In this document: in pieces, positions 1-64,000 of the stretch
Layout: each line of letters opens with the position of its first letter
Position numbering within the stretch: the stretch's first letter is position 1
NCBI GenBank assembly: GCA_030141605.1
Contig: JAQGDQ010000364.1
Coordinates: 62,001 to 126,000 of the forward strand
Direction: 5' to 3'
DNA length: 64,000 bases
Source of the DNA: Tubiluchus corallicola
Lineage: Eukaryota; Animalia; Priapulida
Notes under the pieces: generated by a model
The model's input: only the letters and a program-made list of their open reading frames with translations
Databases searched by the model: none
What the model was told of the DNA's origin: nothing
Program-made: the position numbers and the translations under genes

Positions 1-1182
1 TCGTCTACATCGATTGCGTAATGCAGAATACGAATTGTCATGCAATAAAAAGTTTTTCATATTACAGGAAGTCAATTAAATTTCTTTTGACCTCCCGCAT
101 AGACAAAAGAGTACACACATTAAACGCGCGCTGAAGAGATACCGATCATCAAAACTTTTCTCACACAGAGAAATATTTTAATCTTCTTAATCCCATTTGC
201 TTAGCCAAGAACTTTCCTAAACAGAAACATAGTCAAATCTTAACTTTAATTTAAACTAATTTTCCCAGCAAATTATTATGTTCGTATAACTTGCCCGAAA
301 TTAAGAAACTTCTTTCAATTAATATGCATGTCGTTGATTAAGCAGGCTGACCTGAACTTCCGCGTTCAATGGCAATTAGCAACCGTATCATTGCATGTTA
401 CGCAATACCATGGGAAAGTTCTCAGTAATACTCACAAATGGCAATAGTGTAATTTTAGTAGCATATTGATAGTGATTAAAACATATTTCTTAATGGAGAT
501 GATTTAGCATTTTATTTATTAACAGAACGTGATTGCTCGTTTACTATGACAAATGAAATCGCTCTCATTAACCCGTAGAGATTCTTCATTAGTTTAATTA
601 ATTATCACTGTTATTTTTTTGTAATGCACCATTAATCTTTCCTTGATTATCACCTATTGTTAAGCATTTTTTTCACTTTGTTACAAATCTGAGCATGCAC
701 AAGCACTTGTATAATTCCCACGCCTTTACATTCACGCTTGCTCAACCATCCACCTACAATACTTATAGCATATTTAACACCTGCAAAATCTCCGTAGCCG
801 AGTGGTCAAGGTTGTGGACACGCCCGCAACTGGTTTTCAAATGAGCGAAGGAGAAGAAGCAAAAAGTTTATTTTTTTTAAATATGGCAGCATTCATTTCA
901 AAAACATCTAGTGTATTACGAAAACATCAGAAATAAGTCACACGCATCACAAAAAAATCTATTCATACAAAAAACTGAGTGCTGGTACAGTATAACTCCT
1001 GCAGCAGTTCAGCTCGCAATATAGTACATGTGTATCGCAATATACTGCGTATACTGTAGTATTCATTGAGTGCTTGGTATACTACCCTAGAAGAAAGCGA
1101 TGTAGAGTGCATCATTCTATTGTTTATACTAGCTGCAACTTAAAAATGACAAATCAACTAGTGAACCAAATGACGTACATAT

Positions 1183-1521
1183 TAGGGGCGAGCATCGAAT
1201 GTTCGAGTCATTCGAACGTTGAATTCGATTCCAACGAGTTTTTTAAGTTTGAATTCGATTCGAACCTAAAACAATCGATTCAAATAATTCAGCACATCAA
1301 TCACATGCATTTTTTCTCAACAAGATGATTGCAACATGCAATTGTAGCATAATTTAGCTGAGATTTCTATTCACAATTTTAAACAAATTACATTATTTTA
1401 CTGCAGAGCAAAATCGAGTAATATGCATGGTCTCAATCTCAATTTGAATTTGATTCGTATTCGAAATACTGAAGTTCGGTTCGATTCGAATTTGTTTTCT
1501 GGTAGAGAATGCTCACCCCTA
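1183..1521. mobile_element. hAT-type MITE
   Basis: TIRs TAGGGGCGAGCAT / ATGCTCACCCCTA, 8-bp TSD GTACATAT on both sides, TTCGA-rich subterminal repeats; related fragments near 52350-52420 and 55500-55577. Confidence 0.85.
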
Positions 1522-1958
1522 GTACATATCCATTTAATTATCAATCAAGATTAGCAATAACTGTAGGCATTTTTCTGATATCAAGTCTACTTGCTGATCC
1601 GGACTTTTATTCACCATAGTACAAATATTCATCATTTCCGTAATATAAATGGATTTAGGCATATTATAATATAATTAACCTTGTAATATTCAGTATATAT
1701 TATAAGTTTTGCATTTACTCCCACTAATGCTTATGCTCGGTGATGTTACGTATTTTTGAAAATATGTACAATGTAAGAGGCGTGGATAATGATCCGCTAT
1801 GCTCGCAGCTTATGGTAGATGGCAGGGCATCAAAAAAAGTTATCGCATATTGCTTTAGTGTGAGATTGTAAAATTTTGTTATTGATACTGTCTTTCAGTT
1901 TTTGAACATTTGGATTTTTTTATATCGGATTAGATGAATTTGAAACAGAAAGCGAGGC

Positions 1959-4900
1959 ATGTTAATAAATTTGACTGTACTGAAGTTTGAAATTGAAAGC
2001 GGATTTTCCGTGTCGAAGGATTACTCGTATACAGGTAAATGGCAAAGTGGTCTTGAAAACATTAGAATAGAAAACTTATCTTTGAGCAGACAGCACAATT
2101 TTTATTAATTTTTAATAGGCTGAGTTTTTCGTTCGTATGGCCTTCCACATGCTCTAACCCATTGGTGACACTTGTCTAAATCGTTTTTTGGTTTGGTGAA
2201 ACTTATAAGTCGAACTCCTGGTCTTTTTGGATAGCGAACATCCACATTACACGTGCCCCAAGCAGAACGTTTCACCATTCTTCACTTTCTTTCACTATTA
2301 TTAACGAATTTTACCTGCACAATTTCTTTTGTGGCAAGAAAAAAGCAAAAAAATCATAAACGTACTCTTTAGCTGCATATTTCATATAGGCTTTAAGTGC
2401 AAATATTGCTGGGCGTGTGAGTAAGGGTCCAGGCCCCTACAATCGAAAAACAGTTAAAACTAAATAAGAGCATCTCATTGGCCATTGCGAGGTGGAACCC
2501 TGCTGGTTGATAGACATTCTGCGATCTATCTATTAAGTAACAGGCTGAGTTCCTCCAGTTTATATGCAATTTTTTGAGACGAAACAGTAAATGAAGCCGT
2601 TGTACTGCAGTCCCGCATTTATCGTGAATGTGAGCTGACCTTTTTAATTTAACAGCGATATGAAGTCCCGGTATGACTATTCCTGAAACTCTGGTGTGCC
2701 GAATTAAACTCACCAAAGTGACTACAAATCCCATATCCGAGAACAATTTCTGACAAAAACAATAGCTCAGTCGAAATAAAATTGACTGGCAGCCCTAATA
2801 AGTAATTCTGATATCTTACAAATCCTGCCCCCAGATTATTTTCGCCAGGATTGACCTTTCCAGGTTGTTTACGCGTCCTTTTGTAACATAAAAAAATCGT
2901 CTTTCACTACATATATTGTTATTTCTTATGCAGTTGTCATCAAATCTCGCCATTTATGTATAGAAGGGTTGACTTTCTGCCTTCTATTTAGCTCTCCGTC
3001 TGGAAGGAGGGTCTAGAGTTTCTATGCTGGGAAACTGTCAGCATCGCCGGTTGGATTTGAGTTATGCGGAGTTTACTGTATTATCATTTTCGTTGTTGTA
3101 AGAACCACACTTCTAACGTCTCTTTATGGGTCCATTTTTGACCACGTGCAGACAACTGGTGGAGATCAGCATTTGTGAGGTCCTATTTTTATATCTGAAG
3201 ACCTCTGGTTTACTGTTTTAGCCCCTAAGTACCTAATGACAGAAAGAAGCAGCCAGCGCAAATCTCCGACCTCCTCGAAGGTATCCTACGCAGCTGCCGT
3301 GTCAAGTGATGGTAATGTGGAGAAGCAGCAACTGCTACGTGATAGAGGAAAGAGGGAGATGCAAGATATCACCGTGGAAACACTTGTCATGGACGATGGT
3401 AAATTTTAAGTTCTGTATACAGAACATATAAATGGTAAATTATATATACACTTTATAACTATGTAATTGTGGTAGATATCTAATAGTGGTAGGCACTAAA
3501 ACTCAGCAAATTACTCATATAATGGATGTACTGGACTGTATTCTCTTTAAACTTTGGGCAGTTTATGAGTGGGCTATTAGATAGGACTTTGTTCTGCTTT
3601 TCTTGCTTAATGGCATTTTGACTCTCTTTTGTTAAAGGACAAGAAAACCTTTTATTTAAATAAAGCTAAAAAAATTTGCAATTTTGTGTCACCCATATGC
3701 GGTCTTTTTGCACACAAAGCTTGTATTATTAGCAATGCTGCATTGTCATGTATCTACAATACACTTTACAGCTGCTGCTGAAAATTAACATTGTTTTTAT
3801 CACAGGACGGTCAAGCACGTGCTAAACACCATTGACTCAGATTATCATTATACAGGTGCACGGTGACTTTGCACGTATCATATAGTAAAAGATATCATGA
3901 TACATTGACAAATCGTTACACGACTGTTATAACAATGTAATAGCATGTTTATTTGTTCAGCCCTAGATGACGGGGCAGTTGCTGCTGTTTCCAAGACGAC
4001 AGCTGATGCAGTTTCTCACAGAGGTTTAAAGGAAGCTGAGGATGTGTTTATCGATACAGGACCGGTTCCCGCTAGTCAGTTTAAATGTAAGTGTCGCTTT
4101 AGGTGTTTTTTCGTTTTATTTTGCCTGTTTGTATTTAGAGTTTTTGTCATTCAAGAGATATCTTGTCATTAGCTCGTTCCTGCACAAACACTAATAAGCC
4201 TTTTCACAGTTCCAGCAATTAATAATGATCATGAAAAGGTCAAAGGTTAAGTGTACCAGACAACGCATTTGTGTACACTTAACAATGCCTCGCAGTTCAT
4301 GCTGTTGCAGTAGTAACAGTTTTAACAGCTAGCTAGAACCTTACCTAGTTCATTTTTTCTTGTTCCCAAGCAAGATCGTGCTAGTAAAACAACGAAGTTA
4401 CTGAGCAGATGGAGCAGACAGCTTTGCTTTACACACATCACATGACAGTTATAGTTAAGACTCTTTCCTGTGGTACACTTAAGCTTTGACTTACATCACT
4501 CTGCGCATGGATTAATGCATAATTAAATAAGTCCACGTAAAACAAAAAACATTACCGAACTGATGCAGCAGACAGCTTTGTTTCACTCACACATTACCTG
4601 ACTGTTGCAATTAAGACTCGTTGCTGTGGTACACTTAAGCTTTGACCTATAGCAATTGCGCGTGTGCACAAAGAAACTATGAAAAAGCTTATTGAAGTAT
4701 CCCTCTTGGTTCAGTCTTGCTATCTGATAAGTAGCACAGTATTTTGAAGGATTGTTCACGGTCACACAAACATGGAGCATGTATCATGTATTTAACACAA
4801 TTGTCTGAAGATAGAATTGTGCTTGTATTGCATACAGTCAACCTCGGATATAAGGGACACCTCCGGACCGGAAAAAATTGTCCATTACATCCGATGTCCC

Positions 4901-7900
4901 TTATAGCCGAAGTTGAGTCTGACTGAGGGTGTATCTAGACCTGTGCTTTTCTGTACTTTTACCCATATTTTTATGGATTAGTGCTACACATTCAATGCAA
5001 ACAGTATGTAGGAAGCTCCTTCAGTGATGCGAGATGTATGTGGCTGCGGAAACCGAGCTGTTCGAAGGCCGAGTTTGCGAAAAATTGAGGTTAAAAATCG
5101 ATCAATTTCGCTTTGATCATAGGTGAGGTAATTTACCTGGGGTTATCCTGAAAATATCGTCCGTTGTAACCGAAACTCTCTTATATCCGAGTATATAATT
5201 GCACTTTCGGTTACGTTTCGGTTTCAGCAAAATGTATTAAATTTTGTAACTGAAATTTTGGATAATTTTCGGTAGCATTTTTCCGAGGTTTTACTAGTAT
5301 TTATCCAATTTACATTTTCTTTTCTCCTATGTGTCAAAAACTGCCGAAAAATCTTGGCTAAATTAGTTCAAATAAAGTAAAGATTCCGTTTACGTAACAG
5401 TTTGTGACGTGCTTTTATTGGCAATGCGGCGTAGCTTCAGTTTTAAAGTCTCCAGATTATTTCAGTATTGGTTTCCCATGTTTCTTAAATTTTGGTGTCG
5501 GTTTGTAAATTCAAATTTGGTAACATCCGTGATCACAATCATTATTTCATTATTTCACTAACTGAAAGCTTGAGTTCTCACTGCAGTCCAATTAAAGGCC
5601 AATACAACCCCAATAGACATTGCATTTTTTTTAAAAAAATATTATGATTACACAAAGAATTCATAATTATTACTTGATTTGATTGATTTGATTTAACGCT
5701 TTATTTCGAATCAATATTCATATTTACACCCACAAATAAAAAACGAACATGAAAAAATACATGCACCACAATTACACGATACCTACAACATTACATACTA
5801 CATACACAAAAGATAAAGATAAATTATCCAGTGATGCTTAGCACCAAAAAGTGCCTAACTATAATTACTACATAACAAGATCCTCCACGGTCTCCTAATG
5901 TCAGAAGTGTAAGCCACTTCGCTTTCAGTTAAAGCTTTAATTAATAAAGTTGTACTATACATTGCTCTCGTGTACAAACTGTAAGCCATTTTCCTATGTA
6001 TAACATCAAAGTATGTAACATTATGATTTACTGAAATTATTCTAGCACTCTCATCGTATGAATAAGTGAACAGTTTCCATTATGAGCTACTTTAAGTTTA
6101 GTTAAACTGTAGTTATCAAAGAATTTATTAAAGAAAAGAAATTTGTAAATTAAATATAATTTGCTGGCGAATATTGAATGCATATGTTGCTGTCAAGATC
6201 GCCACGTTTTGCTTCTTTGAGCGAGAACGACATACGTGGTGCAAAAAGCGTCATTGATTACGATCTTTGTTGACCCTATGGCTGCAAATTTAATACCGCT
6301 AATAACGAGGTGATAAAAAAATCAAATGAAACAAGTTTTACTGTGAGTTTATAATAAATTAAATTGAATATTCGTAATAAGAGTAGGATTTTAAATTGTA
6401 AATGTTTATATCATAGTGAGGGTTTAGTTTGACTTTAATTGTTCAAGGCGGTTGTATATCTAGATCAGGGGTGCGCAAATTATCTGACTAGCCGGGCCAC
6501 ATTAAACTTTCCCGCAATTCCTGCGGGCCACAGGCAGTTTGATCAAGGAGCCAAGTACAGAAAGGCCTAATAACGATTTTTTGCATCCGACCTGCGCACA
6601 TCATTACTACTACACTCAAGAAACCATTTTAGAAGTTATTAAAACTTATATTGCAAACCATATATTTCTACTTTCAGGACAGATAGTAGTAATTTCATTA
6701 CAATGCATATTAGTAATGTGTATCACACAGTCTGTGTAGTACAGTGACATTAAGCTACAACCGTCTTGTAAGGGTTAATGGCATCCGATCTAGTAGAAAA
6801 AACTAACCGCACTATCTTTAGGATCGTGGCACGGACTCCAGCTGGATACACTCAATTAATCGCCCGGGCCGCACTTTCGTTAGGTTGACAAATCTCTTCG
6901 GGGGCCGCACAAAATCTCTCGGCGGGCCGCAAGTGGCCCGCGGGCCGCAATTTGCACACCCCTGATCTAGATACTGAGCAAACAAAAACGCTCACATTTT
7001 CACTCGAAGTGTTTGATAGAAAGCAGTTGGTAATGCATCACTGTTCACTTGTTTTTTCAGTACAGAGAATGCGATCTAGTGATTGTTCATCTACAGACGA
7101 TCATTCGCATCGCTCCTCGTCTGAAGAACCACATACGCCCCGTCCCGCTAGCGGTAAAGTTCGACATCGGAGCGAAAGTCCAACAAGGGCGTCTGTTCCT
7201 GGAAAACTCCCTTTCTTTTGTGGTAATCCTGCTGTTGAAGTCATTCATGGAATTCTTCACATGTACAAAGAAAAGTGAGCTAATTAATTTTAACGATAGT
7301 TAAGTTTTAATGTATAAATAGCACACAAGATGTAATATACAGTTATACCTCTGTTTTCGACCATAATTCGTTGCTAAAAAGTGTTTGAAAACCGATTTGG
7401 TTGAGAACCGAATCATTTATTCCCATAAGAAATATTGTAAAAGCAAATAATCCGTTCTCAAGCACAAAATGAACTGCAAAGTATTACCAAAACGAAATAT
7501 AATAATGCAAAAATGTTTATTGAAACAGTAGATATATTATAATTGATAAGAAAACATAATAGAGTTGTTTAGAAAGAAAAATATAATTATTCCTGCATGA
7601 ATAAACCTTACGTGTTGGTAGCAGTGTGATGGCATAGGTAGGCAAGATCAGAAACATGTGTGTGACTACTCTCGGGCGCGGTCGGTTACGCTCGGCTCTA
7701 CTCGGCTAGCCTCGCATGCGTTCATCACGTGTTTGGCGGTTGGTCGAGTACCGAAATTCTGGTCGAGAGCGGAGACAATTTCAACTCGAATTTTCTTATC
7801 GAAAACCGATTTGTACGAGTACGGCGACTTTTGAAAACGGAGGTATGACTGTATCTCTGTATACATATATTATATTTCACGCTGTTTTTGTGCCCAGTTT

Positions 7901-10900
7901 GTTGACAGTTTAATGAGATGCTAAACATATTTAGTAAAACGCTAATTAAAGTAATTAAAGCACAAGAAGACCCTTTCATTACATAAAACTAAAAAAATTC
8001 GTATTGAAATTGTTTTATCCTTTACATTGTGTTTTATTGCATACAGAACTTGCATTAGCAACTAACACTGTATAAAACTTGTATATTTAAACTGCCGTGA
8101 TGACCGTTCAGCACAGCCATTTTAACGGCCAGTCATTGGCGACAAGTAGTTTACATACATAAAGTTTGAAAAGATAATCAAAGCATGTGCGACACACACT
8201 TTATTAACTAAGCAAAGGAATACATTACTTTATCTTGTCAGTAAGATTAAAAATACATTTTTTTGGTGAATCAGTGGTGCACGCCGGGAAGGGAGTCAGT
8301 TATATTTACCCGTTGGTGCGAACATTTTAAATTACTAACAATTTTCTTTTCTATTAATGTAAGTAGTATAACAAGTAAGCATAATGAGTAATATAATTTT
8401 GCGTGGAAAGTTTTTTGGGACATACTTTTAAATTGCCTTTTCTTTAAGTCTATTACTAATGTTATGGGCACTGTGTATCTAGTGAATTTATATTGTTGAA
8501 AATGCTGGTCTAGAAAATAATGTTGAAAGTGCTGGTCTAGTAAATAATGTTGAAAGTGCTGGTCTAGTAAATCATGTTGAAAGTGCTGGTCTAGAGAATA
8601 ATGTTGAAAGTGCTGATCTAGAGAATAATGTTGAAATTGCTGGTCTAGTGAATAATGTTGAAAATGCTGGTCTAGAGAATAATGTTGAAAGTGCTGATCT
8701 AGAGAATAATGTTGAAAATGCTGGTCTAGTGAATAATGTTGAAAATGCTGGTCTAGAGAATAATGTTGAAAGTGCTGGTCTAGAGAATAATGTTGAATGT
8801 GCTGGTCTAGAGAATAATGTTGAAAATGCTGGTCTAGTGGATAATGTTGAAAATGCTGGTCTAGAGAATAATGTTGAAAGTGCTGGTCTAGTGAATAATG
8901 TTGAAAATTCTGGTCTAGAGAATAATGTTGAAAGTGCTGGTCTAGAGAATAATGTTGAAAATGCTGGTCTAGAGAATAATGTTGAAAGTGCTGGTCCAGA
9001 GAATAATGTTGAAAGTGCTGGTCTAGAGAATAATGTTGAAAGTGCTGGTCTAGAGAATAATGTTGAAAGTGCTGGTCTAGAGAATAATGTTGAAAGTGCT
9101 GGTCTAGAGAATAATGTTGAAAGTGCTGGTCTAGTGAATAATGTTGAAAATGCTGGTCTAGAGAATAATGTTGAAAGTGCTGGTCTAGAGAATAATGTCG
9201 AAAGTGCTGGTCTAGAGAATAATGTTGAAAATGTTGGTCTAGAGAATAATGTTGAAAGTGCTGGTCCAGAGAATAATGTTGAAAGTGCTGGTCCAGAGAA
9301 TAATGTTGAAAGTCCTGGTCTAGGGAATAGAGAGGGCGCAAAATTCTGCTGGAGTTCAATGACAGTTAATTATTAATTACTAATCCGACATTAACAAAAG
9401 TTTTCAAACTACAACAAAATTGCCTAGTCAATGATCATCGTTGCTCACTTAATTGCCACATACAGCCTAGAGAAAAAGCTAATGTTGTTACCTTACGGTG
9501 TGTGAGGGTGTTACCTTACGGTGTGTGAGGGTGTCATGTGGCTTAGCAGATTGATAATTTTGGGAGAAACAGTGACGTTTCTCTAAATGCAGATTGTATT
9601 ATTGTGAAAAATTGTAGTGTTGTGTATCTTTCATAATCTTTGCATGTCTTAATGCTGGAACTGAATGTTTGATGAACTGTCGCGTTATGAAATAACTTGT
9701 GCGTAGAACAGTGTTATTTTGGTGCAGCACCGCAAACTAATCTCAGGGTGATTCATTTATGTTTATCACATCACATTGAAAAGGAAAGTCCAGCTTAGTG
9801 ATGCAAAAAATGCTCACAGCTTCACCCATGCTCACAGCTAAACAAAAGATTAAAACATTAAAGGGGTAGGGCACCAGAAGTTTTTTGCCCCCGGGCACCA
9901 CAAGCTCTTACTATGCCACTGCAGTTCTACGTATCAGTAACGTGTAGAGAAATCCATCAGACAGGTTATCATCCGTGTTTATCAATCTGCATCGTACTAG
10001 TTTTTGTATTTAATCTTTTACCAAAATAAAAGATGATTTTCATCGGTATTTTCCACGAATGTTTTAGCCAAACGACGTCAGTAAAAGATGAAGTTTTACG
10101 AAGTGAAATGATTTGCATGCTCGGAGTACCTGCCTCCATGTCGGCGCACGATATCTTGCAATTTACTGCACCAGTGAGGTAAACCATTAGCGCATTAGCG
10201 CCATCTATTACTGGATAAAATTGCTCAGAACAGTTAGCCTTGCTTTAGGTGCATCTGTTATTGAAGAAAACGTAACAATGTTTGCATTCAGAACAGCCAC
10301 AAAAAACTTTGTTTCTGTCTTACCTCGTGGGCTCAAAAAATGTTTGTAGGGAGGGAGGAAAAATTTTTTGAAAGCTTTGCGAACGTTTAAAGATGAATCG
10401 TGGAATGTTTAAAAATCATTTGAAATCAAAGTTTGTTTATTTCCGACTGGTTAGCAATAATGTTCTAATTTTCTCGTGGTTTGTTTTTTTAGTTTTTTTT
10501 TTTGTTTTACATTAGTAAATTATCGATTTTTATGTGAATGACAATCTTGTGAAAAATGCCAAGAGTTGCAGAGAAACATGGCTGTGCCCTCCCCAAAAGA
10601 ACAATGTCATAATAATTATTGTTATTTATGACTTAAATTAAAAAACATGCTTTTATGTGACTGCACAAGATAAGTGTATGATTAAAGGAAAGAACAAGTC
10701 ACTCGGCATGGTGAGTTTATTTTACTGTTATCACTTAAACTTAGGAAAACATAACAAAGAACTGTCTTTGAATCATAAAATAATTTTATACTACCTCTGT
10801 ATAGAAATTTTCTGGTTTGGTGATAGCCACCATTCGCTTGAAAATTGTAATGACATAACTGGTGGATTTTGTGGCTTTTTGTAAGAGCATTGTGGCTTCC

Positions 10901-13900
10901 CTTGAAGCAAACACTTTTTAAACTAATTCAGACTTCTGCAGGTTACCTATTGTTCATGGAAGAATTGCGCAAAATTAACTAAATTATTGTAAAAACTTAT
11001 TATAATTTTGACAGTGCTTGCTTTTTTTACATGTGATGAATGAGGTCATTGGTGGAAGAATTAGCGTTCAAAATGGGAGCTCCTAAGCACGATATTAAAT
11101 GATCATGACATTAAAGTGATTTTACTAATTACACGAGGCACCGCACCCTCATTAGTAAATACTTCTGGGAAGTTGGACTTATTTCAATGCTTGCAACAAA
11201 TGTTAGAAGTATTTACTAATAAAGGCTTGACTTTTCCTTTAAATGCCGGATTTTATCAAATATTTATCAGTTTGAGTATGTTTACCTTCTGTCGTTTTTT
11301 GTTTATTTTCAGACCTAATATTGAATACATACGTATAATCCGTAATTCCACGCCTAACCAGTACATGGTTCTCATCAAGTTTAAGGATCAAACCCAGGCT
11401 GACGAGTTCTACAAGGCTTTCAATGGCATACCACTGAATTCACTCGAACCTGATCTGTGCCATCTCATTTATGTGGCCAAAGTAGAAGTTCAGGGCTCAG
11501 CAGAGGTGTGTATGACTCTAGGTGTGGTAATTCATGCTATTGGACAGAAGAAAAGTATTTAAAGGAAAACTGGATGATTGTGTAAACAAGATTTTTTGTA
11601 TTGTATATATTTTGCCACTAATAAGTAGGAATGAATGAATATATTATCAGTAAGATCATTCATATGCTTTTGGTGAATCAGTGGTGCACACTGGGATGGC
11701 GATGCTTCTATCAGGTGGCACAAATATTTTAAATTTTTGAGTATTTTGTTTTTCCGTTATGCAAGTCTATCAAACTGGAAAGAGTAATGTTAAAGCAAAG
11801 CCGGATGATTGTGTAAACACGAGTTCAGAATAAAGAATGCTCTAAAATATTGAAAACTACAGCAGCTTATTTTAAATCAAAGCTTAGATTAAATAATAAT
11901 TACCTCGGATACTCAAATTTCGTTAAACTTTCAAAGCTACGCACGGCTTAGTGAATCTACTAAGATTGGCAGCGGCACCTTTTTGTCACATTCGCTTGGC
12001 CAACAGATAGAAGGCGGTACCGTGATAACTATAATCATGAACTGCAGTGTTAGTTTCTGACGTCATATGATATAGAGCCCATTTTTCGTGAAATCATGCG
12101 TTTAAACAGTACTGTAACACTTATGCAATTGTAATTGATGCACAAGGAAGATGCCTGCCATTGCACAAACTGTGGTTAGTTTCTGACGTAAGCAATAGCT
12201 GTGTTCGGTTGCCGTTAATTAACTTTCTAGGTTAATTATTCAAATATAAGGAACAATCGTTGACTTTTATAGGCAAGAAAATGTATATTTTGGACAGTAA
12301 ATTAAAATGAGATTGAGTCTAAGCAATCGTCCGGTCTTCCTTTAATTACTCTAAATATTTGTTGTATTTTCATTATACTTTTTTAACTCTTGCCTAGTGC
12401 CTAGGTATTCTAGTTAAAATTGTTAAATGTTCCTCTTTACTGTTTAAATTTCCATTGGTTTCTACAGTCTTTAGGAATGCATAATCTCTGTACCTGTTGT
12501 CACACCTGATTTCATCTGTAGTTTTGGTCACTTGGTTTTCTGCTTTTCAACATGACACTACTTCACTGTTTATGTAGACATTTCAGAATAAAATCTTAAA
12601 AACTAAATTCCAATTTTTTTTTGGGTTTCTTGAAACCAGCTATCGTTACATAACATAATGTTTTCTACATAACTCAGCTGAAATTATATATCATAATTAT
12701 CGATTTTTTTCCATCCAGACACATTGGCACCATTGATCCGAAAAGAAATGTTGAAATTTTCAATTGATTACTCAAGTTAATTATATTAAACGAGAAAACA
12801 TTTTGTTGATATGGCTGGTTAGCTGTTCCTCAAGGCTCATTATACTAACTGTATATAAGAGGCGCTCGAGCGAGTAATGTTGTGCTGTCTCTCACGAAGA
12901 GCCACAAGTATAATTTGTTTACCAAACTTTTGTTGTCTCGTAGAAATGATAAATGTGATGAGGCACACGAGAGAGTAATGTTGTACCGTCTCTCAGAAAG
13001 AACCACAAGTACATTTTGTTTACCAAACTTTTGTTGTCTCGTGGAAATGACAAATGTGATGTAACAGGATTTATCGACTAATTCTAGTTTTTGTTGCTTT
13101 AAGTGAGTTTACTGGATTATGTTTCAGATTCTGGGTTGTTCTGACGCTGGTTTGACAGAGTTACCGACATGTCCGGTGTGCCTGGAGCGTATGGTGAGAT
13201 TTCTTACTATCGTAACTGCATGACATATTTTGTGCAATATTTGCTCAGTTGATTTTAGCTCTAACGATCATTCAATTCAATCGTTTTATTTCGCATAAAA
13301 AACAAATACTTATGCATCATTATAACTCAAATTTTCGTTAATACAACAAAATTAAGATACAATTCTTGAATTTATGTTTAAACTGATTGGGCCAGAAAAG
13401 GACCTGTAAATGCAGATATTGAGAACTTATTTATCATTTTTATTGTACATTTTTGCATAAGCAAAAGGAGGACATGGGTTATATAATTAACATACGACAG
13501 ACGTGAATAATTGTGTCAGCGTTGCAGTGATACGTTTTGTCGTGCAGTGTAGTGTGAACACGGCTTTACTATTCTAAAAAACTCAAATATATTGATTTAC
13601 ACTGACTATTTCTAAACAATGAAATCTGAATGAAAAATTATTGATTTTTTAAAATGAAGATGTTTTGATTAGTGTCCCATTTCAATACTTTCGTGAAAAT
13701 CGTTGATTTTATGCTAAATTCATTTTAAATTGTGTCAGCTTTCATAGGCTCTGCCATTCTTCATAGTGTGCGATTCTTATCACTAAAATATTTAACTTTT
13801 GATTATTGATTTGGAATCTAGACAAATACATTTTCTGCACACAGATAGTTTTATAATTTCCAATTTGTAGTTGTGAAGTTGGAAGTCTCTTTAATGCAAG

Positions 13901-15634
13901 ATCATGTTTTGGTTATCAAAATCTGCTTGTGCCTGGTGCAAAGTTATGTCATTTGTAACAGTACTTACTAAGTATTTGCTCGAACTTACTAAGAAGACAT
14001 GTATGCTGGCCAAGACTAGCATTAGTTTGTTCTTTGAAATGCATCTATGTCTGATTTGGGATATGCTTTGAATAGAAAAACTACAGGGACGTCTAGAAAT
14101 AAAATGACCAAAGAAAATACTAAACCAGGAGATTTGTTTATTAAAGTCAAGGCAGAGAAATAGACAATTAAAATCAAAAGGAGAAGATTAAGGTGGATAG
14201 GACATGTTATGCGAGTACTAGATGGATAGGACATGTTATACGACTACTATATGGATAGGACATGTTATACGACTACTATATGGATAGGACATGTTATGCG
14301 ACTACTAGATGACAGCCCATTAAAATTAGCTTTCAAAGAAGCACTGCAGAAAGAAAAGAAGCCGTAAAGAGGACAGCTGCTGACTTACATCAATTTCATC
14401 CAAAAAGATCTTATCAACACACCATTAGATATCAAAAATACAGAGACATGGGAGGTTGAGGGTGACAGGGTAGCATGGAGTTAATAGGAAGTTGTGGGTG
14501 ACAATGACAGGGCAGCATGGAGTTAATGGGAGGTTGCGTGTGACAGGGCAGCATGGAGTTAATCAGAGGTAGTGGGAGACAATGACAGGGTAGCATGGAG
14601 TTAATGAGAGGTTGCGGGTGACAGGGCAGCATGGAGTTAATCAGAGGTAGTGGGTGACAATGACAGGGTAGCATGGAGTTAATGGGAGGTTGCGGGTGAC
14701 AGGGCAGCATGGAGTTAATCAGAGGTAGTGGGTGACAATGACAGGGTAGCATGGAGTTAATGGGAGGTTGCGGGTAACAGGGCAGCATGGAGTTAATCAG
14801 AGGTAGTGGGTGACAATGACAGGGTAGCATGGAGTTAATGGGAGGTTGCGGGTGACAGGGCAGCATGGAGTTAATCAGAGGTAGTGGGTGACAATGACAG
14901 GGTAGCGTGGAGTTAATGGGAGGTTGCAGGTGACAGGGCAGCATGGAGTTAATCGGAGGTAGTGGGTGACAATGACAGGGTAGCATGGAGTTAATAGGCG
15001 GTTGCGGGTGACAGGGCAGCATGGACTAACTGAGGGTCATGTCAGAGGACGCATGACTCTAAAGAAGATGATGATGAGCTAGAATCGAATGTTTTTTGTT
15101 TTATACAAATAGAATTTTACAGTTCATGCATTTATTGCTTTATTTTAGGATGAATCTGTGAACGGAATTCATGTATTTATTGCTTTGTTTTAGGACGAAT
15201 CTGTGAACGGAATTCTAACTATTCTGTGTAATCATTCGTTTCACGATGGCTGTCTGTTCAAGTGGTCCGATTCAACGTAAGTGTTTTGCATTTTCATTGT
15301 TTTGTAACTGATCATTTATACAGTGGATTACGAAATTTAATAGTTTATTTAATAGCAGAAATGGTGTTGTTGGCAAGATCAGAAACCTTTTGTTAAGTGC
15401 AATGAAACGAAAGCAAGTGTTACTGACATCTTCACAAGTCAGAGCACACATTCCTTCCAAGTTTAGAGTTGTCTGTCTGAGTAAAATTCTTTCCACGTTT
15501 TCCCCTTAGATTTGATAATAATAATAATAATACGTAATAATAATAATAATCATAATAATAATAATTTCAGTAATAATTCTTTGAAAGCTAATTTTAATGG
15601 GCTGTCGTCTGGTAGTCATATAGTATGTCCTATG

Positions 15635-15665
<31 letters not shown>

Positions 15666-15675
15666 TGATGATAAT

Positions 15676-15718
<43 letters not shown>

Positions 15719-18700
15719 GTAATGATGATGATAATAATCTTTATTTAAAGTCAGCCTTTAGATAAACAATTAACATAAGCTCTGTGAAGTTTTGCCAGCT
15801 GGAGCTAACAAATGACAATTACATAAGAGAGTCTATTCTTGCCCCACTTTTGCCCTAAATTTGCATGGACAAGGCAGGGCAGCAGCATGTACCATTTTTA
15901 AAGTCTTTGGCATGGCTTGACCGCAGTATCGAACTCATGACCTCACAGACGGAAAGTGGATGCATTACCACTAGGTTATACCGACTGGTTTGAAATTCCT
16001 TCTTTAGAAACCGTGCTTCCGAATTGATAAGAACTAGAACCATTTGCTGTTAGGGATAATATTTTGCAATGTATTATTGGGATCATACCTCCATGCCGTA
16101 GTTTTGTTGTAGCTTAAAGGAAGACCGGATGATTGTTTAGACTCAATCTCATTTTAATTTGCTGTCCAAAATATACATTTTCTTGCCTATAAAAGTTAAC
16201 AATTGTTTCTTATATTTGAATAATTAGCTTAGAAAGTTAATTAACGGCTACTGAAGACAGCTATTGCTTACATCAGAAACTAACCACAGTTTGTGCAATG
16301 GCAGGCGTCTTCCCTTGCGCGTCAAGCACATTTGCATAAGTATTACAGTACTGCTTAAATGCATAATGTCACGAAAAATGGGCTTTACATCATATGACGT
16401 CAAAAACTAATGCTACAGCTCATGGTCATGGTTATCACGGTACCGCCTTCTATTTGTTGGCCAAGCGAATGCGACAAAAAGGTGCTGCTGCCAATCTTAG
16501 CAGATTCACTGAGCTGCATGTAACTTTGAAAGTTTAACGAAATTTGAGTACTCGAGGTAATTATTATTTAATCTAAGCTGTGATTTAAAAAAGCTATTGT
16601 AGTTTTTAATATTTTAGAGCATTCTTTATTCTGAACTCATGTTTACACAATCATCCGGTTTTCCATTAATCTTTTATGAATGTGTAAGCTCTTGTGTTGC
16701 TTCACTTGACTTATTGCAATGTAATTACCTTAGCAAACTATGGAATGTTACATAGTGCTGCACAATTAAATGTACATAATTAATCAGGAAACATTGTTTT
16801 TACAGGTGTCCTGTGTGCAGGTACACTCAAACACCTGAACAGGTTGCCGATAATAGCTGCTTTCTCTGTGGTCACAAAGAGGTAAAAGTTCTGAAATACC
16901 TAATTATTACTTTTTGTTTAAAGTGTTAAAGAAAACAGTTCTCTGGTATTGAACCCACTGTAAGTCAGTGATGTAAAAATTTCTAAAGTGTAACAGCATA
17001 TACTAATTTAAGATCGTACACGCTTGTAATAGCATATGTGGTAGCGCATAATTTAATTTTGTTGTTTTTAGGATCTGTGGATATGTTTAATATGCGGCCA
17101 TGTTGGGTGTGGACGTTATGCGCAAGCGCATGCATTCAGGTATGAGTGAAATGGTCCTTTTTTCACGTGTTGTTGTTAAAATACAAATGCAAGCAAGATA
17201 TTTATTTGTGTGTATCTGAATCATTTGAGCATATCTTAATTATCCTGCCGAGTTTAAATATGCAGAACATGTTGTTAAAAATAACACTGCCTTTGTGAGC
17301 AACTTAAGTAAACTGTAAAGCTATCAGAGGTAGTGCCATTGATCAGAAGTTTGCCCAACATAGAGGGTTCTGCAAGTGTTTTTGCGATTGCGATACTCTA
17401 CTCTCTCCACCTATCAGAGGCGGGCACCTTTATAGGGTGCAAAGTCTATTTTTCTATAACGCTGATCTTTTAGTTGTCTTTTCCAAGTTTAATGTCTCTA
17501 TTTGTCTTTATCGTGTGTTCCATGCATTCGTTCACTAGATTTTTAATTTCTAGCAATCCTTCTTTTTCACTGTTCAATAATATATCTGAGTTCAAATTTT
17601 TTTCCATTCTCCATATCTGCCACATTTAAGCAAATGTTCAGTAGTATCATCATCTTCCCCACACATTGGGCATAATAATTGATCCTTAAACTCATTCTTG
17701 TAGTTTCCTTTAACTTTAATCATATTCAGTCTTATTTTCAATATATCTTTAACCTCTTCTGGCTTGCATGGGTCTATGTAATTTTGTCGTTTCCACTCAG
17801 TATGCCTTAAAAATCTTAATTTAGTGCTGCTCCTGCATTTTTCTGCACATTCATTCTTTATAAAACATTCAATCTTGTTCTTTATTTCTTTCTTCCATTC
17901 AGACTTTTTCATGACCTTATCCCTTTCTTTATTAGCATCTATGGTATATTTTTTACAGCCTCAACTACTTCATTATACCATGACCTTTCATGTTGTGACA
18001 AGTGATTATCCACAACAGTTGTAGCCCCTCTTAGGTTGGGACAATTTTTTTCCACTGTAAATTTAAGTGTATGTAAATGTATGCTAAGAGTGATAGTGTT
18101 AAACTGTCTATCGTGTGTGTCTCTTGGTCACCAGATTTACATGTACATGCAGCGCTTTCATTAATTTTCGAGTAATTACCATATTTGTTACAAATGCATG
18201 TTGTGCTTGCTGTATTCTGCATTATCGTTTCAGTAACTTTTTCTGGCATGATTTCTTGAAAAACTGTTCTCACTAGAGGCAGTGTTTACTCCATATTTGA
18301 TAATTTTTGAAGATTTGTAGTTTCTATTCCTCGCACAATGAATTTTCGTGCATATTTGTATGTGAAATGCATTTGCTTACCTTGGACAAATTAAAAATCG
18401 ACTTTTGGCGGAAAAATTGAAACTTTTTTCGGTAACTGCAGTGTTTGAACTGCTGTAACAAGGTACAGTATAACTTGTGCGAAATCGGCTAATGCAGAAA
18501 ATTTCATCTGTCCAGACACAACACTCTGATAAAGTTTGGCCCTAGGTCTACTCTCTTTTTAAAAAGAAATCCCTGTTAAAAGATGAAACGACTTTAATTT
18601 CACCTTGGCTGATCGGTGGGTTTTCCTGGAACTCTGTACAGCAGATGATTCTCTTGGGCTGTAGCAAGCAGCCGATCAGTAAATTAGTGTGTACGATCAC

Positions 18701-21330
18701 GCAAGTGTACGCCAGATTAAGCAGCTCGAAGTGTTTGAAAAGGGCGTGTTCTTCTTAATTTTATCCAATTAAATCACTTATAAATCCTCAAACAAATAAT
18801 TTGATTGGATAGCCGAGTTTCTCCTGAATAGAACAGTACCTAATTTGTAATCATTTAGTTGTGTCTGTGTTCGTACATGTACTTAGCAGAAAAGTCTTAT
18901 AAGAACTATTTTGAATGGTGCGGTCCCGAAGGAGTTAAATCACCTATATTGTTACTGCCTGTCTTCATGTCCGTAAAACCCATAAACAGTTAGACCCAAT
19001 TTACCGTGATTCAGTTACAGCATCAAAGCAGCAAAATGCAACGTATGGCGAACTGTTCTGTGCTGCTAACCTTCTTGCTTGTAGGTTTGCTTCTAGACTA
19101 ACTTACAGCGTGTTGATAAAGTTGTAAGTTGCATTTGTAGGAAGCAGGGGTTAAACAAGCGTAAATTTTTTTCGCTCATCAAAAGAATACCTATTTAGAG
19201 ATTACAGGCATTGTTTTTTTTTTACATTAGAAAAAACGTAGTACGAGTTAGCAAAAATGTGCATAGTGCATAGTACGAAAGACGCTTAGTACTAAAAAGT
19301 GTTTTGGTTCCTTGCAAATGGTGTCACAGAGATTTGTGTTCATGTTTGTATGCATCGTGTTCATGTTGGTGTGCATTGTGTTCATGTTTGTCTGCATTTT
19401 GTTCATGTTTGTGTGCATTATGTTCATGTTTGTGTGCATTGTGTTCATGTTGTGTGCATTGTGTTCATGTTTTGTGTTTTTTTAGTCATTTTGAAGAGAC
19501 GCAGCACACGTTTGCCATGCAGCTCGGCGGGAATCGCGTTTGGGATTATGTTGGTGATAATTACGTTCATCGGCTAATGCAGAGTAAGGGAGATGGAAAG
19601 ATCGTCCAGTTTGATGGCTACACGGAGGGTGTAAGTGATATGGCCATGGATCAGATTGCTTTCTGTTTTAGTTGATCAAATGAGTATTTAAAACTGCATA
19701 GGTGTGCTTGCATAGCAATATCGTCCATTAGTAGGCAATTAAGCTTTTCTAGTTTTTCACATATTCTGAATCTCCATTTCATGGGGATCATTTTGATACC
19801 AAGTTCATTGCTCTGTGTTATTTCTAAGCTGAAATAATCCACATTGAAGTTGAGGTGCACGTCACACATTGTAGCCTACTAAAGTTAGCTATTGTTTTTG
19901 TCACGTCTACAAACCACTTAGCAACCGTACTAAAGTGTGGTTGCTATGGATTTTTCAAGAGCAAAATGAAGTTACATTTAAATCCAGTAGATGGCCCTTC
20001 CTGACGAAGATCTGGTCTTGTCAACAGAAAAAACCCGAAGCAAAATAGCTGCTTCCACAAGCTACTATTGGAGTTTGCAAAATAAGAGTTTTTTACAATT
20101 TCGATTCTAGTTTCTAGCTAGAAAAGTGCGTGAGGAGTTATAGAATTAAATTTTTTGTGTTTTTGAACACTTTCCTGATAATTTGATACTAGAATATAAA
20201 AGTCCAATATATTTAGCATTGGTTTAAACAAAATACGAAAAATTGACGATTGACCGATTTTTTGGGTCATTCTACTTTGAAGTATCATAACGTAGTTTTA
20301 ACTATACCGACTTATGGACGGTTTTGGTTTGCAAACACAGATATATGTGTACATGCATGTATACAGAATATATAGAAAATGCGTATATTTTTAATTAAAT
20401 AATGACATGACTGGCAGAATTTTCATAAACCATTGCGATTTATTTCATTATTATTACCCTTGTGGGTACTGAGTTGAAAAAATAAAGGAGGCACTGAAAA
20501 ATTGTATACCAGTCGGGATTTGAACTCGAGACCTGGATTAAATGTAAGCAGTTTAAAATTGTTGCGTAATGATCTACGATTAACTTTTACCTTAACACAG
20601 TTAATCACAAAGATTTTGGCAAGCTAGAATAATGGAATTTCTGAGTGAACTGCAGAAGCTTTATTACCTCGAGTTCAAATCCCAACTTATTCGCAATTTT
20701 TCAGCACCTCTCTTTTTTCTTCAACTCATTACCTGCAAGAATTGTGGTTTATTTCGCAACAATTCAGTAATAATGTCATAAATGATTTGTTGTTAACTGC
20801 GAACTAATTTGAAAATGTATGTTTTTTACACACTTCGGTACAGTTCAATACAAAATCCAGCAAACAACGAGACGTGTGTGATGCAACTGGAGCCTGGCTC
20901 ATTATTGAAAATATCCTTCAGAATGAGTCACTGAACCAGCAAGAGTGTCTTAGATCTGTGTACAGCATCTTATTACCGATCAGTAGAATTAATTGGGCGG
21001 TCTTACTATTTTAGGAAGCTGATGCATATTGCAAAAGTGGGAGTTTGTTAGTCATAAAATGTAACTGCTTTGTCGAGGTGCCTCTTTTCTTTGGTTTTCT
21101 TATATCTACACATCAAATGGTTGGAGAATAACTGCACAGACTTCTTTTACAACACATTTTTGCATCATATCTTCTCTATGCAAAGGTGTAAATGTTTTTA
21201 AACTTTACATTCTCGTTTTAGGACACGACGGATGACAAAATTGATTCAGTCACGCTCGAGGTGAGTTTCTAATAAATGTTACAGGATTATTGATTTTTCT
21301 CGTTCAGTTTTACAGTAGGTGCCACTTTAT

Positions 21331-21409
<79 letters not shown>

Positions 21410-21483
21410 CTGTCTCTCTCTTTTTCTCTCACTCTCTCCCGTCTCTCTCCTCTCGTCCTCTCTCTCTCCCTCCCTCCCCCTCT

Positions 21484-21571
<88 letters not shown>

Positions 21572-24500
21572 ACTAGACCCATTCTGCAATGTTTTTTCGT
21601 TTTCTTTCTTATGATGAATAGTAAATGAAATTGCTTCTGATTGCACATGCCAATGTACCTTCACACTTCCCTGTTTCAGTACACATACTTGTTGACCAGT
21701 CAGTTGGAATCACAGAGGCTTTACTTTGAAGAAAAAATGGACTTCGTTGAAAAGAGTGCACTAGAAAAGGTACAATTTGCTCGAGTTTTTGCGAATTTAT
21801 TCTGGAGATCCACTAGAATTAAATAGAATATTGTAGAATGTTCTATAGTATAGTAGAACAATCTTCTTACCTTGTTGAAGTTTCTAGACATTTCTATTTC
21901 TAGATTGTTCGCTGGTACTGATATATGAGGCGGATCTGGCCGCTGAAGTTTATTCTCTCACATTCTCTCGTATTCTCAGATTCTCAGATACTCTTTCACG
22001 TTTCCAGATTATCACATTACTGTAAACATTTCGCGTTCCTTCATACTTTTGTGTTGTAGAATTCTCGTATAATAAACTAGTTTCATTTGATGAAGTGTTT
22101 TCTGATTTTCTCGACGAGATTCAGGATATCTGAATAACTAGAAAAGCTTAACTGCCGACTTATGGATGATTTTGCTATGCAAGCACATATATGTACTTTG
22201 TAACCACAGACTTTCAGTATGGGTTTGGTCATTCTTTAGTGAAAGTAGCGGTCAGTCAGAGCTCATTCTGCAGGGTATGCATACAAACTGTGGAGCAAGT
22301 TTGCCAGTCTGACTGAATATATGGAACAAGCCTGTCAGTCTCAACTTGGACCTTTGCTATGTTAATCCTATTTCTATGTACATCTTACAGGTGTTACGTA
22401 TTTCAGGTAACTGAGTTGGAAACCAGGTTAAAATTGGTATCACAGGAATGTGAAGCCATGGAAGGCAAAATGATCGCCATTACACATGAAAAACAAAATC
22501 TAGAGAAAAAGAATTCTCAGGTCAGTCTTCAAATTTACATAGCCTGTAGGTCAGGGGTGTGCAAATTGCGGCCCGTGGGCCACTTGCGGCCCTCCGATAG
22601 AATTTGTGCGGCCCGCGAAGAGATTTGTCAACCTAATGAAAGTGCGGCCTGGGCGATTAATTGAGTGTATCCAGCTGAAGTCCGTGCCACGATCCCAAAG
22701 ATAGTTCTGGTAGTTTTTTCTACTAGACTGTATGCCATTAACCCTTACAAGATGGTTGTGGCTTAATGTCACTGTACTACACAGACTGTGTGATACACAT
22801 TACTAATATGCATTGTATTGAAATTACCACTATTTGTCCTGAAAGTAGAAATATATGGTTTGTAATATAAATTTTAATAACTTCTAAAATAGTTTCTTGA
22901 GTGTAGTAGTAATGATGTACGCAGGTCGGATGCAAAAAAATCGTTATTAGGCCTTTCTGTACTTGGCTCCTTGATCAAACTGCCTGTGGCCCGCAGGAAT
23001 TGCGGGAAAGTTTAATGTGGCCCAGCTAGTCAGATAATTTGCACACCCCTGCTGTAGGTTATTCTACCTGGATGTTATTTAAATGCGCATCTGACGTCGA
23101 TGTCACTATTCATTTTATGTCTGATCTGCTCGGATACCTATTGCATTGCTAAACTGCTCGCTGAGAAACAGGCGCAACCATCATGTTAAAGGAAGACCGG
23201 ACGATTATTTAGACTCAATCTCATTTTAATTTACTGTCCAAAATATACATTTTCTTGCCTATAAAGTTAGCAATTGTTTCCTATATTTGAATAATTATCT
23301 TAGTAAGTTAAACAACGGTAACCGAACACACAGCTTTTGCTTACGTCAGAAACTAACCACAGTTTGTGCAATGGCAGGCGTCTTCCCTTGCGCGTCAAGC
23401 ACATTTGCATAAGTGTTACAGTACTGCTTAAACGCATGATGTCACGAAAAGTGGGCTTTACATCATATGACGTCATGAAACTAACACAGCAGTTCATGAT
23501 TATAGTTATCACGGCATAGCCTTCTATTTGTCGGCCATGCGAATGTGACAAAAAAGTGCCGCTGCCAATCTTAGTAGATTCACTGAACAGCGCCTAGTTT
23601 TGAAAGTTTAACAAAATTTGAGTATCCGAGGTAATTATTATTTAATCTAAGCTTTGATTTAAAATAACCTATTGTAGTTTTCAATATTTTAGAGCAGTCT
23701 TTATTCTGAACTCGTGTTTACACAATCATCCAGTTTTCCTTTAATGAATTACTGAAACAATCACTCATTGTTCAATAATTAGTTGAATAATAAGTTAAAA
23801 TTAATAAATGCCAACTCGATAACGATCTGTAATAGTATAACATGTGATTATGTCCTTTGTGGGGTCGAGGTTCTTGAAAGGGGTCGCCACCAACAAAAGG
23901 GTGGGAACCATTGGTGTATATTGACACAGTGGATTGCTGGAATTGCAAAGTTATTATTTTGTACTTTTGTTTAGTTGTCAAACAAGATGGTAAAAATGAC
24001 TGCTGAACTGACTGATGAGAAAGAGATGAACAAGAGTTTGATGGAAAATCAGAAAATGTGGCAAACTAAAGTCTCTAGTCTAGAAAAACAACTCAATGAT
24101 ACCATGACAGAAAAGGATAAGGTAATTCTAGCTAACCAATTCTGATTGATTAACCAATTACTGACTGACTGACCGACTCATTCCTGACAACTTGCCCAAT
24201 TGACTTATTGACCCGTAAGCTAAGGCTGAGAAGGTCAACCATTTAAACGTTTAACTGACCGCTAACTGGTGTAACCGTTTAGAATATCACTAACCATTTA
24301 ACCATTACTTAGTCAAGTTTTCTAGGTATCCGTATTAATGAAACCTTGTATCTTTTCTGAGTTGGCATATGCAGTTAACAATGTCCCGCTTACTTAAAAT
24401 TGTACTATTTACGACATTGTTTCACTTAATCTGGTTGCCTTTCATATATCGGACCATTGGACAATATATGTTACATTGGACATTCTCGCTGGCGCATGCT

Positions 24501-26503
24501 AGATTTGAACTACACCTCTTAATAGGGGTGGAGTTTGCACGCGTGGCGATTCCACGCTGTGTGAGTAAACATGGCATGACCCGGAGGGGGTAATTGCGTC
24601 ACAGGCTTTCTTCATAACTTGAATTTTGTTGTTCAAAAACTTCTTAAAACATACAAAAGAGTTAAAATGCTAACTGAGCGCAATTAATAATGTTTGAAGG
24701 TTAGTTAAAAAGCCTAACCATCACAGCCCTAAAGCTAACATAGTGATTATAGGCTAAGAACGCCTCTTATTTCCTGATCGCTGACATAAGTTCTGCTGGG
24801 TGTGAATACGGTAAACTGCGTATAACTCGAATTTTTGCGTATTTGGAACAGATCTTGTAGAATTGATTTTCCTTTTTGTTTTCCCTTTGACAAACATCAT
24901 CATGCAACTCAAATCCTCGCATAACGAAAACCGAGTTTCAGGTACAATTCTTAAGAATCTAACTGAAATTGCCTCGCCTATCTCGAACAGCCTCCCAAGT
25001 GAGAAGTCCTCCGCAAATGTGTGCACCATATTACAATTCTATCGGCTGGTTTCAGCAAAAATGCTACAATTTATTGTGTTATCTTAGTAGAACACTACAC
25101 ACAACATGGTTTAATGTAGGTCACAGTATTATTATTGCCGAATTCTTTTAACTATGCTACAATAGAGGTGGATTATTCATAAAAGTTGTTGTTGGTCATT
25201 TTCACAGGCTGTAGGTTTATTATCCGACATTGATGAGTGACTCACTCTTGTTTCCTTACGAATGATTTCTAACTCGATGAGTGTCTCAAATCTTGTTTCC
25301 TTAAGAACAATGTCTAACTCAATGAGTGACTCAAATCTTGTTTCCTTACAAACGATGTCTAACTCAATGAGTGACTCAATCCTATTTCCTAAGAATGATG
25401 TCTAACTCAATGAGTGACTCAAATCTTGTTTCCTTACGAACGATGTCTAACTCAATGAGTAACTCAAATCTTGTTTCCTTACGAACGATGTCTAACTCAA
25501 TGAGTAACTCAAATCTTGTTTCCTTACGAACGATGTCTAACTCAATGAGTGACTCAAATCTTGTTTTCTTGTGAACATTGTCTGACTCATACTTTTGCAT
25601 GACTCAAAGAAATTTCCTGGTCCCGAGGTGTTCGAGTTATGCGTAGTTTACTGTACTAGTATTATCCAGTGTGTTATGGTTTATAAACTGAATATAACAG
25701 AATACCCATTACTCAACTTCAAATGAAGGTGCCATGCAGAGAGCTATAGTGAAATATTGCAAGTGTCATTTATTATGAAATACTTGAAATTATTGCGCAG
25801 CGCTTGTTTGAAATATGAAGCTATTTCACAGTTCAGTTATGCCCACCCGTGCAGTTGCAGTAGGTCAGAGGTTAAGTGTACTACAGCTACGCGTCTTTGC
25901 TACAACTGACACGTGTCGAGTGAGTGAAGCAAAGCTGTCTGCTGCATCAGTTCAATAATTTCAGTTCTTTTACGTTGACTTTACTGAATTATGCATTAGT
26001 GTGTAGAGTGATTTACTAGCAGGATCTTGCTTGTGAACAACAAAGATGAATCAGGTAAGGTTCTAGCTAGCTGTTATAACTTTTACTAGTACAATAGCAT
26101 GGCCTGCGAGGCGTTGTCACGCGCCTTGTCTGGTTCACTTAACCTTTGACCTTTTCCCGATCATCATGAATCACTGGAAGTGTAAGAAGCCTTATTTGTT
26201 GCTTTCTTTGCAAATATTTCCAGCGTGCATTTTTTATTTACAGTGTATCGTTGTCAGGTTAACTCTCAAACACCGACACTGTTGACATTGCTTGTTGACA
26301 CTATGAGCTTAACTACTTGCGTTTTTACACATTAGGAAATATCTGACATAAAGGAGCAGCTGCGGGACGTCATGTTTTACCTGGAAGCTCAGCAAAAGAT
26401 CGGTGCTGAATCGGCTGATATCAGGCAGGAGATACAAGATGGACATATCATCATGGGAGAGCCAAGTACGTCCCAGGGAAAACGGACTCGGAAGAAGAGG
26501 TAG
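1959..26503 (+). CDS. BRAP: BRCA1-associated protein (BRAP2/IMP) RING E3 ligase with BRAP2 domain, RING-H2, zf-UBP and coiled coil; 15 coding exons, 588 aa
   Basis: Phase-consistent GT-AG exons: 1959-2034, 3222-3398, 7061-7274, 10068-10178, 11313-11505, 13128-13193, 15194-15276, 16806-16881, 17072-17139, 19486-19630, 21222-21260, 21680-21769, 22407-22520, 23975-24121, 26336-26503 (1767 nt). Family motifs: [123 protein letters not shown]. Confidence 0.97.
3990..4720. repeat. Dispersed repeat family of unknown class
   Basis: Inverted copy at about 47750-48360 (shared translation VFIDTGP...SQFKC in ORFs 3945 and 48162) and a partial inverted copy at about 25860-26200. Confidence 0.75.
6466..6964. 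mobile_element. hAT (Charlie-like) MITE, about 500 bp, copy 1
   Basis: TIRs CAGGGGTG(C/T)GCAAATT, 8-bp TSD ATCTAGAT; near-identical inverted copy at 22552-23051. Confidence 0.92.
7340..7851. mobile_element. Tc1/mariner-pogo (Tigger-like) MITE
   Basis: TIRs CAGTTATACCTCTGTTTTC / GAAAACGGAGGTATGACTG flanked by TA. Confidence 0.8.
7955..8470. repeat. Dispersed repeat family
   Basis: Diverged direct copy at about 48720-49200; short piece at about 11670-11770. Confidence 0.7.
8480..9323. repeat. 27-bp minisatellite, about 31 copies, in BRAP intron 3
   Basis: Unit CTAGAGAATAATGTTGAAAGTGCTGGT; explains repetitive ORFs 8271-9359 and 8648-9376. Confidence 0.97.
11794..12341. mobile_element. TTAA-flanked non-autonomous DNA transposon (Kolobok-like), copy 1
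   Basis: TTAA flanks, imperfect TIRs of consensus AGGAARACCGGAYGATTG; inverted copies at 16118-16665 and 23190-23740. Confidence 0.85.
14000..14480 (+). mobile_element. 3' fragment of an RTE-like non-LTR retrotransposon
   Basis: Degenerate translation [17 protein letters not shown]...[12 protein letters not shown], typical of an RTE ORF2 C-terminus; internal 31-bp duplications. Confidence 0.7.
14455..15025. repeat. Dimeric minisatellite (alternating 36- and 42-bp units, 78-bp period)
   Basis: Units GACAGGGTAGCATGGAGTTAATGGGAGGTTGCGGGT and GACAGGGCAGCATGGAGTTAATCAGAGGTAGTGGGTGACAAT. Confidence 0.93.
15514..15738. repeat. (AAT)n microsatellite
   Basis: Visible directly. Confidence 0.95.
15840..15990 (-). 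mobile_element. tRNA-derived SINE with conserved core
   Basis: On -: A-box-like TAACCTAGTGG, B-box GAGTTCGATAC, then core CCAAAGACTTTAAAAATGGTAC..GCTGC; related core at 32340-32545. Confidence 0.65.
16118..16665. mobile_element. Kolobok-like MITE, copy 2 (inverted relative to copy 1)
   Basis: TTAA flanks; reverse-complement match to 11794-12341. Confidence 0.85.
17440..18010 (-). mobile_element. 3' fragment of non-LTR retrotransposon ORF2 with C-terminal zinc motif
   Basis: ORF 17592-17912: STKLRFL...[15 protein letters not shown]...[18 protein letters not shown]. Confidence 0.8.
19335..19472. repeat. 21-bp minisatellite just upstream of the BRAP exon 10 acceptor
   Basis: Unit TGTGTTCATGTTTGTGTGCAT, about 6.5 copies. 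Confidence 0.9.
19701..20340. mobile_element. TIR-bearing non-autonomous element
   Basis: Imperfect TIRs of about 45 bp (GTGTGCTTGCATAGCAA..CGTCCAT.AGT.GGCA); direct copy at about 57820-58372 and an end fragment at about 22100-22190. Confidence 0.75.
20425..20765. mobile_element. Foldback MITE with B-box-like motif in both arms
   Basis: Arms at about 20458-20530 and 20668-20740 are reverse complements and include GAGTTCAAATCC. Confidence 0.65.
21333..21570. repeat. (CT)n microsatellite
   Basis: Visible directly. Confidence 0.97.
22552..23051. mobile_element. hAT (Charlie-like) MITE, copy 2 (inverted)
   Basis: TIR CAGGGGTGTGCAAATT, 8-bp TSD CTGTAGGT. Confidence 0.92.
23190..23740. mobile_element. 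Kolobok-like MITE, copy 3
   Basis: TTAA flanks; same orientation as 16118-16665. Confidence 0.85.
24809..25653. mobile_element. pogo/Tigger-like MITE carrying an internal 45-bp minisatellite (25232-25570)
   Basis: TA-flanked TIRs CGGTAAACTGCGTATAACTCGAA / TTCGAGTTATGCGTAGTTTACTG; unit TGAGTGACTCAAATCTTGTTTCCTTACGAACGATGTCTAACTCAA. Confidence 0.75.
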
Positions 26504-26539
26504 TAGCAATTATGAAAATTGCTTTACGTAAGTCGACGA

Positions 26540-27037
26540 GTTGACGAGTGACGATCAATTGGTCAACAGTCAACGAGTGACGATCTATTGGTCAACAGTC
26601 AACGAGTGACTATCAATTGGTCAACAGTCGACGAGTGACGATCAATTGGTCAACAGTCAACGAGTGACGATCACTTGGTCAACAGTCAACGAGTGACGAT
26701 CAATTGGTCAACAGTCCACGAGTGACGATCACTTGGTCAACAGTCAACGAGTGACGATCACTTGGTCAACAGTCGACGAGTGAGGATCACTTGGTCAACA
26801 GTCAATGAGTGACGATCAAATGGTCAACAGTCAAGGGGTGACGATCAAATGGTCAACAGTCAACGAGTGACGATCAATTGGTCAACAGTCATCGAGTGAC
26901 GATCGCTTGGTCAACAGTCAACGAGTGACGATCACTTGGTCAACAGTCAACGAGTGACGATCACTTGGTCAACAGTCAACGAGTGACGATCAATTGGTCA
27001 ACAGTCAACGAGTGACGATCAATTGGTCAACAGTCAA
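26540..27037. repeat. 29-bp minisatellite, about 17 copies, in the probable BRAP 3' UTR
   Basis: Unit CGAGTGACGATCA(A/C)TTGGTCAACAGTCAA; starts about 40 nt after the stop; candidate AATAAA at 27817. Confidence 0.95.
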
Positions 27038-28120
27038 AGGTGCTGCTTTTCATCTGCAGTTTTGTTAAAGCCCAAAATGCTCATTAGTCAGTAAGCTATG
27101 TGAAAAGCAGTTTGAATCATACTGCTTACCTTTCGACTTTCTTGCTCGTTTTGTATTCTGTGATATGTATAATGTCTTTACGATATTTGTTACACTACTG
27201 TAAGCTGTGTAGTTTACAGATAGGATACAGCTTTACTGCCTTGTGTGTTTTCTATTATCGCGCAGTTACAGTTCAAACATTTCAAGAAACTCTCAACTAA
27301 TAATATCCACAGATGTATCGACTTCATGTAGTTCAATGGCAATTTTTCTGGAGTGTAAAACCAATGCAAAAAGTGTTCGTGATAAAACCAGTACAAAATG
27401 CGTTACTGAGAAATACCACAATTCATTTAATGTCGCTTTGACGTTTAAGGTGCTTCAGGATTTCATATTGTTTACACATTGCTGAAAAGAAAACAATAGC
27501 TTTTGTGTTGCTTGGCTGTTCGTTATTAATTAATACTCCGTTTTTCATTGCGTACCATGCCTACTCAGAGTTTTAGGGAACGATAAGAATACTGATCCAT
27601 AACAGAAATTTGTAAGTGATATCTAACATTTATTCTTGAAACAATTACTACTTTGTGATTGGCTATCATCGTTGTATTGTGATTGTATTTATTATTGTTA
27701 TTTATTGTGCATTTCAAATGTTGTATTTTAAACTAATTGCAAGCGAAACACTCAGAAAAATGAAGTAAAAACTGCAAAATTAAACGAAATATGAAAAGTA
27801 TACAAAACTAAAACCGAATAAACGACAATAATCTTAATGCAAAATTATTTTGTGTTTATTCACTAATGACAAGAAAATCGCCTCATTCAGCAAATTTTTT
27901 GAAAAAATAACTCTGGCTAGTATATGGCTTCATGAAAATTACTGACACATTATTATGCATAAAACAAGGGGAAGAAGTTTACAATTCCCACACAGTTTAA
28001 ATAACCTAACCCCAACCCTGGCCCTAATCATAATCCACTTTTCTTGTGTGGAGGAAATTGCAAACTTTAGCCAAACAAAGTTTCCAAACAGTTACTGATA
28101 CTTACTGGCGACCACCAACT

Positions 28121-28570
28121 TCACCTAAATGTAATCAGTGGCGATATCAACTGGGCAGTAAGCTTGGACAAGCTGGTACTGTGCTCCCCCATCTTCTTCA
28201 ATAAGTCCCCCAAGTGACTCTTAAAAACATTTACACTTGTAGAGTTCACTGCCTCCTCCGTTTGCCGGTTCCAGGTATTAACAACCCCTTGGCTGATACT
28301 GTATTTTCTGTACGGTACAAGTATAGATCTTGTTTCCACTAATTTTTTGGGGGGGTGGGAATGACTCAGCAACTGAATTAATGTGTTGCTAATTTGACCT
28401 CTCATCTTTTCGAAGTTGTTTGGTGAGATACGAGCATCAGTTGGGGCAGCTCACGTTTCAAGTTTCTTATCAAGCTCCTAGAATAGCTGAATGTCGTTCC
28501 ACGATGCTGTTTGCTTTCCAAATTTGAACACGGATTGTGGATGCGGCCAGTCCAGGCAAAGAAACGGTAA
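28121..28570 (-). mobile_element. CR1-type LINE 3' fragment
   Basis: RKYSISQGVVNTWN..EEAVNSTSVNVFKSHL matches the CR1 ORF2 C-terminal pattern; frameshifted. Confidence 0.75.
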
Positions 28571-28726
28571 AAATCGGCATTGAACTATACGATAGACCTG
28601 CAATTTATTAAAATAACAGGTCGCGAAAAGTGCTTAAAAACGTGCTAAAGGTTATTACTATTTAGACAAAATCAAAAGTTAGATTTAAGAAGAATGAAAC
28701 ACAAAACTTACTTGATGATTCTAGAG

Positions 28727-29362
28727 CAGTGGTTCCCAAACTTTCTCGGACCGTTACCCAAATCGGGAAACCCGGTCGTGTCCATTACCCCCCACCTAGT
28801 ACTACTCCAACTCAAAAAGTAAACACACGTATATGCCACAAGCAAGCAAAATTATTTATGTTTGCTCGTGACATAAATAAATTTCCAGGTGTTGTTGTTG
28901 TTGTATTGTTGCCAAAACAAGAATTACAATTACTGAACCTGCTGATTACTGAGTGAGCAAGTTCGTTCGAGTAATTATTACTCGAACAAACGAAAACAAG
29001 AAGAAATGAATGACAACAACAAAATCTACTTTTCCTTAGTATCAAAAAGATAGAGAGATAGTAAAGGGGGCCTAGCTTTCTCTAAACGCTGTGCAGAAAT
29101 GTCGATAGAGAAGAAACCAAAGAAACGATCGTGAACTTTGACTTCTCCCCAGGATCGCACCAGAGATCGTGGGAACGTGCGAATGATGGACCCCATGACA
29201 CAGTGTTGCCTGCCGGAGGCAGTCTCTTCAAGAAGAAAACTACGTAAAATGCATTCCGAGCGAAGTTTTAAAAATTTTCAGAGGGGTGCCCGTTAACCCC
29301 CCCCCCCCAAACCATATTACCCCGGGGGGGGGGGTAATTTACCCCTACTTTGGGAACCACTG
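28727..29362. mobile_element. hAT MITE
   Basis: TIR CAGTGGTTCCCAAA, 8-bp TSD TTCTAGAG. Confidence 0.92.
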
Positions 29363-30949
29363 TTCTAGAGATTTGAAGCCATTCTGACGAATTTAAACGA
29401 AGCAATTCTGACGAAGTAGATAGTGACTTGCATTTACTGGTGACAAAAATGGCTTGAAAATACGACTAATGACTGCTAAATTGTACCTTTGTCATAGCCC
29501 CAACACAAGAATGTATAATCACCGGCGAAGATTTGTCTGTTATGAAGAACTTTGAGGAGCAATAAGATCAACACTCGAGTCAGTTTTCCTATAACTATTT
29601 GCAATATATATGAATTTGCTCGTTGTCACAAACTATGTTAACAACGTGGAAGTGCACTATGGACTTGCTGGTTAACTATGCACATGGAAGAGCTGATTTA
29701 TTCATCTTAACGTCACACATCAAAATTCATATGTACGTGTACAAATCATCAGTCATCAATAACTTCAAGTAGTCCTCATAAAAGGCTTTGCATAAAAGAC
29801 ATCTGGTATAATTCAAGTTCAATAACACGACTGTGTATCAGATCCCATTCTCATATTATTAAGAATCTGCTTTTAGATGTTTTAATAATTATGCTGCATG
29901 CCTACAACAACGACTTCGAATTCAACTGCTTCTTTAATATCATCTTCTTAATTGCAGCTCTATACTTTTATGTGTATATTGAGTATTGTTTTTTATATCA
30001 TTCAAAATTGCAGTGCTATACTATTATATGTACATTGGGCATTGTTTTTTTATAATATAATCCAATATTGCAGCATTATGCTATGGTACATACACTGTAA
30101 ATTGTTTTTTTAATGTACATGTACTTTGCACACTGCAAGCCAGAATCCAGAATAATCTCAAGCCGGCTTCATAAGAACGTGTTTTGAGGGATTATCTACA
30201 ATATAGTTTTAAAATGAACCACTATATATACAATCTCCCTCTATGAGGTAGACAGCTGAGGTCCCAGAGTGAGCATAAAAACCCGTGGTAGCCAGTTCCG
30301 CTCAATGGTAGCCAGGCACTCATGAACTTTGCCATCCTTCTTATTGTACCAAGAGTACAAGTAAACTGATGCATATATATATATATATATCTGTGAAAAT
30401 AGTCTTCTTACTTCCGAAGGGTATTTGACAACTGTAAATAAACAACAGACCACACCGATTTCTAATCAATGCTACTTGTTTGCAGAGACATGACATCATT
30501 AACCAGAAAATACAAATTTATGCAATCTAACATCTTTGTTTCAACATTATACGATTCAACATCTTTGTTTGACTATCTGCCAAAAGTTAAATTAGTGCTA
30601 CCCACAGCAAAATACACGGTAAAGCTCAGAAGTCAGATTCAGTTAGATGAGGTTATAATGGGTAAGTAACAACCTAAAATTAGCGCACCCTTTGATTTCA
30701 CCTCATTTGGCTCCCAAGTTACCTGCTATGCATGTATTCCAACAAAATATATGAAAAACATCAACTGATTGAATGACATTTAATTCAAAACATGACATAG
30801 CTTGCAAAGATAAAGATGTTAGTAAAGCAGGTAATGCGATGTTAGTAAAGTAACATATCTACAGAAATTCAACTTTATAATAACAACTCATTGTAGTACC
30901 CTTGTAATTATATTACAGTATACAGTGTTGTAAGAAGCTATAATAGGTA

Positions 30950-31340
30950 TCTTAAAACATAATCTTTAAATGAGTTCTTAACCTTTAATTTTACATATAA
31001 GCATAACTTTGGAATTCTCAATTTGCAAGATTTTGCAATTTTCTCACAAAGTTTAATTTTCGACTATCTATTAAATAACTCGCAGGCATTGTGCCACAAA
31101 AATACATTAACAATTTGACGCTTTCATTTTGTCTGAAACCGAATATTTTCTATAAGCAGTGTTCCATTTTACCCTAATGGCATTAACTTCATTGTTTGAT
31201 ATACCCCCAATTTCGCATCCGTATAATAAAATGGGTAGACAACATGTATTGATAAGAGTTTTAGCTACTATGTCATTACGATTAATAAGCCTGTACACGT
31301 ATAATAGTGTAAAGAATAAGACAATATCCATAATTCTAGT
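30950..31340 (-). mobile_element. Degenerate CR1/L2-group LINE 3' fragment next to a (CA)n tract (31349-31436)
   Basis: LINTCCLPILLYGCEI...IRVKWNTAYRK motif; similar relic at about 5870-6120. Confidence 0.65.
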
Positions 31341-31387
31341 GTGAACAGCACACACACACGCACGCACACACGCATACACACACACAC

Positions 31388-31440
<53 letters not shown>

Positions 31441-32010
31441 TACAAGCATTCCAACATTCTTTTATCAAGATAGCTCATAGTTACAGTATATGATATCAAA
31501 GTATAGTTGTTTAACTTTTTAACTTTACATATTCCAAATGCCAATGGTATAGATATGACAATATCTTATACAAAATATACACGATATAGAGATAACACCA
31601 GTAATAATTTTAAATAAGTTATAGGTAGGCTAACAATCAATTACAATGAGCAGCGCAAATGATTATCAGCTCAGATCAAAAGGTAAATTTGTAATATCTG
31701 AGTCGAACAAGTAATATGGAATAATGGGAGTACAAGAGATGCAAAGGCATAAATTAATCACATTATTGCCATATTAAACACATATAATTAATTAGCACTT
31801 AATTCCTTCCACACCAGGAAACGCATAAGAATGTGACATTCTACTTCCAGTCCCCCTGCCCAGTGCTTTGACATATATAGAAACATCACACGAGTAAAAA
31901 AAACACGAGTATCGCAATATAACTGGCACTTATGAAGAACGAAAATGTCAAAATCGGTACCAAAAAAAGTACCAAAACTTTACAAATTAAGCACATGTAA
32001 ACGAAGTTTA

Positions 32011-34722
32011 TTATATATTTTGTGCTTCAAACATATTGCATGCCACAGGGTCAGGAAGTAAGTTATACGTTCTTGTGAAATTTTGTGTATTAAACTTTCC
32101 TCTAGATGACGTCCTCGGTGGGAAGTTCAAGGTCACTAAATCAGCATCATCAATGTAATCTTGTTGCTCAAATACCAGCATGATATAACGATGCAATCCT
32201 GTTCAAAATTATCAAGCTGTTAATATTTTCATGACAATAGTGCTTGATTAAATTTTAGATCTTGTGATAAAGTAGCATAGATCACTTAATAATAATAATA
32301 ATAATAATTATAATAATAATAATAATAATAATAATAATTTCGTTTAGGACGTAGTCCGGGGATAACACCTTAAGTAACTCAATACTTATTTTGAACCAAG
32401 ATGGTCCTGAGTATTATTACCTGCATGTTACTTTCAATAAAGCCACGTGCTTGGTCGAAGAATCAGCAGGTCCATTTTTAAGTCTTTGAACGACTCGGTT
32501 AAGACAAGGTACCTCCCGGAAGGGGAGTGAGCTACACCACCTAGTACTTTCAGTGATTGTTGGCTCGTATGGAAGGCTTGCTGAACTGTTCATAAAAACT
32601 CAGTAAAAAATCCTAACTGTAAATGCATGTACTAAATATACTAAAAAATCAAATTTTAAGTAAGTATCAGTGAGTAATCAAAATTTCTATCAGTATCCAT
32701 CCTCACAGTAGTTGCAAAACAGTGGTGTTAGCTTAATCAAGTTATTTTAATTTTACATACTATTAAAAAAATAAGTCTTTCTATCTTTTATATCATCCCA
32801 TATATGCTTCATTCATTACATCATTCCATTTTAAGCACTAATGTTTTTTTTAACACGATTCACTTTAAATTTTCAGATTATCTCCATTACTTTTTTTCTG
32901 TCACTGTGTGGGACAATCTAACAAGCCCTGCTTTTTGATTGCCCACAACACATTTACCTTCGTGTACAAGTGAACAGTGTTTGAGGCTTTTCCTGTGCTG
33001 TATTTCTTATTTGTATTATAGCCATTGTAGGCCCTTTCACTAGATATTGTATATGTAACCATTGTAAATGTGTAATGTGAAATAAATGACTTATGCATAT
33101 GTAGATATTGACAGAATGCATGTACGTACTTAATTAGCACGTAAAACAAAAGTAGTAGACGAATATGCCAAAAAAGTGTTATCGCATCCACAACTTTGAA
33201 ACCATCCTTCGTTAATCTACATAATTGGAATGCACTATTATTTTTTACCTGTATTTGGGGGTGGAGTTGGAGGATCATACGTTGCAGCCACGTGACCCGG
33301 GCGATCGGGCGGGACGTAAGGTACATTAAGTGTTAAGCTATGTATCCATACTGTGTCACCAGATTTTGATGCAGGCATTGATCGACTTGGTGCATCCACG
33401 TCTAGCGCAAAAAACAAAATTGACGTAAATTAGCATGCTAAATGCTGTACCATAAAATAGTATAGATGGTTTGACTCTAGTTTTTATCAATAATGTAACA
33501 ACAGTGAACTAAAACACCTAACACAGCTTCAAAACATCTACACTACTCTTTCAACCAGGGTAACGTTGTGTGTTATTGTTGGAGTTTTTTGCTTTCTCTT
33601 CTTTTGCTTGCTTAACGTACCGGCAACTATAATAACGCACGGTATAGAGCATAGACAATGTAATGGCTTATTTGGTTCAAAACTTAAGCTTACCAGGCTT
33701 CATAAGTAACCAAAAAATTCCATATCTGCTAAAGATGTCAAAATATGAGCTAATACGATTCAATAGAATAACTGATACATCTTGAGGATGTACCACTTTT
33801 TTGTTTAATGACACTTTAATGTCAAACCTTAGAAAATATTTAATTTTTGCGTCTGACAGATCTACAGAATATTTTTTATGCCCACATTGTGAAAGTTGTA
33901 ACTGTATATTTTAGGTGCTGCCATCTGTTGACTAATCACTTTACATTTTACTAGTTAAACTCACCCCTAGTACAATTGCTCGGTCCAGTGAATATGCAAA
34001 CTCACTGGATCTCCCCTATTTTTACTATAATGGGATATGTGAAGCCAAGTTTTTGCATAGTTCTCTACCTATATATACTGGCTGGATTTCAGTTCTAGCC
34101 ACTGTCTCTCTGTCACGCTCTCAGTGACGTGCAGTCGATCTACTTATGTTACTCTCTGTCATGCTCTCAGTGCAGTGCAGTGCAGTCGTGCTACACACTG
34201 TCTAACTCACACTCTCAGTGCAGTGCTGCAGTCGTGATCCTCATTTTACTCATGTGTATTTAGTATAATAAACGTGTTTCAGTTTGTGCAGATAGGTAAT
34301 ATAGTGTTTATTCGTTTTCTACAAAGTGTTCAACTTCAACCTCATACATGACTTTCACACACATAATTTGTTATTAGCTTTTTATGCGAGGACCTCAGGT
34401 CAGCTTTATGAGTTGTAAATAAACAAATATTTCGGAAGGTGAAATTTGCACCAAAATTTGCCTCAAAATTGCTCAAATGTTTGACACTGACTGCCATACG
34501 TGATTCAAAGCACATCATCTGTCGACCTGAGGTGCCAGTCTGGACACACGTCTGTCCATTGGAAACAGGAAAAACATTCCATTGTATGTAGTATCCATTA
34601 TTAAAATACTAATATTCTAATATTTTACGTTACTAGTTACTAATTGTATAATTACCTATCATCATAAGTGTATATCTCAAGTCGCAGGAGGCAGGCCAGC
34701 TGATGTTTGGACGATTAGTGGC
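32011..34722 (-). CDS. Phosphatidylethanolamine-binding protein (PEBP/RKIP family), last three exons; 5' exons tentative
   Basis: Exons 34656-34722 (ATNRPNISWPASCDLRYTLMMI), 33249-33401 (DVDAPSRS..WIH..YDPPTPPPNT), 32011-32198 (GLHRYIMLVFEQ..SRGKFNTQNFTRTYNLLPDPVACNMFEAQNI*); GT-AG, phases match, PEBP motifs YTLxMxDxDAPS and PxPPxxTGxHRY. Tentative upstream exons 35075-35218, 35757-35836, 36524-36623. Confidence 0.9.
32288..32545 (-). mobile_element. SINE with (TAT)n tail in PEBP intron
   Basis: Core CAAAGACTTAAAAATGGACCTGCTG shared with the 15840-15990 element; ends in a trinucleotide tail. Confidence 0.55.
33888..34359 (+). mobile_element. Solo LTR in PEBP intron
   Basis: Inverted termini TGTGAAAGT...ACTTTCACA, 5-bp TSD CACAT, internal TATATATA and AATAAA. 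Confidence 0.85.
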
Positions 34723-35325
34723 CTGTAAAATTTAAATTCAACTAAGAAAGAATTAAAACCTAAATCAAACCTTTTGGGCATTTAACACAAACCTAGAAAA
34801 ACTAAAAACTGCCCATGAATCCTAACATAGTCGTACACAAAACTTTTAAGGCTCTAGCACAAAAGTGTGCTAACAAAGATAAAGAAATAACTATACAAAG
34901 TTCAGTGCACTGTAACATCATGCCAAATTGCAAATGAGGACTGACGATCATCTACGCAGATGAAAAGATGTTCTATGCACACTAACTTGCAATAACTCTG
35001 TTACAAAATGGCATGTTACAGCACATTACAAACGTTGTTACATAAACACAAGATCCCTAATACTTTTTATTTACACAAGACGGAAATGCGGGGCCTATTA
35101 GCAGAGATGTTTGTGGCAAGACCGACTCATTAAGAAGGACGTTTTGAAATATGAGCCATTGATTTCTGTATCATATTGTGTCCCTAGGTTGACTCACGTA
35201 CGAATAATGTAAATAAATCTACATTAATAGTAGCAATGATTATGAACAGGTAGATCTTAGCTTTGGCATCGAAGAGGGTGTGCAGGATGTGTGGACAGCA
35301 TTGGCCTTGGGTGTAAGAACAGCTC

Positions 35326-35552
35326 CCCAGGCAGTACACAATATTGTAATCACATTGGTACAATATATGATATTTTGGTTCAATATTAGTGCAACATTTG
35401 GAGCAAGATTTCGTCCGCTAATGGAAACACATGGTTCACACATATTGACAGCAAACTATTAGTGCAACGTTGTGGCAAGTTCACATTTCCATATGGTAAG
35501 CATATTTGCAAAAATAATGTGACAACACTGGTACAATATTGTCGTGCTGCCT
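35326..35552. mobile_element. Short MITE
   Basis: TIRs CCAGGCAGTACACAATATTGT / ACAATATTGTCGTGCTGCCTGG; related element at about 36140-36439. Confidence 0.7.
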
Positions 35553-37073
35553 GGCTCTGTCCAATGGGTCTGGCCAATGGTGGCATTGGCCAGAGCCAGT
35601 GCAGTATAACTGGTGCTTTATTAAAAATTACGGTACTATATTTCCTTAAGATATAATTGCGGTTCGATTACGCACATGTGTTTGCTATAATAGAGGGTAC
35701 GTTACACGTTTAAGGGACCGACATTATGCTACTTATCTGTGTGTCACCTATCTTACGTTCTTTAGTACTAATCCAATTCCAGGACAGACATCCGTTGCAT
35801 AAAAACCAAAAAGAAATGAGTAGTATTTTAGTTTATCTGTACATCTGCATTTTACATGGTATTTTGGCTCCAGGTCAGTTTTTATGGAGGCTGTCTAAGC
35901 AGACAGGTGGTAAAATATGGTGCCCTAAAACGATTTTCAGAGAACGATCAATTTTTACAAACCTGTGCAGGTTGCAACTGATCCAGCTTGCTAGTAATAT
36001 TTACATTGATTGCTCCATATCGACACTGAAAAAAAATAAAAAACAGAAATGTGAAGTAACAAGTTTTGATGTGTAACTGTTTTCAGCATAAAGAAACACT
36101 TTTGTGTTGGGAATTATTATATGCAAGAGTAGTTACTAGATGTCGTGACAATGTAGCACGATGACAATATTGTACCAATGTTGTTACAGTATTATTATAA
36201 ATATAGATACCATATATATGGGAAATGTGGGCTTGCCACGACATTCTACCAATATTTTTATCAATATATGTAAACCATGTGTTTCCAATATTGGACAAGA
36301 ATATTGGTTCAATATTGTACCAATAATGGGCCAAAAAATCCTATGGCCAATATGGCGGCTATAGTTTCCGAACATATTTGTTGTCAGGATCCTGACAAGA
36401 TCGTGACCACATGATGACAATATTGTCTGTGCTGCCTGGCACGTATTGTGCATTTTACAAATTTGCAAGTCTTCATGATAAAATTATATGCAAGAAATTA
36501 AATAACAAGCCTAATTGCCTCACATAAGTCTTGGCAGGTTTTACTTGTCACTGCATTTAGCAGAACAAATCTCTCAGTTAGTGCATCTAAAAGTAACTGC
36601 TTCTGTCCCCCACTGAGGCAAATCTGCAATATCAAATAGCCATGAATGCAAAAGTGATGAACACTTAACAAACCAAAAAACAAATAGATGGATGAATACG
36701 CGGAATAGGAATAAATGACAGAATGAATGAAAGAATGAACGAGTAAATGAATTAACAAACAAACGAATGAATGAACAAAATAAGAAATAAACATAACTTT
36801 CTCAGATAATGTAATGGCATAATTTTATCCAATTTGCCTTGGTGTAAAATTTATCAAATCAACCTTGTATTTATTTACCCAAAAATTTTTGCCAACTGGG
36901 TAAAATCTCCTTGAAAATTCGTGGTTTTAGTTAATTTGTCCCAAGACGAAAATTTTATCCCACCATTTTAATTATGATCAATAACACAGAATATCTGTTT
37001 CTAATGAACTAGAAGTAGAAGTTACAGCTATAAGGGCCAGCAGGCCAACACATTATCCTTCTAGTCGAGTATT

Positions 37074-37320
37074 CTAATACTGTAACGGTGCCTATAATAC
37101 AATCAGACATGCAGCCCATTAAGCTAGTTGTCATTACTTATTAGTACAATTTTTTACAAAAATTCACTTACCAACTGTAAAAGTAAAAATAATAGGGTAT
37201 TGTAATACTGTAACAGTGCCTATAATACAATCAGACATACAGCCCATTAAGCTAGTTGTCATTACTTATTAGTATAATTTTTTATAAAAATTCACTTACC
37301 AACTGTAAAGTAAAAATTAA
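37074..37320. repeat. 128-bp tandem duplication
   Basis: Two copies beginning TAATACTGTAAC(G/A)GTGCCTATAATAC. Confidence 0.9.
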
Positions 37321-38864
37321 TACATGTATCTTGATCACAAAAGTGAACATCTCTGTCAGAGTCTTGTAAAGATTCGGCAAATATTTCTGCAATATAATCA
37401 GCACAAAGCACTTAAGCGAGAAACTAAGAGTGCCTAGATAAATAAATGCTAATAAATTGAAGAAATAAGCGCCACTTGGGAGGACTGATATTCAGCCTGA
37501 CTCTGTATCTTCTCTTGAACAACGCTGTGATAATATAGATCTTATTAACTGTTAAAAGTGTTATAAAATCATTAGTGGTAGTTCTATTTTCCACGTAGAC
37601 ACAATTCTAAATTATTTGTAGAATACTCTTGCACTAATGTCAGAGCTCATTTCTTCTCTTCTAGTGTTGTGGGCCTTTAGAATTCACTTAATAGTGAAAT
37701 AGCTGACACAGCAAATCTGCCACAATTCGCAAATTGTTGAGGAGAGACCGTCAACTAATGACCGTGTTATGGTTAGATCTCTTAGACTTCGCAAACAAGT
37801 ATTAATAGTAAAATATTTAAAAAATGTAACCTGTACGCCTACTAAGGCTGTATACTTAAGTCAGTTTACGTCAATTTAAAAATGTAAAGCTTAACTATGA
37901 CAAATTTCGAAACTATGACAACAGCATAATAATAATAACAGAATGCCTGTAGTTATACTGTAATGCTGTAAGCTTCCTAAAACTCATCTAATTATAGGCC
38001 CTAATCTACAAGTGTAACAATCATTTAATATTACAGGAAGAAATGTTGCTAAAAAATTTTAATTGAGGCAATGGAAATAAAAGAATCGCACATTACTATA
38101 TAATTATTGCTTTATTGTGAAGAAAGAACACGACCCATGGAATCGTATTGTTATCCTCATACCCTGTTAACGGTGCACACTGTACAGTTGAATGTTTCCG
38201 CGTAATCAGTAATCACCTCAATTGTCTGCATCGAACATGCATGACAATGATCGTTTCATTTTCACGTTTCCCGCCTGTGTTGCGCCACATTGCGCACTGC
38301 GCAGCACACAGGTTTTTGGATTACAATTTCGATGCATTTTTCACGCTCTCTACATATATCATATGTTCATCATTGTGACAATGAGCTGAGAGAATACGAC
38401 ATTGTAGCTTTCATAGATCAGCACAATATAAAAAATTTTAGTATAATAATACTAACCTATATACATATTTACTTGATATGTAGATTGTTATTATCATCAT
38501 CATTATCATTATTGTTGTTGTTGTTGATGTTGTTATTGTTATGCAAAATGCTTACAGGGAAAACGTGATTGAACACAGTGCTCTTTTACAACAAGCAGCA
38601 AACAATGATGATTATTATAGGTTAGATAATGATATTTGAAGCAAACGTAGTATAGATATATATATAATGTGTGTTTTTGTGACAAAACAAAGTTGACGGT
38701 TAGATAAGGTACTTGCCAAAACTGGAACAAATTTTTGACATATTTCCTGGAACAGCAATTCAAAATGAGTGCAAGAACACGTGTCATTGTTTCTATAATT
38801 ACTGCCACCTATTGCTAGAACAAAAGACTAACACTTTATTATGATAATAAAATGGCAGGTAACA

Positions 38865-39019
38865 GCGAAGAACTAGTGGCGCGACTGCAAAATTATGTTT
38901 GTGTGGTAATAATTCTTTAACGTAAGTCATTTTTGAAAAAATAGTATGTTTTCCTTCAATATTTTAAAAAGTAAATTGCTCTGACATACAGTTTAAGATT
39001 GGGTCCAGTTTTCCTTTAA
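38865..39019. repeat. Dispersed transposon end terminating in CCTTTAA
   Basis: Copies at about 41173-41325 and 56680-56824. Confidence 0.7.
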
Positions 39020-39114
39020 TGTTTCTTTACAAACCTTATTTATTTAACCTATTATGTTATTTGTTGTCTAATGTTTCTTCATAATATTGTTATTGTACCT
39101 GAGTACTAATAAAT

Positions 39115-39496
<382 letters not shown>

Positions 39497-41823
39497 TAAT
39501 GCTTGCACTGGAGATTGTGGAGCTGTTATTCCACCCTCCTGTTCCCAAGGGCAATTATGAGTGGCGTAGTGATGTCGCCTCCCTTCTATTTTATTTCCCC
39601 TTCCCATACATCTCCTCTGTGCAGTTTCCAGATCTTCGACAGAAAAGTAACGTTAATGTTAATATAGTGCCTAAGAACAGTGCACACCAAAAAGGAATTT
39701 AATGCTATCTTGAATATTAATAAATCAATTATGAATATTAGTAAATAAATTTTGAATACTCGTAACTCATAAGTGATTCATTAATATTAAAAATGAATTA
39801 TGAATATTCAAAATGGATTTATAGTTAAAAAATGTTATAATTATTATAACTATAATAAGCGTTGAATTACACTTCGGCATTCCATAAAAACTCTTCAGCT
39901 AAATTACCTAACATATATCAACCTAGACGTAGAGAAAAGAAATCAAAGTTCAATGTATAAAAACATTTCACGAGACAAATTTGACTTAAATAGCCAGTCT
40001 TTTGCATGACGACATAGGATTCCTTTCTCTAGTTACAAAATCGCTTCAAACATTATTGAATTTTGACAATTTCAAATTAGGGAAACATCTGGTTAGGTAA
40101 TTAAAGACCTAAAATTTTGATAATGAAAGGAAAGGTCAACTCTTGTGGGAAGTTAGGCTTATTTCAATGTACGCGAAAAATGTTACAAGGATTTAGTAAT
40201 AAAACTGCAATAAACGCCTCGTGTAACCAGTAAAGTCACCTTAAAGTCGCGATCACTTCCTGCTTGGACGCTCCCATTTTCAACGCCCAATCTTCTTCCA
40301 ATGACGTCATTCGTCTTGAAGAAAACTCGCGCAATGTCAATCTTCATCAAAAATATAAATTTTACAAAAAAAAACAAATAGCTAATTTGTAATATTTTTG
40401 CATGAACATTAGGTAAACTGCAGGAATTTGAATTAGTTGAAGCAGCGCACATACGAAAGCACGTGAAATCTTGCAGTTACGCCATAGTTTTCAAGTGAAT
40501 GGTGGCGATCACCACGCCTGAAAATTTCTATTCAGAGGTAGTATATTTTACATTTATGCTAAATAATCAGTTCTTTGCTAATTTCTTTGTTATATTTTTC
40601 TAAATTTAAGTGATAACAATAAAATAAACTTGTTCAACGAGTGACTTGTTCTTTCCTTTTTAGGTTTGTGTGTTTTAATTAATCTTCTATAAATTAGCAT
40701 AATTATTAATATGACGTCTTAGCAGTTTGCCTAATTATAAAATCGCTTCGTACATTGTATTGCATTTCCACAATTTCAAATTAAGTAGACATCTAATTAA
40801 GTAATTAAAGAACTAAGATTAATACTAGAAAAGCGTTTATGATAATTAAATAATAGATTAAAATCTTATTTAACGACGGGCGAGCCCAACCATTAATGAC
40901 ATCACAAACGAACATAATTTTCAATAGCAAAAATATTCCACGAGCGTGTTGCACGTATTTGCAAAAGCAAAAGTTGAAGTTTGGTGCTACTGTAAGATAT
41001 TCAGTTTCTTGTACTAAAACTAGGTAAGTTTTAAGATGAAAAGTCAAATTTCAATTTACCGCTGTGCTCACACATGAGCTGTCAAACGTGTGTACCTCGT
41101 CACAAACTAAGACATCTGAACTGAGAGGTACAGCAGCTGTTTTCTAGCGAATGGCGAAATGCGTGTAACACCGAAGAACTAGTTGCCCGATCGTGAAGTT
41201 GTATTTGTGTGGTAATAATTCTCTCACGTAAGTCATTTTTGAAAAAATAGTATGTTTCGTGTCAATATTTTAAAGAGTAGATTGTTTTGACGTACAGTTT
41301 AAGATTGGGCCCGGTTTTGTTTTAATTCTCAATAGCATAGATAGCGACAATGAACAAAAAAATTATCATTAAAAAAACAAGGAAAAGGGAAGAAAGGATA
41401 CGTTTCGAACTACCTCGGTGGTTCTTCTTCATGTTAATATCTTCACGTTAACAAAACACAAAGACAAAAAGTAGAAGCAAAACGCAAACAATTACTAGAA
41501 CTACTCAACTAATTTTCTGGGAGTTTAAGGCTGAAACACAGACGCAGAGGCAGATGGGGGTGAAATACAGAAGTATAAAATCAATTTTTATAGTCACAGT
41601 GTTTAGTACAAGAGGTTTGCAGATCGCTGATGTTCCAAACGACATTTTTCCTTTTCGCCAAAAGTTATTGCAGGACTTTGTTAGAAGCTAATACGTGCAC
41701 TCATCGTTCACTTCACTGTGTCCCAATTCATTGCCCCAATACAGAAGCATAGGGTGATGGGAAAACCTGTACTGCGTGTTATCCTCGTGTGTTGATCTTC
41801 GTCAATAGTATAGGGAGAAGAAC

Positions 41824-42795
41824 AGTTGAATAAGTTTTGTAATGTCTCTAGTTGAATAAGTATTGTAATGTTTCTACTTGAATAAGTATTGTAATGTTTC
41901 TACTTGAATAAGCTTTGTAATGTCTCTAGTTGAATAAGTATTGTAATGCTTCTACTTGAATAAGCTTTGTAATGTTTCTACTTGAATAAGTATTGTAATG
42001 TTTCTACTTGAATAAGCTTTGTAATGTCTCTAGTTGAATAAGTATTGTAATGTTTCTACTTGAATAAGCTTTGTAATGTTTTTAGTTGAATAAGTATTGT
42101 AATGCTTCTACTTGAATAAGCTTTGTAATGTTTTTAGTTGAATAAGTATTGTAATGTTTCTAGCTGAATAAGCTTTGTAATGTTTCTAGTTGAATAGTAT
42201 TGTAATGTTTCTAGTTGAATAAGTTTTGTAATGTTTCTAGTTGAATAAGTATTGTAATGTTTCTAGTTGAATAAGCTTTGTAATGTTTCTAGTTGAATAA
42301 GTATTGTAATGTTTCTAGTTGAATAAGCTGTGTAATGTTTCTAGTTGAGTAAGTATTGTAATGTTTCTAGCTGAATAAGCTTTGTAATGTTTCTAGTTGA
42401 GTAAGTATTGTAATGTTTCTAGCTGAATAAGCTTTGTAATGTTTCTAGTTGAGTAAGTATTGTAATGTTTCTAGTTGAATAGTATTGTAATGTTTCTACT
42501 TGAATAAGTATTGTAATGTTTCTAGTTGAATAAGCTTTGTAATATTTCTAGTTGAATAAGTATTGTAATGTTTCTAGTTGAATAAGCTTTGTAATGTTTC
42601 TAGTTGAATAAGTTTTGTAATGTTTCTAGCTGAATAAGCTTTGTAATTTTCTAGCTGAATAAGCTTTGTAATGTTTCTAGTTGAGTAAGTATTGTAATGT
42701 TTCTAGCTGAATAAGCTTTGTAATGTTTCTAGTTGAATAAGCTTTGCAATGTTTCTAGTTGAATAATATGTATTGTAAGTATTGTAATGTTTCTG
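41824..42795. repeat. 26-bp minisatellite, about 37 copies
   Basis: Unit AGTTGAATAAG(TA/CT)TTGTAATGTTTCT. Confidence 0.96.
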
Positions 42796-43534
42796 TTGGA
42801 ACTAAATACAAAAAGGTCTCGAATTCCCGAACTTTGAAAAGTTGGTCTGATACGACTCCCCTACCCAGTGGTCTTCATTGCTGTCGGGTTCATGTGGACA
42901 TTGATGTCAAGGTCACGTACTGTCGGGGTCACGTGGGCAGTGATCAAATGTAGTTTCATCAAAATTATCCTTTGAAAGTTTGCAAACTGTAAGTAATTAA
43001 ACTCTTAACAAATAGTCAATACCACCCGACCAGCATCTTGTTTCTTCAGTTTATAATACCGGTAAGTTTTAATTGCAAGGTTTAGGGTTCGATTCCCGAT
43101 TTATTAGCGTTTCATTTTCTTCGTCTTTTTAGCCGTTAGGTTAACGTTTGACACCGAATATATTTAGTGATATCGCTAGTGAATCGACTAACTTGTTTTA
43201 AACAGTATTTTATCGATTAACTTGTCAGGAAAACTGTCAGTTCCAGGGTATGCACGATTAACTTTCGGAAGTGGTAGTGAAATTAACAAAACTCCCATTT
43301 CCACAGAATACACAGTTACCTGTGGAATTCACTGAGTCACTTTAAACAGTTTTAGTCTAATGTATATTTACGTAAGGGCTTGTTTGCTGGTGCCACTTTT
43401 CACGGCTGGATTCGCGTGGGTGGGGGGAAGGGATATCCGCTAGCTTGTGTCCAGAACTCGCTATAGCAAATACAGAACCCGGATGCTGGCGCACGATTTC
43501 ATTTCTTACTGCTAATTAAACCACCCAGATGTTG

Positions 43535-43543
43535 CTATAAAAT
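43535..43543 (+). promoter_or_regulatory. TATA box of the Kazal gene
   Basis: CTATAAAA about 65 nt upstream of the ATG at 43605. Confidence 0.6.
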
Positions 43544-43604
43544 GAACGGAACTTGAACATTTGCCTGAACTGTCGGTTCATTTAACACCTAATAGTCTAA
43601 TGAG

Positions 43605-45392
43605 ATGGCAAGTCTTTGCTTATATGTGCTTGGAATATTTGTTACTTTAGCAGGTAAGCTGTAGTTTTATAATAAGTCAGAAATTGACTTGTTCGCAGTT
43701 TGTTTAACTGACGGACTGACCGACCGACCAAGTGACGGATTAATAATTTGTTAGTTGAGTTATTGACAGACTAACTATCTGATGTGTTATTTTGTTTGCT
43801 TCTTTGAGAAATCAATAATGTTGACGGACTCTTGGGTGATGAGTCAGCTAGTTCAAGTGTGCTTAGTTACCTGGGTGCACTACCTATTAAAATGTTTGTC
43901 CGTTTATTCGTGTCAGCCTTGTGTAGTCTCACACCTTACTTATTATTACCACAGGTGTTATGTAAGATGGTTCTTATGTAATATGATCATATACTGTATG
44001 GAAAAATAAAGAAAAAATGTTCATTTATTTCTTCGTTTAATTTTGTTCTCCTGTTTGTTATTGCATTTGCTTGTTGTCTTTTTTACACATGAAACTGTTA
44101 AAATGTTTGTTTAATTCGATTTTTACAGTTACTGGATCGTCAGTGAACTCACTGCCCTGTGCTTGTGGATATATCTATGATCCGGTGTGTGGTTCTGATG
44201 GAACAACGTATGCCAGCGAGTGCCTTCTTCAATGTGCCAGAGCGGAAATGAGCTTCTTCCGGAGAAGTAAGAATTAGTAGTGTTTTCTGTTTATCTGTAT
44301 GTCACTTCAGTTTCTTCCAGAGATGTGAGCATTAGTAGTGCGTTCATTTTTGTCTACGCCACTTTAGCTTCTGCCAGAGATGTAAGCATTAGTAGTGTAT
44401 TCATTTTGTCTCTACGCCACTTTCACGTCTTCCAGAGATATAAGCAATAGCAGTGTGTTCTGTTTGTCTGTATGTGATTTCAACTTCCTCCAGAGATGTA
44501 AGTCAACAGCATAAGCCTAGTAAGCCAACAGCACAAGCTTACTAAGCCAGCATCATAAGGCTACTAAGCCAACAGCATAAACTTACTAAACCAACAGCAT
44601 AAGCATAGTAAGTCAACAGCATAAGCCTAGTAAGCCATTGCCATAAGTCTACTAAACCAACAGCATAAGCTTACTAAGCCAACAGCATGAGCCTAGTAAG
44701 CCAACAGCATAAGCCCTGCAAAGTTTTGTTACATTATTGAATGTTCTCTTGTTTTTAGTGACCTACAAAGTGGAATGTTATGGACGGTGTCCTTGCGTTG
44801 ACTCAACACCAGAGCCCACACTTCCTGAATCTTGTCCGGATATATGTCCGTTTGATTACAAGCCGGTGTGTGGAAGGACAGTGGGTCCATCAACTTACAC
44901 CGAGTGTAGAGAATATGCAAACTCATGTGTTCGAAACGTGTAAGTATTGATTATTTTATTCTTTGAAATATTCTGGGACTTTTTTAATTCCAAAGAGTCT
45001 TGTGCAAGTAATTGCTTTGCATTTTTGATGTGAAAGAGCCTTATGGAAGTAATAACTGTGCGTTTAATTTTTACGCACTTTAAAATCACAAAGGACCTAT
45101 TTTTTTAATGATTTGGGCTGATTTTTTTAATGCTTTTAAAAGATTACTTTTGTGCTGCACAGCTGAACTAAAGCTCTTCCAAAAGAATTTGCTAAACTCA
45201 AATGTGTAATACCTCACTATCCATCCCATGAAAGAGTGTTCTAAGATTTTGAAAAACTGGCCAAGCAAAGCGTCGAACTCCCATTTGACTGACAAATAAA
45301 TGGTTTATTTTTTCAGTGCTGAATGCAGAGCAAAGCAAGAAAATCAAAACAACAGAATAATTAACTGCAACTGCGAGGCAGCAAGCTATTGA
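43605..45392 (+). CDS. Secreted two-domain Kazal-type serine protease inhibitor, 147 aa, 4 exons
   Basis: Exons 43605-43653 (signal MASLCLYVLGIFVTLA), 44129-44266 (CACGYIYDPVCGSDGTTYASECLLQC), 44759-44939 (CPDICPFDYKPVCG..YANSC), 45317-45392 (AECRAKQENQNNRIINCNCEAASY*); phases 1, 1, 2 are consistent. Confidence 0.92.
44251..44715. repeat. 58-bp repeat spanning the exon 2 donor (44251-44503) followed by a 21-22-bp minisatellite
   Basis: Five units ..CTTCC(A/G)GAGA(T/A)GT(A/G)AG.., then AAGCCAACAGCATAAGCTTACT repeats. Confidence 0.85.
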
Positions 45393-45850
45393 CCATGTAA
45401 CTGTGAGGCAGCAAGCTATTGACCATGTAACTGTGAGGCAGCAAGCTATTAACCATGCAACTGTGAGGCAGCAAGCTATTGACCATGTAACTGTGAGGCA
45501 GCAAGCTATTGACCAAGAACTGTGAGGCATCAAGCTATTGACCAAGAACTGTGAGGCATCAAGCTATTGACCAAGTAACTGTGAGGCAGCAAGCTATTGA
45601 CCATGCAACTGTGAGGCAGCAAGCTATTGACTATGTAACTGTGAGGCTAGCTGTTCATCATGCAACTGTGAGACAGCAAACTGTTGACCATGTAACTGTG
45701 AGATAGCAAACTGCTGACCATGTAACTGTGAGACAAGCTGTTCATCATGCGACTGTGAGGCAGCAAGCTATTGACCATGTAACTGTGAGGCAAGCTGTTC
45801 ATCATGCGACTGTGAGACAGCAAACTGTTGACCATGTAACTGTGAGGTAG
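45366..45850. repeat. 30-bp minisatellite starting within the last Kazal codons
   Basis: Unit TG(C/T)AACTGTGAGGCAGCAAGCTATTGACCA. Confidence 0.93.
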
Positions 45851-47483
45851 TAAACTAGGGATCGTGTTCTTCTCAGTTAGTCATTTGAGGTGCATTCACA
45901 ATTCACAGCAGTTGTCACTGCAGTTTCTGAGCTGTCACTGCTTTAACTATTTTTATTTGTAGATAACTAAGTTTTAACAAGAGCAATAAATGCTAATAGC
46001 CTATTGTTATACAGGAGACACAGACATAATGAGGTCAAGAATCATTAAGTGAATCAGATACATGTACTCAGTGATTTGTCATTCAGGAAAATACGTGGTT
46101 CTACCGGCATGTAGAGATAAAACCAAATTATGTTGTGCCTCAAAAATGTAAAAGAATTGTTGTAAAGAGAGAGAGGGGCAGAGACGGTGTGTGCGAAAGA
46201 GAGAGAGGTAGCAGCAGGGAGGGGAGAGAGAGAGAGAGAGAGAAGTGGCAAATATCGCACGTCTTGCATATTTTGTTGATGTTGTTAAAGTGGATGATGT
46301 TTGCTGCTTTATTCCATTTAAAACAAGGTTTTCTTTCTTTAGTTACTCTTCAATTATTTCTGTATACTATTACACAATTCTTTTAAAAGCTTAAAGCTCA
46401 TTTTTTAATGGAAAAGTGTCATAGCAATTGTTGCCACCATTGTTGTTACTGCTATTATCGTTTCTGTTATTGTTTCTGCTGTAATCATTACCATTGTTGT
46501 TGTAGTTGCAAGTGGAGTTGTAGCAGATCCTGAACTTAATAAAAAGATAATCACAACTGCCAATTATCAAATGTTGTATCACATTATTATCTGTATCGTA
46601 ACTGTTTTAAACTATTACCACATTATTACTGATCCCTTACTAACTTGGTAGAAGTAAGATTTTCTGTTTATTGGCACAGAAACGAATATTATTATTAACC
46701 CAGATAATGCATTCTTTGCTCGTGGATGATATAATTACCTAATAATGTCTTTACCGAAAGCAGTTTATCGTATTATTAACGATTTATTATCATCATACTG
46801 TAGTTTTACAAAAAAATTTGTAAAAAAGCTTGTTTTGTACATCCTTAATGCAAACGAAAATCTTTTTTAAAAAGAATATTAGACGTTTTAATGAACTGAT
46901 AAAGGCCTACTTTCCTGTAGTTTTTGCTGATCAGTTTATGAACAGATTACCTACAAAACTGTTAGGTAAGATGTGCAAAGATACTTCACTAGACGTTTGT
47001 GTAGATGTGATATAAAGTATACGGATTACGTTCATAGACTACAAATTCTTAAGTTACAACCATTAGAATAAGGGGGTTAATTTTTACCTAAAACGGTTTA
47101 CAAAATTTGCACACCTCATTTTGGGCTTAGGGGGCATAACTTTAAATTATATAAAAATGACTGTAGATTGAATGTTTGCAAATTCACTTTTTGTAACAGA
47201 ATCGTAGATATTTGAAATTCTTTTACTTACTGACAGAGTTAATGCCCCTAATGTTAAAGATGATACATCATTGTTAGAGATTGAAAACTTGTTGCAACAT
47301 TGGTCCTAAATTTGGTCGTAAGTTGGTAAAAGAGAGCCATCTGTAAGTGGTCCGCCTGGGTGGCTTCTCTCTTTTCTCTTGTATTATACTATAATACTAT
47401 GTTGCAAATAATAAATCAATCAGTCAAAAACAAAAAGTAGCTTTTAAAAAGAGAACTCCAAAGAGACAATGATTACAATGTCG

Positions 47484-50046
47484 TTATCTGGAGAAACGAA
47501 TGCTTGAGATGTATCCATTGCGCATGCACATGCATCTAAACTCTCCCTCTTCTCTGCCCAGTTCTTCAGCAAGAGCTTCAATATCCGTCTCTTGAATTGC
47601 ATCATCGTCACCATTGTTCAAGTCGTCGTCGTCGTCGTCGTCAGCATCTTCTTTCTGATCAGTCGCGTCTATCTCGTTATCAACTGCAGCATAAAAAGGC
47701 AGATAAAGTTAGTAACATTTTATTAAATGGAGCTGATACAGGACATGTGCACAACAATAAGCCTTTTCACAGTTTTGTGCGCACGCGCAGTTGCTGTACA
47801 GGTCTTTACTACAACCGTCACATTACGCATGTTTACAGCAAAGCCGTCTGCTGTACCAGTTCAGTAACTTCGGTAATTTTACGTGGACTTTACTTAATTA
47901 TACACTGGTCTGTGCGTAGAGTGATTTACTAGCAGGATTTCGCTTGGGAACAAGGAAAAATGAACTAGGTAAGGTTCTAGCTAGCTGCTAAAACTGTTAC
48001 TATTGTAATAGGATGGTGTGTGTGGCGTTGTCAAGTGCACACAAATGCGTTGTCTGGTACACTTAACCTTTAACTTTTTCACGATCATTATCAATCACAG
48101 GAACTGTGAAAAGGCTTATTAGAGATTTCTTGCCACTAGCTCGTAAACACTAATAAGCCTTTCACAGTTCCAGCGATTGATAATTGTCGCTAGCTCGTAA
48201 ACACTGAGTGAAAAAAACTCTAAACATCAACAGGCAAAACAAAACGAAAACAGACCTAAAGCAAAACCTACATTTAAACTGACTAGCGGTAATCGGTCCT
48301 GTATCGATAAACACACGATCATCATCAATCGGTGGAACTGTGAAAAGGCCTGTTTCCCTAGCTATTATTATCACGTGTTGTAACCTTACAATTAAGAAAT
48401 TTTGAAATGCTGGATTTAATTTTTTATCCCTAGAGGCACGACATATTGATGGCAAACGACTTCGCAATGATTGCATTGTTTCGTTTCATTATCCCAAATT
48501 CATGCGTTTAATCTTGAAGAGGTTCACCTTCTCTTTTGTTTATTATGCTTCCCATTCTTCTCCTGTTTGCTCTCCAAGGTTGAAAGCGGGAGACACTAGA
48601 GGCTTCCGCAACACATTCAAACACCTGCAAAAGCACCTGATGCTGAAAATTTGTAAATTAGTTATGGGGAGAAGACATGGCATTCAGCGTGTTGGCTTTT
48701 TCGGTTTTACTGTGACTTAAAGCACAAGGAAACCCTTCATAAACATAAAGCTTGAAAAATTCGTTTTGAAATTTTATACCACTTACATACTTCCTTTTTG
48801 CATGCAGGACTTCAATTGGCAGTCACGCTGTATAAAACATATAAATTTAAACTCCCGCGATGACCGTTAGACGCAGCCATTTTCACGACAGGTCATTTGA
48901 AACAAGTTTAGATAACATTTTTTAAAGTTTGAAAAAATAATCAGAGCATTCATAGCGCACAAGTCACCAACTAAATAAAATTTAAAATTACTCTATCTTG
49001 TCAATAAGATTAAAAATACGTTTTTTGGTTAGTGAGTTGTGCACCCTGGAGGGTGAGTCAGCGACATTTTACCAATTGGTGAAAACATTTTAAATAATTA
49101 ATAATTTTCTTTTCTAGTTACATAAGTCTCTCTAGCAGGTAAGCGAAAATCTAAGTAATATACATTTGCACGGAGTCTTTTGAGATATAATTTAACATTA
49201 CCCTTTCTTCCCTTGATTTACGTTTCGTACGTGACGTCATGTAATGGCGACTTCGGAACAGTATTGCGGGAGATATGAAAACAAACTAAGATTCTTTTCA
49301 GTGCGAGTACAATAAACGCACAAAATTGTTATTAAGTAGTATAATTTTCTAAGGCGATTTTTCTGAAACCTACTTCAGGTACCCCTTTTCTTGTCCTTTA
49401 AAGCAAGACAGGATAATTTTTCACGAACTACTCCATTTTCAAGTCCAATAAAAAGTATACATTTTAACACAATTTTGGATAAATAAGTCAACTGTGTAAA
49501 ATAAACAACAAGTAAACGAAAATGTATCAAAAATGAAGTCATAAGTCATGAAGCAGGTGTGAATGGGTCGAATCATATATTTGTTCAAATACGAAATGCT
49601 TCAGCAAACATTATGAAAGCCCTCATCTGTGCAATTAATACCAGCCATTTTTAGAACTTAAAGACAGATTTCTTTGTTTATACTAACCAACGTTAAAGAA
49701 AGACATATTCTACCCATTTTCAAGTCCGATGAAAAGTATATATTTTAACACAATTAATATTGCAGAGCGTTTCTGATGATCAAATAATAGATTAAAAACT
49801 TAATTAAGAGCGGGCGAACCCTATCAACAATAAATTTTACAGTTCATTAACAATTGCACCATCAGCAGTATATTTCAGTAAATCTCCAATATTAAATCCT
49901 TTTGTCACTGTACAACTGATTGCATTATTTGTGTTAATCTCCTTGTTGTTTCTATAAGTTATTGCAGTACGCAAAACCACATAAATTTCATTGTATGTAT
50001 TATGTGATAATGACAATAAATTGCTTGCTTACTTACTTACTTACTA

Positions 50047-50143
<97 letters not shown>

Positions 50144-50665
50144 AAACATATACATACAAACTTAGCAGATGTGACATAAATAATATAACATTTAAATAAT
50201 AACAATAACTGTCTTAAAAGTTATCATAAATACATAAAAAGGAATCTAAGATCTGATCGCATTAAAATGTTTAGTTCTCCTAATGTAATTTCGGATGCAG
50301 TCAAAAATTTTACAGTTAAGAGCAACATTAAAATGATTACTTCCGCAATGACAACAATTCACTATTACTATATTGTAAAATATTTATATTTGAAGATATT
50401 TGAATAATATGTTATTTAATTGGCTGAACATAGCATCTCTGGCTTGAAAATAATTAGGGCATTCTAGGAAGAAATTTTCTGATTTTTTAAAATAATAACC
50501 ACAATCACAATTTGAAGAGACAAGTAGACCATCAGAAAATTTGCAGCCTTTCAAAAACAAATCACCATTTTAACTCCTGATTAATAAAGTATACATTACT
50601 AACTAAAAAAGAGAAAATTTTACCACAATAAGCAGAAGAAGACTCGCTAGATGTAGCCGCTTCAT
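47484..50665 (-). CDS. Uncharacterised secreted prepropeptide A, 112 aa, 3 exons
   Basis: Exons 50624-50665, 48528-48624, 47484-47683 (GT-AG, phases 0 and 1) give MKRLHLASLLLLIVVFECVAEA-SSVSRFQPWRANRRRMGSIIN-KR-EVDNEIDATDQKEDADDDDDDDLNNGDDDAIQETDIEALAEELGREEGEFR-CMCMRNGYISSIRFSR*; TATAAGAA about 65 nt upstream. No transcript evidence available. Confidence 0.8.
50026..50142. repeat. (TTAC)n microsatellite
   Basis: Visible directly. Confidence 0.95.
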
Positions 50666-51619
50666 GTCGCTTGTTGAACGTCCTGACTTCTGATTCTATT
50701 CGTGTGCCTGGCCCACTTTTCTAACGTGTTCTTATACCCTAGTTTTATGTTCATAAACGTAATAATATTACCCACATGCGACCTAAATTCTATGAACTAC
50801 AATCACAATATTAATTTCCAGTACGAGTTCATTTTGCGATCTTCTGGGGGCTAATTTGTTGGTCTTGTAATTGGTATTTCGTTGCAAAGATGCATCCTCG
50901 TAGGTGACAAACTGTGTTAGTATGACAACCTGCAGGTACTGGTTTATTAAGAAGCTTTATCAACTAACGAGGCGTGTCATGTCGAATGAATCATACTGGC
51001 AAAATGTCACCAATATTGTAGCGATGCTGTGGGTCTGATTGTGGCTCCCCTAGTCCCCTAGGTCGTCCCCATGCATTCCGGAGGCCAAGTGCTCAGGGTT
51101 CAATGCCAGGATGATGTAAACTTTATAAACACAGACAAAGATTTGTAGAAATAATTCACCAGTGAATTTTGTGTACTTCATGGTGGTTGTGTCTTCGGAA
51201 CAGGTGCTGTGATAGTAAAGAACCTCTCTGTTTACTTGCTGAATCAAGGAGGCCATTCCATGTTAGTTAATGGGTTTACACCTGTTATGTAGTTGCTTAG
51301 TAATGGATCAAACCATTAGAATGTAGGGGTAGGGTGTGAAATGAAATGATCTTTCTCCGTCGCACTGTGCTACTAATTCAACACCTACAACATTGGAGGT
51401 GACGATATTAAAATAAGCTAAATATTTAATCTAGCAGGTTAATGAAATTTGCCATTATAATGACATCAGAAACACAAAAACTTCATCTGACAAATGAATA
51501 AACTGAATAAATTTCTTTGCATTTTCTACCTGTATAATTATATGACTTCCCGTCTGCTAGCCTATTTTCAAACGTACAGCATAGTTAACTCCTTCAAAAT
51601 AGATCTTATAACACCTGTG

Positions 51620-52348
51620 ACTTTTCTGTTACTGTGTGAGCACAGACATAATTAAATCAACACAAGTTAGCTTTTCTGTTACTGTGTGGACACAGACATA
51701 ACAATATCAACACAGGTTAGCTGTTCCGTTACTGTGTGAGCACAGACATAACTAAATCAACACAACTTAGCTGTTCCGTTACTGTGTGAGCGCAGACAAC
51801 AATATCAACACAAGTTAGCTTTTCTGTTACTGTGTGAGCGCAGACATAACTAAATCAACACAAGTTTGCTGTTCCGTTACTGTGTGAGCACAGACATAAC
51901 TAAATCAACACAACTTAGCTTTTCTGTTACTGTGTGAGCACAGACATAATTAAATCAACACAACTTAGCTTTTCTGTTACTGTGTGAGTGCAGACATAAC
52001 TAAATCAACACAGGTTAACTTTTCTGTTATTGTGTGAGCACAGACAACTAAATCAACACAAGTTAGCTTTTCTATTACTGTGTGAACACAGACATAACTA
52101 AGTCAACACAAGTTAGCTTTTCTATTACTGTGTGAACACAGACATAACAATATGAACACAAGTTAGCTTTTCTGTTACTGTGTGAGCACAGACATAACAA
52201 TATCAACACAAGTTAGCTTTTCTGTTGCTGTGTGAGCACAGACATAACTAAACCAAAACAAGTTAGCTTTTCTGCTACTGTGTGAGCACAGACATAACTA
52301 AATCAACACAACTTAGCTTTTCTGTTACTGTGTGAGCACAGACATAAT
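51620..52348. repeat. 50-bp minisatellite, about 14.5 copies, between the divergent peptide genes
   Basis: Unit CTTTTCTGTTACTGTGTGAGCACAGACATAACTAAATCAACACAAGTTAG. Confidence 0.95.
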
Positions 52349-52768
52349 TTCGACTCGAGTTCGAAAGTCAGATATTCGATTCGACTCGAATTCACTTTCT
52401 AATAGAAAAATACTCGCCTCTTTTACCTACTTACTTAACTATGTTTCTACTAATTAACCTATTTACCTACTTACCTATCTATTTAAAATCTCACAAGTAT
52501 TGCAGCACATTGTGAACTTCCGCTTGGCATGACCCATTAGCCTGATAAATTTAATATTGGCACATAATATTAATAATATGATGCAGGAATACAAAAGTAT
52601 TATGAGGGTAATAGTGTGGCTCCTTCAATAAGAGCCAGTGACCCAAATGACTGTTTATAAGTAGCGTGTAAGGAAATCTGCAACACTGTGTCCTCTACAC
52701 AAGCCTGCGAGGGTTAGTGGTTTCTCTGGCTTCTAGAATCTACCGTTCCTTCGAACATTTATACGAAA

Positions 52769-55337
52769 ATGAGGAAAGTCTTTGTGATTTTGCTAATCAG
52801 TATGGTGGTAAGAATTTTCGCTTATATTTACTACATGAAACTGATAACAAATTTCAATAAATTTCAAATTAAAATATGGCGTTATTCTTAACACATAAAG
52901 CCTTGAATGTCCTTTATAGTCTCACAACGATTATTCATTTATTTCAGTCCTCATCAGCTGAATAGACTGTGCTGACGAACTGAGAGTGACTCTCAGTTGA
53001 GTTGGTCAGGTAAGTTAACTCTTCGGCTAGTAGCAGAGTCTATTTATCTCCCAGGTTAGCAGCAGAGTCTACTTAACTCTCAGGTTAGCAGCAGAGTCTA
53101 TTTAACTCCCAGGTTAGCAGCAGAGTCTATTTAACTCTCAGGTTAGCAGCAGAGTCTATTTAGCTCCCAGGTTAGCAGCAGAGTCTATTTAACTCCCAGG
53201 TTAGCAGCAGAGTCTATTTATCTCCCAGGTTAGCAGCAGAGTCTATTTATCTCCCAGGTTTGCAGCAGAGTCTATTTACTTCTCAGGTTAGCAGCAGAGT
53301 CTATTTAACTCCCAGGTTAGCAGCAAAGTCTATTCAGCTGATGAAGCCCGTTAGGACGAGCCCTCTTGAAATACATAAATAATCATGCAACGAGTTTATA
53401 TAGGCAGGGCCTATTATGCACTAATTAAGTAGTTAAACGAAGCCAAATAGGTAATGATTAAGCAGACCTGAAAAAAAGAAATTGATCTGTAGCTTTGACA
53501 AATATGGTCATTAATGGCTGCATTGTCGAGAATTTTTTAATTTCTTGACAGTTCTAGACGAAATACCCAAATGTTCACAAATTCGTACTTTAAAGTATCT
53601 GGATGTTTTGCCATGATAAATCGGTAATCATTATGAGACTATAAATGCATTCAACGTTTTTGATGTTAAAGACTGCTAGTCTCAGAAGTGCTTTCTTATA
53701 TGTTAAGTATTATTTTGTCGAGTTACGACATATATTGTTTAAACAATTTAAAACATTGTAAGCCAGTATTAATCACTTAACAATGGAGGACCTTAACCAG
53801 TAGCGGGGAGGGGGCTCGTGGCTAAAATCACGGGACGTGCAGCTTCAGAAAATTTTTAGCCATTGTTTTAATACTGTGTTACTGTGTAAAACGAAACAAA
53901 CATGTGTAATTTTAATGTTGTAATTTGCAATTGTAATTTTAAACAAACGCATGCGCACAACAACAAACACACCATTGTGCTTTGCAATTGTAATTTAAAC
54001 AAACGCATGCGCACAACAACAAACACAACATTGTGCTTTGCTGTGAAGCAAACAGTACCTTCACGTGCTCCGAGAGACTTCTATTCAATGTTAGGTAAAT
54101 TGCCGACTGGTTTGTGTATAGATACTGTGGAACTGCAGCATCCCCTATTATCCAATATTCAATATAATAGGTCTTTTTTCTTTAGTCCTTTTTTATATCT
54201 GTACGAAACCAGACTTATTATATCGAATGTTACCGATAATGTTGAGTGAAAATAGGGGGTGCTGCAGCTCCACAGTATCTATACACGAACCGGATCAGAC
54301 AACAAAATAGCTGAGATAGTGTATGGCAGAGAAAACCGTCCAAAAATTTCCCAACCTTTCACTAAGTGGATCTTGCGCTACTGAACTTCGAGGCGAAACA
54401 CACTTTGCTACAAGTCCTTCATTTGTTTCACGTGTTATTTAACGATAACTAAAATTCCAAAATTGATTTTTAGATAGTGGGAAGCTTAGTTAGCGTGGAT
54501 GGTAGGCGCTCACGTCGTAGACGAATGAGACACAGAGTCAGAAAAGATGGTAAGACTTAAAACATTAAATATTATATTAAAAGTTGCAACATCTTAACTG
54601 TTTCGTTTTTTCAAAACAATGTCAAACGGTGACATTCACGAGTTATGTAACAGTTAGTGTACTGGAAAACTTGTGTAACTGTAAATTGGTAACGTTTTTT
54701 CGTTATTTTTACCAAAAGAAATCAAGTTTATTTTTCTCTGTAACATTTCGGGCACGAGTACAAAAATATATAAAGGCAAATAGAGTAGTAATTGTATTAA
54801 TAAAGAAGTATCAAGTCAAAGAGATAAGGTAGCGAATTGTTAAAGAGTCAGCAAACCAGCGACCCCACATTTAGAAATAAGAAAAATTCTTTTGGGTACT
54901 GGTTAATATGGCAGATTAAATAATGATGTTGTCTGCTAAACAATTGCTCATAAAGATCATATCATATATATATATATATATATATACACACAATTTTCGT
55001 CTGTGTAAGTTTGATTTCTTCTATATGTTATCAAGTTATTTACAGCAAAATTAATAAGTAATGCATGTTAAAAAAGAAATTCTAGTTCACAGTTGACTCA
55101 ACTTCAGTTGTAAGCAGCCAACGCCCGAGGAAATCATTAAGATTATTTTGTCATTTTTGTGAAACAGTAACATTAAATACTTGTGTTGCAGTTGGCGATG
55201 ACGCTGGAGAATTCGAAGTTATGATTGGTTCTAGAGAGTCACGTGAGGTAGATGGCTACAACGCAGATATGTCATCAGATAATCACTTTCAAGTGAAGAG
55301 AAGCACTCCACCAGGGACACACGCTCTTTATCATTAA
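52769..55337 (+). CDS. Uncharacterised secreted prepropeptide B, 86 aa, 3 exons
   Basis: Exons 52769-52807, 54474-54549, 55192-55337 (GT-AG, phases 0 and 1) give MRKVFVILLISMVIVGSLVSVDG-RRSRRRRMRHRVRK-DVGDDAGEFEVMIGSRESREVDGYNADMSSDNHFQV-KR-STPPGTHALYH*; TATAAGTA at about 52656. No transcript evidence available. Confidence 0.8.
53010..53335. repeat. 29-bp minisatellite flanked by an inverted repeat
   Basis: Unit CAGGTTAGCAGCAGAGTCTATTTAACTCC, about 11 copies. Confidence 0.93.
54114..54286. mobile_element. Short inverted-repeat element (MITE-like)
   Basis: Arms of about 35 bp: GTGTATAGATACTGTGGAACTGCAGCATCCCCTATT and its near-perfect reverse complement. Confidence 0.7.
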
Positions 55338-56994
55338 AATATTTGAAAAAGTATGCACTTAGCACAATTTGCGTTTATGTGCCATTTAAAACTTGGCGTT
55401 TTTACATGTAGAACAAAATCAATCAATATGCTAATCTTGTAACATTTTACTAGTGATTCGCTTTCACTCAATACATACGATTCTGGTCTCTAAATACTTA
55501 AATTGTTGCAAACTTCGAAAGTCAACCAAATTCGATTCTTGAATTCGCTATAAACTGTTAGAGAATGCTCACCCCTATTGTTTAATCATTGTACGTATAG
55601 AAACCAACCGTCTATAATAAATATTTGCATTGCACACAACAGAAAAGTGTTTATTGAACTATAGAAAAAGATGAATAGAAAGCTCCTGCACTGTGCTGCG
55701 CTGTTATTTTGCCTAAAAAATTACTTTTTACTTGTAAATATTGACAAAAATTGATAATGCAATACACAATAAATTTCATTTTCTGAATGTGCAATTTATT
55801 ACGGTAAACAGTATTTAGAATTGGCTGTACCTTGTCCCTTTCTAGTATAACTGTACAGTTTCGAGCTCTATTGAATGGCTAATGATGAAGCCTTCGAATA
55901 GCATAAATTAGAAAATTAAAATGTTTTTAACCAAACAAACATACATTTCAAAGTTGTTAAAAACATTCTAATTTTCTGTTTGAAAAATTTTAGATCTTGC
56001 TTGTTTTAATTCTTGTATTTATGTTTCTGTTTGCAATTCATTGAATAAACTACATAGTATGGCTCTACTTTCCTGTCTCTGACTGCAATCTGACTGCAAT
56101 CCAAGCTGAAGAAATTACTACAAAACGCTGATTTTGTTCAAGTACAATAACAGTTTATTATTTTATTTACAAATGACAATAAGTAATTAATCATTTAACG
56201 AAATCTTTACAATCAAATGTGTGCAGAATGATGAATCGCGGTTAAATAAATGAAATAACAATGATTAAATAAATGAATATGAATAAATAAATATGAATAA
56301 ATGAATATGAAAGTAATCCGCTGCCCAAACTACTGATTAAATACGAAGAATTAAACATTACATCTATGGAATATCGAAAACTATGACGAAATATTTACAA
56401 ATGCACTGAAAAAAATATAGTATGAAGTAATGGTATATCAAAAACTATAAGAATCTGAAAAATCAAACATAAAATTAATGGAATAATGAAGTATTTACAA
56501 AATGCATAAGAAATAAGAAAAATAAGCAAAGTCTTGAATCGGTGATATACAAAAATACTAATTTAACCAAATGTATCTGTAACAAACTGCACAATAATAT
56601 CAGGATATATATGTAATAGAAATTAAACTTGCAGTGAAAAATATCACTTTGCACGAATGGAGAAATGCATGTAACAGCAAAGAACTTGTGGCGCGAACGC
56701 GAAATTGTGTTTGTGTGGTAATAATTCTTTCACAGAACTCATTTTTGAAAAAAAATAGTGTTTTGCCTTTCAATATTTTAAGGAGTGGTTTGTTTTGACT
56801 TATAGTTTAAGATTAGCTCCAGTTGGGGCAGCTAGGACATCACTCTCTGCCAGTACTGGAGTCGGAATTTCCCTAGACAGGGTCCTTCTCAGATCGTATG
56901 ATTTTACTTGACAGACAGGAATGTCAACTGTTAAATCGTTTCCCTATTTTTCATGGCAGAAATGAGTCTGTAGGCTCAGCTTGTTCAAACTTTT

Positions 56995-57404
56995 CCTGTT
57001 AATATTGCATAGAGACTAGGAATATTGCTGGAGTAAGACTTCCGCTGCTACAGTTGCAGTTCCTGTTAATATTGTACAGAGACTAGGAATATTGCAGGAG
57101 TAAGACTTCTGCTGCTTCTGTTAATATTGCACAGAGACTAGGAATATTGCAGGAGTAAGACTTCTGCTGCTTCTGTTAATATTGCACAGAGACTAGGAAT
57201 ATTGCTGGAGTAAGACTTCCGCTGCTGCAGTTGCAGTTCCTGTTAATATTGTACAGAGACAAGGAATATTGCTGGAGTAAGACTTCCGCTTTTGCAGTTG
57301 CAGTTCCTGTTAATATTGCACAGAGACTAGGAATATTGCTGGAGTAAGACCTGCTGCTGCAGTTGCAGTTCCTGTTAATATTGCACAGAGACTAGGAATA
57401 TTGC
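56995..57404. repeat. 67/56-bp minisatellite
   Basis: Unit CCTGTTAATATTGCACAGAGACTAGGAATATTGCTGGAGTAAGACTTCCGCTGCTGCAGTTGCAGTT. Confidence 0.92.
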
Positions 57405-59529
57405 CTCTCTGTACCTCTCTAATAAACTGAATTAGATTTAGATTAGATTTTAGATTTATTTATTCATCCATTTAGCACATACAGAAATAAAAGTTACAAA
57501 ATTACTAATTAACAGTGCATTACAGTGCTATGAGCGCAGCAGAAGAAATTAACTTATGAGCTATGCTCAACATGGATTGGACTAAATTAATTATATTAAC
57601 AACAACTAAAAAAAATACGTCAAATGAAGCGAAGCAAACAGATGCGACAAAACGGTAATAATGGTTCCGCCTCGCATTACATGGCAAAAAGATGGTGAAC
57701 CGTTGGATCAGAGAAGGGGAAGGGTTCGAGTATTTCCATCTGATGCACTCTATATAGAATCTGCTGAGGTGAATTCAAGATGTTTATTTATGTAACACTG
57801 ATTGTTAACCATCTCGAATATGTGTGCTTGCATAGCAAAATCGTCCATAAGTCGGCAATTAGCCTTTTTTAGTTATTCACATATCTCAAATCTCCATTTC
57901 ATGGGGATCATTTTGATACCAAGCTCATACCTCTATGTTATTCACAAGCTGAGATAATCCACGTTGAAGTTGAGGCTATGAAGTGAAAAACATAACCTTG
58001 AGAAAATCACTGTAAAAGTTAGCCATTGTTTTTTGTTGCGTGTCTTCAAAACCCTTAGCAACCGCACAAATGCTGGTTGCTATGGACTTTGCAAGATCAC
58101 TTTGAAATTATATTTAAATCCAGCAGATGGTTGTTCCTGACAAAGATCTGGGCTTGGCAACAGAAAAAACCCGAAGCAAAGTGACAGCTTTTAGGAGCTA
58201 CTATCGGAGTTTAGTAAATGCTAGAATATAAAAGTCCAATAGATTTACGCTTGTTTTTACAAAAAACAAAGAATTGACATTTGATCAAATTTTTGGGTTG
58301 TTCTACCTTGAAGCATCATAACGTAGTTTTAACTATGCCGACTTATGAACGATTTTGGTTTGCAAGCACACATTTGTCAACTATACATAAGTGGTACCAA
58401 GTTCGTCACTCCATGTTATTTCTATTCTGAGATAATTCACGTTGAAGTTGAGATGCCTACTGCGCACTGAAAAACATAACTTTGAAAAAATCGCTATGAA
58501 AGTTAGCCATTCATGAATTTAATTGAATTGAAATCTTTAAAGTATTCAACTGCTTAAGAGTTGAGATATTTTAAACATGATTGTATAATTATATATTGCG
58601 TAAAGTGTAATTTATTAATTGTTTTTCTTTTGTTTTTAGAAGACTTTGTGCTTCACGTGTTTATAAGGTTGGATCGTAGTCCACATCAGTACAAAAAACT
58701 TAAATCGGCAGCAGCTTCTCCAGTCTCCAGGGAAAAGAAATCAGCATTACGGCAGCAAACTTTGATCATAATTCTTTTATAACTCATTCAATATTAATTT
58801 TATTCTTTATAAATTTTCATTTAAACGGCTGAAACAAACACTACTCAAGTCATTTTTTATTGTTAAAAAATACCTTCTTTTTAATTGGTTGGCTAACTTT
58901 ATGGTAATACAAAATATACCAAAAATGTTAATTACGATGACTACTATACTATACTATAACTGCTATACTATACGTTGCCTACGATTACTACTTCTCAGTA
59001 GTTTTATCTTAGTACACTCACAATGGAATGCCTTTACTTACTTAAGCAACTTGGTTATGCTCCATATGTAAACTTGATGCTCCATTTATCATACCTAATT
59101 CTGAAATCTTCATCAAGATAATTGCGCATATAATTAATTACTAATAGCAATATTACTTACAGGGAGGTTGACTTTGGTAACTTTTAGTTTTTTGCCACCC
59201 TTTCACCAATCAGTTGAATATCATTAACTCAGACAATTTATTCATTTAATAATTTTGTCACTTTGTATCATATTATCGTTTCATGCTCTGTGTTTTTCTT
59301 GTAAAAAGGTGATTAAATGAAGATACTTATACTATCACTGAAAATGCCATTTTGCACAAAGCTTTTATGAATTAATTTTGTACGTATGCATTATTTGCAT
59401 CGTATGTACTGTATTGTGTGATGCCAATGTACATGTATTTGAACAATAAATTAAATTAAATTGAATTGCACAATTTATGGATTATGGAACACCGCCACAT
59501 TCTATGACAACAATTAAAATGGTAAGACC

Positions 59530-62400
59530 TTACCATTCAAGAATTTTGGAAACACAGGAAAGAATTTAAATGGGTCTATAATTTTTCAACTTGGACTTGT
59601 CACCAGCTTTAAAAATTGGATAACCTTAGCTATTTTCAGAAAGTCTGGGACTATACCTGTTGAAAATGACTTGTTAGACATATTAACTAGAGGTTCAGCA
59701 ATACAGTTGATGGATTTTTTAAGGATAATTTGTGATATATCATCATACCCTGTACTGTTTTAATTTTTTAAATTATTTGCCACATTTAAAAGCTCCGCTT
59801 TGTCAATTGGAAGCAACTGCATTGAATTCCTACATGCATTTGGTAAGTATGAAAAATATGATGTATTTGTAGTGGGAATTTTCTGCTAGAGTTGATCCTA
59901 CATCTACAAAATAGTTATTAAAACCATCGGATATTTCTTTTGATGTCATTTATCATTGGGTTATGCTGTGATTTTTTTAAATGTGACTGTTCTATATGAG
60001 AAGTATCTCTTTTATTAATAGCTAAATTTATAATTTTCCATGTTTTTCTCATGTTATTCATATTACTTTTAATTGTATTGGCATAATAATCTTTTTCGGC
60101 TTTTCTTAGTATTGACGTTAAGTTATTTCTATAAGATTTATAATGGTCAATGTTCAGGTCAGTAGGGTTTTTTAATTTTAGCTTATATAATTTATTTTTG
60201 TGTTTAATTGAGTGTATCAACCCGCTTGTTAGCCAAGGTTTATTCCGTGGCTTTACTATTTTTGTGACTAGTGGAAAGCTATCATTGTAAATATTGTAGT
60301 AATCTTTAAAGAAGGATTGAAATGACGAGTCAGGGTTTTGTGACCAGTCATGGGATGCTAGTTTGGACTTGAGGTCTGCGATGGTGCTATCATTAAACAT
60401 TCTAAATTTTGAAACTATTGGTTGTGAATGAAGTGTCACTTTTAAGCTAGTTACTGAATAAATGGGAAAATGGTCAGATATATCACTGTAGAGAATGCCC
60501 GAGTTTAAATTGTCATTTGACACATAGTTTGTAAATATATTATCGATTAAAGTTGCTGAATAAGCAGTAATTCTTGTTGGTTTGGTGATTAAGGGATACA
60601 ATGAATGACTAAGTAGGCAATTGAGAAAGATTCAGTTCCTTCGTGCGAGTCACAGTTAAGCAAGTTTAAGTTGAAATCGCCGCAGATAAAGATGTACTTG
60701 TTGTTTTCATCAATTATTTTAGAGAGAAGGTTATCTAAACCACTAAGAAATACTGGGATACTGGTACCCGTAGGTCTGTATAACACTCCAACTAAGATAT
60801 TTTTTGTAAGTTCTTGGGTAATTTCAACAATCAGTGATTCACAGGTTTGTTCGTCGAAACAGTCTAAGTCACTACTCTGTCTTGCTCTGCCGTTCGATTA
60901 GTATCATTAGTACATATCAAGTGTTGCCAAATTCCATAAATGTTACATAACAGACCATTGTGGTCATTCTGTACCTTGTTAAAACATATTGAACAATTAT
61001 CATTTTGATTATTAGTAATCATAGTAGTTATTGAACGTTAGTACCAGATAATCGTTTCACCTCTGCTTGGTACTTCGGGCAGGTTTTGCTTCTGGCCTCG
61101 TGGTCCCTTTTGCAATTGGAGCACTTCTTTTCGTTGGAGTCACAGTCTGATCTATTGTGCTTGCCAGAGCAGATACCGCACACCACAGTTCTGCTGCACC
61201 ATTTTGAGACATGACCAAAATTTTGGCACTTGAAGCACCGTAGCGGTTTTGGCTTGGTGATAAACTGTTCCACACCACAAATTAGTTGACCGATGGCTAT
61301 TCCTTTCCTGTTGGCTTCATTCAATATGTCCGCTCTACTGAATTTCACTTTTACGAGAGTCATTGGTTTACCACTTTTGAACTTGAAACGTTCTATAGCT
61401 GCATCGTAATCAAATTGCTGGACGTTATGCAGGATTTCATCCTCTGTCATGCTGGGATCACAGTCTCGTACTAGACCCCAGAATTGCATCTTAGGTTTTC
61501 TCGCATTCGTATTGTCACCTAGAAAACATGGCTGCCATTTCTGAAGAATGTCGTTTGCTGTTTCGGTGCCTGGAAGTTGCAGTTGAATTTTTCCAGTTGC
61601 CGTCCTGAAAGCTACTTCAAAACGAGTTCTAGGGAAATAGTGGCTAAGGTTCTTCTTTATAGACATGCTAGTTTTTGGGATGTCTTTATCATTAACGTTC
61701 TCAATGAGTATCGTTCTGTCCGGGTCGTACAAATACGACACACTTTGCTGGCTGGTATTTCTCGTGGTTTTCGCTGTAACTTGACCTAAGTTACGTGATA
61801 CAGCGTCCTTGTATAAACAATTCTGCGATCTCCCCAGTGCTACAAGTTCTCGATTTATGTTCGTAATTTGGTTTTCCATGTTTGTGATTTTGTTGATCAT
61901 GAGTTCCTCTCGTGGAAGATCATCTTCGCTGTTGTTCAGCAGACGAATAATTTCGATCAACTTCTTGTTACTTTTCTCATGGTTTATCAAGCTGTAGGCT
62001 ATTGAAGCTAACGACTTCCTAGAATAACCCAGTAAATCATCAGTTTTTTGGTAAAACAACACTGCTTTCAGTTGAGCTTGCGTAGACAGGGGGTGACTGG
62101 AGTCTGAATGTTTTGAATAGCATTTGTCACAGATAATTGCTATTACTTTTCTTTGCTTGACTAGCCCATTAGATTTCCTGCAGAATTGGCAACTATTTCT
62201 GGTGTTTAGCATAGCACTTGACTGACTCGCGTCGTTGGTATCTGGCATATCGACCCAAGGAAAGCTAGGTGCCAAACTTTTCTATTCATTAGCTAATTAG
62301 CCGGAATAGTTGTAATGATCTTGTTTTGCTAGTCCTAGGCACAGCACGTTAACTGAGATGACCAAATTTCCCGACAAAACTCAACGTGTGGCCAAAAGAA
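59530..62400 (-). mobile_element. CR1/L2-group LINE: intact gag-like ORF1, broken ORF2, 3'-truncated
   Basis: ORF2 relics: APE motifs VGVLYRP, ICGDFNLNLL, KPTRITAYSATLIDNIFTN, SDISDHFPI, KPWLTSG; frameshifts and deletions; ends near SKILE at the start of RT. Confidence 0.92.
61028..62248 (-). CDS. LINE ORF1 nucleic-acid-binding protein with three zinc knuckles (406 aa from first ATG)
   Basis: Open frame with RCFKCQNFGHVSKWC, CGICSGKHNRSDC, CSNCKRDHEARSKTC and a coiled-coil-like segment. Confidence 0.85.
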   Translation of the reverse strand: MPDTNDASQSSAMLNTRNSCQFCRKSNGLVKQRKVIAIICDKCYSKHSDSSHPLSTQAQLKAVLFYQKTDDLLGYSRKSLASIAYSLINHEKSNKKLIEIIRLLNNSEDDLPREELMINKITNMENQITNINRELVALGRSQNCLYKDAVSRNLGQVTAKTTRNTSQQSVSYLYDPDRTILIENVNDKDIPKTSMSIKKNLSHYFPRTRFEVAFRTATGKIQLQLPGTETANDILQKWQPCFLGDNTNARKPKMQFWGLVRDCDPSMTEDEILHNVQQFDYDAAIERFKFKSGKPMTLVKVKFSRADILNEANRKGIAIGQLICGVEQFITKPKPLRCFKCQNFGHVSKWCSRTVVCGICSGKHNRSDCDSNEKKCSNCKRDHEARSKTCPKYQAEVKRLSGTNVQ

Positions 62401-62544
62401 ATTTTGTTTTTTACAGAAAACCTGATAACGCCTTGCTGTAATTTGATTATAGATGGCACTATTGTTTTCCTGGTAACTTTACAATTCTGCTAATACCAAT
62501 TTATACTAAGCATATGCAGGAAAAAACACACAAATCTGCAATCT

Positions 62545-62712
62545 TGTGAGACACGAAAATAACGTGACCGTAACAATCTTTGCACACAACCATTCAACAT
62601 CTAAAAATAGAAACAACGCATGTAGGAATTTGAGACGCGAAAATAACGTGACCGCAACAATCATTGCACACAACCACTCAACATCTAAAAATAGAAACAA
62701 CGCATGTAGAAA
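62545..62712. repeat. Tandem duplication, about 85-bp period
   Basis: ENNVT.TI.AHNHSTSKNRNNACRN appears twice. Confidence 0.85.
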
Positions 62713-62764
62713 TGGTAAAGCTTTGATCCATTGGAAGATGAACATTATCAAGTACCTTTTGTAA

Positions 62765-63482
62765 CTAGTTAGGCAAATTTGTTAGGTCTTTAAAATTAAC
62801 TGCAAGAAGTACGAAACTACTGCAGGCTACCTCGGCTCAAAGTGTAAGGCCTAATGTTTCACATAGATCTCTCTGAATCATGCGAAGTCTCGATTGATTT
62901 TGAAAAGCTGCAATAAATTTTAGTTTTAGTAAACCGCCTGCAGAACTTGGTGAGAGCGTGGTGAATTCTAACAATCAGCAACATTTAAGTTGAGCTCACA
63001 AAAAACGATATTTTCTGCTTTTCGTTTTTGATTGTTGGAACTTATATAGGAAACAATCAGCTACGAAAAGCAGGAACTATCATTTTTATTTTAGTGAGCT
63101 CAACTTAAATGTTCCTGATTGTTAGAATTCACCACGCTCTCACCAAGTTCTGCAGGCGGTTTTCTAAAGCTAAAATTTAATGCAGTTTTTGATAATCAGA
63201 AGAACACAGGCTTATAGGTAACGTTTTAGTTTAGTTGTAAATGATAACAAGCATACCAGGGTTCTGTGAGAATGTTTTGGTTAAAATAAAATCACTCCAT
63301 TGGAATATTAAGAGAGTACTTTGTCTGGGATATTAGGCCTTACGTGATGAGCTGAGAGTCTGCATTTTTAAACTTTAAAAATGAACTTTTTTGAACTCAC
63401 CCTCATCGGCCACATCTTCAGCATGGATAGCAGCAACTACAGCCATGACAACAATCAGTGCATTGATTATGCCGGTCTTCAT
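62765..63482 (-). CDS. Putative small secreted peptide gene C (signal peptide plus acidic segment); downstream structure uncertain
   Basis: Exon 63401-63482 MKTGIINALIVVMAVVAAIHA-EDVADE with GTGAGT donor and an upstream acceptor at 63508; nearest strong acceptor (TTCTTGCAG) gives exon 62765-62799 VNFKDLTNLPN*; TATAAAA on - at about 63836-63842. Confidence 0.55.
62820..63365. mobile_element. Long foldback (palindromic) element
   Basis: Arms 62905-63040 and 63050-63190 are near-perfect reverse complements around a short loop; outer arms GTAAGGCCTAAT / ATTAGGCCTTAC. Confidence 0.85.
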
Positions 63483-64000
63483 TGAAAATCCAAATGTTGC
63501 AATAATTCTGTAAAATATGACGAGGTTTTCATTCATTCACAGCGCAGCCTGGTAGTTACATTTCAATTTTTGCAGAATTCCGTAAATTACGGAACATAAT
63601 CGTGAAAATTTGAATTCTTGTGATGCAATACAAACTACAATAATGACTGCAGCAACCACAATCTCAGTGACAGTGACAATGACTATGACAACATTATAAC
63701 AACAACAATTACAAGTACCGATATAAATAGTTATGATGAAAAAATTAAATTGTTTTATCTTATGCGTCCAAGTGATCTTTGTAAGCTCGTGTCTTGTTCC
63801 TAGAAACTTCTACACAACTCAGATTTTAGAAGGCTTTTTATATCTATAGATGACCTCTTTTTAGAAGGAAATGATACCAAGAAGTTTCATGATCTTTAAA
63901 ACAATGTCGAGTGCGCTGTTAAATATTTTGTAAACTGTTTATAAAATGTTTAAACAATTCGTTAATAAACATGAACAAGCGGAAGCACTTGAAGAGTCAT

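What the first reader, a model, noticed from the sequence alone, without database searches (positions are those of the whole stretch)
47484..55337. Head-to-head pair of unannotated secreted prepropeptide genes with a shared design: candidate new peptide family
Seen: two divergently transcribed 3-exon genes absent from the ORF track, with ATGs 2.1 kb apart and a TATA box each. Both have exon 1 = first 13-14 aa of the signal peptide (phase 0), exon 2 = end of signal plus an Arg-rich peptide containing RRRM and ending in a dibasic site plus an acidic residue (KRE / RKD, phase 1), and exon 3 starting V-D/G with an acidic spacer, a basic residue and a short C-terminal peptide. Sequence similarity is otherwise very low. 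Known: signal / cationic peptide / dibasic site / anionic pro-region is the design of mussel myticalins and similar invertebrate host-defence precursors. Inference: fast-diverging paralogs of a lineage-specific antimicrobial, toxin or signalling peptide family, possibly co-regulated. I do not recognise either sequence, but I could not run a database search.
Basis: partly seen in the sequence, partly recalled or inferred. Interest (0 to 1): 0.85.

Follow-up and report, generated by a model that had tools for sequence, protein, structure and literature searches.

The report
Orphan defence-peptide gene pair, priapulid-like worm
Two small back-to-back genes, likely from a priapulid (penis) worm, are predicted to encode secreted precursors in which an arginine-rich peptide is followed by a cutting site and an acidic tail, so they likely make antimicrobial peptides of a familiar design but with no relative found in the databases searched.

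Summary
The two gene models are in the sequence as described: A (minus, 112 aa) and B (plus, 86 aa), GT-AG introns in phases 0 and 1, ATGs 2,104 bases apart. A design scan finds only these two; 0 of 184 simulated windows gave two (thresholds set afterwards). In public run X1, B exon 3 differs at three third-codon positions plus a 3-base insertion, as coding DNA does. No RNA was available, so splicing is unshown. No homologue was found. Best reading: host-defence precursors working like myticalins, Ciona linear peptides and nematode cecropins, but members of none. Corrections: the TATA boxes are weak; paralogy rests on intron positions, not protein similarity (shuffle p 0.13-0.75); B's last peptide overlaps a dispersed repeat, and the X1 contig stops matching inside it; B intron 1 holds a stop-containing cryptic exon. 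Added: A's last 18 residues are predicted as a beta-hairpin whose two cysteines cannot bridge its strands, so A may carry two payloads. The priapulid label comes from earlier notes. The scan noted like designs in sea squirts, not these sequences.

The parts
50624..50665 (-). Gene A exon 1: ATG and first 14 codons of the predicted signal peptide; phase-0 donor
   Evidence: donor in top 5.4% of GT
48528..48624 (-). Gene A exon 2: end of signal (A-x-A at residues 20-22, cleavage inferred), cationic peptide 23-43 (net +5), KR at 44-45, first acidic residue; phase-1 donor
   Evidence: covered without change by a 441-nt X1 contig whose base change at 48627 keeps the acceptor but would be a stop under the two longer acceptors
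47541..47683 (-). Gene A exon 3, acidic spacer (residues 47-94; net -23 over 46-94; predicted helix at 81-88)
   Evidence: codon score exceeded by 0.2% of stop-free windows
47484..47540 (-). Gene A exon 3, C-terminal cationic segment (residues 95-112, net +4, Cys97 and Cys99) and stop; predicted beta-hairpin turning at Asn102-Gly103
   Evidence: single-sequence prediction only
50732..50736 (-). TATAA 71 nt upstream of gene A's ATG (weak TATA-like site)
52656..52660 (+). TATAA 113 nt upstream of gene B's ATG (weak TATA-like site)
52769..52807 (+). Gene B exon 1: ATG and first 13 codons of the predicted signal peptide; phase-0 donor
   Evidence: donor in top 0.6% of GT
52948..53009 (+). Cryptic 62-nt exon in B intron 1 with strong splice sites and stops in all three frames, inside nested inverted repeats (52888-52942 with 53616-53669; 52951-52987 with 53308-53344)
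   Evidence: duplex energies -39.6 and -47.0 kcal/mol
54474..54549 (+). Gene B exon 2: end of signal (cleavage after Gly23 inferred), Arg-rich peptide 24-37 (net +10, 64% Arg) ending RK, first acidic residue; phase-1 donor
55192..55301 (+). Gene B exon 3, acidic spacer (net -8 over residues 38-73) and KR at 74-75
   Evidence: three third-position changes and a 3-nt insertion in an X1 contig; codon score exceeded by 1.9% of stop-free windows
55302..55337 (+). Gene B C-terminal 11 residues (net 0) and stop; overlaps a dispersed repeat at about 55316-55370
   Evidence: depth 654 against 14 just upstream, loose ends at 55316-55325 and 55370; the X1 contig stops matching at 55306

Best explanation
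A and B are likely two old, fast-diverging paralogous genes for secreted host-defence precursors, each predicted to be cut by signal peptidase and then at a dibasic site to release an arginine-rich cationic peptide that the acidic propiece would keep neutral until processing. Shown: the exon structure, open frames, charge blocks and coding-type variation in B exon 3. Inferred: splicing and secretion; cleavage after Ala22 (A) and Gly23 (B); convertase cleavage at Lys44-Arg45 (A) and Arg36-Lys37 (B); killing of microbes by binding anionic membranes or nucleic acid. B's peptide is a short poly-arginine type with few hydrophobic residues, so cell entry and polyanion binding is more likely than a classical pore. 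A's spacer is far more acidic (-23) than its first peptide needs (+5 to +7) and is followed by a second cationic segment predicted as a beta-hairpin, so A likely yields two peptides from one precursor. B's neutral tail is likely dispensable, repeat-derived sequence. Odds: genes real about 0.9, paralogues about 0.6, host-defence role about 0.55.
For: Gene models and charge blocks. Design scan against nulls. X1 variants in B exon 3: 3 of 3 listed substitutions (of 4 counted) at third positions, two silent and one Asp-to-Glu, chance 0.02-0.04, plus an in-frame insertion; in the next frame one gives a stop. The same tripartite design with a phase-1 intron just behind the dibasic site is described for myticalins, which are clustered paralogues and of which selected members are antibacterial. 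17 of 22 Ciona candidates have the same order of parts, and two Arg-rich ones of low hydrophobic moment are active. Nematode cecropins have an acidic pro-region thought to inhibit the basic peptide. The two other secreted-protein first exons in the window end in phase 1 after the signal, unlike A and B. A Kazal inhibitor gene lies tail-to-tail with A.
Against: No transcript, peptide or activity data. A and B do not align better than shuffles at protein level, whereas myticalin and Ciona families keep a conserved signal peptide. Both cationic peptides contain internal multibasic sites (A RRR at 35-37; B furin-type sites ending at 28 and 30) that could fragment them. Arg96, the putative second cut in A, is a single Arg followed by Cys. 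B's acceptors are weak and a stronger stop-containing exon lies in its first intron, so B could be poorly spliced or decaying. No kappa-B-like site was found between the genes.
Confidence: 0.55

Rival explanations
1. They are lineage-specific neuropeptide or hormone precursors: the multibasic runs are all cleavage sites, and the products are short peptides such as A 23-34, A 38-43, an acidic peptide that could be amidated at Leu88, and the cysteine-containing tail.
For: Signal peptide, dibasic sites and acidic spacers are also the neuropeptide layout (established knowledge). A has RRR, KR and Gly89-Arg90. Priapulids have many neuropeptide families, 25 in one proteome.
Against: No repeated peptide motif; no Gly before any dibasic site inside the mature regions (B's Gly23 is at the signal junction); no Pfam match for exons 2 or 3. 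Full cleavage of B's basic block would leave almost nothing. The alignments and supplements of the priapulid neuropeptide preprint could not be seen.
Confidence: 0.15
2. They are non-immune secreted products (reproductive, cuticle, mucus or adhesive proteins, or predatory secretions) whose opposite charge blocks serve self-assembly or storage, with partial or no cleavage.
For: Such proteins evolve fast and are often orphans (established knowledge). B's basic block is protamine-like (64% Arg, 14% hydrophobic). Cationic peptides joined by anionic Arg-bounded linkers also occur in spider venom precursors.
Against: The dibasic site sits exactly at the charge switch and at an exon end in both genes, as in myticalins. 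No repeats or structural motifs. I know of no venom system in priapulids (recalled).
Confidence: 0.17
3. A is a real gene but B is a decaying or mis-spliced copy, or one or both models are chance assemblies of short open frames.
For: B's acceptors rank only in the top 15-19% of AG, with four in-frame choices for exon 3 and a stronger stop-containing exon in intron 1. B's stop codon lies in a repeat and the X1 contig departs before it. The scan thresholds were post hoc.
Against: Coding-type variation in B exon 3; strong B donors (top 0.6% and 0.8%); exon GC 0.44-0.45 against 0.29-0.39 in introns; 0 of 184 nulls with two loci; the cryptic exon lies in inverted repeats that could pair over it.
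Confidence: 0.13

Closest known systems
Myticalins of Mytilus (PMC5577615: abstract and section 4 part 1 of 3 read; PMC12294457: abstract and passages)
   Same: Signal / Arg-rich cationic peptide (pI above 11, over 10% Arg) / Lys-Arg / anionic extension; a phase-1 intron a few residues behind the dibasic site; paralogues within a few kilobases.
   Different: Myticalin exon 1 is untranslated and the whole signal lies in exon 2; here a phase-0 intron splits the signal. Each signal matches 4 of 18 defined consensus positions (ungapped, by eye). The peptides are shorter (21 and 12-14 against 23-42 residues), have no amidation Gly, and A carries a second cationic segment after the spacer. Myticalins are restricted to Mytiloida.
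Ciona linear cationic antimicrobial precursors: Ci-MAM, Ci-PAP, KH.C7.94, KH.C1.640 (PMC7387483: abstract and section 4 part 1 of 2 read)
   Same: Short secreted precursors ordered signal / cationic / anionic helix; Arg-run peptides of low hydrophobic moment that are active; A has a predicted anionic helix at 81-88.
   Different: No sequence similarity was found; the screen there excluded Cys-containing products, and Ciona families share a conserved signal peptide, which A and B do not.
Nematode cecropins P1-P4 (PMC6780910: passages)
   Same: Ecdysozoan precursor with signal, basic mature peptide and an acidic pro-region thought to inhibit it.
   Different: Mature cecropins are conserved 31-residue amphipathic helices; A and B are shorter, Arg-dominated and give no Pfam match.
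Beta-hairpin antimicrobial peptides such as protegrin and arenicin (PMC13001179: passages) and the disulfide-linked dodecapeptide cathelicidin dimer (PMC8415029: passages)
   Same: A's last 18 residues are cationic, Arg-rich and predicted as one hairpin; two cysteines are present; inter-chain disulfide dimers have a precedent in ChDode.
   Different: The class is defined by intramolecular disulfides; in the predicted register Cys97 and Cys99 lie on one strand facing Ile108 and Ser106.
Complex spider linear-peptide precursors, cupiennins (PMC7889660: passages)
   Same: Cationic peptides separated by an anionic linker bounded by Arg, with Glu next to both Arg residues (A: Arg45-Glu46 and Glu94-Phe95-Arg96).
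   Different: Spider precursors begin with an anionic propeptide, repeat many units and have 11-13-residue linkers; A has one 49-residue spacer.

Membership tests
Myticalins | Signal / cationic peptide / dibasic site / anionic extension | tested here: met
Myticalins | Mature peptide with pI above 11 and over 10% Arg | tested here: met
   A 23-43: pI 12, 24% Arg; B 24-37: pI 12, 64% Arg
Myticalins | Mature peptide of 23-42 residues | tested here: not met
   21 (A) and 12-14 (B) residues by inferred cleavage
Myticalins | Phase-1 intron in the first residues of the anionic extension | tested here: met
Myticalins | Untranslated exon 1; entire signal and mature peptide in exon 2 | tested here: not met
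   a phase-0 intron splits the signal after codon 14 (A) or 13 (B)
Myticalins | Conserved signal-peptide consensus | tested here: not met
   4 of 18 defined positions in each gene, compared by eye with the consensus
Myticalins | Antibacterial activity and gill expression | not testable with these tools
   no assay; no RNA holder listed
Ciona LCAMP (Ci-MAM and the second family) | Signal, cationic segment, anionic helix in that order | tested here: met
   (helix predicted for A only; none for B)
Ciona LCAMP (Ci-MAM and the second family) | Family-specific conserved signal peptide or sequence homology | tested here: inconclusive
   by eye only a generic basic-then-hydrophobic start is shared with the consensus lines; the signal exons were too short for database search
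Nematode cecropins | Conserved 31-residue amphipathic helical mature peptide | tested here: not met
   lengths and composition; no Pfam hit for exon 2 of either gene at E up to 1
Beta-hairpin antimicrobial peptides | Short cationic single beta-hairpin | tested here: inconclusive
   predicted for A 94-111 with pLDDT about 80-90 from a single sequence; B exon 3 also gave a weaker hairpin, so short hairpins come easily to the method
Beta-hairpin antimicrobial peptides | Cyclised by one or more intramolecular disulfides | tested here: not met
   both Cys on one strand in the predicted register (definition)
Known neuropeptide precursor families | Conserved or repeated peptide motif, usually with Gly-basic amidation sites | tested here: not met
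   the dedicated neuropeptide HMMs were not available

The most novel reading that the evidence does not exclude
A and B found an undescribed family of priapulid host-defence peptides, the first candidates for that phylum in my searches, and precursor A is a two-payload design: a linear Arg-rich peptide and a C-terminal beta-hairpin, held apart and neutralised by one very acidic spacer, the hairpin being locked by disulfides between chains rather than within the chain.
Probability: 0.15. Interest if true: 0.68.

Novelty: new variant of a known kind. Interest (0 to 1): 0.42.

Why it matters
The precursor design is well known and has arisen in mussels, sea squirts and nematodes, so it is not surprising in itself. 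What is new is the sequences. My paper searches listed no described antimicrobial peptide from priapulids, three reviews contain no mention of the group, and big defensins are reported absent from it. If the taxon label from earlier notes holds, these genes give directly synthesisable candidates for the missing effectors of innate immunity in an early-branching ecdysozoan, and would be a further independent origin of the charge-balanced precursor. A's second, cysteine-bearing hairpin would be an unusual addition.

Tried and rejected
No whole genome is held, so paralogues outside the window could not be sought. RNA: no RNA holder listed; run X2 (RNA by guess) laid only on repeats near A and not at all on B, which says nothing on expression. 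X1 shows no cover at 47420-47523 (A's last codons); a hole is no finding, and 184 of the differences on the A stretch were not shown. Homology, all blank: word-indexed protein search with A exon 3 (lengths 35-114) and B exon 3 plus its open upstream stretch (lengths 44-140, 1 candidate, none scored); HMMER over 1.84 billion representatives with A exon 3 (0 at E 0.001); ESM Atlas (best 0.79, bacterial, below use); Pfam; PDB sequences (only acidic-composition hits at E 0.34-1); metagenome contigs (0 of 597 and 0 of 595 pattern hits confirmed); Rfam; earlier notes by sequence or place (none). These searches used single exons, never the whole precursor, and miss distant short peptides. Foldseek with the A exon 3 model: 0 of 144 matches at E 0.001. 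Dimer prediction for A's last 32 residues: no verdict, score 0.03. Taxon: one BRAP exon returned only 3 relatives at 49-56% identity and the exon alignment was too poor to use, so I did not test the priapulid label. Third family member in the window: the 4 extra loci of the looser scan borrow BRAP, Kazal or LINE sequence (3) or have weak splice sites (1), and none has phases 0 and 1. Longer acceptors for A exon 2 (48636, 48642) were rejected because the X1 base at 48627 would be a stop in them (one contig). Longer acceptors for B exon 3 are disfavoured, not excluded: the added stretch has a non-coding codon score (75% of stop-free windows score as high) and a branch-like word lies 25 nt before 55192, but 55168 scores slightly better as an acceptor. 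A 17-nt microexon at 55093-55109 would shift exon 3 into the frame where an X1 change gives a stop. A paper search for divergently transcribed antimicrobial genes returned 0.
Full report
Setting. The window is AT-rich animal DNA (GC 0.28-0.40). It holds a multi-exon BRAP gene at about 7.1-26.5 kb, a Kazal inhibitor gene at about 43.6-45.4 kb and a LINE-like element at 59.9-62.3 kb (label from my reading of the ORFs). Several earlier notes on other pieces of this genome call the animal a likely priapulid. My own attempt to place it failed, so that label is borrowed.

The observation. Both models are present. A (minus): 50665-50624, 48624-48528, 47683-47484, 112 aa. B (plus): 52769-52807, 54474-54549, 55192-55337, 86 aa. 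Introns are GT-AG in phases 0 and 1, frames are open, and the ATGs lie 2,104 bases apart. Exon GC is 0.44-0.45 against 0.29-0.39 in the introns. With matrices trained on BRAP and Kazal sites only, the donors rank in the top 0.6-5.4% of GT; A's acceptors rank in the top 5.5-6.1% and B's only in the top 15-19% of AG. A scan for three-exon models with signal, cationic and anionic segments finds A alone at the stricter acceptor cut-off (0 of 12 nulls) and A and B at the lower one. Nulls trained without repeats and without the locus gave one or more loci in 7 of 184 and two in 0 of 184; nulls that kept them gave 4 of 200 and 3 of 200. The thresholds were set with A and B in view, and looser ones give 6 real loci against a null mean of 2.2. 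The TATA boxes are only TATAA, a word found upstream of 284 of 2,443 ATGs.

Outside evidence that they are coding. No RNA run holds the stretch, so splicing is not shown. Run X1 (kind not on record; its contigs run through introns) holds 0.21 of the words; it may be related to the source of the window and is not independent support for presence. One 441-nt contig covers A exon 2 with 2 differences, both in the acceptor tract; the one at 48627 keeps a pyrimidine-AG acceptor but would be a stop if either longer in-frame acceptor were used. One 348-nt contig covers 55112-55306 of B with 4 substitutions, 3 of them listed, and a 3-base insertion. The three listed fall on third positions (Ala silent, Val silent, Asp to Glu) and the insertion adds one residue; in the next frame one change gives a stop. 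Chance for such a pattern is 0.02-0.04. It may be an allele or a close paralogue. Codon scores favour the acidic parts (0.2% and 1.9% of stop-free windows score as high) but not exons 1 and 2 or the tails (23-62%), which are short and biased.

(i) B's last peptide is doubtful. Bases 55316-55370 behave as a dispersed repeat in X1 (depth 654 against 14; loose ends on both sides), the loose letters resemble the window back to about 55294 (about 20 of 33 positions, by eye), and the contig above stops matching at 55306 with 148 letters left over. (ii) B intron 1 holds a 62-nt exon-like stretch (52948-53009) with stronger splice sites than the real exons and stops in all frames; it sits in nested inverted repeats that could pair over it. 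(iii) B exon 3 has four in-frame acceptors; 55192 is favoured, not proven. (iv) Paralogy is not visible in the proteins (BLASTP E 0.16-0.21; shuffle p 0.13 and 0.75) and only weakly in DNA (exon 1: 14 of 500 shuffles; exon 2: 2 of 500; exon 3: 283 of 500). The better argument is structural: both have a phase-0 intron inside the hydrophobic core and a phase-1 intron one residue behind the dibasic site, whereas the two other secreted-protein first exons in the window end in phase 1 after the signal. (v) Nothing supports co-regulation beyond proximity; the 2.1-kb gap holds a 727-nt tandem array and no kappa-B-like site under two patterns.

Anatomy. By the small-residue rule at -3 and -1 (established knowledge; SignalP not available) cleavage falls after Ala22 in A and Gly23 in B. 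A then has a 21-residue peptide (net +5, 24% Arg), Lys-Arg, a 49-residue spacer (net -23) and an 18-residue tail (net +4, Cys97, Cys99). B has a 14-residue block (net +10, 64% Arg, 14% hydrophobic) ending Arg-Lys, a 36-residue spacer (net -8), Lys-Arg and a neutral tail. No Gly precedes a dibasic site inside the mature regions. AlphaFold2 on A exon 3 alone gives a helix at 81-88 and a hairpin at 94-101/104-111 with pLDDT about 80-90 there, pTM 0.31. In that register both cysteines lie on one strand and one face, opposite Ile108 and Ser106, so they cannot close the hairpin. B exon 3 gives only a low-confidence model, also with a small hairpin, which warns that the method builds such hairpins easily.

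Relatives. None found. All used single exons, and short fast-evolving peptides escape such searches, so this shows no close relative, not absence of distant ones.

Mechanism. The best reading is a charge-balanced host-defence precursor: secretion, storage with the acidic spacer masking the cationic peptide, release by a proprotein convertase, then binding to microbial membranes or polyanions. Each of these steps is inferred from the anatomy and from described families: myticalins (PMC5577615, abstract and section 4 part 1 of 3; PMC12294457, abstract and passages), Ciona linear peptides (PMC7387483, abstract and section 4 part 1 of 2), nematode cecropins (PMC6780910, passages) and anionic prodomains in general (PMC10608444, passages). 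A's excess acidity and cationic tail suggest a second product; its release would need a cut at the single Arg96, which fits the Glu-x-Arg linker ends of spider precursors (PMC7889660, passages) but not the usual even spacing of basic residues for convertases (recalled rule; Arg90 is six positions back). Disulfide-linked dimers of short Arg-rich strands have a precedent (PMC8415029, passages). Rivals are neuropeptide precursors (0.15), non-immune secreted proteins (0.17), and a decaying B or chance models (0.13).

Comparison and novelty. They work like myticalins but fail membership on gene structure, signal consensus and peptide length; they are not cecropins; A's tail fails the definition of beta-hairpin antimicrobial peptides (PMC13001179, passages). 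Searches for priapulid antimicrobial peptides (9 papers, 8 listed; 74, 20 listed; uninformative; 5 of 5 listed) showed none by title and abstract start. PMC7056985 (passages) covers priapulid immune signalling only, and PMC7203481 (one passage) reports big defensins absent from the phylum. The preprint on priapulid neuropeptides (10.1101/2024.07.20.604414, passages) has its sequences in figures and supplements that I could not see; they may bear on the neuropeptide rival. The library lacks most subscription journals. Earlier notes record like designs in sea squirts, none on these sequences.

Verdict. Real-looking orphan genes of a known design in a likely unexplored phylum, with an unusual second segment in A; unproven splicing and function. 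New variant of a known kind; interest 0.42.

Noticed in passing
window 43605-about 45400 (+): Secreted Kazal-type protease inhibitor gene, at least four exons (43605-43653, 44129-44266, 44759-44939, from 45317), tail-to-tail with gene A; exon 2 matches PF00050 at E 2e-10. The last exon runs into a 30-nt tandem array.
   Followed up: partly
window 63482-63401 (-): A first exon with a signal peptide, an acidic start and a phase-1 donor, with a high codon score; no continuation was found before or beyond the LINE-like element. Possibly a disrupted secreted-protein gene.
   Followed up: partly
window about 57655-57790 (+): Isolated open stretch that looks like part of an immunoglobulin domain (my reading of the translation; not confirmed by a family search).
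   Followed up: no
window about 7097-26500 (+): BRAP (BRCA1-associated protein) gene, at least 12 exons; used to train splice and codon models.
   Followed up: partly
window 52888-53669: Nested inverted repeats around a 29-nt tandem array (53028-53334) in B intron 1, a foldback-like element whose left end carries a strong stop-containing cryptic exon.
   Followed up: partly
window 59918-62281 (-): LINE-like element: a zinc-knuckle ORF of 417 aa and broken endonuclease / reverse-transcriptase-like frames (label from my reading).
   Followed up: no
window 47800-48320 and 48717-49470: High-copy dispersed repeats fill most of both A introns (depth in the tens of thousands in X1; copies at 4043-4391, 7955-8444 and 25893-26196).
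   Followed up: no
window 51621-52347: 50-nt tandem array of 14.6 copies between the two promoters.
   Followed up: no
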